Shown piece after piece: positions 1 through 45,484 of a DNA stretch of 45,484 nucleotides. This DNA is from Polyangiales bacterium. GTDB lineage: Bacteria; Myxococcota_A; Polyangia; Polyangiales; Houyiibacteriaceae. Both the position numbers and the translations under genes were made by a program. The notes under the pieces were generated by a model. It was not told where the DNA came from and searched no databases. It saw only the letters and a program-made list of their open reading frames with translations. The stretch spans positions 1-45,484 of the forward strand of contig JBLYYU010000210.1 in NCBI GenBank assembly GCA_048550275.1. Direction: 5' to 3'. The first letter of the stretch is position 1. Every line of letters begins with the position of its first letter.

Positions 1-36
1 TCAGGGCTTGCCCTCTCGTGACCGGTCCGGTACCCA

Positions 37-1623
37 ATGAAGATAGGTTCCGTCATGCGGGCTAGCTTTCTTACTTGGCTCTCGATTTTGCTCGGCGCAC
101 CGGCGCTGGCCACCGGCTGCCTTTCCGCCGATCAAGTCGAGTTGGTGGTCGTCAGCACCGAGCCCGTTGCGGGTGCCCCTTCGCCAGATGCCCTTCGGGT
201 TCGGATCTTCGAGGTCGAAACCGGGGAGCAAGTCGTTTCCCAAACCGTGAATTCCGCCGAAGGCAGTCTCGCAGGCCTCGGGGCGCTTCGGACTGGAGTG
301 ACGTACGCCCTGGCGTTCGAAGCGCAGTATGCTTCCGGAACCTGTGCCGACGACCGTGCCGTCGGTGTTTCCCTGCCATTCGTGCACCGGGAAGGCGGCT
401 ACTCGATTCCGATTCAAGTGGGCTGCGCCGATGAGTTCGGCCGCACGCTCTCTCAGCCGATCGAAGCTCGGCTTGCGGCGGGCCTCGAGACGGCCGTCGA
501 CGGCACGGCGGTGCTCGCTGGCGGCGTTCCGGACATCGAGCTGCGGACCGACGAGCTGGAAGTGACCGACGCCGTCCCGCTCGTCGAACGATACGCTCCG
601 TTTGCCGGGGGCTTCACGGCGTCGGGCTCCATGCTCACCGCGCGCGCGTTTCCGGCGCTTCAAGCCGTTCCGCAGGGCGGCGTAGCGGTCATAGGCGGAT
701 TCGTTCCTGGTCTTCCCGCCTGTGAGGCCACCGTCGAGCTCATCGTCGGGTCGGCGTCGACCGCGACGGGCTCGCTCGGGGCGCCGCGTTGCTTCGCAGA
801 TGCGGCCTTGCTCCCGGCGGTTTCACGCTTAGTCGTCGGTGGCGACTCGAATCTTCCCGCGGTCCGCCTTGCCGATTTCGAGGCCTTCGATCTCGAGGCT
901 AAGCCCTTGCCCGACAGCCGGATTCAAGGGCTGGTCTACCGGGATGCTCCAAGATTCGTTGCGCTCGGTGACGGTCAAACGATGCTAGCGATTGGGGGGG
1001 TCGACGCTGCGTCGGGCGGGCCGGTTGTCGAAGCCGTTCATTTCGGCGACGAGTGTCCGCAGGGTGAGCCGCCGTGCGCCTTTCGCGTGCCGGCCGCTGG
1101 GCTCGATCAGCAAGGGCTGATTGCCACCGCCGCGACGTACGTCGAATGCCCCGCAGGGGGTGGGACGGTGTATATCACCGGCGGCATAATGGGTGCCGGC
1201 GACGCCAATCGCGCGCTCGACCAGATCTTGTGCATCCGCGAGCAGCCAGACCCAGCCGAGATGCGTGTCGTTCGTGCGGGCACGCTTCCAGAGCCTCGGG
1301 CACGGCACGAAATGGTCGTTGTCCGTGGTACGTCGCCGCGGTTGCTGATCGTAGGGGGAGGGCGGACGACGAGCATCACGAGTAATCTTCTCGACGATGC
1401 GCTCCTAGTTCCAGTCGATCCGTGCGCGTGCGTGGAAAGCTCGCCGCAAGTGCTCGAACGGATTCCAATCCCTTTCACCGGATCTGCCGTATTCCATCAA
1501 CTAACGACGTTGCAAGACGGGAGCGTGCTTCTGGTGGGGGGAGCCCGGATCTTCAACCAAGAAGGCGTGGTGAGTTACCAAGCGCTGGGTGAGGCGGCTC
1601 TGTTCGTCCCGGAGATCCCATGA
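37..1623 (+). CDS. Secreted lipoprotein with Kelch-like beta-propeller repeats
   Basis: 528-aa ORF. The N-terminus MKIGSVMRASFLTWLSILLGAPALATGC reads as a signal peptide plus lipobox Cys. The C-terminal two thirds carry regularly spaced hydrophobic-GG blade motifs (VLAGG, VIGG, VVGG, AIGG, ITGG, IVGG, LVGG) as in Kelch propellers. The stop overlaps the next start (ATGA at 1620-1623). An alternative Met start lies at 55. Confidence 0.6.
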   Translation: MKIGSVMRASFLTWLSILLGAPALATGCLSADQVELVVVSTEPVAGAPSPDALRVRIFEVETGEQVVSQTVNSAEGSLAGLGALRTGVTYALAFEAQYASGTCADDRAVGVSLPFVHREGGYSIPIQVGCADEFGRTLSQPIEARLAAGLETAVDGTAVLAGGVPDIELRTDELEVTDAVPLVERYAPFAGGFTASGSMLTARAFPALQAVPQGGVAVIGGFVPGLPACEATVELIVGSASTATGSLGAPRCFADAALLPAVSRLVVGGDSNLPAVRLADFEAFDLEAKPLPDSRIQGLVYRDAPRFVALGDGQTMLAIGGVDAASGGPVVEAVHFGDECPQGEPPCAFRVPAAGLDQQGLIATAATYVECPAGGGTVYITGGIMGAGDANRALDQILCIREQPDPAEMRVVRAGTLPEPRARHEMVVVRGTSPRLLIVGGGRTTSITSNLLDDALLVPVDPCACVESSPQVLERIPIPFTGSAVFHQLTTLQDGSVLLVGGARIFNQEGVVSYQALGEAALFVPEIP

Positions 1624-2504
1624 CGCGCATCTTCTCGGCGGCTCTGCTGGGCGTCTCCATCGCGGTGGTTGGCTGCGCGGGCGCGAACGGGCAGGGTCCG
1701 AATGCTCCACAAGCGTCGCAGCGCCCGACTGAGACCTCGGGCAGCGAGCTTCCGCAAGCGGACAAACCCGTCGTCGAGTCGGACTCCACCAGAACGGAGC
1801 CGTCGATGGCGTCAATCGAGCAACGCATCCAACGGGCGCGCAGGCTCTACAGGGATTTGGCTTTTCAGGCATCGCTCGACGAGCTCAGGCGTGCGCAAGA
1901 GGAGCTCGAAGAAAGGCTCGATGCCGACGCCACCTACCAGGCTCTCGACGACGCGATGCTACTGCGGGCCCTCGACGAGCTGGCACTCGGAAATGAGCAA
2001 GCCGCGCGCCAAGCCCTGCGCCAAGCGGTCATCCTTCGCCCCGAACGAACCTCGCTCGACCCCGCGGAGTTTGCACCCGACGTCCGTGCTGAATACGAAC
2101 GGGTTCGAGCCGGGTTCCGCCGGGAGGCCCCGCTGCCCCTCACGGCGGAATCTGAGCCCTCGCGCGCGGAGCTGGAGCTCAACGGCCGGCAGGCCGGGCT
2201 CACACCGATGTCGGTGCGTCTACACGACGGTCGTCACTACTTGGTCTTTCGATCGCCCGGCCACGTGGCGACGCCGCGCATCATCGATGTCGACGGCGAA
2301 CCCATCGCTGTCCTGCGCGTCGCGCTCGACCCCCTGGCGATGGGCTCTTCCCCGGCAGATCCGCCTTCGAGCAAGCCACTGGTTCGGAAATGGTGGTTCT
2401 GGACCGTGATCGGTGTTGCTGTCGTGGGTACCTCGCTAGGGCTCTATTTCGGACTACGAAAGCCGCCCGAAACGCAGCTGGTAATCGCCAGGCCCGCCCA
2501 GTAG
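1620..2504 (+). CDS. PEGA-domain lipoprotein with C-terminal transmembrane helix
   Basis: 294-aa ORF. MTRIFSAALLGVSIAVVGCAG is a lipoprotein signal. A PEGA-like segment reads ELELNGRQAGLTPMSVRLHDGRHYLVFRSPGHVATPRIIDV. A C-terminal hydrophobic helix reads WWFWTVIGVAVVGTSLGLYFGL. The start shares a 4-nt overlap with the upstream gene. Confidence 0.7.
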   Translation: MTRIFSAALLGVSIAVVGCAGANGQGPNAPQASQRPTETSGSELPQADKPVVESDSTRTEPSMASIEQRIQRARRLYRDLAFQASLDELRRAQEELEERLDADATYQALDDAMLLRALDELALGNEQAARQALRQAVILRPERTSLDPAEFAPDVRAEYERVRAGFRREAPLPLTAESEPSRAELELNGRQAGLTPMSVRLHDGRHYLVFRSPGHVATPRIIDVDGEPIAVLRVALDPLAMGSSPADPPSSKPLVRKWWFWTVIGVAVVGTSLGLYFGLRKPPETQLVIARPAQ

Positions 2505-2517
2505 CGGGAAGCGCCGC

Positions 2518-4251
2518 ATGCGCGGTCTGTTACTCTGTGCAGACGTGAATCGCGGAAGAACCATCTCGCGCTATCGAGTCTTGGATCGCATTGCCGAAGG
2601 CGGCATGGGCGAGGTGTACCGAGCCAAGATGGAAACCCTGGGTGGCGCTGAGAAGGTGGTCGCCCTGAAGGTCGTGCGCAGCGACCTGGCGAAGAACGAC
2701 GAGTTTGCTTCCCTGTTCATCGACGAAGCGCGGCTCGCCATGGGGCTTTCGCACGCCAACATCGTTCAGTCGTTCGACGCAGGGCGCATCGATGACCAGC
2801 TCTTTCTCGCCATGGAGTACGTCGCCGGCGTTCACCTTGGTGATTTGCTCCAAGCATGCGAACGGCGATTCCAGCAACCGATCCCGCATCGGCACCTGAT
2901 CTACATCGCCGTCGAATCGCTGAAGGGGCTCGACTACGCGCACCGGCGCGTCGATAGCAACGATCAGTCGCTGGGCGTCGTTCATCGCGACGTATCGCCT
3001 GGCAACATCCTGATCTCTTGGGAGGGAGAGGTGAAGGTCGCGGACTTCGGAATTGCGAAGAGCGCCCTTCGGTCCAGAGAAACGACGGGGGAGCGGGTCA
3101 AAGGCAAGCTTCCCTACATTGCGCCGGAGCAGCTTCGCCAGTCGGGTGTCGATCGCCGCACGGACATCTACAGCTTGGGCGCCGTCATGTACGAAGCCCT
3201 CACCGATCGTTGGCTCGTCGACGCCAACGACGCTGAAGAGGCCATCCCAGACATTCTGCGAGGGCGCTTTCCGAGGCCGCGGGAGATCAATCCGGAGATC
3301 CCCGAGGCCGTCGAGGAGATCGTCCTTCGCGCGCTCTGCACCGATGCCAGCGCGCGGTACCCGTCCGCAGCAGCGATGCGACAAGAGCTCGAGCGCTACG
3401 CGCTGTCCGACGGGTATCTTTTGTCGTCCACGGACCTTGCCGATTTTCTCGGTGCCATCCGCTCGAGATCCGACGACCGGAACGAGCGTGGCGACCTCGG
3501 CGGGCCGGAACGATGGAGCAGCGTTTCGTCTCCGAATGAAGCCGTACAGAACGGGCCGTTCAATGATTTACTCGGGGCGGAGCTGCGCAAGATCGACACG
3601 GCCGATGGGTACAGCGTGTTCACGACCGGTGAGGTCTCCGGGGTCGTCGGAACAGATGAGCTCGGGTCGGCAAATAGGAAGCCCCCCGGGCGGCGCAGAC
3701 GGTCCGTGAGTTGGCTTCTCGCTCTCTTCGGCTTGGTCACCGTGCTATCACTGTTCGGATTCTGGGCGCGCCGCAGCAACCAAATGGAAGCCGCTGTGAA
3801 GACCCCGTCGCAAGCCGTGATCCCGCCGGCAACGGAACGGCCGGCCGCACAGCCAGAGGCGGTTCAAACGCCGTCACCGGTGATGGAGACGCCGGCGCCT
3901 GAGTCTCCTGTCGACGAGGTTTCCGACCGACCCTCCGTCGGGCCCCGTCCGCCAAAGGCCCGAAGGCGTTCCCGCCCGTCCAAAAAGCGCGCTGCAACGG
4001 CGGCCGAGGCGGCCATTGCAGCCCCAACACCAGCGCCGGCGTACGTCTCGGTAAACTCGGATCCCTGGTCGTATGTGACTATCGACGGCAGTCGCATCAA
4101 CACCACACCGCTGCGCAACCATCGCCTCGAGCCGGGTCGCCATCAGGTCATCCTCGAGAACCCAGAAGCCGGGCTCGAGCGACGTTTTGAAATCGAGGTC
4201 GACCCTGGAGAGAGCAAGCGGCTGAGCGTGGACCTTCGGGGGACTCCATGA
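2518..4251 (+). CDS. Hanks-type Ser/Thr protein kinase with transmembrane helix and extracytoplasmic PEGA-like tail
   Basis: 577-aa ORF. Kinase motifs are GGMGEVYRA (G-loop), VALKVV (catalytic Lys), HRDVSPGNILI (catalytic loop), VADFGIAK (DFG) and YIAPEQ (APE). A TM helix reads WLLALFGLVTVLSLFGFW, followed by a Pro/Ala-rich linker. The C-terminal segment YVSVNSDPWSYVTIDGSRINTTPLRNHRLEPGRHQVILEN is PEGA-like. Confidence 0.9.
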   Translation: MRGLLLCADVNRGRTISRYRVLDRIAEGGMGEVYRAKMETLGGAEKVVALKVVRSDLAKNDEFASLFIDEARLAMGLSHANIVQSFDAGRIDDQLFLAMEYVAGVHLGDLLQACERRFQQPIPHRHLIYIAVESLKGLDYAHRRVDSNDQSLGVVHRDVSPGNILISWEGEVKVADFGIAKSALRSRETTGERVKGKLPYIAPEQLRQSGVDRRTDIYSLGAVMYEALTDRWLVDANDAEEAIPDILRGRFPRPREINPEIPEAVEEIVLRALCTDASARYPSAAAMRQELERYALSDGYLLSSTDLADFLGAIRSRSDDRNERGDLGGPERWSSVSSPNEAVQNGPFNDLLGAELRKIDTADGYSVFTTGEVSGVVGTDELGSANRKPPGRRRRSVSWLLALFGLVTVLSLFGFWARRSNQMEAAVKTPSQAVIPPATERPAAQPEAVQTPSPVMETPAPESPVDEVSDRPSVGPRPPKARRRSRPSKKRAATAAEAAIAAPTPAPAYVSVNSDPWSYVTIDGSRINTTPLRNHRLEPGRHQVILENPEAGLERRFEIEVDPGESKRLSVDLRGTP

Positions 4252-5582
4252 CCACACGAGCGACCCGCACCCTGATGGTCGGCGACAAGTCACGGCGCAA
4301 GATTCGACGCTATCGCTTGAAGTCCGCAGACGGTCCCGCGCACGACTTCCAATCACAGCTCGTCCGAGCCGGCTCCCGATCCGGCAACGAGCTCGTGCTC
4401 GACGACAGCGCAGTCAGCCGAATCCACTTCGAGATTTCGGTCGATGACGTCGGCTACCGAATCCGAGATCTCGACAGCCGCAACGGGACCTGGGTGGACG
4501 GCTACCGCGTTGTCGAGATGTACCTGCCCTCTGGATGCACCATCCGAGCCGGTAGCACCGAGCTTCGATTCTCAGTCTTGGATGACGAGATCGATGTTCC
4601 GGCGACGCTCTCGGATGGTTTCGGGCCACTCGTTGGTTCGAGCCTACCAATGCGGGAGCTATACGCGGTCATCGACCGCGCGGCGCCCACCGACGTCACC
4701 GTCCTAATCGGCGGTGAAACGGGCACCGGCAAAGAGCTGGTCGCACACGCGCTACACGAGCGCAGCCCCCGTGCCGAGGGTCCTTTGGTCGTGCTCGATT
4801 GCGGCGCGGTTCCTGCAAACCTGCTCGAGAGCGAGGTCTTTGGCCACGAGAAGGGTGCATTTACCGGCGCGAACGCGCGGCGGGCGGGTTTGCTGGAAGA
4901 GGCAAACGGGGGCACCCTCTTCATCGATGAGGTCGGCGAGTTGCCGATCGAGCTACAGCCCAAGCTCTTGCGGGCGCTCGATCAACGCGAGATTCGCCGG
5001 CTCGGTGGGCGGGATACCATTGCGCTCGACTTGCGCGTGATCGCGGCAACCAACCGGGATCTTTCGGTCGAGGTGAACCGTGGAGCCTTTCGGGAGGATC
5101 TCTTCTACCGCCTGGCCGTCGTGCAATTGACGCTGCCGCCTCTTCGAGACCGGCGTGACGATGTTCGGGCGCTCGCCGAGCACTTCGTGCGAATCGCTTT
5201 CAAAGGCGACGGGCCGCGCGCGGCCGAGGTGCTGGCGGGGATCGACGAAGAGAACTGGAAGCGACTGGAGCTCCATCCGTGGCCTGGCAACGTGCGGCAG
5301 CTCCGAAACGTCATCGAGCGCACGCTGGCCCTGAGTGAGCCGTCCTCCATGGCCTTCGACCTTCCGGGTTCCGAAGCGGGGGTGCCCCGCCGTTCACCGA
5401 GTACGCCCGAGGCGGACTTGGACCGTCCGTTTGCGGAGCAAAAGCGCGACGTCATTGCAGGCTTCGAGCGCGCCTACCTCGAAGGGCTTCTGGCCCGGCA
5501 CGGTGGCAATTTCTCACGTGCGGCCGCGGCAGCCGGCATGGATCGCATGTATTTCAAGCGGCTCCTGAAGAAATACCGCTGA
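4248..5582 (+). CDS. FHA-domain sigma-54-dependent transcriptional activator (bacterial enhancer-binding protein)
   Basis: 444-aa ORF. The N-terminal FHA signature reads GSRSGNELVLDDSAVSRIHFEI...RDLDSRNGTWVDGYRV. The AAA+ core has Walker A GETGTGKE, an intact GAFTGA loop (ESEVFGHEKGAFTGA) and Walker B LFIDEVGEL. The C-terminal Fis-type HTH reads NFSRAAAAAGMDRMYFKRLLKKY. The start overlaps the kinase stop (ATGA at 4248-4251). Confidence 0.9.
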   Translation: MTTRATRTLMVGDKSRRKIRRYRLKSADGPAHDFQSQLVRAGSRSGNELVLDDSAVSRIHFEISVDDVGYRIRDLDSRNGTWVDGYRVVEMYLPSGCTIRAGSTELRFSVLDDEIDVPATLSDGFGPLVGSSLPMRELYAVIDRAAPTDVTVLIGGETGTGKELVAHALHERSPRAEGPLVVLDCGAVPANLLESEVFGHEKGAFTGANARRAGLLEEANGGTLFIDEVGELPIELQPKLLRALDQREIRRLGGRDTIALDLRVIAATNRDLSVEVNRGAFREDLFYRLAVVQLTLPPLRDRRDDVRALAEHFVRIAFKGDGPRAAEVLAGIDEENWKRLELHPWPGNVRQLRNVIERTLALSEPSSMAFDLPGSEAGVPRRSPSTPEADLDRPFAEQKRDVIAGFERAYLEGLLARHGGNFSRAAAAAGMDRMYFKRLLKKYR

Positions 5583-5642
5583 GACTTTCGGTACTCACTA
5601 ATGAGCCTCGCGCTGAGACAGCCCGCACTCAGCGTGGGCCCG

Positions 5643-5667
5643 ACAGTGCACGAAGCACCGTGTTTTT
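5643..5667 (+). terminator. Possible intrinsic terminator after the activator gene
   Basis: The hairpin ACAGTGC-acgaa-GCACCGT has a 7-bp stem with one A/C mismatch. It is followed by G+TTTTT (5663-5667), about 60 nt after the stop at 5582. The stem is short, so the call is tentative. Confidence 0.35.
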
Positions 5668-5681
5668 CGACGCGGCAACGT

Positions 5682-5697
5682 TGGCACGCGCCGTGCA
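5682..5697 (+). promoter_or_regulatory. Sigma-54 (-24/-12) promoter
   Basis: TGGCACgcgccGTGCA compares with the consensus TGGCAC-N5-TTGCW. The GG-N10-GC spacing is exact and there is one mismatch. It lies about 14 nt upstream of an AGGAGG RBS (5710-5715) and 26 nt upstream of the ATG at 5723, directly downstream of the sigma-54 activator gene. Confidence 0.65.
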
Positions 5698-5722
5698 CAA
5701 GTCTGGGCCAGGAGGTTACTCA

Positions 5723-6802
5723 ATGCGCAAGAACACATTCACTTTCTTAGCCGCGGGCTTGTTGCTCGCATGGGGCTGCGGCGACGCCGCGGAGCCCACC
5801 GCCGAGGGAAGCGCCATCGCAGACGCGCTCGAACAGGACAACGGCGGGCTCACCATGGAGGACGAGGCGCCCGCTTTCGGCGAGCCCGAGGCATTCGATG
5901 AGATCGCCGAGTACGAGGAGGCGGACGACGAGACCGCCGACGACCCGGAGGTCGCCAGCATGCGCGATCGGCCTGACGCCGTGCAGGTCAATCTGATCGT
6001 CGAATGGGGCCAAATTCCCGGAAACCCCGAGAACGAAACACCGAGAAACTGGAGCGGCGTTTTTCACGTCAACCGTGGTGCGATGATCGTTCGCCGAGTG
6101 ATCAAATTCGAAGAGCGCACCGACCACTTGCTTCCCCGCCCCGATCGCCAGCACGTTCCATTCACATCGGTCACGCTGCCCCATCACGACGGGATGATTC
6201 TGACGATCATCGATCCAGAGCCGGAGAGCGACGAGCCACTGATCTTCTCGTATGTGAGCCCGTTGCCGCGCGACGACGAACCGCCGCGTCTCGACCCCGC
6301 GACGGACGGGGCCGACCAAGTGCCCACTCAACCGCAAACCATCGTGCGTGTGCCCGTGCGTGACCTACTCGACGGCCGCGTCGAGCTACTGATCGACGAC
6401 GCCGGAAACAGAATGGTGGCCGCCGCGATGGCTCGGCCCCTCGACGTCTGTGAGCGCGGCTTCCTCGCCGGTCGTTGGCACAAGGTCGAGGATGGCCGTG
6501 GTCGCTTCATCGGCCGCGTGGTGGGCGATGAAGGAGAGCCCGTCGGCCATATCCGAGGCATCTACGGCCGACGCGAGAACGGTGAGCAGGTCTTCTTTGG
6601 GAAGTTCATCAACCTCGAAGGTGAGTTCAAAGGCATCTTCCGCGGGGAGTACGGCGATGGCCACTTCGGCGGCCGATGGCTTCACCGCTCCGGCGAACGC
6701 GGCGTCCTCGGCGGCGTCTACCGCGAGGGTATCCCAGGTCCAAAGACCGGTGGCCACTTCGTTGGCCGCTGGGCAGAGACAAGCTGCAACCTCGATCTGT
6801 AA
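5723..6802 (+). CDS. Lipoprotein of unknown function (acidic N-terminal region, Gly-aromatic repeats at C-terminus)
   Basis: The start was moved from the track start (5660) to the ATG at 5723, which has an AGGAGG 7 nt upstream. MRKNTFTFLAAGLLLAWGCGD is a lipoprotein signal. A D/E-rich stretch (EDEAPAFGEPEAFDEIAEYEEADDETADDPE) follows. The C-terminus repeats G-x-F/Y-x-G motifs (GRFIGRV, GIYGRR, GKFINLEGEFKGIFRGEYGDGHFGGRW, GGHFVGRW). Confidence 0.7.
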   Translation: MRKNTFTFLAAGLLLAWGCGDAAEPTAEGSAIADALEQDNGGLTMEDEAPAFGEPEAFDEIAEYEEADDETADDPEVASMRDRPDAVQVNLIVEWGQIPGNPENETPRNWSGVFHVNRGAMIVRRVIKFEERTDHLLPRPDRQHVPFTSVTLPHHDGMILTIIDPEPESDEPLIFSYVSPLPRDDEPPRLDPATDGADQVPTQPQTIVRVPVRDLLDGRVELLIDDAGNRMVAAAMARPLDVCERGFLAGRWHKVEDGRGRFIGRVVGDEGEPVGHIRGIYGRRENGEQVFFGKFINLEGEFKGIFRGEYGDGHFGGRWLHRSGERGVLGGVYREGIPGPKTGGHFVGRWAETSCNLDL

Positions 6803-7042
6803 TTCAGAAGAAAGGACGAGCGGGCGGGTCGCAACTCAGCGGTCCCGCTCGCTCGCGCTCCTGGCGCTAGCCGCACGACGCGCCAGCCTTCGCGGACGTA
6901 CTGAAATCGATCGCGAAAGCGATTGGGTTGGCTCTGTTCTTTGTTGTGGGCATGCTGGGGCAAAAGCGCCCAAGAAAGCAAGCTAGAACACGTCTTTCCC
7001 GTCTAGGAAGCGCCCGTCCTCTCATGTTATCGTAGATGACTC

Positions 7043-9901
7043 GTGCATCTCCGCCCGTGGCTCCCCCTTTTGTTTCTCTTGGTCCTTGGATGCGCTGGCT
7101 GTGACCTCGGCACCAAGCTCGCGTGTAACGTCGACAGCGACTGCTTCGACGAGCTGACCTGCGTTTCAGGCGCCTGCTACAAGTGCGCCGCCGACAAGAC
7201 CGGGTGCGCGTGCGCCGACGGCAGCTGTCTCCACGGGATGGTGTGCAGTGCCGATGGCGTCTGCATGGACTGCTCGGTGACCAACCTGTGTCTCGAAGGG
7301 CTTGCCTGCGACGCCGGGCGCTGCGTGGCGTGTAGCTCGGACTTCGCGGGGTGCCCCTGTGAGGCCGGGCGGTGCGGCGAGGGCCTGGGGTGCAGCAACA
7401 GCAACCGGTGTGAGCCTTTGGCGTGCAGCGACGGAAATCGCAACGGCGATGAAAGCGACGTCGACTGCGGTGGCTCTTGCAGCCCGTGCGCAGAAAGCTT
7501 GAGCTGCCTCACGGCCACAGACTGCGAGAGCCTCGCGTGCGACGATGGAGCCTGCCTTGCCATCGGATTCTGCCTCGTCCCGACCGGCGAGTTTCCGGCG
7601 ATTCAGGCGGCTGTGGACGAGCCGCGTTGCGTCACGATCAAGCTCGGCGAAGGTACATTCGACGAACAGGTGAGCATCGACCGAGCCCTCGACCTCGTTG
7701 GCGTACCAAGCGCCGCAGGGCTCGGAGGCGGCACGACACTGTCGAGCACCAAACCCGGACCCATCATCTGGATCGGAGAAGGGGCAGGCACGGTCTACCT
7801 TCGGCACGTCGCGATACGGGACGGTGCCGCACTTCGCGGAGCCGGTGTATTTTCGAGACGAGACCTAGTCGTAGAGGACAGCCTCTTCATCGGCAATCAC
7901 GCCAGCGTCAATGCAGTTTCCGAGTACGAGGAGACTCATCCTTGCGGAGGTGCAATCTTCGTGCAGGACGCCAGTCTCACCGTGACGGACTCCAAGTTCA
8001 TCGGAAACGTCGCTGAGGAGACCAGGTTCGTCGAGCAGTCGGTGGGCGTAGCGGCCTACGGAGGGGCGATTTGCGTCTTTGGCAATGGGGAGCTCACGGT
8101 AGATTCGTCGGAGTTTCGCCGGAACATGGCGACGATCACCGCCGACATCCCAGCGGGTAGCCCTGTAGGAGCGACTGGATCCATTAGCTGGGCTTTTGGA
8201 GGTGCGATCTACCGGTCGCACGAAGACCTCATAGTCGTTCGCGACTCGATTTTTAGTGAGAACGAGACCGCGGCCTTCGTTGTGGCTCGTGCAGGCGAGG
8301 CGCGCGCGGCGTCATCCATGGGGGGAGCCATCTACCTCCTCGACTTGTCTTCGAGTTTCGACCCTTCCAAGTCCACCGTGATCGAAGGCAGCGTGTTCGT
8401 GGGCAATGTTGCCAACGCCGAAGCATCGGGTGTTGGGGCCCACGGCTCCTTTGCCTTTGCGGGTGCCGTCGGGCTGAAGGCGGCGATAGTTCGAGACACG
8501 ACGTTCGAGCACAATTGGGCTCATGCGAGACCTCCGATTAGGTCCTATGCAAGTGGCGGCGCAGCACGGCTTCGCAGCGGACGCCTAGAGGCAACACGGT
8601 TTTGGCGCAATCGCGTAGACGGAACCTACGCTGATGGCGCGGCGATCAAACTCGGCAAGGACGGTTCGATCATCAACTCGGTCTTTTGGGACAACTACGG
8701 TTCAGGCCCGGGTTCTAGCGCCATAGACATGCCAGGCGGCTGGGTCATCAACTCGACACTCTTAAACAACGGCCCCGCTCCCCAAATAAGCGGGAACGCC
8801 GAGATGAAGCATTCGGTTTTCGCCGGTGGACTGTGCGAAACGGAAAGCATCACCTCGGCTGGCTACAACGTACTTGAGCAGAGCGACTGCTTCGCCTCGC
8901 TCGCGACTGAGACCGATCGACTCGTGACGGCCCCGTTGATCGAGAACGCCTACGGGAGTTCCGCCGGCCAGCAGGCTTCATCCGTCGACAACTACGCTCA
9001 GATCTATTTGGAGCCTGGCTTTCCACTCCGCGGCAGCCCCGTCATCGATGGTGGCGATCCAGCAGGGTGTCACGACGAAGCTGGCAACTCTATTGCAGTC
9101 GACAATCGAGGTGTGGCAAGAGAAAGACCTTGCGACATCGGCGCGTTCGCGCTCGAGCCCGAGCAGCTAACCCGCGTGTCGCGCTCCACGCTCTTGCTCC
9201 GTCGGGCAACCCTTCGAAGCCCAGATCTCTACGCTCCCGGCGACGTCGACTGTACGACCCCGGTGACGGACGTCGTCATGGAGTTCATCAAAGAGGCAAT
9301 CACGGGGGACGAGTCTCGACCACCGGACCAAGCGTGCGACGGACTGATCGATTCCCCGCTCGTGTTGAGCGTCGAACGAGCTAACGACATGGCCGTCGCC
9401 TTCCTTTCGCCCACGGGGTGCGTTGCTACTCATGTTGCGTGCGAAGATCCCCTACAGGCCGTCAGCGTGGCCTCTCTGAGCGGCGGGTTCTCCTTCTATC
9501 GGATTCTCACAGAGGAGCCTTGCATCATCGGCGAAGATGCCGCGGTCGTTCCGCCGGGGGAGCACGGTTGCATCGAGGCAAAAATTAGCCGCCTTTCCTT
9601 TCACGTTGGAATCCCGTTCAACTTCCTTGATGCAGAGTTAGTCGGTCAATTCAACGTTGGACCCGAGCGTCTCACACGCGGTGTCTTGCGAGGATACGTT
9701 TCCGCTGGTAGCGCACAGGATATCGTAATCCCATACTGGCTTAGGCCCGCACTTGGCGGAGCAGACAGGCTGTTGCACCTTCTGTGCCCCGCCGATCTCG
9801 AAAGCACACCGTATCTCCCATTAGAATTCGAGGTAGAGTTCGAAGCGGTTTCTCTCTATGGGCAGGGGCTCCCCCCGATTCGTCCAGTGGGCTGCGAGTA
9901 G
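7043..9901 (+). CDS. Large Cys-rich / parallel beta-helix lipoprotein, paralogue 1
   Basis: 952-aa ORF with a GTG start. The signal plus lipobox reads LLFLLVLGCAGC. The first ~170 aa are Cys-rich modules, including ACSDGNRNGDESDVDCGGSCSPC. Repeated GGAI/FxxN-type beta-helix motifs follow (GGAIFV, GGAICVF, GGAIYRS, GGAIYLL; FIGN, FVGN, FWDN). A CDIGAFALEPE motif matches the end of choice-of-anchor-Q-type helices. An unassigned Cys-containing tail of ~240 aa completes the protein. Confidence 0.8.
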   Translation: MHLRPWLPLLFLLVLGCAGCDLGTKLACNVDSDCFDELTCVSGACYKCAADKTGCACADGSCLHGMVCSADGVCMDCSVTNLCLEGLACDAGRCVACSSDFAGCPCEAGRCGEGLGCSNSNRCEPLACSDGNRNGDESDVDCGGSCSPCAESLSCLTATDCESLACDDGACLAIGFCLVPTGEFPAIQAAVDEPRCVTIKLGEGTFDEQVSIDRALDLVGVPSAAGLGGGTTLSSTKPGPIIWIGEGAGTVYLRHVAIRDGAALRGAGVFSRRDLVVEDSLFIGNHASVNAVSEYEETHPCGGAIFVQDASLTVTDSKFIGNVAEETRFVEQSVGVAAYGGAICVFGNGELTVDSSEFRRNMATITADIPAGSPVGATGSISWAFGGAIYRSHEDLIVVRDSIFSENETAAFVVARAGEARAASSMGGAIYLLDLSSSFDPSKSTVIEGSVFVGNVANAEASGVGAHGSFAFAGAVGLKAAIVRDTTFEHNWAHARPPIRSYASGGAARLRSGRLEATRFWRNRVDGTYADGAAIKLGKDGSIINSVFWDNYGSGPGSSAIDMPGGWVINSTLLNNGPAPQISGNAEMKHSVFAGGLCETESITSAGYNVLEQSDCFASLATETDRLVTAPLIENAYGSSAGQQASSVDNYAQIYLEPGFPLRGSPVIDGGDPAGCHDEAGNSIAVDNRGVARERPCDIGAFALEPEQLTRVSRSTLLLRRATLRSPDLYAPGDVDCTTPVTDVVMEFIKEAITGDESRPPDQACDGLIDSPLVLSVERANDMAVAFLSPTGCVATHVACEDPLQAVSVASLSGGFSFYRILTEEPCIIGEDAAVVPPGEHGCIEAKISRLSFHVGIPFNFLDAELVGQFNVGPERLTRGVLRGYVSAGSAQDIVIPYWLRPALGGADRLLHLLCPADLESTPYLPLEFEVEFEAVSLYGQGLPPIRPVGCE

Positions 9902-9934
9902 CCATCGTGGTTGGAACACCCGAAGGTTCGCTTG

Positions 9935-10049
9935 CTAGCCTCCTAGCCCATCGGGATGGCGACTAGGGCCGAATTTCGCGGCACTAGATTGTTAGGTCGC
10001 GTCGGGCGTCGCGGAGAGAGGGCCTTTCTTTCGCCTATACTCACCGGGG
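9935..10049 (+). repeat. Dispersed intergenic repeat, family 1, copy A
   Basis: About 115 bp starting just after the stop of paralogue 1. The sequence CTAGCCTCCTAGCCCATCGGGATGGCGACTAGGGCCGAATTTCGCGGCACTAG...GCGTCGCGGAGAG...GCCTAT...CCGGG aligns along its length with 16953-17065. It aligns partially with 31966-32052 and 32134-32194. Confidence 0.7.
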
Positions 10050-10202
10050 ACAAGCTCAACTAGCGACCAACGGGACAGATGAAGTCGCCAACCCGGGTTG
10101 GGTCGTGGCCATGGTCGCTCCCAGGCCGTCGGAAGTGGGCTGAGGTGCCCGAAATATGCGGTGTAGATAAGGCGCGGCATCCGATGGTATCGTAGATGAC
10201 CC

Positions 10203-13088
10203 GTGTCCTCTCGCCCTTGGCTTCCCCTGTTCTCGTTCTTGCTTCTCGCATGTGCCGGATGCGAGCTGGGACCCAAGCTCGCCTGCAATGTGGACGGAGA
10301 TTGCTTCGACGGCCTGACGTGCGTGGAAGGCTTGTGCCACCAGTGCACGGCAGACCGGCCCGGCTGTGCGTGCATCGAGCGGAGCTGCCTTGGCGGCTTG
10401 GTCTGTGGCGCGGGGAGCACATGCGCGCCCTGCTCGGCGGATGTGCCCTGCACCACGGGGCTCGCGTGTGATCGAGGCCAGTGCGTCGGGTGTAGCTCGG
10501 ACTTCGCAGGCTGCCCATGCGATGCGGGGCAATGTGGAACGGGCTTGAGGTGCAACGAAGCGAACCAATGCGAAGCGCTGGCGTGCTCGGACGGCGCCCG
10601 CAACGGCGACGAGACCGATGTGGACTGCGGGGGGTCTTGCGAGCCCTGCGCGAAAGGATCGCGGTGCCTCTTCGCCACGGATTGTGAAAGCCTCGCATGC
10701 GATCAAGGAGCTTGCCTCGCCGTCGGAAGCTGCCTCGTCCCAACGAATGAGTTTCCGAAGATTCAATCCGCGGTTGACGACACGCGGTGCACCACAGTCC
10801 TGCTCGAAGAAGGCGTCTTCGACGAACGCGTCCGCGTTGACCGGCCGATCGAGATCATCGGTGTCCCGAGCATCGACTCTGTCGAAGATGGCACCGTGTT
10901 GAGGAGCATCGATTCCAGACCGACGATTGGAATTACCGAAGGAGCCGGCACGGTCTATCTTCGACACCTTTGGATCCGTGACGGCTCGGCATTCCGCGGA
11001 GCTGGCGTTCTCTCCAAACGAGACCTCGTCGTTGAACACAGCCGCTTCACCGGGAATCGCGCCAACTTGAATGCCGTGTCAGAGGAGGAGCAGCCCCACC
11101 CGTGCGGGGGCGCGATATTCGTGGAGGACGCGAATCTAACGGTTCGGGAGTCCAGCTTCGTCGAAAACCAGGCGGAGGAAACCCGGTTCGCGGTGCAGCT
11201 CATCGATGTGGAAGCGTACGGCGGGGCGATCTGCATGTTTGGCGAGGGTGAGCTTCTGGTCGAATCGTCCGAGTTTCGGCGCAATCTGGCGACGACGACG
11301 ACCGACATTCCGCCGGAGGTTCTGTATCCGAATCCATATGGTGTGGTGAGCACCGCTTCTGGAGGCGCGATATATCGGTCGGAGGAAGGCTCGAACGTCG
11401 TCCGCGACTCTACGTTCAGTGAGAACAAGGCCCGTTCTCATGTCGTCTATCATGAGGGAGAGCTTCGGAATTCAATCTCGGTCGGTGGCGCGATGGCCGT
11501 TCCCCGGCCGCGGTCCAGTGAGGACTATGCGATCGCGACTGTTATCGAACGCAGCGTCTTCGTCGAGAATGTGTCCCACGCTGACGGCGTTGCCAACATT
11601 GGAGCCTCGGCGCGGGCCGGCGCGGTCGAGCTTGGGGGAGTGTTGATTCGCGACAGTACATTCGAGCACAATCGAGCCTTTGCGAATTCCCTCTATTCCT
11701 CTCTTTGTAATGCCGGCGCAGCGTCTCTGCGTGGCGGACGCTTGGAGTCGACTCGATTTTTCCGCAACAGCGTGGAGGGCACGACCACGTTTGCGGCCGC
11801 ACTCAACGTTGGCAAACCAAGCACGATCCTAAACTCGGTCTTTTGGGACAACCGAGGAGCTTCGTCGAGTGCCGTCCAACTGGTGGGTCGGTCTGGGCGC
11901 GGCTGGCTCATCAACTCGACCCTCCTGGATAACGGACCCGGGCCCCAGCTAGCATCACAGTATGGTGAGCTCGTTCTCAAGCATACGGTCATCGCCGGTG
12001 GTCACGGGGTGTGCGACATCGATCATCTGGTCTCTGGCGGGTACAATGTGCTGGAAGAGCATGGTTGCCTCACCCCGATCGCCACCGAGACCGATCGAGT
12101 CGTGAGGGCGCCCCTGATTGAAAGGGTGTACGACCGATCCAATGCTCTGCGGACGCCAATAAGAGACGGGGTCGGCACCACGGATATTTACTCGGCCCCC
12201 GGCTTCCCCTTGATCAACAGTCCGGTGATCGACGGTGGCGATCCGAACGGATGTCACGACGAAGCCGACGAGCTCATCTCGGTCGATAGTCGGGGCGCAG
12301 AGAGAATCGGGCCGTGCGACATCGGTGCTTTCGCATTCGAGCCCGAGCAACGCACGCGGACCCCGCTGACCGCGTACCTTCTTCGACGGGTGACTTTGCG
12401 ATCTCCCGAGGTTTTCGCTCCCGGCGACGAGGGTTGCGAAATCAATGTGACTCAGCACTTCAATGCTCTCATCAACGAGTCGATGGTGGCAGACACTGCC
12501 CGTCCACCGGACCAAGAATGCGACGGGCTGATCGATTCACCGCTTGTGCTGATCCTCGAAAAAGAAGGCGACCGCTCTGGCCAGTCGCAGCTCAGACGGA
12601 CAAAGTGCGTTGCCACGCATCTCGCCTGTGAAGATCCGTGGTTTCCGCTCGTGCCGTGGCAGGGGCAAGTTGAGTACCACATTCTCGCAAACGAGCCTTG
12701 TGCGCTTGATGAGGGGCGAGCCGTCCTCGGCTCGGGGGATCACGGTTGCATAGAGGCCGGGCTCAGTAGCACGCAGTTCGATGTGGGAGTTACGTTCGAG
12801 TTCCTGAGTGCGGAGCTCATCGGTCAGATCGCCGCGCAGCCCGATCGAATTTCCAACGGCATTCTCAGAGGGTTCATGCGTGAAGGCATCGCAAGAGGCT
12901 TGCCGATTCCGAGCTTCATGCAGGCCGCCCTCGGCGGGGCGACGGCCCTGTCGGACCTTCTGTGCGGCGCCGAGCTCGAGGAATGGAGCGGACTCCCCGG
13001 CCATTTCTTCGAGTTCGGCGTGGAGTTCGAAGCAGTCACCTTGTATGGCAAAGGACTACCCCCAATTTACCCGGCTGACTGTGAGTAG
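10203..13088 (+). CDS. Large Cys-rich / parallel beta-helix lipoprotein, paralogue 2
   Basis: 961-aa ORF with a GTG start, collinear with 7043-9901 over the full length. It has the same lipobox (LLLACAGC), the same Cys spacing, ACSDGARNGDETDVDCGGSCEPC, GGAI repeats, CDIGAFAFEPE, PPDQECDGLIDSPLVL and a C-terminal LPPIYPADCE. Identity to paralogue 1 is roughly 55-60% by eye. Confidence 0.8.
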   Translation: MSSRPWLPLFSFLLLACAGCELGPKLACNVDGDCFDGLTCVEGLCHQCTADRPGCACIERSCLGGLVCGAGSTCAPCSADVPCTTGLACDRGQCVGCSSDFAGCPCDAGQCGTGLRCNEANQCEALACSDGARNGDETDVDCGGSCEPCAKGSRCLFATDCESLACDQGACLAVGSCLVPTNEFPKIQSAVDDTRCTTVLLEEGVFDERVRVDRPIEIIGVPSIDSVEDGTVLRSIDSRPTIGITEGAGTVYLRHLWIRDGSAFRGAGVLSKRDLVVEHSRFTGNRANLNAVSEEEQPHPCGGAIFVEDANLTVRESSFVENQAEETRFAVQLIDVEAYGGAICMFGEGELLVESSEFRRNLATTTTDIPPEVLYPNPYGVVSTASGGAIYRSEEGSNVVRDSTFSENKARSHVVYHEGELRNSISVGGAMAVPRPRSSEDYAIATVIERSVFVENVSHADGVANIGASARAGAVELGGVLIRDSTFEHNRAFANSLYSSLCNAGAASLRGGRLESTRFFRNSVEGTTTFAAALNVGKPSTILNSVFWDNRGASSSAVQLVGRSGRGWLINSTLLDNGPGPQLASQYGELVLKHTVIAGGHGVCDIDHLVSGGYNVLEEHGCLTPIATETDRVVRAPLIERVYDRSNALRTPIRDGVGTTDIYSAPGFPLINSPVIDGGDPNGCHDEADELISVDSRGAERIGPCDIGAFAFEPEQRTRTPLTAYLLRRVTLRSPEVFAPGDEGCEINVTQHFNALINESMVADTARPPDQECDGLIDSPLVLILEKEGDRSGQSQLRRTKCVATHLACEDPWFPLVPWQGQVEYHILANEPCALDEGRAVLGSGDHGCIEAGLSSTQFDVGVTFEFLSAELIGQIAAQPDRISNGILRGFMREGIARGLPIPSFMQAALGGATALSDLLCGAELEEWSGLPGHFFEFGVEFEAVTLYGKGLPPIYPADCE

Positions 13089-13091
13089 GTC

Positions 13092-13757
13092 GTGATCGTC
13101 TCCGTCCAACCGGATGAACGCTACCCGGGACGATCCGAGCCACTGTCCTTGCTTCAAGACAGTCGCGCCCTCCTCGACGATTTTCGAGCCGGCACCTCGG
13201 ACGCCCTCACTACGGTCTTCAACGCGTACGTCGATGACATTGCGCGCGTCGTTCGGTTCGGCTTCGCCTTGGACGACCGGTCGTATGTCTATGGGATCGC
13301 GGATTCCGAAGAACAAAAGGACATGGTTCAAGAGGTGTTCGTTCGTGCGTTCGCCGACAAGGCACGTGCGGCGTACGACGGTCTTCGCCCTTACCGCCCG
13401 TACGTGCTTCGCATTGCGAAGAACCTCATGATCGACCGCGCCCGAAAGATCGGACGGCGCCCCAAGAAAGTCGAGCCCAGCGTCGAAATCTCGATCGACG
13501 CCTTGATCGACAGGGATGCCCCGCTTCCTGAGCTCGAGGAAGATATCGACTGGAAGAACCAGAGGGCGATCGCCCGTAGCTACATTGGGTCGCTCTCGTC
13601 GGAGCTGTCCGAGCTCGTGCGGCTTCGGTTCGTCGAATGCCTCGCCCAAGCGGACGTCGCACGGGCGATGGGAATTACCCGGCGTAGGGTCCGAACCCTC
13701 GAAAAACGCGCGCTCACCGGGCTCGTGCGCCTTCTGAAACGCGAAGAGGCGATGTAA
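13092..13757 (+). CDS. ECF-type RNA polymerase sigma factor (sigma-70 family, regions 2 and 4)
   Basis: 221-aa ORF. Its GTG start lies 3 nt after the stop of paralogue 2. Region 2-like sequence reads DIARVVRFGF...QEVFVRAF...YRPYVLRIAKNLMIDRARK. The region 4 HTH reads LSELVRLRFVECLAQADVARAMGITRRRVRTLEKRALTGL. Confidence 0.85.
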   Translation: MIVSVQPDERYPGRSEPLSLLQDSRALLDDFRAGTSDALTTVFNAYVDDIARVVRFGFALDDRSYVYGIADSEEQKDMVQEVFVRAFADKARAAYDGLRPYRPYVLRIAKNLMIDRARKIGRRPKKVEPSVEISIDALIDRDAPLPELEEDIDWKNQRAIARSYIGSLSSELSELVRLRFVECLAQADVARAMGITRRRVRTLEKRALTGLVRLLKREEAM

Positions 13758-13806
13758 TGTGCCCTGAATCCGGAGACGAGCGTATGAGGCCTAGGGGCGA
13801 GCACCA

Positions 13807-14391
13807 ATGAACCAAGAAGAACGGGCGGCCAGGTTGCTTCGAGGGCAGAACACCCCTTCGGTGATCGAACGCGAACGGATGTCGAAAGAGGTTCTCGAGC
13901 GCGTTGGCGCAGGGCGTACCAAGCGTTCTCGCTTTCGAATTGGGCTGGCCGCCGCCGCAACAACCGGCGCCGTGGCTCTGCTCTTCGTCGCATTGCCCGG
14001 AGAGTTGACGCCACGCAGCGCAGGAGACGGCGCCGTTCTCGACGCACTTTGTCAGCCAGGCCCTGGCTGCCGCCAAGGAAACCGCTTGGTTCTTCGCGTG
14101 TCAAACCATGAAGGGGAACAAGGGTACATGGCGGCGTTTGCACAGCGAAGCGACGGGACGGTGATCTGGTACTTCCCCGAAGACGAGAGCAGCCGCGCGC
14201 TGCCGTTCCGCAACGGCGAGTGGATGAACCGGGCCGTGGTATTGGGCCCCGAACACGTCCCCGGCGACTACGACATACACGCGGTGCTGAGCGCGACCCC
14301 GATCGACCAGGGCACGGTGCGCTCGCTCGTCGAGCGGGGCGGCGATGATCAGCACCTCTTGCTCAACACCAAGGTCCGCGTGGCTCCATGA
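13807..14391 (+). CDS. Single-pass membrane protein, putative anti-sigma factor with DUF4384-like extracytoplasmic domain
   Basis: 194-aa ORF immediately after the ECF sigma gene. It has a short cytoplasmic N-terminus, a TM helix (IGLAAAATTGAVALLFVAL), and then LVLRVSNHEGEQGYMAAFAQRSDGTVIWYFPEDESS...GDYDIHAVLSATPI, which matches my recollection of the DUF4384 pattern. No ZAS HxxxCxxC motif is present. Confidence 0.55.
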   Translation: MNQEERAARLLRGQNTPSVIERERMSKEVLERVGAGRTKRSRFRIGLAAAATTGAVALLFVALPGELTPRSAGDGAVLDALCQPGPGCRQGNRLVLRVSNHEGEQGYMAAFAQRSDGTVIWYFPEDESSRALPFRNGEWMNRAVVLGPEHVPGDYDIHAVLSATPIDQGTVRSLVERGGDDQHLLLNTKVRVAP

Positions 14392-15968
14392 AGAGCGCGT
14401 GCTTTGCACTTGGCTTTCTCCTCATGACCGCGGTCTCATCGGAGGCTGGCGCAAAGGTGAAGCGCTACGCACTCATCGTTGGCAACAATGCCCCGCCCGC
14501 CGGCGAAGCCTTGCTCAAACCGCTCAAATACGCCGACGACGACGCCGCGCGGTACTTCGAGCTCACCCGCAGCTGGGGCGCGGAAAGCATTCTCTTGGCG
14601 GTCCTCGACTCCGCCACCCAGCGCCGTTTCCCGCAGCTGCCCATCATGGCTCGCCCGCCGACCCGCGAGAACCTGGACGACGCCCTCAACGCGCTCTCCG
14701 ACAAGGTCGCCTACGATCGGAAGCGAGGAGACGAGCCCGTGCTCTATTTCATTTTCGCCGGACACGGTTCGATACGGGACGGCTCGCCGTACTTGTCCTT
14801 GCTTGATGGCCGCATCACTCAGCAGGTCCTGTACGACGAGATCATCGCCCGAGTCTCCGCGGCGCGCACGCACCTCATCGTGGATGCGTGTCACGCAGGC
14901 GGGGTGGTCGGGTCTCGAGGTTTGTTCGATCGCGAGCTCACCGCCACCACTTCAGACGTTTCAGTCGACGAGGTGGCGGGGTTGTCGAAGCTGAGCCAGC
15001 ACCCAAACGTCGGCGTGATTTTGGCCGCCACCCTCGGGGAGGAGGTGCATGAATGGTCTCGCATCGAGTCTGGCGTGTTCTCGCACGAGGTGATCTCCGG
15101 CCTCCGTGGCCCGGCCGACGTCAATCGCGACGGCCGGATCGAGTACTCTGAAATTCAGGCCTTTGTCGCATCGGCGAATCGCGACCTCAAGGACCGAAGG
15201 ACGGCGCCGCACGTCATCGCGTACCCACCGGCCCAGGACCACCACAGCCCTCTGGCCCTGCTTTCGGAGCAAGGAGGCGTGGCCTGGCTCGAAGGCAACG
15301 CGACAAACCTCGGGCACTTCTACGTCGAACGCGAAAGCGGGGAACGCCAGTTGGACGCGCATTTCTCATCCCCGATCCCGATTCGGTTCGCCATCCCGGC
15401 AAACGAAGTCGTGTATGTGCACACCGCGACCGGAGAAGCGCAGGTCGACGCCGGCGAAGGTCAAATTCTCGAAATCTCGAAGCTCCAGTTCGAGGACAAG
15501 GAGCTGGCCGAGCGGGGAAGCGCCGAAAACGATTTCAGGGAGAGCCTTTTCGCGTCGCCCTTCAGTGAGGCGTACTACCTCGGGTTCGTCGACCACGGGC
15601 AGGTGACGCCGGTGAGCTTCGACGGCCCCGCACTGCTCTACGACGTTCCCGCGCCACCGAATCGGAAGCGGATCGCGATTGGCTTCTTCTCGACCAGTGG
15701 CGTCGCGTTCGCCGCCACTCTCGTCTCGGGAGGTATCATGGCCAAGGCCAAGCGCGACTACGACGACACCGAGATTCAGGGGGAAGCCGCCGAGGCGCAG
15801 AGCAGATTCGAGAGCGCCCGCACCGCTACGATCGTCTCGGGGAGCGTCACCGCCGTGACCGCGATCGTCGGCGCCATCGTTTGGCCGAAGAAGAAGGTTG
15901 CCCGATTCAGCGCGGAGGTCGACCCCCACAGACGACACTACGGTGTCCGAGCATCGATTCGCTTCTGA
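14388..15968 (+). CDS. Exported caspase-fold (peptidase C14 / orthocaspase-like) protein with C-terminal membrane anchors
   Basis: 526-aa ORF. An N-terminal signal peptide (MKSACFALGFLLMTAVSSEAGA) is followed by KRYALIVGNN. The catalytic dyad context is YFIFAGHGS (His126) and HLIVDACHAGG (Cys168). Two hydrophobic helices lie near the C-terminus (IAIGFFSTSGVAFAATLVSGGIM, ATIVSGSVTAVTAIVGAIVW). The start overlaps the upstream stop (ATGA at 14388-14391). Confidence 0.85.
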   Translation: MKSACFALGFLLMTAVSSEAGAKVKRYALIVGNNAPPAGEALLKPLKYADDDAARYFELTRSWGAESILLAVLDSATQRRFPQLPIMARPPTRENLDDALNALSDKVAYDRKRGDEPVLYFIFAGHGSIRDGSPYLSLLDGRITQQVLYDEIIARVSAARTHLIVDACHAGGVVGSRGLFDRELTATTSDVSVDEVAGLSKLSQHPNVGVILAATLGEEVHEWSRIESGVFSHEVISGLRGPADVNRDGRIEYSEIQAFVASANRDLKDRRTAPHVIAYPPAQDHHSPLALLSEQGGVAWLEGNATNLGHFYVERESGERQLDAHFSSPIPIRFAIPANEVVYVHTATGEAQVDAGEGQILEISKLQFEDKELAERGSAENDFRESLFASPFSEAYYLGFVDHGQVTPVSFDGPALLYDVPAPPNRKRIAIGFFSTSGVAFAATLVSGGIMAKAKRDYDDTEIQGEAAEAQSRFESARTATIVSGSVTAVTAIVGAIVWPKKKVARFSAEVDPHRRHYGVRASIRF

Positions 15969-15981
15969 AGCGCACCCGCCC

Positions 15982-16674
15982 TTAAGGAACCCACAGGTAG
16001 CCGTGGCCGCGCTCCGTTCGGCACTTGTCGAAGGACGGCTCGAGCTCGCGGAAACGCAGTCGAATGCCGCGAATGTGCGCGGCGATCGTGTTGTTTGCGA
16101 CGCAAATGCCCGCAGCTCGCATGAGCGCTTCCGCGGTCTTTGGCTGTGGTGCGTCGATCGCGAGCTCTCTCACGATGCGATAGTAGGTGAGGGAAAGCTG
16201 CACCGGCGTTTCGCGCCAGAAGGCTGCGCAGCGACGTGATTCGATGCGAAGCGAGCCTACCACGATCGCGGGACTCGGAGGTTTGGGTCGATCCAAGAGC
16301 GTGTCGTGGCGGGCAAGCAAAGTCTCCAATCGTATGCCGAGAAACCGGAGGCTCGCGTCGCGCGGGATGTGATCATCAGCCCCAGCACGAAACCCCAGAA
16401 TCCGTTCTTCCTCGCTCGTATGGGCGGTGAGGAACGCGACTGGGAGTCGCGGCCACAAGGCCCGGATATCCGAACAGAGTCGAATGCCGCCATCGCGCTC
16501 GACACCGAGCGGCACGTCGAGCAGCGCCAGGTCTGGGGGCGCCGTCGAAAACGCCCTGAAAGCCGGTACGCGTTCGCCAAAAGCCTGAACCCGATATCCC
16601 GAGGCCCGTAAGAACTCGGCGTAGTTTTCGCGGACAACCCGGTCGCCCTGCACCAGAGCAATCGTTCGTTCCAT
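15982..16674 (-). CDS. OmpR/PhoB-family response regulator (atypical receiver, no adjacent histidine kinase)
   Basis: The start was trimmed to the Met at 16674 (MERTIALVQGD...), giving 231 aa. The receiver has a phospho-acceptor context (PDLALLDVPL) and the sequence FLTAHTSEEE. The C-terminal winged helix reads VQLSLTYYRIVRELA...NTIAAHIRGIRLRF...RGHGYLW. The acidic pocket reads QGD rather than DD/DE. The conserved Lys position reads GADDHIPRD rather than GADDY-x-x-KP. Confidence 0.85.
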   Translation of the reverse strand: MERTIALVQGDRVVRENYAEFLRASGYRVQAFGERVPAFRAFSTAPPDLALLDVPLGVERDGGIRLCSDIRALWPRLPVAFLTAHTSEEERILGFRAGADDHIPRDASLRFLGIRLETLLARHDTLLDRPKPPSPAIVVGSLRIESRRCAAFWRETPVQLSLTYYRIVRELAIDAPQPKTAEALMRAAGICVANNTIAAHIRGIRLRFRELEPSFDKCRTERGHGYLWVP

Positions 16675-16952
16675 CGTCAACCTCGATACTTTGTCAAAAC
16701 GCTCACTGCCCCTCATACGCGCGACGCTGGATTCTGGTCGCGAAAAATGAAAATGAGCCAGTGGCGGTTTTCCTAGACACGCGAGCGTTCTGTGCCGCGC
16801 CACTCGCGGGTCGTGCCGCCCTCGGTGAGGTTGTCGGTCAAGCGTCAACGTGGGCCGTTGTCGCGCGAATCCTTGTTTGGATAGGTTCGCCCGACTTTGT
16901 GATCAACGACGGGTTGGGGTGCCATCGCTGATTAGAGATCCGCCCATGAAGA

Positions 16953-17065
16953 CTAGCCTCTCAGCCCATCGGGATAACGACTAGCGCCGAATTGCGCGGC
17001 ACCAGGTTTTGTGTCGTGTGGGGCGTCGCGGAGAGGGGCGTTGACTTGCCTATCTGCATCCCGGG
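16953..17065 (+). repeat. Dispersed intergenic repeat, family 1, copy B
   Basis: CTAGCCTCTCAGCCCATCGGGATAACGACTAGCGCCGAATTGCGCGGCACCAG...GCGTCGCGGAGAGG...GCCTAT...CCGGG is collinear with copy A (9935-10049). It sits in the divergent intergenic region between the response regulator and the 17240 gene. Confidence 0.7.
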
Positions 17066-17094
17066 TCGGATCTCGCTCAGCGGGTCGGCGAGCT

Positions 17095-17149
17095 TTCATC
17101 TTGCTTCACGATGATTCATCAAGATTCACGCCAACTCACACTAATTCAC
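17095..17149 (+). promoter_or_regulatory. Array of six 10-bp-phased TTCAY pentamers (candidate winged-helix response-regulator binding array)
   Basis: TTCAT(17095) TTCAC(17105) TTCAT(17115) TTCAC(17125) CTCAC(17135) TTCAC(17145) are spaced at exactly 10 bp. Four of the six are preceded by A (ATTCA / ACTCA). The array ends 90 bp upstream of the ATG at 17240, which has a GGAGG 6 nt upstream. The protein partner is inferred, not shown. Confidence 0.6.
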
Positions 17150-17239
17150 AACCACCTAGGGCAACCTTCCAAGTCTAGCGGCGGACCGTCGCAGTTCTGA
17201 ACCGAACTTGGCGTTCGTGTCTAAACCCGGAGGTGAGCG

Positions 17240-19171
17240 ATGTCTGATGAGAGCAGCACGAGAAGAGCGAAGAAAGCCCAAGGCGGCCGTTTTGGGAAAT
17301 GCACAGTTGGCTCCTTCTTGCCGCTGATCCTTGCAGGGGCGTACTTCAGTATGGGTCCGTCAGATTGCGGTGGGGATATCGAGGGAGATGTCACGCCAGA
17401 GAATCTGAAGCTCTACACCGAACTCGCCTCGATCGAGATTCCGATTCTCAAAAGCGAGAGCTGGGACGGCGGTACAGAAGAGCCGTATTTCATTGGGTTC
17501 GAGTGGTGGGCCACCTCCAAGAACGCCGAAACCAATCAAAACGGAAACTCGAACGTGAAGATCCTCAACCGGTTCCCAGGCAGCGATGACCTGCCGTCAC
17601 AGGCGGTTCGACGCCAGATGGTCGAGGGATCGCAGGTTTTGTTGCCTGAGACGTTCAGCCGAACCTGGGGCCTCTTCGACGAACAGGTTCTTCCAAAAAC
17701 ATTGGAAGACGCCGAGAATAGTCACGTCAAAATCTCTGGGATCACGATCTGTGCGTTTGAAGATGACACGGACGGTGATTCCCCGTTCGTCTACAATCGC
17801 GTCTACGAATACGCGCAAAGCGCGCAAGGCGATTTTAAGAAGGATCTCGAAGCGTTCACGCAGAGAACGATCTCCGACCCCTACATTGCCGAGAAGGCGA
17901 ACGTTGTCGGCATCATCACCTCGGTTCTGGGAATCGCGGTCGACCTCGTTCCAAAGCTCATCGCGCTGTTCAAGAAGGACCCGCCAACTCCAGACGACTT
18001 CGCTGGGTGTGCTTCTTTCGCCTATGTCGGCGTGCCACACTCGGTGCTCGACGATATCCCGGGACCGAAGCCGCCCTGCTACTCGTCTTCCCGAAACCTC
18101 TTGTGCCCGATCGACGCACGACCGGAGGACATTCCCTATCTAGAGGAACAGCGTCGCGACGACGGAGTGCCCCCTCAGCTACGATTCGTGGTCCTAGGGG
18201 ACGAAGACCCCGGCCCCTCGAGCGAAGGACTCGATATACGGCTAAACCGTACCTGGCTTGCCGACGTCGAACTCCGCACAGGCCTCTACCGAACGTCGCG
18301 CTCGGCACACGAGACGTACACCGTGGCTGCCGGTGCGACCGCCGGTGACCTTTGGATTCCAGCTCCGACACACCAGCGACTCGTTACTTCCGGCCAGCGA
18401 GTTCTTCGGTTTGCCCACGTGGTGGACTACCAAACGCTCTGGACGCCGCTCTTGAATTTTGACATTCGCCCGTCCGGCTCGGGCTTTCTGCTCGACGTGG
18501 TCGCCGGCTTGCCCGTGTCCAGTGTGTCCGTCCGAGTGTCCACCGTCACGCTCCCGCAGGAAGTCGAAGTACATCGGGAGACTGCAACAATTTCGTCCGG
18601 AGAGACCTTCACATTCTGGTATCCCGAGGCTTATCAACCCAGCGATCGTTACGTTGTCATCCCGGAAATCCTCTCCCTTCAGCAGGGACTCGGTCGCTTC
18701 GAGTTCGAGGTCGAATCATATCCAGATCGAGCCGAGGTTCGGCTTCAGGGCTACCAATTTCCCCATACGCTTCCGGTCAATTGGCCTGGTACTGATGGGC
18801 CTGACGTCCAGATGACTGTGCGAATGACGTGGATCAGTGGAACCGATCCCGATTTGCGGGCGCCGATGAACGTCAAGCGATTGCACGTGACTTCCAATCA
18901 AGAGGTCAACAACGGTGCCGCCGATCCAGAGGAGCGCACATTGAACGATTGGAACGCGAGCCAAGCAGACGGTGCGAACCTTTATTTCCTGGACGCTTTT
19001 GACTCGGACCTGTCTCACAATAGCGGCTGGCATGTGCGCGCGGTCGGCGCCGAGTTCTTGGAGTACGACACGGGAACGGCCCGCTTGTTGGTTCAAGACA
19101 CCTACGACTTCGAGGGCGGTTCGGCCGCGTGGGCCCGCGGAAAGCTCGTGAATATCTCGTTCATGGAATAG
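17240..19171 (+). CDS. Hypothetical exported protein, no recognisable family (ORFan)
   Basis: 643-aa ORF with a good RBS (GGAGGtgagcgATG). The basic N-terminus is followed by a hydrophobic segment (SFLPLILAGAYFSMG) and there is one internal hydrophobic/amphipathic stretch (VVGIITSVLGIAVDLVPKLIALF). G+C is visibly lower, and the composition richer in N/K/E/S/T, than in neighbouring genes. I could not match any catalytic motif. Confidence 0.7.
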   Translation: MSDESSTRRAKKAQGGRFGKCTVGSFLPLILAGAYFSMGPSDCGGDIEGDVTPENLKLYTELASIEIPILKSESWDGGTEEPYFIGFEWWATSKNAETNQNGNSNVKILNRFPGSDDLPSQAVRRQMVEGSQVLLPETFSRTWGLFDEQVLPKTLEDAENSHVKISGITICAFEDDTDGDSPFVYNRVYEYAQSAQGDFKKDLEAFTQRTISDPYIAEKANVVGIITSVLGIAVDLVPKLIALFKKDPPTPDDFAGCASFAYVGVPHSVLDDIPGPKPPCYSSSRNLLCPIDARPEDIPYLEEQRRDDGVPPQLRFVVLGDEDPGPSSEGLDIRLNRTWLADVELRTGLYRTSRSAHETYTVAAGATAGDLWIPAPTHQRLVTSGQRVLRFAHVVDYQTLWTPLLNFDIRPSGSGFLLDVVAGLPVSSVSVRVSTVTLPQEVEVHRETATISSGETFTFWYPEAYQPSDRYVVIPEILSLQQGLGRFEFEVESYPDRAEVRLQGYQFPHTLPVNWPGTDGPDVQMTVRMTWISGTDPDLRAPMNVKRLHVTSNQEVNNGAADPEERTLNDWNASQADGANLYFLDAFDSDLSHNSGWHVRAVGAEFLEYDTGTARLLVQDTYDFEGGSAAWARGKLVNISFME

Positions 19172-19405
19172 CTCCCGAGTCTGCGCGCTGAACCGTCGAG
19201 CAATGGTGGGAGTGTGCCGGCGGTGTGTCGCGTGAGAGTAGGCGCTGCAAGGTCGTCGTTTTTCCGTGCGCGAGCTCAGGCCGATGCGGTGTACGCCGTT
19301 CATCTAAATTCATAAAAAAAGTTTTCGCCCATCGCGAGTCGAACCCAAGAACCTTCGCCCGACGTTCTTCGAATTCGCAGGCGAAACCCATGGTAGGATG
19401 GCGCG

Positions 19406-21412
19406 ATGAAGGCCGGTGGTTTTCTTTGGTGCCTAGTTTTCGTTCTCTTAGCGTGCAGTAGCTCGAGCTCCGACGCGCCCGAGGTGGTGAGGCCACCGGA
19501 CGACTCGGGGCGAATCTGCCCACCCAATTCACAGCTGAACGCCGCAGGCGATTGCATGCCGATCGACGAGTGTCTTTCCCCGTCGATCAAGCGCATCGGC
19601 TCTTTCGTGATGCCCGACAGAGGCCGAGACGTCGTGCGCCACGAAGACCTGATCTACATGGCCGCTGTAGGGGGAGGGCATGGCCTCGCCGTGCTCGATG
19701 TCAGCGACCCAGTGCGGGCGGCGCAGGTAGCCCACGTCCCAAGCGAAGTCTTCGAGCGGCTCGCGATTCACGACGGCTGGCTCTACGCGCTAGCGGACTC
19801 CGTCTTGATCTTCGATATCACGAACCCGCTCGCGCCCGACGCGGTCGCAACGCTCAATCCACCGGGTAGGCCGAGTGCCATCGCCTTCGAAGGCGACTTT
19901 GCCTACACCGTCGCCGGCGAAGCCGGATTCCGGATCTACGACGTATCGGACCCGAGGAGCCCGCTACCCGTCGGGTTCGTCGACACCGACGCTGGCTCGG
20001 ACGTCGCGGTGCAGGGAGGGCGTGCGTACATCGCCGCGGACTCCGAGGTCTTGATCATCGACGTGTCCGACCCGCTCGCGCCTACCATCGAAGGGTCGCT
20101 GTCGCTCACCGCACAAACCGGAAGAGCCGAGAGTATCGCCGTGGTCGGCGATCGTGCGTATGTCGGAGCCGCCTGGGGGAATTCGAACGGACGGCTCGTC
20201 GCGTTGGACGTGTCGACGCCGTCGACACCGAACTACGAGGGCCAGACGGATCTGCTCGGGTCTCGGATTTTCAGGATCGACGCGCGCGGGGGAACTCTCT
20301 ATGCGGTGGCGTACCACGTGGGCCTCCTCGTCTACGAAATCACCGAGTCTGGAGATCTCTCACTACGTACCACCGTCGAGGCGATAAGCCGGCCGCGCGG
20401 CATCGCGATCGATGACACGACGGCCTACGTCGTGGGCGATAGCGGCCCACTGGCGGTCCTGGATCTCTCCGAGCCGGCAGACCCAAGGCCCGTGTTCTCT
20501 TCGCTGGGACGGTTTCAGGCAGGGAATCTCCACGCCGAGGATGGGCTGCTCTACGTAGGAACTTCGGACGGGCTCTGGATCTTGGACACGACCGACCCAG
20601 CGCGCATCGTGCTCGAAGGGCTCGTCGAGCTTCCCGACGTGACCGTCGATATCGAGGTCTCGGGAGCCACGGCGTACCTCGCGCTTCGGGAGGCCGGGCT
20701 GGCGCTAGTCGACGTATCGGACCCGCGCGCCCCGAGACTGATGTCCGTCACCGACACGCTAGGCGAAGCGTTCAGTGTCAGTGTCCAAGGGTCTTACGCG
20801 TATGTCACGGCCGGGCGGAACGGGCTCTTGGTAGTAGACAGCTCGGATCGCGAAAACCCTTTGGTATTGAGTGGGTTCTCCGCCTCGAGATCTTGGGACG
20901 TCGCGACTCGGGACGGCGTCGCCTATCTCACCGACACAGCGCGCGGACTGATCACGGTTGATGTGACGCGCCCCAGCATGCCGACCGAGCTCGACTCGAT
21001 CGTGGAGGACTCGTCAACCGAGTTCTTCGGCATCACGCTGGTCGGTGACCGCGCCTACGTCAAACACACGCGGAGGGGCCAGTCCGGGTTCATCCACAAC
21101 GGGCTCTCGGTCATTGACATCTCCGATCCCGAGAGACTCGGAAAGATGGAACGCCGCGCCTTGCTGGACCTCACCGACGTGACGACGGACGGCCGCTACC
21201 TCTACCGCGCCAGAGCCGCGTCTCCCGGTTTCGCGAGCGGGCACCTGGCAGTTGACAGCCCGTTTGGTCCGATAGTCTACGATATGACGAACGAAACCAT
21301 CTTCACCTTGGCCGCAACGGAGAACCACATTTACGGCTTGGTCTCCGGCGAGGGGCTCGCCGTGTTCGAGTTCGATGACTGTGGTGCTTCGGATGTGCTC
21401 GGCGTGCCGTGA
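19406..21412 (+). CDS. LVIVD-repeat beta-propeller lipoprotein
   Basis: 668-aa ORF. The lipoprotein signal reads FLWCLVFVLLACSSSS. At least 8 repeats follow the form G-x-x-AY-(V/L)A-x-x-x-G-(L/F)-x-(I/V)(I/V)D(V/L)SDP-x-x-P, for example GDFAYTVAGEAGFRIYDVSDPRSP, GGRAYIAADSEVLIIDVSDPLAP, GATAYLALREAGLALVDVSDPRAP and GSYAYVTAGRNGLLVVDSSDRENP. Confidence 0.8.
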   Translation: MKAGGFLWCLVFVLLACSSSSSDAPEVVRPPDDSGRICPPNSQLNAAGDCMPIDECLSPSIKRIGSFVMPDRGRDVVRHEDLIYMAAVGGGHGLAVLDVSDPVRAAQVAHVPSEVFERLAIHDGWLYALADSVLIFDITNPLAPDAVATLNPPGRPSAIAFEGDFAYTVAGEAGFRIYDVSDPRSPLPVGFVDTDAGSDVAVQGGRAYIAADSEVLIIDVSDPLAPTIEGSLSLTAQTGRAESIAVVGDRAYVGAAWGNSNGRLVALDVSTPSTPNYEGQTDLLGSRIFRIDARGGTLYAVAYHVGLLVYEITESGDLSLRTTVEAISRPRGIAIDDTTAYVVGDSGPLAVLDLSEPADPRPVFSSLGRFQAGNLHAEDGLLYVGTSDGLWILDTTDPARIVLEGLVELPDVTVDIEVSGATAYLALREAGLALVDVSDPRAPRLMSVTDTLGEAFSVSVQGSYAYVTAGRNGLLVVDSSDRENPLVLSGFSASRSWDVATRDGVAYLTDTARGLITVDVTRPSMPTELDSIVEDSSTEFFGITLVGDRAYVKHTRRGQSGFIHNGLSVIDISDPERLGKMERRALLDLTDVTTDGRYLYRARAASPGFASGHLAVDSPFGPIVYDMTNETIFTLAATENHIYGLVSGEGLAVFEFDDCGASDVLGVP

Positions 21413-21447
21413 GCCGGCCTAGGCATCGGGCGTCGACCATTGCAGCG

Positions 21448-22197
21448 CTAGCCGCTCGCAGGTTTGATCACTCCTAGCATTCCACCCAACGGGTCACGAA
21501 ACATCCCAAACCGGCCGACACCCTCAGCGTCCATTGGCGGGCCGACGATAGTCGCGCCGTTCTGTTGAGCGCGATCGAGCGTTGCATCGCAGTCTTCGAC
21601 TTCGACGTACTGCAGCCACATCGTCGGGATGTCTGGGCTTGGCGCCTTGATGATGCCGCCCCGCGCCTCGTCGCCATCGTTGAGCACGTAGTACGTGCCC
21701 TGAGGCATCGGGAACTCCTCGTGGGTATAGCCGAGCACGCCTTCATAGAACGCGAGTGAGGCTTGCGGGTCTTGGGTCCAGAGCTCGTTCCAATGAAGCG
21801 ACCCCGGTCCCTCGGCTCTCGGTGGGTCTCCAGTCTCTGCCTTGTACAGACAGAACATGCCGCCCTGCGCATCGCTCACAGGCTGCATCCGGCCGACACC
21901 AGGGACATCGAAAGCCTCCATGTGGGTCGCGCCACCCGCGGCCTTGATCTTGTTTGCGGTCGCCTCGACGTCTGGCACCGAGACATAACTCACCCAAGCC
22001 GTTGGAACATCCGCCTCGGGCGACAAAATCCCGCCGATCTCGGCGTCGCCGGCCTTGATTAAATTGTACTCGGAACCGTTCTGCATCGTCATCGGTTCGA
22101 TGCGCCAGGGTAGCGTCTCGGGATAAAAGGACCTGGCTCCCTCGACGTCCTTGGTCATCAACTCAAACCAAACAAATCTTCCGTGTTCGTAGCTCAT
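21448..22197 (-). CDS. Two-domain VOC (glyoxalase/bleomycin-resistance/dioxygenase) family protein
   Basis: The start was trimmed to the ATG at 22197 (MSYEHGRFVWFEL), which has an AAGGAG RBS upstream. Two tandem ~120-aa halves each begin with F/H-W-x-EL and end with G-x-G-R-x-x-x-x-x-D-x-x-G-G-M-x-x-x. Together they suggest paired beta-alpha-beta-beta-beta modules. Confidence 0.75.
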   Translation of the reverse strand: MSYEHGRFVWFELMTKDVEGARSFYPETLPWRIEPMTMQNGSEYNLIKAGDAEIGGILSPEADVPTAWVSYVSVPDVEATANKIKAAGGATHMEAFDVPGVGRMQPVSDAQGGMFCLYKAETGDPPRAEGPGSLHWNELWTQDPQASLAFYEGVLGYTHEEFPMPQGTYYVLNDGDEARGGIIKAPSPDIPTMWLQYVEVEDCDATLDRAQQNGATIVGPPMDAEGVGRFGMFRDPLGGMLGVIKPASG

Positions 22198-22491
22198 GAG
22201 GGCTCCTTTCGTTGCAGGGCGGCTGCCCCTCACTCCCCAGTCGAGCCGGGCTTCGATAATTCGACACCCTCGAGCGGTTTTTTACCAGCGGCACGTGGAA
22301 CCCCGCGACTTCATTCGACCTTGCGCATGAGCTGCGCGGAGGCATCGCTGACGTGCGCGTCGTCTCATCGGTGGCGCGCCTACGTCGCCCCCTAGGGGCC
22401 ACTCGGGTGCAGCAAAGAGTCGGTCGCGTTTCCGGCGGTTTTCCTTGGCGCGGCATTGACCGGCCGCCGGGCGACATGATAGCCGGTCGCC

Positions 22492-24783
22492 ATGCTTTCA
22501 GCTCGATTCCTAGCTCTCGCCCTCTGTTTCCTCGCCGTGTTGCTAGGCGGCTGCAGCAGCAGCTCCGGCGGCTCGGAGCTGCCCACGAAGGTGTCTACGC
22601 TTGCGAACCAATGCGTTTCGAGTGCAGCGTCGGATGGCACGCGCTTCATCACCCGAACGCAGTCTGGTGATGCGTTCGAAGCGTCGGCGTCCGCCGGTCT
22701 CGAGCAAGCGTCGCGCTTTCACCTGCGCGCCGCTGATCTCGGCACGTACCTGCTGTTCGATCGAGACGAGCAGTACCTCGTCTCGGACGGCAGTCTTCTC
22801 CAACGGGCCTCGGCGCTCGAGTCCGACACCGTCAAAGTAGGCGATGTCATCGAGATCGACGACGAGTTCCAATCGGAGGGCGAGTGGGAGGTCGAGAGCC
22901 TGACCGGACGTTTCTGGCTGCGGCACATGAAGTCGGGCGGCTACCTCTCTGGATCCGGGGTCGTGGCAGAACGCCGGGATGTCGATGCGGTCGAGCTCGT
23001 CGAGCAGTCCGGCTGCGCAACGTTCCCGGAGCTCACTGTCGACGCAGAGGGTGTTGTCGACCCGATCGAGTTCGAGGATGGCTCCGTCTTCGGGTTCGCC
23101 GAGACGCACACGCACCTGCTCACGAACTTTGGCTTCGCGGGAGGCGGCCTGTATCACGGGTCCGCATTTCACCGGCTCGGCGTCGAGCACGCGCTGCCGG
23201 ACTGCGAAATCCCGCACGGCGAGGAAGGCCGTAAGGATTTGCTCGGCTATTCATTCGATAACCGCGGCCTCTCGGTGCAACAGGTCCTGCTCCCGCTCGT
23301 CGCCGGGGAAACTCCGGGATTCAACCACGCGACTGAGGGCTATCCGGCCTTCACGTCGTGGCCGAACGCGCGTGAGAGCGCTACCCATCAGACCCAGTAC
23401 TACAAGTGGATCGAACGCGCGCATCTCGCCGGAATGCGGCTCCTCGTTCAGCACGCGATGACGATGAAGTTCCTCTGCGACACGTTCGTTGCCTTGGGGA
23501 ACAAGCCCGCTCGCTTCGAATGCAACGACATGGTTTCGGTCGATCGGATCATCGAAGAGACCTACAATTTGGAACGGTACATCGATGCGCAATCAGGCGG
23601 CCCGGGGGAGGGCTGGTTCCGCATCGTCAAGAGCCCAGCCGAGGCGCGCGAAGTCATCCGGGCAGGAAAGCTCGCCGTCCTTCTCGGGATCGAGACGTCC
23701 TTTCTCTTCGACTGTTTCCTGGTGCCGCGGAGCGGTTTCGAGAGGTGTGACGAGGCCACCGTCATCGAGAAGCTGGACGAGTACTACGACAAGGGGGTTC
23801 GCGTTCTCTTTCCGAACCACAAGTTCGACAGCGCATTCTCGGCAGGAGATGGAGACAAGCGTTTCATCGACATCGGCAACTTCGCTTTGACCGGCCATTG
23901 GTCGAACTTCGTCGAGTGCTCCGAAGACCTCCAGGGCTTGCCATCGGTGTTCGACGATGGTGGGCTTTCGTTTCCCGGGATCAACATGCCCCGAGAGGTG
24001 TACGACTCGACCCCCCCTGAGTTGGAGAACGTTCGCGACTACGAAGACGATCCGATTGGGACGCTCGTCCAGTATCTCGATCAGCTCTCGTCCGAAGGTC
24101 CACGCGACGGAGAGTACTGTCAGAATGCGGGACTCACTCCGCTCGGCGAGCGCTTGATCGAAGAGATGATGAAGCGGGGGATCGTGATCGAGATCGACCA
24201 CCTGCCGAGGCTCGCCTACAGGCGGGCTTTCGAGATGCTGGTCGAGAACGACTACCCGGCGGTGGGCACCCACGGCAACAACAATGATGGGCTGCTCTAC
24301 GAGCTCGGCGGCGTCTCCAAGTCGGGTTTTGGCCGCTGCCGTTCGGCGACCGAACCGGCCACGATGGATGATGGCTACCAGGCGCGGATCCAGCTCATGC
24401 GTGACAAGGGAGCCTTCCCCGCCGAGGGATTCGGCTTCGACTTCAACGGCTTTGCCGGCGCGCCCGGGCCCCGATTCGGAAACGAGAGCAACTGCGAAAA
24501 CCAGGAGGATCGGATCAGCTATCCGTTCACGTCGTATGCGGGTGACATCACCTTTCAGCAGCCGAAGCTCGGAAATCGCAGCGTGGACTTCAACACCGAG
24601 GGCATGATTCACCTCGGCTTGGTCGCGGAGCTCATCGAAGAGGTCCGCCGCGATGGAGTCTCCGACGAAGACCTGGAGCCACTGTTCAAGTCCGCGGAAG
24701 GCTACCTACGGATGTGGGAAAAGGCCGAACGACGAGGCGCAGCGCTGAGCAGCAACCCCAGCTCCCAGAGGGTGTCTAGATAA
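22492..24783 (+). CDS. Large lipoprotein, putative metal-dependent hydrolase (membrane-dipeptidase/amidohydrolase-like core; function uncertain)
   Basis: 763-aa ORF. The lipoprotein signal reads FLALALCFLAVLLGGCSSSS. The N-terminal ~150 aa look like a beta-trefoil-type binding module. The core then has FAETHTHLL (an HxH metal motif), LLGIETS, LFPNHKFDSAF, VIEIDHLPR and GTHGNNND. This order resembles the metal ligands of M19/amidohydrolase-fold enzymes. The ORF call is solid and the functional call is weak. Confidence 0.45.
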   Translation: MLSARFLALALCFLAVLLGGCSSSSGGSELPTKVSTLANQCVSSAASDGTRFITRTQSGDAFEASASAGLEQASRFHLRAADLGTYLLFDRDEQYLVSDGSLLQRASALESDTVKVGDVIEIDDEFQSEGEWEVESLTGRFWLRHMKSGGYLSGSGVVAERRDVDAVELVEQSGCATFPELTVDAEGVVDPIEFEDGSVFGFAETHTHLLTNFGFAGGGLYHGSAFHRLGVEHALPDCEIPHGEEGRKDLLGYSFDNRGLSVQQVLLPLVAGETPGFNHATEGYPAFTSWPNARESATHQTQYYKWIERAHLAGMRLLVQHAMTMKFLCDTFVALGNKPARFECNDMVSVDRIIEETYNLERYIDAQSGGPGEGWFRIVKSPAEAREVIRAGKLAVLLGIETSFLFDCFLVPRSGFERCDEATVIEKLDEYYDKGVRVLFPNHKFDSAFSAGDGDKRFIDIGNFALTGHWSNFVECSEDLQGLPSVFDDGGLSFPGINMPREVYDSTPPELENVRDYEDDPIGTLVQYLDQLSSEGPRDGEYCQNAGLTPLGERLIEEMMKRGIVIEIDHLPRLAYRRAFEMLVENDYPAVGTHGNNNDGLLYELGGVSKSGFGRCRSATEPATMDDGYQARIQLMRDKGAFPAEGFGFDFNGFAGAPGPRFGNESNCENQEDRISYPFTSYAGDITFQQPKLGNRSVDFNTEGMIHLGLVAELIEEVRRDGVSDEDLEPLFKSAEGYLRMWEKAERRGAALSSNPSSQRVSR

Positions 24784-24867
24784 AGCGCGTCTTGCCCTTG
24801 GTTCAATACCACACCCCGGGGTCTCCCTACCGTTGATCGCCTGGTCAGCCTCCGATAGAACCAGGGC

Positions 24868-26142
24868 ATGACCACTGACCTTTACGACGTCGCGATCGTC
24901 GGTGCGGGGCCTGCTGGCGCTACCTGTGCCTGGTACCTCGCGAAGCAGGACATCCGTGTTCTCCTTCTCGACAAGGCCAAGTTCCCGCGCGACAAGTTCT
25001 GTGGCGACGCGGTAATTCCGCGTGCGCAGCGGCACCTCGAGCGAATGGGCGTGCTCGACCAGCTCATCGAGGCGGGCGAGTGCCTGTTCACCACCTCGGG
25101 GGGCTTCGTCAGCCCCGCCGGCGTCGAGTGCTTGAGCGACTCGAGCGAGAACCCGAGTGGCACGCCGCTGTCGGTCAAGCGCATCATCATGGACGAACGG
25201 ATCGTCCGCGCGGCTCAGGGTGCCGGGGCTGAGCTGGTGGAGGAGTTCGGCGTCGACAAGGTCGTGTTCGACGATCGTGCGGCAAGCTGGTCGGTTCATT
25301 CCGGCTCCCGCCGGTTCCAGAGCCGAACCCTCGTGCTTGCAGACGGCGCCCACTCGAAGCTCGCCCGCTCGCTCGGCATCGTCAAAGACAACCCTCAGGC
25401 GATTTGCAGCCGCGCCTTCATCGACGGCGGCACGCATTCGTTCGACACCGACGGGGTCTGCTACATGGAGCGCGACCTGTTGCCCGGATACGCCGCGATC
25501 TTCCGCCACCCAAACGACGTGCTGAACTACTGCGCGTACATCATCCCCGGCGGCAAGGCGGTGCCTTCCGATTTGAAGGACGTGCACCACGGCCTGCTCG
25601 AGAAGAACAGCATCCTCCGCAAGCACCTCGGCACCGGCTACCAGATCGAACCGATGAAGGGTGCCTGGCTTCGACTCGGTGGTATCCCGAAGAGCTACGC
25701 GGACAACCTCCTCATCATTGGCGACGCGGCCGGCCACATCGACCCGCTCACCGGCGAGGGAATCCAGTTCGCCATGGAGGGTGCGGAGAAGGCCGCCGAG
25801 ACCCTGATTCACGCGTTTCGCGTTGGGCGCTTCGACGAGCAGTTCCTCTCCGCCTACCAAGACGCGTGGCACAAGGAGTTCGGCAACAAGTTCCCGCTCG
25901 CCGAAAAGGCCTCGCAGCTGATGGCCCGCTACCCCGAGCTCGTCGATTCGATGGCCCGGGTCGCCAATGAGCGCGACGACGCCTTCTTCTTCGCCTGGGC
26001 CGACATCATGATGGGCGAAGCCCCTTGGAGCGATTTCCTCAAGCCCAAGCTCGCTCTACCCCTGGCCGCGGCCGCCCTTCGCGAAATCTGGAATCAGCGG
26101 GTCTCCCCGCTGCGCCGCCGGGTCGCCGCTTCGCGCGCCTGA
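24868..26142 (+). CDS. Geranylgeranyl reductase-family FAD-dependent oxidoreductase
   Basis: 424-aa ORF. YDVAIVGAGPAGATCAWYLAKQDIRVLLLDKAKFPRDKFCGDAV is the dinucleotide-binding GxGxxG followed by the family-typical K-x-C-G-(D/G). GDAAGHIDPLTGEGIQFAMEGA is the second FAD motif. Confidence 0.85.
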   Translation: MTTDLYDVAIVGAGPAGATCAWYLAKQDIRVLLLDKAKFPRDKFCGDAVIPRAQRHLERMGVLDQLIEAGECLFTTSGGFVSPAGVECLSDSSENPSGTPLSVKRIIMDERIVRAAQGAGAELVEEFGVDKVVFDDRAASWSVHSGSRRFQSRTLVLADGAHSKLARSLGIVKDNPQAICSRAFIDGGTHSFDTDGVCYMERDLLPGYAAIFRHPNDVLNYCAYIIPGGKAVPSDLKDVHHGLLEKNSILRKHLGTGYQIEPMKGAWLRLGGIPKSYADNLLIIGDAAGHIDPLTGEGIQFAMEGAEKAAETLIHAFRVGRFDEQFLSAYQDAWHKEFGNKFPLAEKASQLMARYPELVDSMARVANERDDAFFFAWADIMMGEAPWSDFLKPKLALPLAAAALREIWNQRVSPLRRRVAASRA

Positions 26143-26222
26143 GCCACGCGTCGTTTGTACTACGCTCTCGGACAGCGTTTTCATAAGATGCGCATTCTGC
26201 CATCTTCAGGAGCGAAATAGCG

Positions 26223-27389
26223 GTGCCACGTCGTAGAAGCAGTCTGTCCGCGACTGAGGCGCGTCGAGTCGCGCTTGCCGCGCAGGGATTCGACCGGCCG
26301 CGACCGGCGACGCCGTCCGATGTGCGACATTTTCGGCGAGCCCTGCATGCCATCGGTGTTCTGCAGCTCGATTTTGTGAATGTGCTCATTCCTGCGCATT
26401 TCCTGATGCTGTGGTCGAGGCTGGGTGGCTACGACCGAAATCGCCTCGAACGCTTTCTCTATGATTCGCGCGAGTTCACCGAGCACTGGGCACATGAAGC
26501 CTCGATCGTACGGGTGAGTGACTGGCCGTTACTCAACTACCGTCGCGAGACCTGGCGCCCCTGGAAGCACGACCCGCTGCAAACGCTGGACAATCCCGAG
26601 GCCTACCTGGGATCTATCCTGGAACAGATCGCCGTGGATGGCGGCGTCACGGCCAACGATCTGCCGGCGGCGCCTAGCCCCACTAGCGGCAAACCGGGCG
26701 ACTGGAACCGGCCAATACAACGTTGGGCACTGGAGCACCACTTCGGTCGCGGACAGCTCGCCGTGCGGCGGCGCCTCAGTAATTTCCAGCGAGTGTACGA
26801 CCTTCCGGAACGCCTGATCGATGATGAGCATCGTCTTCAGTGCACGACTGAAACCGACGCACGTCGAGAACTGCTGCGACAGTCGGCGCAGTCGCTTGGC
26901 ATAGCGACGGTACACGACCTCGCCGACTACTATCGAATGACGGCGCGCGACGCGGCGCCGAGAGTTGCAGAGTTGGTCGAGGAGGGCGTGCTGACGCCTG
27001 TGGACGTGGAAGGCTGGAAAGACACGGCCTACCTCTCGGATCAGGCTCGGTTTCCGCGCTCCATCCCCGGTGCGTCACTGTTATCTCCGTTCGACCCGCT
27101 TGTCTGGTTCCGGCCGCGAGCCGAACGCTTATTCGATTTCGAGTATCGGATAGAAATCTACGTTCCGGAATCGAAGCGCCGGTGGGGCTACTACGTCCTG
27201 CCGTTCCGCCTGGGAGACAGAATTGTCGCACGCGTGGACCTGAAGGCGGACCGTCCCGGCAGAACCTTGCTCGTACGAAGCCTTCACTACGAAGACGGAG
27301 TCGACCAAAAAGAAACGGCGTCCGCTTTACAGAGCGAGCTCGGTGCGTTGGCAACTTGGCTCAACCTGGAGACAGTGTCCTACTGTTGA
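26223..27389 (+). CDS. ycaQ: YcaQ/AlkZ-family winged-helix DNA glycosylase (interstrand-crosslink repair family, DUF1006)
   Basis: 388-aa ORF with a GTG start and an AGGAG 9 nt upstream. It is collinear with my recollection of E. coli YcaQ. Matching segments are LSATEARRVALAAQGF, LQLDFVNV, EHWAHEASIV, NFQRVYDLPERL and LLSPFDPLVWFRPRAERLFDFEYRIEIYVPESKRRWGYYVLPF. Confidence 0.9.
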   Translation: MPRRRSSLSATEARRVALAAQGFDRPRPATPSDVRHFRRALHAIGVLQLDFVNVLIPAHFLMLWSRLGGYDRNRLERFLYDSREFTEHWAHEASIVRVSDWPLLNYRRETWRPWKHDPLQTLDNPEAYLGSILEQIAVDGGVTANDLPAAPSPTSGKPGDWNRPIQRWALEHHFGRGQLAVRRRLSNFQRVYDLPERLIDDEHRLQCTTETDARRELLRQSAQSLGIATVHDLADYYRMTARDAAPRVAELVEEGVLTPVDVEGWKDTAYLSDQARFPRSIPGASLLSPFDPLVWFRPRAERLFDFEYRIEIYVPESKRRWGYYVLPFRLGDRIVARVDLKADRPGRTLLVRSLHYEDGVDQKETASALQSELGALATWLNLETVSYC

Positions 27390-27418
27390 CGCTGACGCTG
27401 ACGCTGACGCTGACGCTG
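27387..27418 (+). repeat. Hexanucleotide tandem repeat (TGACGC)x5 plus TG
   Basis: Read directly as tgacgc tgacgc tgacgc tgacgc tgacgc tg. The first TGA is the stop codon of the 26223-27389 gene, so the array forms five in-frame TGA codons alternating with CGC. Confidence 0.95.
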
Positions 27419-27526
27419 TGAAGCGTGAAGGCCCGGCCTGCGTCGGCTTGCAGCTTCTTTTCACGGCACCCAGACATCCCCGAATTCCTCGGTGCCGCCC
27501 TCGTGATAGCTTTGGCCCCGGTCGAG

Positions 27527-28108
27527 ATGTCATTGCGCGCGCTCAAGAACGAAATCAGTCGCTGCGATATCTGCCGCGAGCACCTTCCCCTCGGCCCCCG
27601 CCCGGTGGTCCAGTTCTCGTCGAAGAGTCGAATCGTAGTCATCGGGCAGGCGCCTGGCACCAAGGTGCACGAAACGGGGATCCCCTGGGATGATCCTTCG
27701 GGCGACCATCTTCGGGAGTGGCTTTCGGTGCCTCGCGATTCGTTCTACGACCCGGACTCGTTCGCGTTGGTCCCGATGGGGTTCTGTTACCCCGGCAAGG
27801 CAAAGAGCGGCGACGCGCCACCGCGCCCTGAGTGTGCGCCACAGTGGCACGAGCGTGTGCTTGGAAAGATTGCACCAGCCCCCCTCGTGCTGCTGGCTGG
27901 TCAGTATGCACAGCGACACTACCTTGGCCTATCTCGAAAAAAGACGCTGACTGAGACAGTGCGCTCTTTCAAAGAGTACGGCGCCGAAACGATTCCGCTC
28001 CCGCACCCCAGTTGGCGCTCACGCATCTGGATGAAGAAGAACCCATGGTTCGAGTCCACGCTGCTTCCCGTGCTGAGGCGGCGAGTCAAGAAACGCCTGG
28101 CGGATTAG
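27527..28108 (+). CDS. Uracil-DNA glycosylase superfamily protein
   Basis: The start was trimmed to the ATG at 27527 (MSLRALKNEI). Motif A-like sequence reads IVVIGQAPG. PMGFCYPG is also present, and the motif B-like sequence reads LPHPSWRS, as in UDG-superfamily members. The exact UDG family was not assigned. Confidence 0.75.
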   Translation: MSLRALKNEISRCDICREHLPLGPRPVVQFSSKSRIVVIGQAPGTKVHETGIPWDDPSGDHLREWLSVPRDSFYDPDSFALVPMGFCYPGKAKSGDAPPRPECAPQWHERVLGKIAPAPLVLLAGQYAQRHYLGLSRKKTLTETVRSFKEYGAETIPLPHPSWRSRIWMKKNPWFESTLLPVLRRRVKKRLAD

Positions 28109-28208
28109 CCTCCCCAGTCCAGAACGTTCCCGGATGCGCCCTTGGCTTGATGCTACATACGTACATCCGCAGCCCAGAGACCACCAACCAGAACGAGGAA
28201 GACGACTC

Positions 28209-28721
28209 ATGGCACATCACGTAGAAGCAACCGCAAGGGTGAACGCACCCGCAGCGAAGGTCTGGGAGACACTCCGAGATTTCAGTAGCATCGAGCGCTT
28301 TTCGTCGAACGTCGAGAGCTCACCCATCGTCGGTGAGGTGGCCTCCGGGCTCGGCACCAAACGCCTGTGCACCTTCTACGACAAGTCTACCGTGCTCGAG
28401 GAGATCGTCGGGTACAAAGAAGGCGAGAGCCTCGATATCGAGCTCCGTCAATTCTCCATGCCGCTCGAAAGCATGCGGGCACAAATGAAGGTGACTCCTG
28501 TCGACGGCGCTACGAGCGACGCGTCTTTCTCCATGGACTTTGTCGTCAAGTACGGCCCCGTCGGGTCGCTCATGGGCGCGCTCCTGATGAAGCCGATGAT
28601 GACGAGGATAACAACAGACATCTTGAAAGGCTTGGCGTTTCACGTCACCACGGGTAACACGATAGGCTCAGAGATGCCGTCTGCAGCAGCCCTCGCTGCG
28701 GCCGTGGGGCAAAGCTCCTAG
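28209..28721 (+). CDS. SRPBCC (START/Bet v1/polyketide-cyclase-like) family protein
   Basis: The start was trimmed to the ATG at 28209 (MAHHVEATARVNAPAAKVWETLRDFSSIERF), which has an AGGAAG upstream. The opening V-x-A-P-x-x-x-VW-x-x-L-x-DF is typical of the family. The size is about 170 aa. Confidence 0.8.
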   Translation: MAHHVEATARVNAPAAKVWETLRDFSSIERFSSNVESSPIVGEVASGLGTKRLCTFYDKSTVLEEIVGYKEGESLDIELRQFSMPLESMRAQMKVTPVDGATSDASFSMDFVVKYGPVGSLMGALLMKPMMTRITTDILKGLAFHVTTGNTIGSEMPSAAALAAAVGQSS

Positions 28722-28957
28722 AGCGTCAGGCCGCCCGGACCCTTCGGCGGACCGCACCGCCAATGCCACCGACACCTCACCGTTCTTCGTGCTGTGGATG
28801 GCCCTAGGAGTGGTCGCTATTCGTGGCCCCCGACCGATACGAACGTCAACGTTGGGTCGCGCAGCGAGTGAAGCCGAAAGGGCGTTTGTGTCGACGATGC
28901 TCCGAACCGTACCGTCGAGCTGAGCACCGCGCGTCGCAATGCCCACGAGCGGTAGCG

Positions 28958-29299
28958 CTAGCGTGGCGTAGCGATGAAGCAAAACGCCTTGAACGGGAAC
29001 TTCTTGCGCAGCCACTTGGCCTTGTCTGGCATGGGCTCGAAGGCCATGTGCTGCCCAGCAGGCGCGAGCTCGAGCAAGAGCGAAACCATACTCCCAATGT
29101 GAGAGCCGACGTCGATGCAAGTCGCATCGGAACGAGTAATCAGGCGACGCATGGCGGCGCGAAGGGCCGCCCGTTCCACCTGCACGTTGAACAACCCCGG
29201 ATGCCGGACGAGGGCCGTGAGCTTAGCCACGTCGTGAAGAAGCAAGTCGGGCTTCTCGAGTGGTGTCCGGAGCAGCAGGTGTCGAAAGTAGTCACTCAC
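28958..29299 (-). pseudogene. Possible truncated FkbM-type methyltransferase (N-terminal fragment only)
   Basis: The 113-aa ORF contains the SAM-binding start of FkbM-like enzymes (CIDVGSHIGSMVSLLLELAPAGQHMAFEPMPDKAKWLRKKFP). It then stops after about 15 more residues. The downstream 28722-28957 region has no clean continuation in any frame that I could align. It may instead be an intact short gene. Confidence 0.35.
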
Positions 29300-29396
29300 A
29301 TGCGCAGCCGTGACTGTACATCAAGGTGACCCAGTAAAGAACGCGTGCCAGGGCAGAACATGGCGCGGTCGTCGCCCGAGAGACGCCCGTAGTGCG

Positions 29397-30530
29397 CTAA
29401 TCGGTGACTTGAATCGCATGATAGGCCTGGTTGTTGCCGCCGTAGCGCTCGTTGGTCGTGTTTTGGTAGTCGATGATGACGCCAAAGTAGTACCGCTTCA
29501 GTTGAGCGTTGCCCGGAATGGTGAAGGTGCGCTTGGTCGTGTAGGGCGTGTTCCAGCCGAGGGTGAAGTTCCTGTCGCCGAGGTACCAGTCGGAGGTCGT
29601 GATGTTGGTGTTGCTCGAAAGGTAGTAGCCGGCCTTGGTGTTGATCGCGCCGCCGGGCCCGAGGTGTTCGTACGTGAACTCGAACTTGTAGGTCACGCCA
29701 CGTTTGACCTCGACGTACCATTCCTGCCGAGAGCTGTCCCAGATCCACGGCAATGATTGCGTCCCTGCCGAGTTGAACACCTGCGCGAAGCGATGGGACG
29801 AATACTCCCCGCTCGTCCCGTTGTACTTGAATGGCGTAACGCTCAGATCCGGCTTGCTACCGTTGTCGGTTCCATACACGAACGCCGCGCCGCGCGAGGG
29901 GTCCTCGCTGCTGTACGAGCGAAATTTCTCGTTGTTGAGGGTGATCACTTCGGTATCGTTGCCCATCAGGTTGTAACGGACATTCGAATGCCCGAGCCCC
30001 AACGCGTGGCCCAACTCGTGCATCAACGTCGTTTGTGCAGGGCGGTACCCGCCTCCGTTCGGATACCACTTGCGGTGGTTGCCGCGGTCTTCGTAGTTCA
30101 TCCATGAGACGTTGTTGCTCATGACGATGTCCACGGACTTGAACTTCTTGGAGAAGATGCTGCAGTTCCACTTGATAAGGGCGCGCGCCGGTGCCCCGTC
30201 TAGAATGCCGTTGTCCGTGGAGTACCAAACTTCGCTGGTGTTGTTGCTGGTGCTGACACCCTTGTTCCATGCGGGCTCGTTGAATTGAAAGTTTGACGGC
30301 GCGTCGTTCCAGTGAATCATCGCCTGCCGCAAAGAGTAGCGCCGGTTCTCGCTCGCGAATGAATTCGTGCCGGCCTCGTATGTCAGGTTGTTGGAGCTGA
30401 ATTTCAGCACGGTACCGTTGCAGGTCCAGTACGTGTAAGCGAACGCCGTGCTGGGGACTGCCAAGGAGGCAAGCGCCAAGAGGAGGACGCCGTCGCGCAA
30501 GAGAGCTCGTGCATTGCTACGCATGTTCAT
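29397..30530 (-). CDS. Secreted zinc metalloprotease (metzincin, HExxHxxGxxH)
   Basis: The signal peptide reads MNMRSNARALLRDGVLLLALASLAVPSTAFA. The zinc site reads HELGHALGLGH, followed by YNLMG as a candidate Met-turn. A Y/N/T-rich C-terminal domain of ~170 aa follows. The ATG at 30530 overlaps the stop of the upstream gene (ATGA at 30527-30530). An alternative ATG at 30524 has better GGAGG spacing. Confidence 0.85.
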   Translation of the reverse strand: MNMRSNARALLRDGVLLLALASLAVPSTAFAYTYWTCNGTVLKFSSNNLTYEAGTNSFASENRRYSLRQAMIHWNDAPSNFQFNEPAWNKGVSTSNNTSEVWYSTDNGILDGAPARALIKWNCSIFSKKFKSVDIVMSNNVSWMNYEDRGNHRKWYPNGGGYRPAQTTLMHELGHALGLGHSNVRYNLMGNDTEVITLNNEKFRSYSSEDPSRGAAFVYGTDNGSKPDLSVTPFKYNGTSGEYSSHRFAQVFNSAGTQSLPWIWDSSRQEWYVEVKRGVTYKFEFTYEHLGPGGAINTKAGYYLSSNTNITTSDWYLGDRNFTLGWNTPYTTKRTFTIPGNAQLKRYYFGVIIDYQNTTNERYGGNNQAYHAIQVTD

Positions 30531-31822
30531 TCCCTCCTCGCGGTCCACATGTCTTCACTTCTCGATACTTCGTCTTCCTCGTTCGGCTCCTCCAGGATGC
30601 CGGTGGTGGTTTGCCGGAGGACCCGCAGCCGTTGGGCCTCGTCGGCTGGTAACAGAGCATCACACTGAGCATCGGCGTCCTCTCCGCACGCCTCCCGCAG
30701 CGCCACGGCCAGCGCCGCGGCCTCATCGAGCCCGAGGGCGTCATCCGGGGGCGGATCCACTTCAGGGTCGTCGTCACGCCGCGGACCTGCGTCGTCCATC
30801 ACCGCCTCGCCAATACGAAAGGCGAACGTGGGATCGGCATTCACGGCGGGTGGCCAGACGAGACCGAGGTCCACGGTGCGGCGAACGAGCGTGCGAAAGG
30901 CGTTTGGTCCCAAGCGGATGCCAGCGATTGGTGCGTCGGCGGATTCGCTGGGTTGGTCCGTCGGCTCCTGGCCGCCTGGATCATGCGCATCGCTGTGCTT
31001 TGGCCGGCGCAAGAGCTCCGGTGGCTGTGGCTCCACGGGCTCGTCCTCGACGATCAGCTCCATCGAGGCTTCCGAACCGTCAGGCAGAGCAATCGTGTGT
31101 TGAAGAGTCTCCGGGATCCGGTGCTCACCGATGAAGAACAAGCGGCCTTCGTCACGCGAATCCTCGAGTAGACGCACCTCCTGCCCATATTCGGAAAACA
31201 CACTGGGCGCGGACTCTCGCGGGCTCTGCAGGATCCGAAACCTGCCGCGCGAACAACGGTCTAGCGGGCAAGCAAGTTCCGTGTTGCCCGTAACGAAGAG
31301 AATGTCGCGATCGCCAATATCGAAACGCGGCGCCTGCGCAACCGCGAAGATATCGTAGTCCGGACCCGACTCCGGATCGACACCTCCCATGAACCGCAAC
31401 GTGATCGTCGGCTCGTCGTGGTTGTCGGTGAAGTTCTCGATGATGCTGTAGGTGACGAACGTATGTGGCAACACGCCCGCGTCGTCGTCGTCATCGGGGT
31501 CACTTCCGCCGGTGCCGTTGTCTTCCGCGTTCGCGTACTCAATTCCGATGACCTCACCTTCGAACACGATCTGCGCACGCCGCGCGGCCACGTCCAAGTC
31601 GGGAACGCGGCCTTCAAAAGCGAGCTCGCCTCCAGTACCGCCAGCGCCCGCGGTCCCGCCGACGCCCGCGGTGCCCCCCGCCCCCGCAGTGCCGCCCGTG
31701 CCCGCGCTGCCGGCCGTTCCCGCACTGCCGCCCGCTCCATCTGGACCGTCGTCAGTGCAGCCGTGCGCTGCGCAGACCAGCGATGCACAAGCCAGCCACC
31801 AAACGAATCGCCTCAGCCTCAT
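30527..31822 (-). CDS. Lipoprotein with (G-G-T/S-A-G)n linker, unknown function
   Basis: The start was trimmed to the Met at 31822 (MRLRRFVWWLACASLVCAAHGCTDDG, a lipoprotein signal). A Gly-rich tract follows (GGSAGTAGSAGTGGTAGAGGTAGVGGTAGAGGTGG), then a globular region and an acidic C-terminus. The gene is translationally coupled to the metalloprotease gene. Confidence 0.7.
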   Translation of the reverse strand: MRLRRFVWWLACASLVCAAHGCTDDGPDGAGGSAGTAGSAGTGGTAGAGGTAGVGGTAGAGGTGGELAFEGRVPDLDVAARRAQIVFEGEVIGIEYANAEDNGTGGSDPDDDDDAGVLPHTFVTYSIIENFTDNHDEPTITLRFMGGVDPESGPDYDIFAVAQAPRFDIGDRDILFVTGNTELACPLDRCSRGRFRILQSPRESAPSVFSEYGQEVRLLEDSRDEGRLFFIGEHRIPETLQHTIALPDGSEASMELIVEDEPVEPQPPELLRRPKHSDAHDPGGQEPTDQPSESADAPIAGIRLGPNAFRTLVRRTVDLGLVWPPAVNADPTFAFRIGEAVMDDAGPRRDDDPEVDPPPDDALGLDEAAALAVALREACGEDADAQCDALLPADEAQRLRVLRQTTTGILEEPNEEDEVSRSEDMWTARRE

Positions 31823-31965
31823 AGATCGCTCCCGTCGTTTGTTGGACGAAAGTACCGTAGAGCCCGACGCGCGCCTACCCCCGCTTGCGGAGGTCAAAGC
31901 GAGAACAAACGGTCTCTCTGCGGAAGATCATGGTGCGTGCTTACGCGACGGGGACGTCTCTCTGT

Positions 31966-32052
31966 TCGTCGGGATCGCGATGAGCGCCGAATTACACGGT
32001 ACTAGACGTCAGGTCGCGTGACTCGCAATGCGGACAGGGCCTTTGAATTCGC
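31966..32052 (+). repeat. Dispersed intergenic repeat, family 1, partial copy C1
   Basis: TCGGGATCGCGATGAGCGCCGAATTACACGGTACTAGACGTCAGGTCGCGTG...GCGGACAGGGCCTTTGAATTCGC aligns with the central and 3' parts of copies A and B. Confidence 0.55.
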
Positions 32053-32133
32053 TTCGCTCCTTCACTCTGAGCGTCAGCCCATCTCCCTCGCGACCTCAGC
32101 GCGGTTGGCGCCGTCGCCGCTTCCCGCCGGTGG

Positions 32134-32194
32134 CCTCTTAGCCCATCGGTATCACGATGAGCGCCGAATCGCGCAGCACCAGACGCCAAGTCGC
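32134..32194 (+). repeat. Dispersed intergenic repeat, family 1, partial copy C2
   Basis: CCTCTTAGCCCATCGGTATCACGATGAGCGCCGAATCGCGCAGCACCAGACGCCAAGTCGC aligns with the 5' and central part of copies A and B. It lies about 80 bp downstream of C1 in the same intergenic region. Confidence 0.55.
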
Positions 32195-32244
32195 CTGCCG
32201 CACCAACGCTGGCAAATCGTCCCTTGCAACCCTAAACAAAACCC

Positions 32245-32631
32245 ATGCCTCGCCTCGTCATTTTGCCGCAGCCCGTTGGCCCTCGCCGCCTCGGAACATT
32301 CGTCCTCGCGGGTCTCGTCGCTGCTGCGCTGTCAGCGCTCCCCGCGACGAGCTACGCGCAGGACGGCGTCTACCAGGGCAACCTCGGCGGCAAGCGCGCT
32401 CAGCTCGAGGTCCGCGAGACGCCGAACGGAATCCGCGGCGCGCTCCGCGTAGGCAAGGCCAAGGTGAACCTCCGCGGCAAGCGCGACGGCAAGCAGTTCG
32501 TCGGCCACCTTGGACCCAAGTCGGCCAATGTCCGTTTCCGCGCCAAGCCCAAGGGCGACGCAATCGTCCTCACCCTGATCGAGAGCGGCAAGAAACCCCA
32601 GACCGTTACACTTCGACGGGTGGGGAAGTAG
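32245..32631 (+). CDS. Small basic secreted protein, unknown function
   Basis: 128-aa ORF. A signal-like N-terminus (GTFVLAGLVAAALSALPATSYAQD) is followed by a Lys/Arg/Gly-rich mature part. There is no family match, so the call rests on ORF length, the signal peptide and high third-position G+C. Confidence 0.5.
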   Translation: MPRLVILPQPVGPRRLGTFVLAGLVAAALSALPATSYAQDGVYQGNLGGKRAQLEVRETPNGIRGALRVGKAKVNLRGKRDGKQFVGHLGPKSANVRFRAKPKGDAIVLTLIESGKKPQTVTLRRVGK

Positions 32632-32678
32632 GAAAAGTGCGTTTGAGTCCACGATCTGCCAGCTAGGTAGCAGGCGCG

Positions 32679-34031
32679 TCAAAGGGCGCCGCGCATGTCG
32701 AATGCTACGGACAGCGCGTTGCATTCCGCATTGTTGTCGCCACTCAGGTCTTCGTTGATGTCCAAGATAAAGGGAACTACAGCGGAGCCGCCTTCGATCA
32801 GTACGTCGGCAACCGTTGACACAGTTTGCCAATCGACGGTTCCGCCGAGCTCGAGCGCGAAGCCGCTCGCGAAATCGATCGTCCCCCGAAGGACCGCATT
32901 GGCCAACACGACCGGTGGCTCGATGACCTGGAGCGGAACGGTTCCGAGGGTGCCGCTGATACAGCCTTGGTCACTGAGATTCATCGGAATGACCGAAACC
33001 GCTGGCGTGCCCCCGAAGATCGGCCTTACGTTCACGCAGCCTTCTTCGAAGTTGGGTGCAAGCTCGAGCGCGATGTCGACCGAGCCGCTACAGAGCCCAT
33101 CATAGAACGCCTGGTTGATGCCCACGAGGTTGCCAGCCACGTTGGCGACCAAGTCTCCCGCCCCCCCAAGGCCGTTGTCGACTCCATCGATGCCTTCACC
33201 AGCCGCGAACCCACCGTTGACGCAGCTCGTCCCCAAGCAGCCATCGAGATCGAAGCCCGCATTGCAGTCGGTACGGTTCGGATCGAGGCCTGGGAAGTAC
33301 TCTGTTCCCGCAACGCTGAGGAAGAGCACGCCATGGGTCGACTCGAGCTCGGTCGTAGAACAACTGACCGGATTCAGTACGGTCTCCGTTCCCGTACAGG
33401 CGTCCACCAGGCTCGGGGCCGCTTCGAGAATACAGGAGGCGTTCGCCCGCACGGCGTTCACCGCTGCGTCGAAGCATCCTTCGGTCTCCGGCTCGCAAGC
33501 CATTCCGATCTCCAGCTCCGGCAGCGGTTGCCAAATCGACTTGTTGTGCACCAGCACGCCTGCTGCGAAGTAGTTGTGAACACCAGCGACCTCGATGTTG
33601 TAGACCGTCGTTCGCCTACGCGCCTCGGACGATGAAACAAGAGGCGTTTCGCTCAGAGACGCCGCTTCCAAACTGGCAAGCTCGACACCGGCAGACAGCT
33701 CCGATGCCGGCACGTATCGCCCCTCGCCGGGGACGTAAAAAGGGTGCTCATCGGTTACCCGGAGCGTGACGCCCCCGGCTAGTCGAAGGTCGCGAACGAG
33801 CGCATTGCGGTGGACGAAAGTTCGCGAGATGGTCGCAGCAACGCGCTCCCCCGCGCGTAGGTCGTAGCCCCAAACGAGGTCGCCCTCCCGCAGAGCTTCG
33901 ATCGGCGTCGCGCCTAGCGGCGTGTCGATCAGCGTTCCCGCCGCGAAACAGCTTTCCTCGGAGCAGGCTCCGCCTCCCAGCGCGCAAAGAGTGGAACAGA
34001 CCAAGAAGAGACAAGAATAGTGATAAGACAT
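32679..34031 (-). CDS. Secreted Hint (Hedgehog/intein-like) domain protein with Cys/Gly-rich C-terminal domain
   Basis: The start was trimmed from 34406 to the ATG at 34031 (MSYHYSCLFLVCSTLCALGGGAC, signal-like), giving 451 aa. A Hint domain follows immediately (see the separate feature). A C-terminal region of ~288 aa, with many Cys, Gly, Asp and Asn, has no recognisable catalytic motif. Confidence 0.8.
   Translation of the reverse strand: MSYHYSCLFLVCSTLCALGGGACSEESCFAAGTLIDTPLGATPIEALREGDLVWGYDLRAGERVAATISRTFVHRNALVRDLRLAGGVTLRVTDEHPFYVPGEGRYVPASELSAGVELASLEAASLSETPLVSSSEARRRTTVYNIEVAGVHNYFAAGVLVHNKSIWQPLPELEIGMACEPETEGCFDAAVNAVRANASCILEAAPSLVDACTGTETVLNPVSCSTTELESTHGVLFLSVAGTEYFPGLDPNRTDCNAGFDLDGCLGTSCVNGGFAAGEGIDGVDNGLGGAGDLVANVAGNLVGINQAFYDGLCSGSVDIALELAPNFEEGCVNVRPIFGGTPAVSVIPMNLSDQGCISGTLGTVPLQVIEPPVVLANAVLRGTIDFASGFALELGGTVDWQTVSTVADVLIEGGSAVVPFILDINEDLSGDNNAECNALSVAFDMRGAL
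33543..33950 (-). other. Hint / bacterial intein-like autoprocessing domain (136 aa, residues 28-163 of the 32679-34031 protein)
   Basis: Block A reads CFAAGTLIDTPLGATPIEALREGDLVWG, beginning at Cys28. Block B reads LRVTDEHPFYV (TxxH). The C-terminal blocks read TTVYNIEVAGVHNYFAAGVLVHN. The residue following the terminal HN is Lys, not Cys/Ser/Thr. Confidence 0.8.
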
Positions 34032-34185
34032 AGGCGGATTGAACGTCCTGGCGACTGTTCTTGTCAAGCGCGGCTGGTCCTGGTCTCTAGTCGCGAAGCA
34101 CGTCGGGACTAGGCCACCGCCGCAAACAAAGATCCAACCAAGGCCCGCGAATCGGCCGGAGGTGCCGTGGATGTAGCCCGCGCGG

Positions 34186-34836
34186 CTAAATCGAAATCTC
34201 TTCCCATGGCAATGCGGTCCACGCGTCTTGACGTAAGGCGAAGGCTTCGAGAGCATGAACCACAGTCTCTGCATCTGCTCCGCCCGGAATGTGGAAATGG
34301 GTCCCGCCGCCAGCGAGACGGTGTTCCAACACGAAATTGCCTTCGGGCTCTGCCAGAGTCTGCATGTAGGCCGAGTCGGGACGTTCGAGAATGCAGTAGG
34401 GATCATCCTTCTGCTTGCCTAGGGGTGTCACGAGTTCTCCAATCAACGGTTGCTGTGCGGGAAGCTGAACCCAAGCCCACGGGGATTGAAGCACTGCGTC
34501 ACTCTCGGTCACCACACGAGTCGGGTTGTACGTGAGGCTCACCTGTGGGTCGTAGACACCAAGGCCGTGCTCAAGCGCCACTCGTACAACATCGGGCGCA
34601 ACCTGGGCCACTCTTGACCAACTGATGTTCATTGAGAAGCCATCGACGGAGTAGGGTTCCAGTGTCCATGCAAACGGACTGTCGTGGCCGGCGTCCTGGC
34701 CGAGGCTCGGGTAAACCGATGTGAGAGCATTGCGGAACGACTCGGCGCGTCGGCCCCCGTGGAGGACATCCGGACTTCGCCCTTCTTCTTCAATCGAGCG
34801 ATCCGACCGAGGTTGACCGGAAAGCCAGATTCTCAC
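34186..34836 (-). CDS. Hypothetical protein (start uncertain)
   Basis: The C-terminal ~150 aa look protein-like (MNISWSRVAQVAPDVVRVALEHGLGVYDPQVSLTYNP...GNFVLEHRLAGGGTHFHIPGGADAETVVHALEAFALRQDAW). The first ~12 codons of the track ORF are encoded by repeat family 2 copy D1, so the true start is probably internal. The Met at 34632 or an upstream GTG/TTG are candidates. Confidence 0.45.
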   Translation of the reverse strand: MRIWLSGQPRSDRSIEEEGRSPDVLHGGRRAESFRNALTSVYPSLGQDAGHDSPFAWTLEPYSVDGFSMNISWSRVAQVAPDVVRVALEHGLGVYDPQVSLTYNPTRVVTESDAVLQSPWAWVQLPAQQPLIGELVTPLGKQKDDPYCILERPDSAYMQTLAEPEGNFVLEHRLAGGGTHFHIPGGADAETVVHALEAFALRQDAWTALPWEEISI

Positions 34837-34870
34837 GCATCCCGCGGCGGCTTCGACCGATAAGCGCGGC
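34800..34870 (+). repeat. Dispersed repeat, family 2, copy D1 (71 bp)
   Basis: GATCCGACCGAGGTTGACCGGAAAGCCAGATTCTCACGCATCCCGCGGCGGCTTCGACCGATAAGCGCGGC is collinear with 38586-38656. It shares its first ~23 nt with both units at 42352-42437. Confidence 0.7.
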
Positions 34871-35289
34871 TCGCGCGGTTCTCGAGCTGATCGCCATCGG
34901 GCATACGAGTCCGGGAGGGTAGGGCAACGCTGTACGGGTATCCGGGAATTGGGGAGGCAAGGCGAGGTTGTCCAGATATCCGGGAGTCTTGGTAGCGAGA
35001 TGACCTAGGCCCACGCCCCGGTCCGAGACGGAGCCGACGGAGGTAGACCACGAAGCCGGCAAGCTCCTCGGAGAGCGATAGTCCGAGAACAACAGTTCCA
35101 ACGATACAAACTCCGCATCGCGCTACTCTCGTCCTCGTGTTGCAAAGAGCTCACGCCTGTGGCGACCAGGTTCACATTCCAACCGATTCGACTTTGAATT
35201 CGCCGGCTTCGAAAGGCGCCAACGCTGGCACGCCTGATGCTACTATCGTTCAGGCAACTTGCTTTTACTTACCTTCATGGAGGTGTGCC

Positions 35290-35904
35290 TTGGACCGAAC
35301 AATCAGCTTTCTTTTCTCGTGCGCGCTACTCGCCACCGGTACGGGTTGCGGCGTAGACCTCAACAATCCATGCGACGGCGTCGACTGCGACGACCGCAAC
35401 ATCTGCACCCTCGATCGGTGCACGAGCAGTTTTGTCTCGGGAGAGACCACGTGCCACCACGACCCCACCAATGACGACAATGAGTGCGGCGGCGACGGGA
35501 TGACGCTCGTATGCAGAGGCGGGCGATGTGGTGGGGAGTCGCTTTGCGACGGAGTCGAGTGCAACGACGACGACCTTTGTACAGTCGACGCGTGTGAGTG
35601 GGACGGGATGTGCACGTTCACGCCGATCCGCTGCGACGACGAAAACGTATGCACCGCCGATAGCTGCGACTCGACGACGGGAGCGTGCATCCATGACGCG
35701 GTAGATGCCGTGCCCACCACATTCTGTCCTCTGACCGAGGCCCCTGACGACGATAGTTCGTATCCGGTCGGCGTGTGTGAGGAGGGGGCGTGTGCGCCTC
35801 CCTGCGATCCGGGAGCGGAACAACTCTCGATGTGTCCGTTCTTGGAAGACGGAGCCGGAGTCTGTTGTCCGGGCAGCGAATACTGTCAGGTCGAGTGCCT
35901 GTAG
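35290..35904 (+). CDS. Cys-rich repeat lipoprotein (myxobacterial C-x-D-x-N-x-C-T-x-D-x-C type repeats)
   Basis: The frame is open from 35137, but the only start with an RBS is the TTG at 35290 (GGAGGtgtgccTTG). That start gives (M)DRTISFLFSCALLATGTGCG, a lipoprotein signal. The repeats are PCDGVDCDDRNICTLDRC, LCDGVECNDDDLCTVDAC and RCDDENVCTADSCD. Confidence 0.65.
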   Translation: MDRTISFLFSCALLATGTGCGVDLNNPCDGVDCDDRNICTLDRCTSSFVSGETTCHHDPTNDDNECGGDGMTLVCRGGRCGGESLCDGVECNDDDLCTVDACEWDGMCTFTPIRCDDENVCTADSCDSTTGACIHDAVDAVPTTFCPLTEAPDDDSSYPVGVCEEGACAPPCDPGAEQLSMCPFLEDGAGVCCPGSEYCQVECL

Positions 35905-35986
35905 TTAGTTGCAGAAACCTTCGCAGGGGCGACTTCGGCGCAGCACAATCGCGCAGCCCTAGACTCCGCCGTCCGCCTCCCAGCAC

Positions 35987-36751
35987 TCAAAACTTGCCAT
36001 TGTCGTTCTTCCATTCGGACGGCGCGGGCACGGCTTCGACCGTGTCCCAGTGCTCGACGAGCTTGCCCCCTTCGACGCGGAACAGATCGTAGAACGACGA
36101 ATGCACGCCGGCGAGGAAGCCCTCACTGACCGTGAGCACAAATGACCCCTCGGCGAGAACCCGATGGACGCGCTCGTACTCGACGACCGGGCGCTCGCCC
36201 GACACGGCCTCCAGTTGCGCCTCGAGCGCGTCGATTCCGTCCTCTAGCTCGGGGTCGTGCTGCGTGAACCGAGCCCCGTCGATGTAGTGCGCCAACCGGT
36301 CAACGCGACGACCGATGAGCACATCCTCGATGAACTTCCTAACAAAGCTCCGATTCGCTTCGGTCCGACCGAGGTCGGCCGCTTCGACGGGTCCGTCGAC
36401 CATGCTGTGGCCAGACGGGTTCGGCCCTCGCCTCGCTTGGATGTTGTCCCAATGCTCGACAACCCGCTCCCCCTCGAAGCGAAAGACTTCGAAACCGATT
36501 CGCCGTGTAGCGAAGTCGTATTCCGTGTGAGCGAAAACGTAATCGCCGTCGGCAAAAACGCGCACGATGTTGACGCGAGGAGACGTCTTCGAGAGCCGTG
36601 CGAACAGCGCAGCCAACCCCTCGCTCCCCTCATGAGTTTGGGGGTTGTGCTGAATGTATTTCTCTTGGTTGACGACCGCCACCGCCGTAGGGTCACCCGT
36701 CTCAATCCCTTTGAGCAGGGCGCAGATCTGTTCTTTTCGTACTGAGCTCAC
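35987..36751 (-). CDS. Tandem NTF2-like / SnoaL-like domain protein
   Basis: The 254-aa ORF has two ~120-aa halves with the same pattern. The first half reads YIQHNPQTHEGSEGLAALF...FADGDYVFAHTEY...FRFEGERVVEHWDN. The second half reads FTQHDPELEDGIDALEAQL...LAEGSFVLTVSEG...FRVEGGKLVEHWDT. Confidence 0.8.
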   Translation of the reverse strand: MSSVRKEQICALLKGIETGDPTAVAVVNQEKYIQHNPQTHEGSEGLAALFARLSKTSPRVNIVRVFADGDYVFAHTEYDFATRRIGFEVFRFEGERVVEHWDNIQARRGPNPSGHSMVDGPVEAADLGRTEANRSFVRKFIEDVLIGRRVDRLAHYIDGARFTQHDPELEDGIDALEAQLEAVSGERPVVEYERVHRVLAEGSFVLTVSEGFLAGVHSSFYDLFRVEGGKLVEHWDTVEAVPAPSEWKNDNGKF

Positions 36752-36871
36752 GTGTCACTCCTCGTGTATTCTAGACCCGATCGGCGACAGCGCCCAAGTC
36801 GCCAAGCCGACCGCGTACCCCCTCCGCCCGCTCTCAGCGCGGGTGTATAAAGGACCCTCAGGAGGACAATC

Positions 36872-38557
36872 ATGACTGCTGCAATTCGCCGGGTCGCTTC
36901 TTGCTTCACTCTAGTCTTCGCGTTCGCCTGCGCCTCGTCGCCGCCAGCCGAGCCAAGCGCTACGACGCCAGCCGAGGCCGCGACTACCGCGCGGACCGCC
37001 CCCCTTCTCGAAGGCATGGGCGATCTACACTGGCAGATCTCATCGCAGTCCGAGCTCGCGCAGCGCTACTTCGACCAAGCGCTGACTCTCGCCTACGGTT
37101 TCAATCACTTGGAAGCCGAGCGTTCGTTTCGAGAGGCAGCGCGGCTCGATGAATCTTGTGCGATTTGCCTCTGGGGAGCCGCTCTGGTGCTCGGCCCCAA
37201 CATCAACGACCCGGTACCCACCCCCGAGCGCGAAACCAAGGCCTACCAAACACTAAGCGAGGCCGTCGCCCGCTCACCGCATGCAAGCGACAAGGAACGC
37301 GCCCTCATCGAAGCGCTCGAGACCCGCTACAGCGCGACTCCCCCAGCGAATCGCGCGTCACTCGACCAGGCCTACGCCGACGCCATGAGGTCGGTCGCAA
37401 ATCGCTTCCCGGACGACCTGCAAATCCAAACCCTCTTCGCCGAAGCCATGATGGACACCATGCCCTGGGCCTACTGGACGGAGGACGGCAAACCAAAGCC
37501 GCTCACCGAAGAGGTCTTCGCCACCCTCGACTACGTCGTCGAACGCGACCCCGATCACCCCGGCGCGAACCACTTCTACATCCACGCCGTCGAGCAAGAG
37601 CAGCCCGAGCGCGGAGTCACAGCAGCCGACAATCTGCGCCGCGTGGTCCCGGGCGCTGGGCACCTAGTGCACATGCCGTCGCACATCTACATCCGCGTCG
37701 GTCGATATCACGACGGTTCGACAGCGAATGAGCATGCGATCGAAGCCGACAACGACTACGTCACCCAGTGCCGCGCCCAGGGCATCTACCCTGTCGCGTA
37801 CGTGCCCCACAACCATCATTTTCTCTGGGCCACCACCACGATGGAGGGTAGAAGCGCCGACGCGCTCGACGCCGCACGTCACACCGCCCAACACGTCGAC
37901 CGCTCCCTGATGCGCGAGCCGCAGATGGGAATGCTCCAGCATTTCTCGGCCATTCCGTACTACGCCCTGGTGCGCTTCGGAAAGTGGCAAGAGATCCTCG
38001 ACGAACCCGCTCCGGACGAAGACCTGCTCTACCCGACGGCCGTCTGGCACTACGCGCGAGGTATCGCCTACGCGCGCGGTGATAGGCTCAAAGATGCAGG
38101 CCAAGAGCTTCGACAGGTCCAGGCGATTGCCGCTGATTCACGTCTCGAAGAGATTCGCATCTGGGGGCTCAACCCAACCTCCTCGCTTGCCGCGATCGCG
38201 GCCGCCGTGCTTCGCGCCGAAATCGCGGCCGCGCGAGGTGACATCAGGACCGCTGTCGCCCAACTCCGCAAAGCCGTCGCGATCGAAGACGGCCTGATCT
38301 ACGGCGAACCCCCCGACTGGTTTTACCCCGTTCGCCACAACCTCGGCGCCATCCTGCTCGAAGCCGGCCGCCACGCCGCAGCCGAAAAAGTCTACCGCGC
38401 AGACCTCGCCCGCTTCCCTGACAACGGCTGGTCCCTATTCGGCCTAGCCCAGAGTCTCCGCGCACAGGGTAAAAAAGAGAAAGCCGCCGACGTCCAACGC
38501 CGCTTCGAAATGGCCTGGAAGCACGCCGACGTCGAGATCACAGCCTCACGCTTCTAG
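36872..38557 (+). CDS. Lipoprotein with TPR-like helical repeats, unknown function
   Basis: 561-aa ORF with an AGGAGG RBS 6 nt upstream. The lipoprotein signal reads CFTLVFAFACASS. The protein is predominantly helical and Ala/Leu-rich, with TPR-like A-x-x-x-Y/F-x-x-A spacing (for example AEKVYRADLARFPDNGWSLFGLAQSLRAQGKKEKA). Confidence 0.6.
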   Translation: MTAAIRRVASCFTLVFAFACASSPPAEPSATTPAEAATTARTAPLLEGMGDLHWQISSQSELAQRYFDQALTLAYGFNHLEAERSFREAARLDESCAICLWGAALVLGPNINDPVPTPERETKAYQTLSEAVARSPHASDKERALIEALETRYSATPPANRASLDQAYADAMRSVANRFPDDLQIQTLFAEAMMDTMPWAYWTEDGKPKPLTEEVFATLDYVVERDPDHPGANHFYIHAVEQEQPERGVTAADNLRRVVPGAGHLVHMPSHIYIRVGRYHDGSTANEHAIEADNDYVTQCRAQGIYPVAYVPHNHHFLWATTTMEGRSADALDAARHTAQHVDRSLMREPQMGMLQHFSAIPYYALVRFGKWQEILDEPAPDEDLLYPTAVWHYARGIAYARGDRLKDAGQELRQVQAIAADSRLEEIRIWGLNPTSSLAAIAAAVLRAEIAAARGDIRTAVAQLRKAVAIEDGLIYGEPPDWFYPVRHNLGAILLEAGRHAAAEKVYRADLARFPDNGWSLFGLAQSLRAQGKKEKAADVQRRFEMAWKHADVEITASRF

Positions 38558-38585
38558 CCAAACGGAACTGCCGAACGCAAGGGGA

Positions 38586-38656
38586 GATCCGACCGAGGTT
38601 GACCAGAAATCCAAAACGTCACGAAACCCGTGCCGACTTCGACCGATAAGCGCGGC
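38586..38656 (+). repeat. Dispersed repeat, family 2, copy D2 (71 bp)
   Basis: GATCCGACCGAGGTTGACCAGAAATCCAAAACGTCACGAAACCCGTGCCGACTTCGACCGATAAGCGCGGC is intergenic. It lies 29 nt after the stop at 38557 and ~70 nt before the ATG at 38728. Confidence 0.7.
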
Positions 38657-38727
38657 CGTATCTTCCTTCGATCGCTTGACTCGTACTCACGTCCCTCCCG
38701 GCGGGATGCTACGCTCCCTCACTCGTC

Positions 38728-39675
38728 ATGAAGGCAGTGCATACACACCGCTACGGTTCGGTCGACGTCCTGGACGTCGTCGAGATGCCCAACCCAACGA
38801 TGGGCGCGCACGAGGTCCTCGTTCGCGTGCGCGCCTCATCGGTCAATCCAGTCGATTGGAAGGTCTGCCGCGGAGATCTGAAACCGATCTCCGGCTTCAC
38901 CCCACCAAAGATCCTGGGTGCCGACTTCGCAGGAGAGATCGAAGACGTCGGTCGAAAGGTTGAAGGCTACGCGATCGGTGACCAGGTCTTCGGCATGCTT
39001 CCGGCGTTCAAAGGGGGCGCCTACGCCGAGAAGGTCGCGGTCGGGCCCCGCCGGATTGCCCGCATGCCCAGCAACACGTCCTTCGAGGAAGCAGCGGTAC
39101 TGCCCTTGGTTTCGCTCACGGTCCATAAGCTGTATTTCGTCCGGACTCCGCGGACACCGGGTCAACACGTCCTCGTCAACGGTTGCACGGGTGGCCTCGG
39201 TCACGTTGCCGTGCAAATGGCAAAGGCCCTGGGTTACCGCGTCACAGGTGTCTGCAGCTCGCGAAACGTCGACGTCGCCAAACAGCTCGGAGCCGATCAG
39301 GTCATCGACTACGAGGTCCAGTCACCGCTCGCAAGCAAGCAGCGGTACGATCTGCTTTTCGACGCGGTCGCAAACCTCGACTTCGCGGAGGCCAAACACA
39401 TCCTGAGTGACGACGGCGTCTACGTGTCATCGATTCCGTCACCCACGAACATGCTCGCAGCCCCCGTCGCGAACCGTTTCCGCCGCAAACAACACCGGAC
39501 CCTTTGGGTGTCACCCGACGGCGATGCCTTGCGCCAAGTCGCCCAGATGGTGGAGGCAGGACAACTGCGACCCCTCGTCGAAAAGGTCTACGCCCTCGAC
39601 GACATCCGAGCAGCACACGCACACAGCATGACGGGTCGGGTAGTCGGCAAGCTAGCGCTTCGAATGGCGGGCTGA
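38728..39675 (+). CDS. Medium-chain dehydrogenase/reductase (quinone oxidoreductase / zinc-type alcohol dehydrogenase-like)
   Basis: 315-aa ORF. The typical MDR opening reads MKAVHTHRYGSVDVLDVVEMPNPTMGAHEVLVRVRASSVNPVDWK. The nucleotide-binding loop reads VLVNGCTGGLGHVAVQMAKALG. The C-terminal GKLAL-type ending is present. Confidence 0.85.
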   Translation: MKAVHTHRYGSVDVLDVVEMPNPTMGAHEVLVRVRASSVNPVDWKVCRGDLKPISGFTPPKILGADFAGEIEDVGRKVEGYAIGDQVFGMLPAFKGGAYAEKVAVGPRRIARMPSNTSFEEAAVLPLVSLTVHKLYFVRTPRTPGQHVLVNGCTGGLGHVAVQMAKALGYRVTGVCSSRNVDVAKQLGADQVIDYEVQSPLASKQRYDLLFDAVANLDFAEAKHILSDDGVYVSSIPSPTNMLAAPVANRFRRKQHRTLWVSPDGDALRQVAQMVEAGQLRPLVEKVYALDDIRAAHAHSMTGRVVGKLALRMAG

Positions 39676-39801
39676 CGAGGACTCAAGACACGATGCAGTT
39701 CAGCGTCCTAACCGGGCCCACTGGACCCGCATCCGCGGGGTGCCCGAAACGCTTGGTCCCGCGCCTTTCATGCGCTCGTTCGTCGAGCTTTGGATAGAAG
39801 C

Positions 39802-40452
39802 CTAGACGCGGATTCGGGCTGAGGACTCCCGCGGTTCCGAGGCTCGAATCAGCTCGAGGCGGGGGGCCGGCCTGGTTTCCCGGGCGAGCTTTCTCTTCAG
39901 GGCAAGCCCGGCCTCGGAGGCCATGAGCCTGGTCGAGCAAGCGACCATCTTGCGAAGGTCGGTCAGATCCTGGGTGCTGAACACCGTGTCGCCGAGGGCA
40001 AACGGAAACATCGACGGGACGTTGCCGCGCACGTACTCCATCAGCCAGCACTCCGGCCCGAGCGCGCTCCCGTTCGTCGCGCCACGGGTCAAGTGCGAGC
40101 AGTCACCGGCGACCAGCGTCTTTGGACTGAACTGATCGGGCGCGAACGTGCGAAGCTCGCCGTGGACGACGATATCCCAGAGCTCGGCCCGGTGACGCCC
40201 GCTGTGGCCCTCCGAGCCAACGGCCGTCCCGCAAAACAGCAGATACTCCCACGGCGTGACGTGCAGCACCTGCATCGAGCACATGATCCCGCCCGCGTTG
40301 CTCCAAATCCAGTCTTGTCCCGGGTGGATGTGCGGGCCGTATACGTCGTGCAGGGTTTCGGTGATTCGATCGAACCGCTGCTCGAGCGGGCTATCGAGAT
40401 GCATCTGAACGACTCGCTGAAGGTCGTCCGGCTCGAAGATGTATTCGGGCAT
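39802..40452 (-). CDS. ERG2 / sigma-1 receptor family protein (C-8 sterol isomerase-like)
   Basis: The start was trimmed to the ATG at 40452 ([12 protein letters not shown]), giving 216 aa. It is collinear with my recollection of the human sigma-1 receptor. Matches are [44 protein letters not shown] vs [44 protein letters not shown], and [27 protein letters not shown] vs [27 protein letters not shown]. No N-terminal TM helix is present. Confidence 0.85.
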   Translation of the reverse strand: [216 protein letters not shown]

Positions 40453-40589
40453 GGGTGTAAAGGGTACCACACTTAGCCCTAGCGCACGGCGTCGGGGTGT
40501 CGCCGCCAAAGGTCGGTTTTTCGAGGCGTCGCTGAGACTCTCTGAACGACGCCCGCGCTACCGCTGCACCTCAAACGCCCCAAAGTCGC

Positions 40590-41120
40590 TCAAAGGTCGT
40601 CGAACGACTTAGACACGGCGACTCCGGCCGCGATCCCAAAAACCAGGAGGCCGACTCCCACGATTACGCCCACGGCGATACCGGCTTTGGCGCCCGGCCT
40701 CCGCTCCCCGGTGCCTCGTTGTCTCCCGCTCTGCGTATGCGTCTGCGCACGCTGGATCTCGAAATTCTCAATGGCTCTTTGGCTCAGGGTGTCGATATCA
40801 GGCACCTCCGTTCCCGGCGCGGGGGAAGACAGAGATTCCTCTAGGTTTGATTCGGGACTCGTGACTTCCGCATCCGCTCGTGCGCTCTTGGGCTGCTCCG
40901 GATTGGACTCGGTCTGGTCAGCGGTGACGCCATTGTCGGCATCCGCATCGAGGTATAGATAGTAGCTCGCCCGCAACATCAATTGCGGCGGCAGACGATG
41001 TTGCGTATGAATCGCGAAGGCGAGCTTCGGCACGGCTTCCTCGCCGGTTTGCGCACCGACGCTTTGCACCAAAGTTACCAGCGGCGCGCTGAAGATTAGA
41101 AATCCAAGCAAGTTCCGCAT
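40590..41120 (-). CDS. Secreted/membrane-anchored protein, unknown function
   Basis: The start was trimmed to the ATG at 41120, with a GGAGG 6 nt upstream. The signal peptide reads MRNLLGFLIFSAPLVTLVQSVGAQ. A low-complexity acidic middle follows, then a C-terminal Gly/Val/Ala TM helix (AGIAVGVIVGVGLLVFGIAAGVAV). Confidence 0.55.
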   Translation of the reverse strand: MRNLLGFLIFSAPLVTLVQSVGAQTGEEAVPKLAFAIHTQHRLPPQLMLRASYYLYLDADADNGVTADQTESNPEQPKSARADAEVTSPESNLEESLSSPAPGTEVPDIDTLSQRAIENFEIQRAQTHTQSGRQRGTGERRPGAKAGIAVGVIVGVGLLVFGIAAGVAVSKSFDDL

Positions 41121-41403
41121 GACGACCTCCGGTTCGACCTTCGCCGAGGACAAAGGTCAACGTGGGTCCATTAGCTTCGGAGCGCTATACGTAATTCTTT
41201 ATTCGTTTTGCTCTGTTAGTGAGTCAAAAAGATCCAACCGACGTTGGCGCTGATGCAAAGCCACGCGAAGCTCACCCGGCACCAACGGTATTCCGTCGAT
41301 TTCATCGCCAACGGCCCCCCGTCGGCGGTCGCCAACCACGAGTTCGCGGAAGAAAAGACCAAGAGCTATTTCAAACTCAGCTCGCGTGGTAGTTGCCGAA
41401 GTG

Positions 41404-42396
41404 ATGAATCGACGACTGTCTCTAGCCTTGTTGGCAGCGCTCTGCGGCGCCTTGTTGTTGTCCTACGACGCTGACATCAGTGTCGAGGAGCTCACCGAGC
41501 GTTACGCGTATCCCGACTCCGATTTCGTCACCGTGAACGACACGCCGGTGCACTACCGAATCACGGGCGCAAGTTCGCAGCCGACACTCGTGTTGGTGCA
41601 CGGAGTCGCAAGCTCGCTCCACACATGGGAAGGCTGGCACGACCACCTCTCCGATGCGTTTCGTGTTGTCTCGTTCGACGTACTGCCGTCCGGATTGACC
41701 GGTCCTGTTTCGGGCATGGTGTTCGAACCCGAGTACTTGGTTCAGTTCCTCGATCAGCTCTTCGACGCACTGAAGCTCGAGCGAATACACCTCACAGGCA
41801 ACTCATACGGCGGATGGCTGGCATGGCAGTACGCGCTCGCCCATCCAGACCGAATCGACAAACTCATTCTGGTGGATGCAGAGGGGCTGTCCGCGGACAC
41901 CGACAACGACGTCACCGATAACAACCTCGGTTTCCGCATCGCAACAACACCGGTGCTCAAGTACGTTTCGCATGTCTCGACGCCCAGCATTGTGTTTCGC
42001 AAATCGATCGAAGCCGTGTACGGCGATCCAAGCAAAGTGACCGACGCACTGGTCACGCGCTACCGCGACCTCATGTTGCGCACCGGCAACCGCGCAGCGT
42101 TTTCCGACACCCTGGCTATGCTCACCACGCTCAGCGAAGGAAGCGAACAACTATCGCAAGTGACCCACCCAACACTCGTCCTGTGGGGCGAAAGAGACCA
42201 GACCCTGCCGGTGGCAGCAGCCCACCTCTTCCACGAACTGATACCGAACTCGACGCTGAAGCTGTACCCCGAGCTCGGTCACGTTCCGATGGAAGAAGAC
42301 CCAGCAAGAACCGCGTCTGATGTGCGAGCGTTTCTGTTGGCCAATCCTTCGGAAGATCCGACCGAGGTTGACCAGAATGTCGAATCGTCACGATGA
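41404..42396 (+). CDS. Alpha/beta-fold hydrolase
   Basis: The start was trimmed to the ATG at 41404 (MNRRLSLALLAALCGALLL). The oxyanion region reads LVLVHGVASSLHTWEGW. The nucleophile elbow reads LTGNSYGGWLA (G-x-S-x-G). The acid region reads LVLWGERDQ and the His region reads LGHVPMEEDP. The last ~14 codons (EDPTEVDQNVESSR) are encoded by repeat family 2. Confidence 0.85.
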   Translation: MNRRLSLALLAALCGALLLSYDADISVEELTERYAYPDSDFVTVNDTPVHYRITGASSQPTLVLVHGVASSLHTWEGWHDHLSDAFRVVSFDVLPSGLTGPVSGMVFEPEYLVQFLDQLFDALKLERIHLTGNSYGGWLAWQYALAHPDRIDKLILVDAEGLSADTDNDVTDNNLGFRIATTPVLKYVSHVSTPSIVFRKSIEAVYGDPSKVTDALVTRYRDLMLRTGNRAAFSDTLAMLTTLSEGSEQLSQVTHPTLVLWGERDQTLPVAAAHLFHELIPNSTLKLYPELGHVPMEEDPARTASDVRAFLLANPSEDPTEVDQNVESSR

Positions 42397-42437
42397 AGAT
42401 CCGACCGAAGTTGACCAGAACGTCGAATCGTCGTCAG
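42352..42437 (+). repeat. Repeat family 2, tandem pair D3-D4 (2 x 43 bp)
   Basis: The two units are GAAGATCCGACCGAGGTTGACCAGAATGTCGAATCGTCACGAT and GAAGATCCGACCGAAGTTGACCAGAACGTCGAATCGTCGTCAG. The hydrolase stop codon (42394-42396) spans the junction between them. Confidence 0.8.
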
Positions 42438-42449
42438 TCGCGCGGCCCC

Positions 42450-42863
42450 CTACGGGTCGTTCACGTCGCGGAGCGCGTCGTAGTCACATTCGATGGTGAT
42501 GAACGTCGTCCCGGTCTCCACGTAGAACTGGACGTCGGCTGCGCCGGTCATTTCCGCAAGCGGCTGAACGACGCAAACCGTCGGCGTTGCAGGGGTCACG
42601 CCTGGCGATGAGGCGTTGAACGTGTAGCGTTCGCCGGCCACGTAGGTCGTGTTCAGAATCGTTTCGTCCGCCGGCGAGCGGCGATTGAGCATGACGCTGT
42701 GTACTTGCCCGCTCGGATACCCCACGCTCGCGCTGATTTCAGCCGCCAGTGGATTCACCAGCCGGATGATGTCGGACCCCGATCCGCCTGCCGAAGAATC
42801 ACAGGACGCCAATCCGAGCGAAGCGAACGACGCGACGATGATGAACATATTCCTGAGCTTCAT
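42450..42863 (-). CDS. Small lipoprotein, unknown function
   Basis: The start was trimmed to the ATG at 42863, with a GGAGG 6 nt upstream. MKLRNMFIIVASFASLGLASCDSS is a lipoprotein signal. The mature part is ~115 aa. Confidence 0.55.
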   Translation of the reverse strand: MKLRNMFIIVASFASLGLASCDSSAGGSGSDIIRLVNPLAAEISASVGYPSGQVHSVMLNRRSPADETILNTTYVAGERYTFNASSPGVTPATPTVCVVQPLAEMTGAADVQFYVETGTTFITIECDYDALRDVNDP

Positions 42864-43049
42864 GAGAACCTCCCACGCTCTCCGAAGATGCAAAGGGCGT
42901 TCCACGGAAATTCCTAATGGTCTTGCGCGGTGCACGGACGCGGTCGGCGCAGAACGTTCGCTCGAGCCGCGTCCGCCGCAAGCTCTGCAGCCTCTCTACT
43001 CGCGGTAGCGTGCGTCGAGCAGCGGGCCGTCGTTGCATCGACAGAAGCT

Positions 43050-43985
43050 TCAGGCGCGCCTCAGGTACTCGTAGCCCGCGTCAATCGACGGCGTAGGAAT
43101 CCCGGACTGTGTGATGAGCTGCCGAAACTCGTCCGCCAGCACCACCCACTCCGCGCGCCCTTCCGCCGCGTGGCCGACCTTGAGCGCGAAGGTCTCGGCG
43201 CTGATCATCCGGCGCATTGCGAACAGCAGCACGCGCTCGGGCAACCACTCGATGACCCGGTGATTGCGCGGCGTGATCGGAACGCCTGTCGCGCACAGCA
43301 CCTGAAACCCTTCGCGCATGCCGCGCACCATGAGCCGCAGCGCCTCGTCATCAGCAGCCAACCGTTCCAGGCTGCCGCCCGCCTGAAAGAGCGCACACAC
43401 CGTTGGAAGAATCTTCGCCACGTGGGTCCTCAGCCAGGCGTCGATATTCGTGGACACCGACACCGGAAAACCAGAGGCCTCGAGCGCAGATGCGATTGCG
43501 ACGATGCGCGCGGACCTGCTGCCATCGAGCTCACCGATGGTCGTCGGCTGCTCGCGCGCCGAAGTGATGATGTAGCGAATGGCGCCGTCGTGCGCCACGG
43601 CCGAGGCGCCGGGAAATCCGAAGAGCACGCGGTCGTGACCGAGCGCATCGGTCATTGCCGTCGGTCCGGCCGCGTTGTTTCCAAAGAACATCACGCTTGG
43701 CGTGTGGTTGTTCGCGGCGAGCATGGGCAGGACCTCGGCAATCCGTTGCTTCGGCAGGACCACTATCGCGACGTCGTACGCATCGTCCGCGCCGAGTCGA
43801 TTCACGACTCGCACTGGCGTCCGGGTTCGTTCACCGGAGACGCCCTGCTCGAGCTCGATGCCGCGTTGACGGATCTGCTCCGACCGAGCTCCCCTCGCCA
43901 AGACCGTCACCTCTTGTGCGCCGAGGGCGAGCTTCGCGGCGTAGAGGCTGCCGATATTACCCGCGCCGATGACCAGAAACCGCAC
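43050..43985 (-). CDS. Ketopantoate reductase (ApbA/PanE) family oxidoreductase
   Basis: 311-aa ORF. The N-terminal Rossmann motif reads MRFLVIGAGNIGSLYAAKLALGAQEVTVLARG. Length and the helical C-terminal half fit the 2-dehydropantoate 2-reductase family. The substrate is not assignable. Confidence 0.7.
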   Translation of the reverse strand: MRFLVIGAGNIGSLYAAKLALGAQEVTVLARGARSEQIRQRGIELEQGVSGERTRTPVRVVNRLGADDAYDVAIVVLPKQRIAEVLPMLAANNHTPSVMFFGNNAAGPTAMTDALGHDRVLFGFPGASAVAHDGAIRYIITSAREQPTTIGELDGSRSARIVAIASALEASGFPVSVSTNIDAWLRTHVAKILPTVCALFQAGGSLERLAADDEALRLMVRGMREGFQVLCATGVPITPRNHRVIEWLPERVLLFAMRRMISAETFALKVGHAAEGRAEWVVLADEFRQLITQSGIPTPSIDAGYEYLRRA

Positions 43986-44146
43986 AGGGCCACGCTACCA
44001 CGAGCGAGAGGTCGAAGCCGCTACAACGCGTGCTCGATATCGAAGCGCACGACATCCGTCGTGAGAACTAGCCGCTCACACCGGCCAAGACGCGGATCGC
44101 CCAGAACCAATCACCCTCTCGCGCGCCGAGCCGCATGGCTCTCTCT

Positions 44147-45373
44147 TCAGTCCGGAAGATCCGGGGCGTAGTCCCCGGCGGCGTACCTCTCACAGAACGC
44201 TGCCTCGTCCCCTGGAAACGTCGGGTCGAGCGCGACCAGCGCAGGTCGGATCGCTTCCCAGACCCGCCCTTGACCGTTGTCGCCGATGTTCTTGACGACC
44301 AAGACCATGTCGAGCCCTGGGTGACCGATGATGTAGTTGCCTATCAGCCCTGCCGCGTACCAAACGCCCACGTCGTAGGTTTGGCCGCAATCCCAGGGCT
44401 CGATGTAGTTGCAGTCGGGCGATTCGGATAGGCCGTGCGGGTATTCGTTCCAAATCGCCGATGGCGTGCATGACGCGTTCGGCACTGTCGACTTGTTGTC
44501 TCCATTGTCGATGTTCGAGCGGGCGATCAGCCAGGTGAGGTAGCCGTAGCCGGTGGTCGCGACCTCGAACGACGGGTGCGTCATCCTGTAGATCCAGTCT
44601 TCACCGACGAGGCGCTCGTCGATCCAAAGCCCGCCGTCCAGCATCATCAAACCGACTCGCGCCATGTCGCGCACCGTGGTCGTCCAACCAAGCGCATAGG
44701 GCTTGTCCGGCGAGTCTCCGTCCCACTCGGACTGCGTCATGCCGAGCGGCTTGCGCAGGTACTCTTCCCAGAACTCGTGCACGCTCGCGCCCAGCGCAGC
44801 GTCCTGCGCGATGGCGGCCGCGACCACGTCATTGAGGCGATTGATCTGCACGTCGCCGGTCGCGTCGTACTCGAAGTCGAGCGCGGGCGAGCTCAGGTCT
44901 TGGTTGTGCGCGACCATGGCGAGCACATGGCCAACCTGCGCGTCCGCGTTGAATGAAAACGAGTCGAGCCAATGGTCGACCCTGTCCGTGTCCCGTAGCG
45001 GACCGGTCTTCCTTCCGGTTCGCTCGAAGTCGCGCGTCTGCCAAGCCGCCGCGCCCGTGAGCACGGCGCCAAGGGTCTTGGTGGCGGACCAGACGATCTC
45101 CGGTTGGTCTACCCCCCCGGGGTAGAGGCTCGTTGGGTAGTACTCGTGGCAGAGCTTGCCGTATCGAATCACCGCGTACCCGCGGTCGATCTCCGTATCG
45201 GCCTCGGCGAGCAGTGCCGGGTCCAGCCCGCATTCGGTGGACACGCGATTCGAATCGACTAGCGCCCACTCACCTTGGCCGGGACCACGTGGTTCATCGG
45301 GGACGGAGGTGTCGCTGCTTCCGCAAGCGGCGAGCAGAAACGAGGATGAGACCAGCAGGAATACCAAGCGCAT
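44147..45373 (-). CDS. Serine hydrolase, beta-lactamase/transpeptidase-like lipoprotein
   Basis: 408-aa ORF. The lipoprotein signal reads MRLVFLLVSSSFLLAACGSS. An S-x-x-K motif is present (IVWSATKTLGAV). Size and layout are typical of class C beta-lactamase-related esterases and peptidases. Confidence 0.65.
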   Translation of the reverse strand: MRLVFLLVSSSFLLAACGSSDTSVPDEPRGPGQGEWALVDSNRVSTECGLDPALLAEADTEIDRGYAVIRYGKLCHEYYPTSLYPGGVDQPEIVWSATKTLGAVLTGAAAWQTRDFERTGRKTGPLRDTDRVDHWLDSFSFNADAQVGHVLAMVAHNQDLSSPALDFEYDATGDVQINRLNDVVAAAIAQDAALGASVHEFWEEYLRKPLGMTQSEWDGDSPDKPYALGWTTTVRDMARVGLMMLDGGLWIDERLVGEDWIYRMTHPSFEVATTGYGYLTWLIARSNIDNGDNKSTVPNASCTPSAIWNEYPHGLSESPDCNYIEPWDCGQTYDVGVWYAAGLIGNYIIGHPGLDMVLVVKNIGDNGQGRVWEAIRPALVALDPTFPGDEAAFCERYAAGDYAPDLPD

Positions 45374-45484
45374 GCAGCAACCATCTAGTCATTCTGCGAC
45401 GCGCGCAAGCGAAAAGCCGGCTTCGCTGAAACCGGAAGACGCCACGGCCGCCTGAAGAGCTCGTACTCTCCGAGAGGGAGCGCA

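Follow-up and report, generated by a model that had tools for sequence, protein, structure and literature searches.

The window analysed here, the whole stretch of 45,484 nucleotides from a Polyangiales bacterium (GCA_048550275.1, JBLYYU010000210.1:1-45484), carries at positions 13092-15968 on the plus strand a tightly packed cassette of three genes, which encode in order an ECF sigma factor, a single-pass membrane protein and an exported Peptidase_C14 protein. Upstream of the cassette and on the same strand lie the genes of two beta-helix paralogues (7043-9901 and 10203-13088) that are 56% identical; both match the Beta_helix, Chlam_PMP and choice_anchor_Q profiles, and the first is probably a lipoprotein and has a Cys-rich module at its N-terminus. 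The second paralogue ends with the TAG at 13086-13088 and abuts the sigma gene, whose open reading frame opens with an in-frame GTG at 13092; with this start, the 3-nt spacing described in the initial annotation is borne out, and the same junction is present in a 92%-identical relative (L090). An alignment of 24 family sigma factors points to an alternative TTG start at 13149, in which case 60 nt would separate the two genes, and the usual start of the family falls at about residues 18-20 of the window protein; the true start may be this TTG rather than the GTG. With either codon the space for a separate promoter before the sigma gene is lacking, and no terminator-like site was found at the junction with the second paralogue. 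Within the cassette, the gene of the membrane protein (13807-14391) ends in a TGA that overlaps the ATG of the protease gene (14388-15968) as ATGA, just as was first read. Conserved homologues are known for all five genes, and for that reason these open reading frames can be regarded as real genes and not as products of chance.

The sigma gene (13092-13757, plus strand) encodes 221 amino acids from GTG 13092, or 202 from TTG 13149. The profile check proposed at the outset returned both expected domains above their cut-offs, Sigma70_r2 with 28.4 bits (cut-off 24) and Sigma70_r4 with 35.9 bits (24.1), and TIGR02937 was matched with 63.3 bits (42.9); no other sigma region was matched in the profile search. 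On these matches the protein classifies as an ECF (group 4) sigma-70 factor. All NCBIfam equivalogs scored far under their cut-offs with the window protein, and the main text of the ECF classification of Casas-Pastor 2021 names neither caspases nor C14 peptidases (PMC7826278). An autoregulatory promoter motif was sought upstream of the family sigma genes and none was found.

The middle gene (13807-14391, plus strand) adjoins the sigma gene and encodes a protein of 194 amino acids, with a short cytoplasmic head, a TM helix, a disordered linker and an Ig-like ectodomain. Its one hydrophobic segment, at about residues 43-65 (13933-14001; Kyte-Doolittle maximum 2.17), agrees with the single-pass topology and short head read earlier, and is preceded by RTKRSRFR, whose five basic residues fit the positive-inside rule with the N-terminus inside. 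Both position and topology are those of membrane anti-sigma factors. The window protein has no Pfam match at E<=0.1, and in its head, of only about 40 residues, a Pfam anti-sigma domain is not detectable; the HxxxCxxC zinc motif of zf-HC2 (PF13490) is absent from it and from typical members of the family, which comprises 2316 clusters at 50% identity. The head retains just a motif, RLLxG(R)xxxSxxE(K/R)Exxxxxx(V/L) at residues 7-34 (13825-13908), defined by conservation and the AlphaFold2 model, with helices at residues 3-11 and 19-34 and with R9, L10 and L11 at least 90% conserved in 150 homologues. Helix 1-2 of the ZAS head in a variant cassette (L087), 'LLDGELT..', is similar to this motif, and the head with its two short helices is a candidate minimal sigma-binding domain.

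The HxxxCxxC head itself is present in variant homologues (P0143 at L087, 28.7 bits; P0141; P0139 at L086, as HLSACAAC). In three variant cassettes (L087, L086 and L046) a zf-HC2 or HxxxCxxC head is joined to the same ectodomain, with the protease partner unchanged; against the family profile the neighbouring sigma factor scores weakly at L087 (56.8 bits) and L046 (13.6 bits), and 203.9 bits at L086, where the family sigma is retained. Because of these cassettes, ectodomain and protease can be said to travel together despite a change of sigma type, and their ZAS heads support the assignment of the middle protein as an anti-sigma factor.

Beyond the membrane, the linker of the anti-sigma factor carries the juxtamembrane motif L-T-P-R70-S (14005-14019), a candidate site-1 cleavage site. 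The family form, [F/L]-x-[A/S/P]-[R/K]-G, lies a median of 11 residues past the TM helix in 150 diverse homologues, in all of which position 70 is basic (R in 124, K in 26) and in 148 of which position 71 is G; AlphaFold2 gives the linker a pLDDT <50, that is, disorder. A conserved Arg/Lys-Gly at the edge of a folded domain could, however, have a structural role. The ectodomain (residues 74-194; 14026-14388) is predicted to be a periplasmic Ig-like beta-sandwich, with pLDDT >90 over residues 77-194, an invariant Cys82 and a Cys88 at least 90% conserved among the 150 homologues, and its fold matches in the PDB are generic Ig-like domains only, with no specific similarity. Its initial description as DUF4384-like holds in part: sub-threshold matches to DUF4384 (PF14326, gathering score 27 bits) occur in 5 of 30 relatives (best E 3e-4) and in 2 of the 150 homologues at E<=0.01, but the window protein gives no match to this family even at E<=10. 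A bridging protein (P0140) reaches 22.8 bits with DUF4384, covering profile positions 2-80 of 81, and this match falls on the region that the family profile also recognises. By these profile searches the likeness is remote and sub-threshold only.

The third gene (14388-15968, plus strand) encodes an exported, membrane-anchored Peptidase_C14 protein of 526 amino acids with more than 472 full-length homologues. It exceeds the Peptidase_C14 cut-off (PF00656; 38.0 bits against 21.4), as anticipated, and its AlphaFold2 model (pLDDT 81) finds its best Foldseek matches in GSU0716, MALT1, legumains and caspases, with probability 1.0 for 3bij, MALT1, legumains and caspases. In the caspase-fold catalytic domain (residues 24-280; 14457-15227), His126 (FAGHG; 14763-14765) and Cys168 (DACHAGG; 14889-14891) are invariant in 34 of 34 homologues and align with the dyad of metacaspase-9 and GSU0716. 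A Sec-type signal peptide (residues 1-20; 14388-14447), with a predicted cut after SEA, is conserved family-wide in its N-terminal basic residue (MK), hydrophobic core and small-x-small site (SEA↓G), and ends a few residues before strand beta-1 in the family alignment; the predicted location of the caspase domain is extracytoplasmic. The catalytic domain is followed by a beta-sandwich domain (residues 298-370; 15279-15497; AlphaFold2 strands, pLDDT about 90), for which no relation to the anti-sigma ectodomain is detectable, and by a C-terminal helical hairpin (residues 424-498; 15657-15881) with two hydrophobic segments and a conserved polar loop. AlphaFold2 models the hairpin as long helices at 424-460 and 464-498; in 19-residue windows its Kyte-Doolittle values peak at 1.69 and 1.96, against family medians of 1.86 and 1.73, and the tail behind it closes with an aromatic residue, W or F in 32 of the 34 homologues. 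The signal peptide, His/Cys dyad and two C-terminal TM helices listed in the initial annotation were all recovered, and its placement of the caspase domain and the anti-sigma ectodomain in one compartment is supported by the conserved signal peptide, the positive-inside rule and the Cys82/Cys88 pair.

Further residues bear on the activity of this domain. Asp50-52, Asp166 and Arg177 (in [V/S/A]-R-G) are invariant in all 34 sequences. Asp166 lies two residues before Cys168, which is the spacing of Asp211-Cys213 in TbMCA2 (PMC4357240), while Asp50-52 stand at the start of helix 49-62 (alpha-1), with an equivalence to TbMCA2 Asp95 that is positional only. Asp95 and Asp211 of TbMCA2 are S1 residues that determine the metacaspase requirement for a basic P1 (PMC4357240, PMC6426788), and a metacaspase-type specificity, with cleavage after Arg or Lys, is predicted for the protease. 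Arg177 opens a low-confidence loop (179-192) at the position of the caspase intersubunit linker. Also within the catalytic domain lies an EF-hand-type calcium loop, D244-V-N-R-D-G-R-I-E-Y-S-E255 (15117-15152), identified by conservation (D244, N246, D248, E252 and E255 are invariant) and by a profile search of PDB sequences, in which it matches the EF-hand of Entamoeba CaBP1; the Pfam EF-hand_5 match is weak.

The three genes form a conserved signalling module of the Myxococcota. In species-representative genomes 283 relatives were found, all in this phylum and often in two to four copies per genome, and the gene order is kept across its families at 33-64% protein identity. In 69 of 72 loci (96%) the gene immediately before that of the protease encodes an anti-sigma homologue, which three protease loci lack; a 4-nt overlap joins the anti-sigma stop to the start of the protease gene in 62 of 74 loci, and a family sigma gene precedes the anti-sigma gene in 63 of 68, the other five being without a family sigma. 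The synteny of sigma and caspase genes, on which the first reading was made to depend, is thereby strongly conserved. No widely conserved gene was found downstream of the cassette. The beta-helix pair, on the other hand, had been taken as the cargo of the module, and it does not qualify as a general partner: a full-length beta-helix homologue adjoins the cassette in close relatives only, at varying positions. What recurs beside the cassette is a wider group of Cys-rich exported proteins, which abut it or sit inside it at about 24 loci (about one-third of the loci) and vary in their C-terminal domains (beta-helix, Kelch or Dickkopf-like); about two-thirds of the cassette loci have no such neighbour.

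On the evidence of these sequences, the chances are about even that the periplasmic, membrane-anchored caspase-like protease cuts the anti-sigma factor and thereby switches on the partner sigma factor. How sigma is bound by the head, where and whether the linker is cut, what the signal is and which genes make up the regulon are inferred as follows. The anti-sigma factor would use its short conserved cytoplasmic head to keep the sigma factor at the inner membrane, while the Ig-like, disulfide-bearing ectodomain and the catalytic domain of the protease, anchored by its C-terminal helical hairpin, would both face the periplasm. On a signal, possibly calcium at the EF-hand loop or a ligand on either beta-sandwich, the protease would cleave after the Arg or Lys of the disordered linker, at [F/L]-x-[A/S/P]-[R/K]↓G; the invariantly basic linker residue and the metacaspase-type S1 aspartates make such a cleavage plausible. 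Removal of the ectodomain would then allow a site-2 protease of the RseP type and cytoplasmic proteases to free the sigma factor, whose regulon may extend to the Cys-rich exported proteins encoded next to it, the beta-helix pair among them. A Pfam scan of the window's ORFs of 200 aa or longer found no RseP-like gene. The fully specified version, in which a dedicated, operon-encoded, membrane-anchored, metacaspase-type site-1 protease of the periplasm is gated by calcium at its EF-hand insert and cuts the anti-sigma linker at [R/K]↓G for a large family of ECF pairs, is held tentatively, at slightly less than even chances. If it is true, clan CD cysteine proteases would join the stand-alone triggers of extracytoplasmic sigma signalling, the DUF4384-like domain would be a caspase-recognised module common to Craspase Csx30, and the ECF sigma/anti-sigma family across the Myxococcota would be large and so far undescribed.

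Other readings of the same module have to be weighed against cleavage of the anti-sigma factor. ECF operons often include their own effectors, and the co-transcribed protease might be such an output or partner enzyme, acting on other periplasmic substrates (e.g. the Cys-rich exported proteins, here the beta-helix lipoproteins), while the sigma pair senses an envelope cue by another route, such as an ordinary site-1 protease or a shift in conformation. This arrangement, which we consider rather unlikely, draws support from that habit of ECF operons, from the roughly 24 loci at which Cys-rich exported genes with varied C-terminal domains abut or interrupt the cassette, and from the gapless joining of sigma to a beta-helix gene in the window and in L090. 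However, a Cys-rich neighbour is missing from about two-thirds of the loci, and wide conservation is not seen for any gene downstream. The anti-sigma and protease genes, by contrast, are adjacent in 96% of loci, mostly with the 4-nt overlap, the pairing of ectodomain and protease survives a swap of sigma factor and anti-sigma head, and the strictly basic linker residue matches the predicted protease specificity.

The tight co-inheritance and translational coupling of the anti-sigma and protease genes also fit a reading in which the ectodomain is not the substrate of the protease but binds and regulates it, serving as its inhibitor or docking subunit, or acts with it as a co-sensor. Occupancy of the protease by its real substrates or by calcium would then reach sigma through a change of conformation or through an unmasking that lets another protease act, and a parallel exists in the gating of RseA cleavage by RseB or outer-membrane-protein peptides. 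Beta-sandwich protease inhibitors are known, and the intracellular proteinase inhibitor of B. subtilis (3isy) is among the weak fold matches of the ectodomain (E 0.012); DUF4384 is, moreover, often fused to proteases (bioRxiv 10.1101/2022.08.17.504292; PMC7475262). We judge this role improbable: the fold matches are generically Ig-like with nothing specific among them, and the invariably basic residue followed by Gly in a disordered linker is left unexplained. An ordinary ECF pair standing by chance beside an unrelated exported peptidase, with which the window by itself is compatible, is very improbable indeed, being contradicted by the conserved order at 33-64% identity, the multiple paralogous copies and the overlapping codons.

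Cleavage of the anti-sigma factor by the protease would be a form of regulated intramembrane proteolysis, for which the classical cases are RseA with DegS and RseP, RsiW with PrsW, and RsiV with signal peptidase. The site-1 enzymes of these systems are serine proteases or metalloproteases, usually encoded outside the sigma operon. The shared feature is a periplasmic site-1 cut that shortens the anti-sigma factor for the site-2 protease, here predicted about 11 residues past the membrane; the candidate of the present system, in contrast, is a clan CD cysteine protease, operon-encoded and translationally coupled to its presumed substrate.

The initial annotation knew of no characterised example of caspase-fold control of an ECF sigma factor, and this has to be revised. 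Published relatives are DdvA/DdvS, in which a periplasmic CHAT domain is fused to the anti-sigma factor, and Craspase (Csx29-Csx30-RpoE); by comparison with these, the stand-alone periplasmic C14 form appears to be new. In M. xanthus, the ECF sigma factor DdvS is controlled by DdvA, a transmembrane anti-sigma factor with a periplasmic TPR-CHAT region (PMC11506125, PMC6061681), whose caspase-fold CHAT domain is proposed to make the site-1 cut (PMC11506125). Both systems belong to the same phylum and share an ECF sigma held by a single-pass anti-sigma factor, a periplasmic caspase-fold His-Cys domain and a first cut proposed in a flexible juxtamembrane linker ahead of RseP, proteolysis being a proposal in either case. 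In DdvA, however, CHAT follows TPR repeats, is fused to the anti-sigma factor and is proposed to cleave in trans within a dimer, whereas in the present cassette the C14 protease is encoded apart from the anti-sigma factor and brings its own membrane anchor, EF-hand loop and beta-sandwich domain; the anti-sigma factor, for its part, combines a small Ig-like ectodomain with a shortened head that lacks the zinc motif. A profile search found neither TPR nor CHAT in the window cassette, and DdvA controls a CBASS/CRISPR island, whereas the window is without defence genes; PADLOC gave just a generic caspase match (22.8 bits).

In Craspase, of type III-E CRISPR systems, Csx29 cleaves Csx30, a binder of the ECF sigma factor RpoE (bioRxiv 10.1101/2022.08.17.504292; PMC10028731), and the C-terminal domain of Csx30 is DUF4384 in some groups (bioRxiv 10.1101/2022.08.17.504292), a family to which the present ectodomain bears its remote likeness. 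There too a caspase-fold protease cuts a flexible linker of a sigma-binding protein and alters ECF sigma activity. Craspase is, however, cytoplasmic, RNA-guided (Cas7-11) and built on a TPR-CHAT protease that cleaves after Met or Leu, while the present system is extracytoplasmic, membrane-bound, free of CRISPR genes and metacaspase-like, with a predicted cut after Arg or Lys; no cas-like families were found in the window, and the protease carries a signal peptide.

With the orthocaspases and metacaspases (Peptidase_C14B: TbMCA2, AtMC9, cyanobacterial orthocaspases and GSU0716) the protease shares the His-Cys dyad, the D-x-C-H-x-G motif, acidic S1 residues and a likely calcium dependence, and DUF4384 is a known accessory domain fused to orthocaspases (PMC7475262). 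On the other hand, sequence similarity to metacaspases is very low (E about 0.005 in the PDB profile search, around the dyad only), the calcium site is a canonical EF-hand insert and not the metacaspase Asp cluster, and the protein is exported, membrane-anchored and linked to a sigma/anti-sigma pair. ECF54 also has proteases in its conserved neighbourhood (carboxypeptidase, subtilase and CHAT), with proteolytic control proposed, and is described without an anti-sigma factor (PMC8999054, section 3.3); compared by this description of the neighbourhood, the present module differs in having an anti-sigma factor and in its C14 peptidase neighbour.

The cassette under study (13092-15968) encodes an ECF sigma factor, a single-pass membrane protein (the middle protein, read here as an anti-sigma factor) and an exported Peptidase_C14 protein, and it lies directly downstream of two beta-helix paralogues, par1 (7043-9901) and par2 (10203-13088). 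The ORF layout described in the initial annotation was confirmed from the sequence: par2 stops with a TAG at 13086-13088, the next in-frame GTG is at 13092, the sigma ORF ends at 13757, and the TGA of the middle ORF (13807-14391, 194 aa) shares an ATGA with the ATG of the protease ORF (14388-15968, 526 aa). In an alignment of 24 family sigma factors the usual start is about 18-20 codons further in, and translation may begin at a TTG at 13149, i.e. 60 nt past par2. With either start, an independent promoter has no space between par2 and the sigma gene, and a scan of 6700-17300 found no terminator-like site between the two. The proposed ECF identity was borne out by profile matches to Sigma70_r2 (28.4 bits), Sigma70_r4 (35.9 bits) and TIGR02937 (63.3 bits), each above its cut-off, and so was the Peptidase_C14 assignment (38.0 bits against a cut-off of 21.4).

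The three genes travel together. A scan of one genome per species recovered 283 protease relatives, all of them in Myxococcota (Kofleriaceae, Polyangia, Nannocystales, Bradymonadia, Archangium and Vitiosangium), with two to four copies frequent per genome. Vitiosangium sp. GDMCC 1.1324 (locus L083) is a carrier that can be cultivated. When the cassette genes were placed by family profiles and their envelope coordinates, an anti-sigma homologue was found immediately upstream of the protease gene in 69 of the 72 non-redundant loci with enough upstream DNA, and a family sigma gene upstream in 63 of 68 loci, adjacent in 55 and 0.7-1.8 kb off in the other 8. The protease start codon overlaps the anti-sigma stop by 4 nt in 62/74 loci. 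The pairing of sigma and caspase genes, first noticed in this one contig, is thus a conserved arrangement. Downstream of the protease no conserved gene was found, the largest cluster comprising five loci. Protease homologues with no anti-sigma gene upstream occur at three loci (L067, L076, L085), and cassettes with no family sigma gene at five (L033, L037, L041, L046, L060).

Full-length homologues of the protease, about 520-540 aa in length, number more than 472, and those that are named all belong to Myxococcota. The AlphaFold2 model of the window's protease (overall pLDDT 81) comprises a caspase-fold domain (aa 24-280), a beta-sandwich (aa 298-370) and a long helical hairpin that holds both hydrophobic segments (aa 424-498), and its top Foldseek matches are the bacterial caspase homologue GSU0716, MALT1, legumains and caspases. 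Among 34 diverse homologues the dyad residues His126 and Cys168 are invariant, as are Asp50-52, Asp166, Arg177 and the residues D244, N246, D248, E252 and E255 of an EF-hand-type loop. This canonical 12-residue loop, DxNxDxxIEYxE, is inserted in the caspase domain (aa 244-255, window 15117-15152); it is an addition to the initial annotation and suggests calcium control of the enzyme. A profile search against PDB sequences returned two regions only, the surroundings of the dyad (metacaspase-9, GSU0716) and the EF-hand loop (Entamoeba CaBP1). Membership of the NCBIfam 'caspase, EACC1-associated type' was rejected (20 bits against a cut-off of 140). At the N-terminus, Sec signal features (a basic residue, a hydrophobic core and a small-x-small motif just before strand beta-1) are kept family-wide, so that by sequence rules the catalytic domain is predicted to be periplasmic, in agreement with the extracytoplasmic location first proposed, with the C-terminal hairpin as its predicted anchor. 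The tail beyond the hairpin (window 15882-15965) has an alternating hydrophobic pattern and ends with Trp or Phe in 32/34 homologues, a design reminiscent of an outer-membrane beta-signal or strand-addition motif.

The middle protein has a cytoplasmic head of about 40 conserved residues (RLLSGRxxLSxxEKE), followed by basic residues, a single TM helix, a linker modelled with pLDDT <50 and a C-terminal Ig-like sandwich modelled with pLDDT >90. Among 150 homologues Cys82 of the ectodomain is invariant and Cys88 is kept in at least 90%. Pfam gave no match at all for this protein, a fold search of its model against the PDB gave generic Ig-like matches only (E >=0.008), and hhalign found no relation of the ectodomain to the beta-sandwich or catalytic domains of the protease. 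Word-indexed homologue searches returned only 11 and 17 matches, and the size of the family became visible by exhaustive profile search, which found 2316 clusters at 50% identity, with members of about 200 aa nearly throughout; 309 clusters reach E<=1e-30. The label 'DUF4384-like' given to the middle protein holds only remotely for the ectodomain: the window protein itself has no PF14326 match, but sub-threshold matches occur in 5/30 and 2/150 homologues, and a bridging protein (P0140) matches DUF4384 over the whole length of the model, with 22.8 bits against a cut-off of 27, in the region that matches the family profile.

The decisive evidence for the predicted anti-sigma identity of the middle protein comes from variant cassettes. 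In the cassette L087, the sigma factor matches the family profile only weakly (56.8 bits), and the protein encoded next combines a zinc anti-sigma head (zf-HC2, 28.7 bits, HxxxCxxC) with the same FTARG linker and the family ectodomain (48.9 bits to the family profile); a protease homologue (291 bits) comes third. In L086 the sigma factor is still that of the family (203.9 bits), but the zinc-type motif HLSACAAC stands before the family head. In L046 the sigma factor hardly matches the family (13.6 bits), and a zf-HC2-like head is joined to the family ectodomain, with the family protease as partner. Ectodomain and protease therefore stay paired across differing sigma factors and anti-sigma heads.

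The linker of the middle protein, variable otherwise, holds a candidate cleavage site, the motif [F/L]-x-[A/S/P]-[R/K]-G, at a median of 11 residues past the TM helix. Among the 150 homologues, which share no more than about 50% identity, the basic position is Arg in 124 and Lys in 26, with zero exceptions, and the neighbouring Gly is present in 148; the zinc-type variants retain the motif. An exchange of Arg and Lys with the charge strictly kept in a disordered segment is what would be expected of a metacaspase-type P1 residue. The protease carries the signature D-A-C-H-A-G, with an Asp two residues before the catalytic Cys, and acidic residues on helix alpha-1, which by position appear to match Asp211 and Asp95 of TbMCA2. 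Residues of this type set the preference of metacaspases and orthocaspases for a basic P1 (PMC4357240, PMC6426788). In the protease itself, [V/S/A]-Arg177-Gly is invariant nine residues past the catalytic Cys, where a variable, low-confidence loop begins. In caspases the intersubunit linker occupies this position, which makes Arg177-Gly a plausible autoprocessing site with a motif shared with the anti-sigma linker.

The beta-helix proteins par1 and par2 are 56% identical. Both combine an N-terminal module rich in Cys with beta-helix/PMP repeats and a choice-of-anchor-Q domain, and a lipobox-like L-x-[GA]-C makes them probable lipoproteins. They had been proposed as the cargo of the system, a view that has to be narrowed. 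In a 92%-identical relative (locus L090) there is one copy, separated from the sigma gene by the same 3 nt; in a 63% relative the beta-helix gene lies downstream of the protease gene; a 64% relative lacks it; and at no other cassette locus was a full-length homologue found, so the pair is tied to the cassette only in close relatives. What stands is a looser pattern of exported Cys-rich proteins: those sharing the Cys-rich (Dickkopf_N-like) module are encoded within the cassette or directly next to it at about 24 loci, are otherwise seldom seen in the flanks and vary at the C-terminus (e.g. Kelch propellers). These neighbours may be a regulated output or a co-sensor. In a four-gene variant, one gene of a single such family is inserted between sigma and anti-sigma genes (L034 6285-7247; L039 1056-2030; L058 1836-2762; also L051 and L061). 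These five are among the 8 loci whose sigma gene lies 0.7-1.8 kb off; in another of the 8, L047, the gap is filled by a gene sharing the Cys-rich module of par1 and par2. Related genes are found directly downstream of the protease in L004, L007, L011, L016, L021 and others.

The best-supported single reading, to which we give about an even chance, is a sequence of sequestration, periplasmic cleavage, loss of the ectodomain and site-2 release. The short anti-sigma head would sequester the sigma factor; the protease, anchored in the membrane with its catalytic domain in the periplasm and perhaps switched on by calcium at the EF-hand loop, would cut after Arg70; the ectodomain would be lost; and a site-2 protease would free the sigma factor. 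The proposal that a caspase-like protease is the trigger of this ECF sigma factor is thus partly supported, and sharpened by a predicted linker site, with cleavage itself remaining inferential. It is rather unlikely that the protease is instead an output enzyme that processes other substrates, the Cys-rich proteins for instance, and less likely again that the ectodomain regulates or docks the protease and is not cut. That the adjacency of the cassette genes means nothing can hardly be credited, being contradicted by the synteny. A defence-system reading was rejected, the PADLOC library having given a weak generic caspase match only.

A characterised example was at first not known to us; three related cases exist, namely DdvA, Craspase and ECF54. 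In Craspase, the protease Csx29 cleaves Csx30, which binds the ECF sigma factor RpoE (bioRxiv 10.1101/2022.08.17.504292). In M. xanthus the anti-sigma factor DdvA carries a fused TPR-CHAT domain of caspase fold on its periplasmic side and is proposed to cleave its own linker in trans, ahead of RseP (PMC11506125). CHAT proteins are among the neighbours of ECF54 (PMC8999054), and orthocaspases carry DUF4384 as an accessory domain (PMC7475262). In contrast to the three cases, the present module has a separate protease of the C14 rather than the CHAT type, with its own anchor and an EF-hand, and a minimal, zinc-free anti-sigma head; it is predicted to be extracytoplasmic and has no link to defence genes. 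A literature search found no published description of a sigma/anti-sigma/C14 module. Bacterial caspase homologues are abundant and, to our knowledge, a physiological substrate is known for almost none; ECF sigma factors make up one of the major signalling systems, and we know of no trigger for most of their groups. The module offers a concrete, testable enzyme-substrate pair with a predicted cleavage site and a predicted cofactor, calcium, and hundreds of natural variants, some with swapped sigma factors and anti-sigma heads. If the reading is true, caspase-fold proteases work as stand-alone periplasmic site-1 proteases, the fused DdvA and cytoplasmic Craspase designs join one recurring theme of a caspase-fold protease cutting a sigma-binding protein, and a function is gained for an unannotated family of proteins that comprises more than 2000 clusters at 50% identity.

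Upstream of 65 family sigma genes, dyad enumeration and 5-mer enrichment revealed no promoter above shuffles or generic AT-richness; sigma-54 promoter patterns in the window occur at chance level, and the sigma-70 promoter and terminator scan of 6700-17300 did no better than shuffles. A near-identical element of about 40 nt abuts the GTG start of par1 (7002-7040), of par2 (10162-10200) and of the single copy in L090 (about 3373-3411). It reads T[C/G]TAG(A)[T/G]AAG, about 21 nt, TATCGTAGATGAC, 2 nt and GTG, and contains a 13-mer absent elsewhere in 1.25 Mb of related loci. The proteins encoded behind it are only 56% identical. A promoter for a near-leaderless mRNA (TAGATA-N18-TATCGT) is one candidate role of the element, another kind of regulatory site a second.

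Several other genes surround the cassette. A co-directional upstream cluster (37-5582, forward strand) encodes an unknown protein of 528 aa, a protein with a PEGA domain, a Ser/Thr kinase and a sigma-54 activator with an FHA domain; such FHA activators also lie near the cassettes L004, L008, L054 and L055. Convergent to the protease gene is a response regulator gene (15982-16848, reverse strand), whose position is kept in L090 and whose best NCBIfam match, 'proteobacterial dedicated sortase system response regulator', scores 183.8 bits, below the cut-off of 335.7. A 380-aa protein (5660-6802) and a 643-aa protein (17240-19171), both on the forward strand, have no Pfam, NCBIfam or PADLOC match and no homologue in the fetched loci, and homologues of the LVIVD protein are absent near other cassettes. 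Further along are a pretoxin-HINT/Hint protein (32679-34406, reverse strand), a possible polymorphic toxin, and a protein with Dictyostelium-type Cys-rich repeats (35137-35904, forward strand). The reverse strand also encodes, at 39802-40509, a protein like ERG2/sigma-1 receptor (162 bits), a family typical of eukaryotic sterol metabolism.

Follow-up and report, generated by a model that had tools for sequence, protein, structure and literature searches.

The window, by which we mean the whole stretch analysed here, is the entire 45,484-nt contig of a MAG labelled Polyangiales bacterium. Between a divergent response regulator gene and a gene for a 643-aa protein it carries the pentamers TTCAT (17095-17099), TTCAC (17105-17109), TTCAT (17115-17119), TTCAC (17125-17129), CTCAC (17135-17139) and TTCAC (17145-17149). 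With their spacers, the six units read TTCAT-CTTGC, TTCAC-GATGA, TTCAT-CAAGA, TTCAC-GCCAA, CTCAC-ACTAA and TTCAC-AACCA. The features that bear on this array are as follows.

17095..17154, plus strand: putative operator array of six 10-bp units, read from the sequence and conserved in register in the related loci L001, L002 and L254.
17229..17235, plus strand: ribosome-binding site GGAGGTG, 4 nt before the ATG, seen in the sequence and conserved in homologous leaders.
17240..19171, plus strand: gene for the 643-aa protein, a member of a very small family and the putative regulated gene; homologues were recovered, each with a 5-6-unit array upstream.
15982..16674, minus strand: RR1, an orphan response regulator of the OmpR/PhoB family in a PdsR-like (TIGR03787-related) clade, according to Pfam/NCBIfam profiles and structure-sequence alignments.
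19299..19313, plus strand: two-unit site TTCAT-CTAAA-TTCAT in the same orientation as the next gene, whose ATG follows 97 nt after the last pentamer.
19406..21412, plus strand: LVIVD-repeat lipoprotein gene (signal ..VLLAC), with the two-unit site 19299-19313 upstream.
16702..16716, plus strand: weak pair CTCAC-TGCCC-CTCAT, between 28 and 43 bp ahead of the start codon of RR1.

The last pentamer of the array ends 91 nt upstream of the ATG at 17240, the start of the array is 421 bp away from the ATG (16674) of the divergent regulator gene, and the local GC content is 0.51-0.52 against about 0.62-0.66 in the flanks. The sequence-only reading had described six YTCAY pentamers at exact 10-bp phasing, some 90 bp before this ATG in GC-richer surroundings and about 420 bp from a divergently encoded OmpR/PhoB-type regulator, and each of these points was borne out. 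A pattern of four YTCAY-N5 units has the array as its sole location in the window (3 overlapping matches) and gave 0 matches in 100 dinucleotide-preserving shuffles. Runs of at least three phased pentamers occur at period 10 only, with none at the other periods from 8 to 13 on both strands, and TTCAY-N5-TTCAY outside the array is found only at 19299-19313 in the 45-kb window. The array is also G-poor and lies upstream of the ribosome-binding site. No terminator was detectable at or near it, the 565-bp intergenic region holds no credible small ORF, and inverted repeats flanking the array are at chance level only. The same reading had further noted that the array can be taken as three 20-bp units. 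A T/C alternation at pentamer position 5 does exist in the window copy, but it is absent from the homologous arrays; three 20-bp units are thus ruled out as a conserved feature, and the 10-bp unit is the real repeat.

The gene downstream of the array had been called an ORFan, and the label is nearly right: the 643-aa protein has 6 hits among 1.84 billion representative proteins. An exact-sequence look-up of the product gave no match, and the homology database has an entry from a Polyangiales MAG. Pfam and NCBIfam searches found no domains in the protein, and an AlphaFold2 model built on a 7-sequence alignment reached a mean pLDDT of 44.3, too poor for a fold search. The N-terminus of the protein has a signal-like segment, ..FLPLILAGAYFSMGPSDCGG, that recurs in RTX-like proteins whose genes also carry arrays.

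We observed a 5-6-unit array upstream of every recovered homologue of the 643-aa protein, on four other contigs: L001, L002 (1033-3087), L088 and L254. L001, L002 and L254 were found by protein homology, L254 purely through protein P0133 (30-36% identical), and L088 was brought in by the DNA pattern scan itself. L001 encodes an 81%-identical homologue of the 643-aa protein, with TTCAT x4, CTCAC and TTCAT at 3321-3375, 96 nt before its ATG. The upstream neighbours of this orthologous array are unrelated genes, and nucleotide homology to the window starts inside the array, which indicates that the array follows the gene and not the flank. A second six-unit array in L001 precedes the gene orthologous to the RTX-like one; at 46 bp from this array lies the divergently oriented gene for RR2, a regulator paralogous to RR1. 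L002, which contains a 90% orthologue of RR1, has one six-unit array (887-941) in front of the gene for a paralogue (29% identity) of the 643-aa protein, another (5090-5144) upstream of an RTX-like 533-aa gene, and a three-unit array on the other strand (8562-8538) that faces an lgt-rce1 operon, about 98 bp from the RR1 orthologue; its RR2 gene is 70 bp from a six-unit array. In L088, a Myxococcota MAG, five units stand 62 nt before a 27%-identical family member. In L254, TTCAT x4, TTCAC and TTCAT stand 50 nt before the 643-aa-family gene, in the order RR-rce1-lgt-array-ORFan-RTX, and a four-unit array upstream of a 435-aa lipoprotein gene (p435) is divergent from an RR2-type regulator; the RR2-type gene, flanked by this four-unit array, is 1.7 kb from the six-unit one.

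Across these loci the layout is constant in several respects. Period 10 holds in nine further loci besides the window, the unit number is six in five related arrays, and there are up to four arrays per 18-kb contig, at different promoters. Shorter arrays of 2-4 units precede lgt-rce1, the 435-aa lipoprotein gene and the LVIVD gene of the window. In 12 of 13 conserved sites, TTCAY reads on the same strand as the coding sequence of the nearest downstream gene (the exception is the array at 15716 in L002), and between 50 and 121 nt separate the last pentamer from the ATG. Outside the TTCAY core we found weak preferences only, for A/C at −1 and C/A at +5. The scans of sequence collections (genomes for five YTCAY units, metagenomes for TTCAY-TTCAY-CTCAC-TTCAY) give no basis for distribution estimates; the matches listed were mostly simple 10-mer or 5-mer satellites with uniform units in unrelated organisms, and among them only L088 was useful. 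L233 and L240 were also among the matches listed, and no explanation was found for them.

The pattern of substitution separates the pentamers from the DNA between them. With six arrays placed in register, pairwise differences amounted to 5/360 in the TTCA core, 30/90 at the Y position and 210/450 (47%) in the spacers. Between the window and its 81%-identical orthologue in L001, 0/24 core positions and 15/30 spacer positions differ (Fisher p = 1.8e-5); between the window and L254, where the protein is only 30-36% identical, the counts are 1/24 and 16/30. Core-versus-spacer comparisons for individual pairs gave Fisher p values from 1.8e-5 to 2.7e-3. Invariant TTCA cores with freely varying spacers are the mark of a protein-binding footprint and not of a satellite or mobile repeat, and from this pattern we infer that the array is a conserved site of protein binding.

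Several kinds of repeat were considered and set aside. A simple tandem satellite or VNTR was ruled out, as all six spacers of the window array differ, TRF scores at the array are only 31-33, and the number of units is fixed at six in five arrays. A dispersed mobile repeat of the REP or MITE kind was ruled out as well: the sequence-only reading had asked whether the array is one member of a generic dispersed repeat, and it is not, since the window holds one array and one pair, always upstream of a gene start. Plasmid iterons or a parC-type centromere were excluded by the absence of rep/par genes and by the presence of up to four arrays on one 18-kb contig.

We regard it as very unlikely that the array is non-specific, whether because its DNA is intrinsically curved or UP-like or because a tandem duplication left a neutral relic that moved with a duplicated 5′ gene cassette. 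Phased A-tracts do occur in the spacers of some copies (L001: TTCATAAAAC x2). The leaders and signal-peptide codons of the ORFan and Hcab genes are homologous, so that the arrays are partly of common descent, and several of them are for this reason not independent observations. However, the window copy has no A-tracts, and spacers that vary around an invariant TTCA are the opposite of what curvature or neutral decay predicts. Unrelated leaders (LVIVD, lgt, p435, L123/L244 and L249) also have the same motif.

Action of the repeat as RNA, in a 5′-UTR element or a small RNA, would suit its G-poor composition and its place upstream of the ribosome-binding site, yet it is the least credible of the explanations we weighed. 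The array has no Rfam match, the only weak hit being ROSE_3 at 16718-16758, below threshold. The predicted fold of 17085-17245 is no better than that of shuffles (z = 0.29), and what is conserved is the 10-bp register of short cores only, with no pairing partners.

The regulator gene next to the array encodes a protein of 230 aa with a receiver domain (PF00072, 1.3e-14) and a Trans_reg_C match (PF00486) that falls below threshold (E = 0.0038). RR1 aligns end to end with BaeR (4b09, residues 7-228), BasR/PmrA, RpaA and RegX3, and its winged-helix domain is intact. Its best NCBIfam family is TIGR03787 (PdsR, the proteobacterial dedicated sortase system response regulator; 1.5e-54, residues 3-228), the equivalog cut-off of which is not reached (184.9 versus 335.7 bits); against the same profile, the relatives P0006, P0008 and P0011 reach 247-272 bits. 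Because the scores stay below the 335.7-bit cut-off, we place the RR1 clade, by profile comparison, as a sister clade of PdsR and not as a member. Such relatives are rare, with 11 hits in the first homology search with RR1. The window contig yielded no kinase, sortase or LPXTG target.

The majority of arrays sit next to, or at most a few kb from, a gene of this one response regulator clade, and the motif accompanies the clade beyond the loci described above. L123 and L244 are lipoprotein-RR-HK operons at 74% GC, each with a single TTCAY-N5-TTCAK pair about 110-125 nt upstream that is the only period-10 pair in its locus. Their kinases score best against TIGR03785, neither locus has a sortase, and the first gene of each operon shows homology to the C-terminal portion of the RTX-like target; Pfam and NCBIfam searches found no domain in these lipoproteins. 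In the Halioglobus locus L249, TTCAT x3 at 10-bp spacing lies upstream of a regulator gene that NCBI names pds regulator, and a second pair precedes an HK operon. In L252, from a gammaproteobacterium, TTCAT-TTCAT-GTCAT lies upstream of two lanthipeptide precursor genes. Sortase genes were absent from the gammaproteobacterial loci that had been fetched as canonical Pds systems. Within 82 kb around eight clade members that were not used for motif discovery, we counted 7 TTCAY pairs at spacing 10 and 0-1 at each other spacing from 6 to 16.

Pentamer arrays phased at 10 bp also serve proteins other than winged-helix regulators, for example MraZ (GTGGG-N5 repeats) and ParR (parC iterons). Some other oligomeric DNA-binding protein, outside the OmpR/PhoB family, might read the pentamers while the regulators lie nearby for another reason. 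Two arrays do stand without a regulator gene as immediate neighbour; the nearest to the orthologous array of L001 is about 4.8 kb off on the same contig, and the Hcab array of L002 is 3.5 kb from the nearest. We nevertheless consider such a reader improbable, given that TTCAY at spacing 10 recurs around eight independent clade genes in different phyla, autoregulatory positions included, and that a search of the window and the related loci turned up neither mraZ nor parR/parM nor rep genes.

OmpR/PhoB-family winged-helix regulators bind head-to-tail direct repeats with a periodicity of 10-11 bp. With good confidence, we read the array as a tandem operator for winged-helix response regulators of a small PdsR-like subclade of this family, one that would control the 643-aa gene. 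A TTCAY pentamer and its 5-bp spacer would make up a half-site, pointing toward the downstream gene and occupied by a single winged-helix monomer; six such monomers, or three head-to-tail dimers, would line up cooperatively along the same face of about 60 bp of helix and thereby control transcription of the gene at 17240. The two-unit site at 19299 would play the same role for the LVIVD lipoprotein gene (19406..21412), which is probably a second member of the regulon in the window. The weak pair at 16702..16716 is a possible autoregulatory site of RR1, for which the evidence is thin: it also occurs in the orthologous region of L002, but that region is 83% identical overall, which makes the conservation of the pair uninformative.

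Which regulator of the clade occupies the array is a finer question. The earlier proposal of a cooperative array for the adjacent regulator, controlling the 643-aa gene, stands insofar as the array is conserved, is tied to the gene on four other contigs and is tied to an OmpR/PhoB clade; that the adjacent RR1 is the binder is less certain, since its receiver is degenerate. The phospho-Asp (LLDVPL) and Thr (FLTAHT) are kept, but the acidic pair has changed from VEDD to VQGD and the conserved Lys to Arg (Ala in P0005), leaving an incomplete phosphorylation pocket. These losses recur in two further clusters at 90% and 58% identity; acidic pair and Lys are lost in RR1, P0004 and P0005, and RR2 retains VEDDD and the Lys. 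The clade has a recognition helix in common, NT(I/V)AAH(I/V)(R/K)xIRxRF, and since RR1 and RR2 are alike in it, both could read TTCAY.

We lean slightly toward RR1 itself as the protein that binds the array; otherwise, the canonical paralogue RR2 would bind and RR1 would modulate or compete. The latter arrangement, in which the operator is real but a phosphorylatable RR2-type paralogue binds and activates, with RR1 as a phosphorylation-independent competitor, a heterodimer partner or an unrelated protein, is possible though less probable. It draws on the close association of RR2-type genes with arrays (46-70 bp from six-unit ones in L001 and L002, adjacent to arrays in L254) and on the intact pocket of RR2. 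On the other hand, the RR1 orthologue in L002 has its own three-unit array in the divergent intergenic region, no RR2 gene was found on the window contig, and the DNA-binding domain of RR1 has been maintained across three clusters (58-90% identity), an argument for a functional RR1. Phosphorylation may be dispensable for binding by RR1, as it is for the orphan GlnR, or RR1 may compete with RR2. Canonical and degenerate-receiver regulators would be paired here, probably on common sites.

The orientation of TTCAY matches that of the Pho box at the pstS promoter. In Halioglobus, the L249 array ends on a predicted −35 element (TTCACA, 16-nt spacer, TATATT; 10/12 matches). PdsS/R is a strong inducer of adjacent genes, which encode surface proteins and the enzyme that processes them, and a mutation in the PdsS kinase raises the neighbouring pds genes 126-799-fold (PMC11580497). 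On the strength of the Pho-box-like orientation, of a Halioglobus array that abuts a −10-proficient promoter and of PdsS/R as a strong activator of its neighbours, we think it likely that the regulator activates in the manner of PhoB and OmpR, with the promoter-proximal units at or near the −35 element. The 50-nt distance in L254 means that the proximal units there must overlap the core promoter, an arrangement that fits repression as well as activation. In the array-to-ATG interval of the window, a search for σ70-like promoters returned 0 sites. Upstream of the 643-aa gene, an ECF-like promoter (GGAAC..CGTC) was rejected by eye for its wrong spacers of 13 or 21 nt, and a σ54-like promoter (GG-N10-GC) was rejected by eye as absent.

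The closest architectural parallel is OmpR, which binds ompF (F1-F2-F3) and ompC (C1-C2-C3) at three consecutive sites of 20 bp, each composed of a pair of 10-bp sub-elements (PMC3050692). As at those promoters, some 60 bp of array hold six putative half-sites arranged head to tail and phased at 10 bp, and their cooperative filling would be that of OmpR (PMC3050692). Unlike the degenerate OmpR sites, TTCAY is sharply conserved here; the core sequence, the clade and the organism also differ, and RR1 beside the array is an orphan whose receiver has degenerated.

The class III operators of Streptomyces PhoP comprise up to six direct-repeat units, with eight in one promoter; strong core units nucleate cooperative extension over tandem repeats of two to six or more units (PMC2275107). 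The PhoP core GTTCAY is almost identical to TTCAY, and the arrays of 2, 3, 4, 5 and 6 units seen here parallel classes I-III. However, the PhoP unit is 11 nt long, and binding drops drastically when it is cut to 10 nt (PMC2275107), whereas the unit here is strictly 10; the subfamilies differ as well. In both the OmpR and the PhoP systems the number of units sets the response threshold and cooperativity (PMC3050692, PMC2275107), and the arrays described here would provide a natural operator series of differing length, of use for the study of cooperative occupancy. The description of a six-site array as unusually long, made in the sequence-only reading, does not hold: OmpR with its three 20-bp sites (PMC3050692) and PhoP with its six to eight units (PMC2275107) match it.

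TorR boxes, CTGTTCATAT, of which there are four at the tor promoter, are likewise decameric direct repeats with a TTCAT core and an OmpR/PhoB-family reader (PMC9239176). The TorR flanks CTG..AT are conserved, in contrast to the arrays described here, where TTCAY is accompanied by weak −1 and +5 preferences only. For an orphan regulator, the comparison is with actinobacterial GlnR, four protomers of which bind head-to-tail around the −35 element (PMC10235972). RR1 has no cognate kinase on its contig and resembles GlnR in this respect; GlnR acts independently of Asp phosphorylation, and RR1 would do so by inference from its residues only. The GlnR a and b sites are 6 nt apart, unlike those here, and the motif, lineage and regulon differ. 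Judged by these analogies, the architecture is of the classical OmpR/PhoB type, not exceptional, and it would not surprise a specialist.

What is new is the sister clade to PdsR without sortase neighbours, together with its motif and its regulon. No description of a PdsR operator motif was found in the literature searched, and the arrays supply a concrete candidate operator (TTCAY at strict 10-bp phasing, 2-6 units) for a response regulator clade without a described site in that literature. PdsR and PdsS (TIGR03787/TIGR03785) are the best-scoring curated families for RR1 and for the kinases of its relatives, and the clade adjoins secreted proteins, lipoproteins, lgt and rce1, much as PdsR/PdsS adjoins its targets. 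The differences are that RR1 falls below the equivalog cut-off and that no sortase or LPXTG target lies nearby. The array would thus belong to a small regulon of secreted proteins and lipoproteins that takes in the ORFan family, the RTX-like proteins, lgt with an Rce1-like protease, and others; in uncultured myxobacteria, secreted proteins, lipoproteins and lipoprotein-processing genes would come under common control.

The regulator adjoins lgt and the Rce1-like protease gene in both L002 and L254. The lgt and rce1 neighbours and the signals of the array-linked proteins together suggest a dedicated protein-maturation system. More speculatively, the arrays could form the control layer of an undescribed Polyangiales/Myxococcota system of this kind, in which a PdsR-like system acting through 2-6-unit operators co-induces a private Lgt paralogue, an Rce1/CPBP-type intramembrane protease and their substrates, with RR1 as a phosphorylation-independent second reader and TTCAY as the operator of the PdsR family. 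Such a system would be analogous to the proteobacterial dedicated sortase system under the same regulator family, and the wider group of PdsR proteins, whose operator is as yet undescribed, would then read TTCAY at 10-bp phasing as well. Its substrates would be the proteins with an LPLILAGAY..CGG signal (the ORFan and RTX-like families) and classical lipoproteins. The array-linked ORFan and RTX-like proteins have an unusual N-terminus in common, ..LPLILAGAY(L/F)(N/S)MG(Q/P)SxCGG, and the array-linked lipoproteins, namely the LVIVD protein, p435 and the products of the first genes of L123 and L244, carry canonical lipoboxes.

Besides the six-pentamer array at 17095-17149, the only TTCAY pair at a spacing of 10 in the window lies ahead of a lipoprotein gene, and a YTCAY pair stands close to the start codon of RR1, the OmpR/PhoB-family response regulator encoded divergently from the array.

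19299-19313, plus strand: two-unit site TTCAT-CTAAA-TTCAT, last pentamer 97 nt 5' of the LVIVD-repeat lipoprotein gene 19406-21412
16702-16716, plus strand: pair CTCAC-TGCCC-CTCAT, 28-43 bp 5' of the RR1 start codon

The second pair, which is also found in the orthologous region of L002 (a contig with ORFan-family homologues and TTCAY arrays), may be an autoregulatory site or may have arisen by chance.

Sequence comparison showed that the receiver domain of RR1 (15982-16674, minus strand) is degenerate, with the acidic pair VEDD changed to VQGD and the conserved Lys to Arg; the phospho-Asp and Thr are retained. A relative at 90% identity carries the same receiver substitutions, as does one at 58%, but with Ala for Lys. 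No histidine kinase gene was found on the 45-kb window contig, and RR1 is probably an atypical, phosphorylation-independent regulator. The gene of RR2, its canonical paralogue, lacks most of the receiver domain in L002 (295-816), and frameshifts break the ORFan, RTX-like and RR2 genes across the whole of L001, another array-bearing contig; either assembly error or gene decay may account for these defects. We also observed a block encoding a sigma-70-family/ECF-like factor, a 194-aa protein and a caspase-like (Peptidase_C14) protein (window 13092-15968, plus strand; L002 9408-12284), which in both genomes is syntenic with the regulator and convergent to it.

Phased sites were also seen on other contigs.

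L002 15716-15682, minus strand: four-unit array TTCAT, ATCAT, TTCAT, TTCAT, 522 nt to the next same-strand gene
L252 12887-12911 and 17379-17403: near-identical copies of TTCAT-AGTTT-TTCAT-AATTC-GTCAT, upstream of two lanthipeptide-precursor-like genes

An RTX-like gene 125-155 bp from the four-unit array has the opposite orientation to it, and the two lanthipeptide-precursor-like genes, from a gammaproteobacterial MAG, adjoin LanM genes with a regulator of RR1's clade close by. Among the matches listed by the pattern scans were also six phased YTCAY pentamers with differing spacers in a 68% GC metagenome contig (L240 7291-7232, minus strand, and L233). This array is flanked on one side by an flp-pilin gene and on the other by a convergent prepilin peptidase gene, whose 3' end faces it, with no gene downstream in the array's orientation; two flp-like genes precede the L088 array as well.

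Otherwise unrelated ORFan-family and RTX-like proteins share an N-terminal segment, ..LPLILAGAY(L/F)(N/S)MG(Q/P)SxCGG, encoded at the following positions.

Window: 17240-17380
L002: 1033, 5233 and 15839
L254: 6001 and 8012
L088: 5810

In L002 and L254, genes with this segment are grouped with lgt and the gene for an Rce1-like protease, and the shared segment may represent a dedicated sorting or maturation signal.

Tandem repeats of other kinds were also present. A perfect hexamer tandem, TGACGC in 5.3 copies (window 27387-27418), falls within the short stretch that separates an AlkZ-like DNA glycosylase gene from a UDG-family gene, and L254 has a triple tandem of GTCTTGACAA at about 10100-10160, 5' of two genes, one for a 71-aa product and one for a Fic-domain protein. 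TRF reported two further window repeats, within or adjoining ORFs.

31638-31735: 18-bp tandem repeat, 5.4 copies, GC-rich
36490-36549: 21-bp repeat, 2.8 copies

The window also holds an ORF (39802-40509, minus strand) with a strong match to the ERG2/sigma-1-receptor-like family (Pfam PF04622, E 1.5e-47), known mainly from eukaryotes. A PT-HINT protein is encoded nearby at 32679-34406, as is a Dictyostelium-type CTDC repeat protein at 35137-35904.
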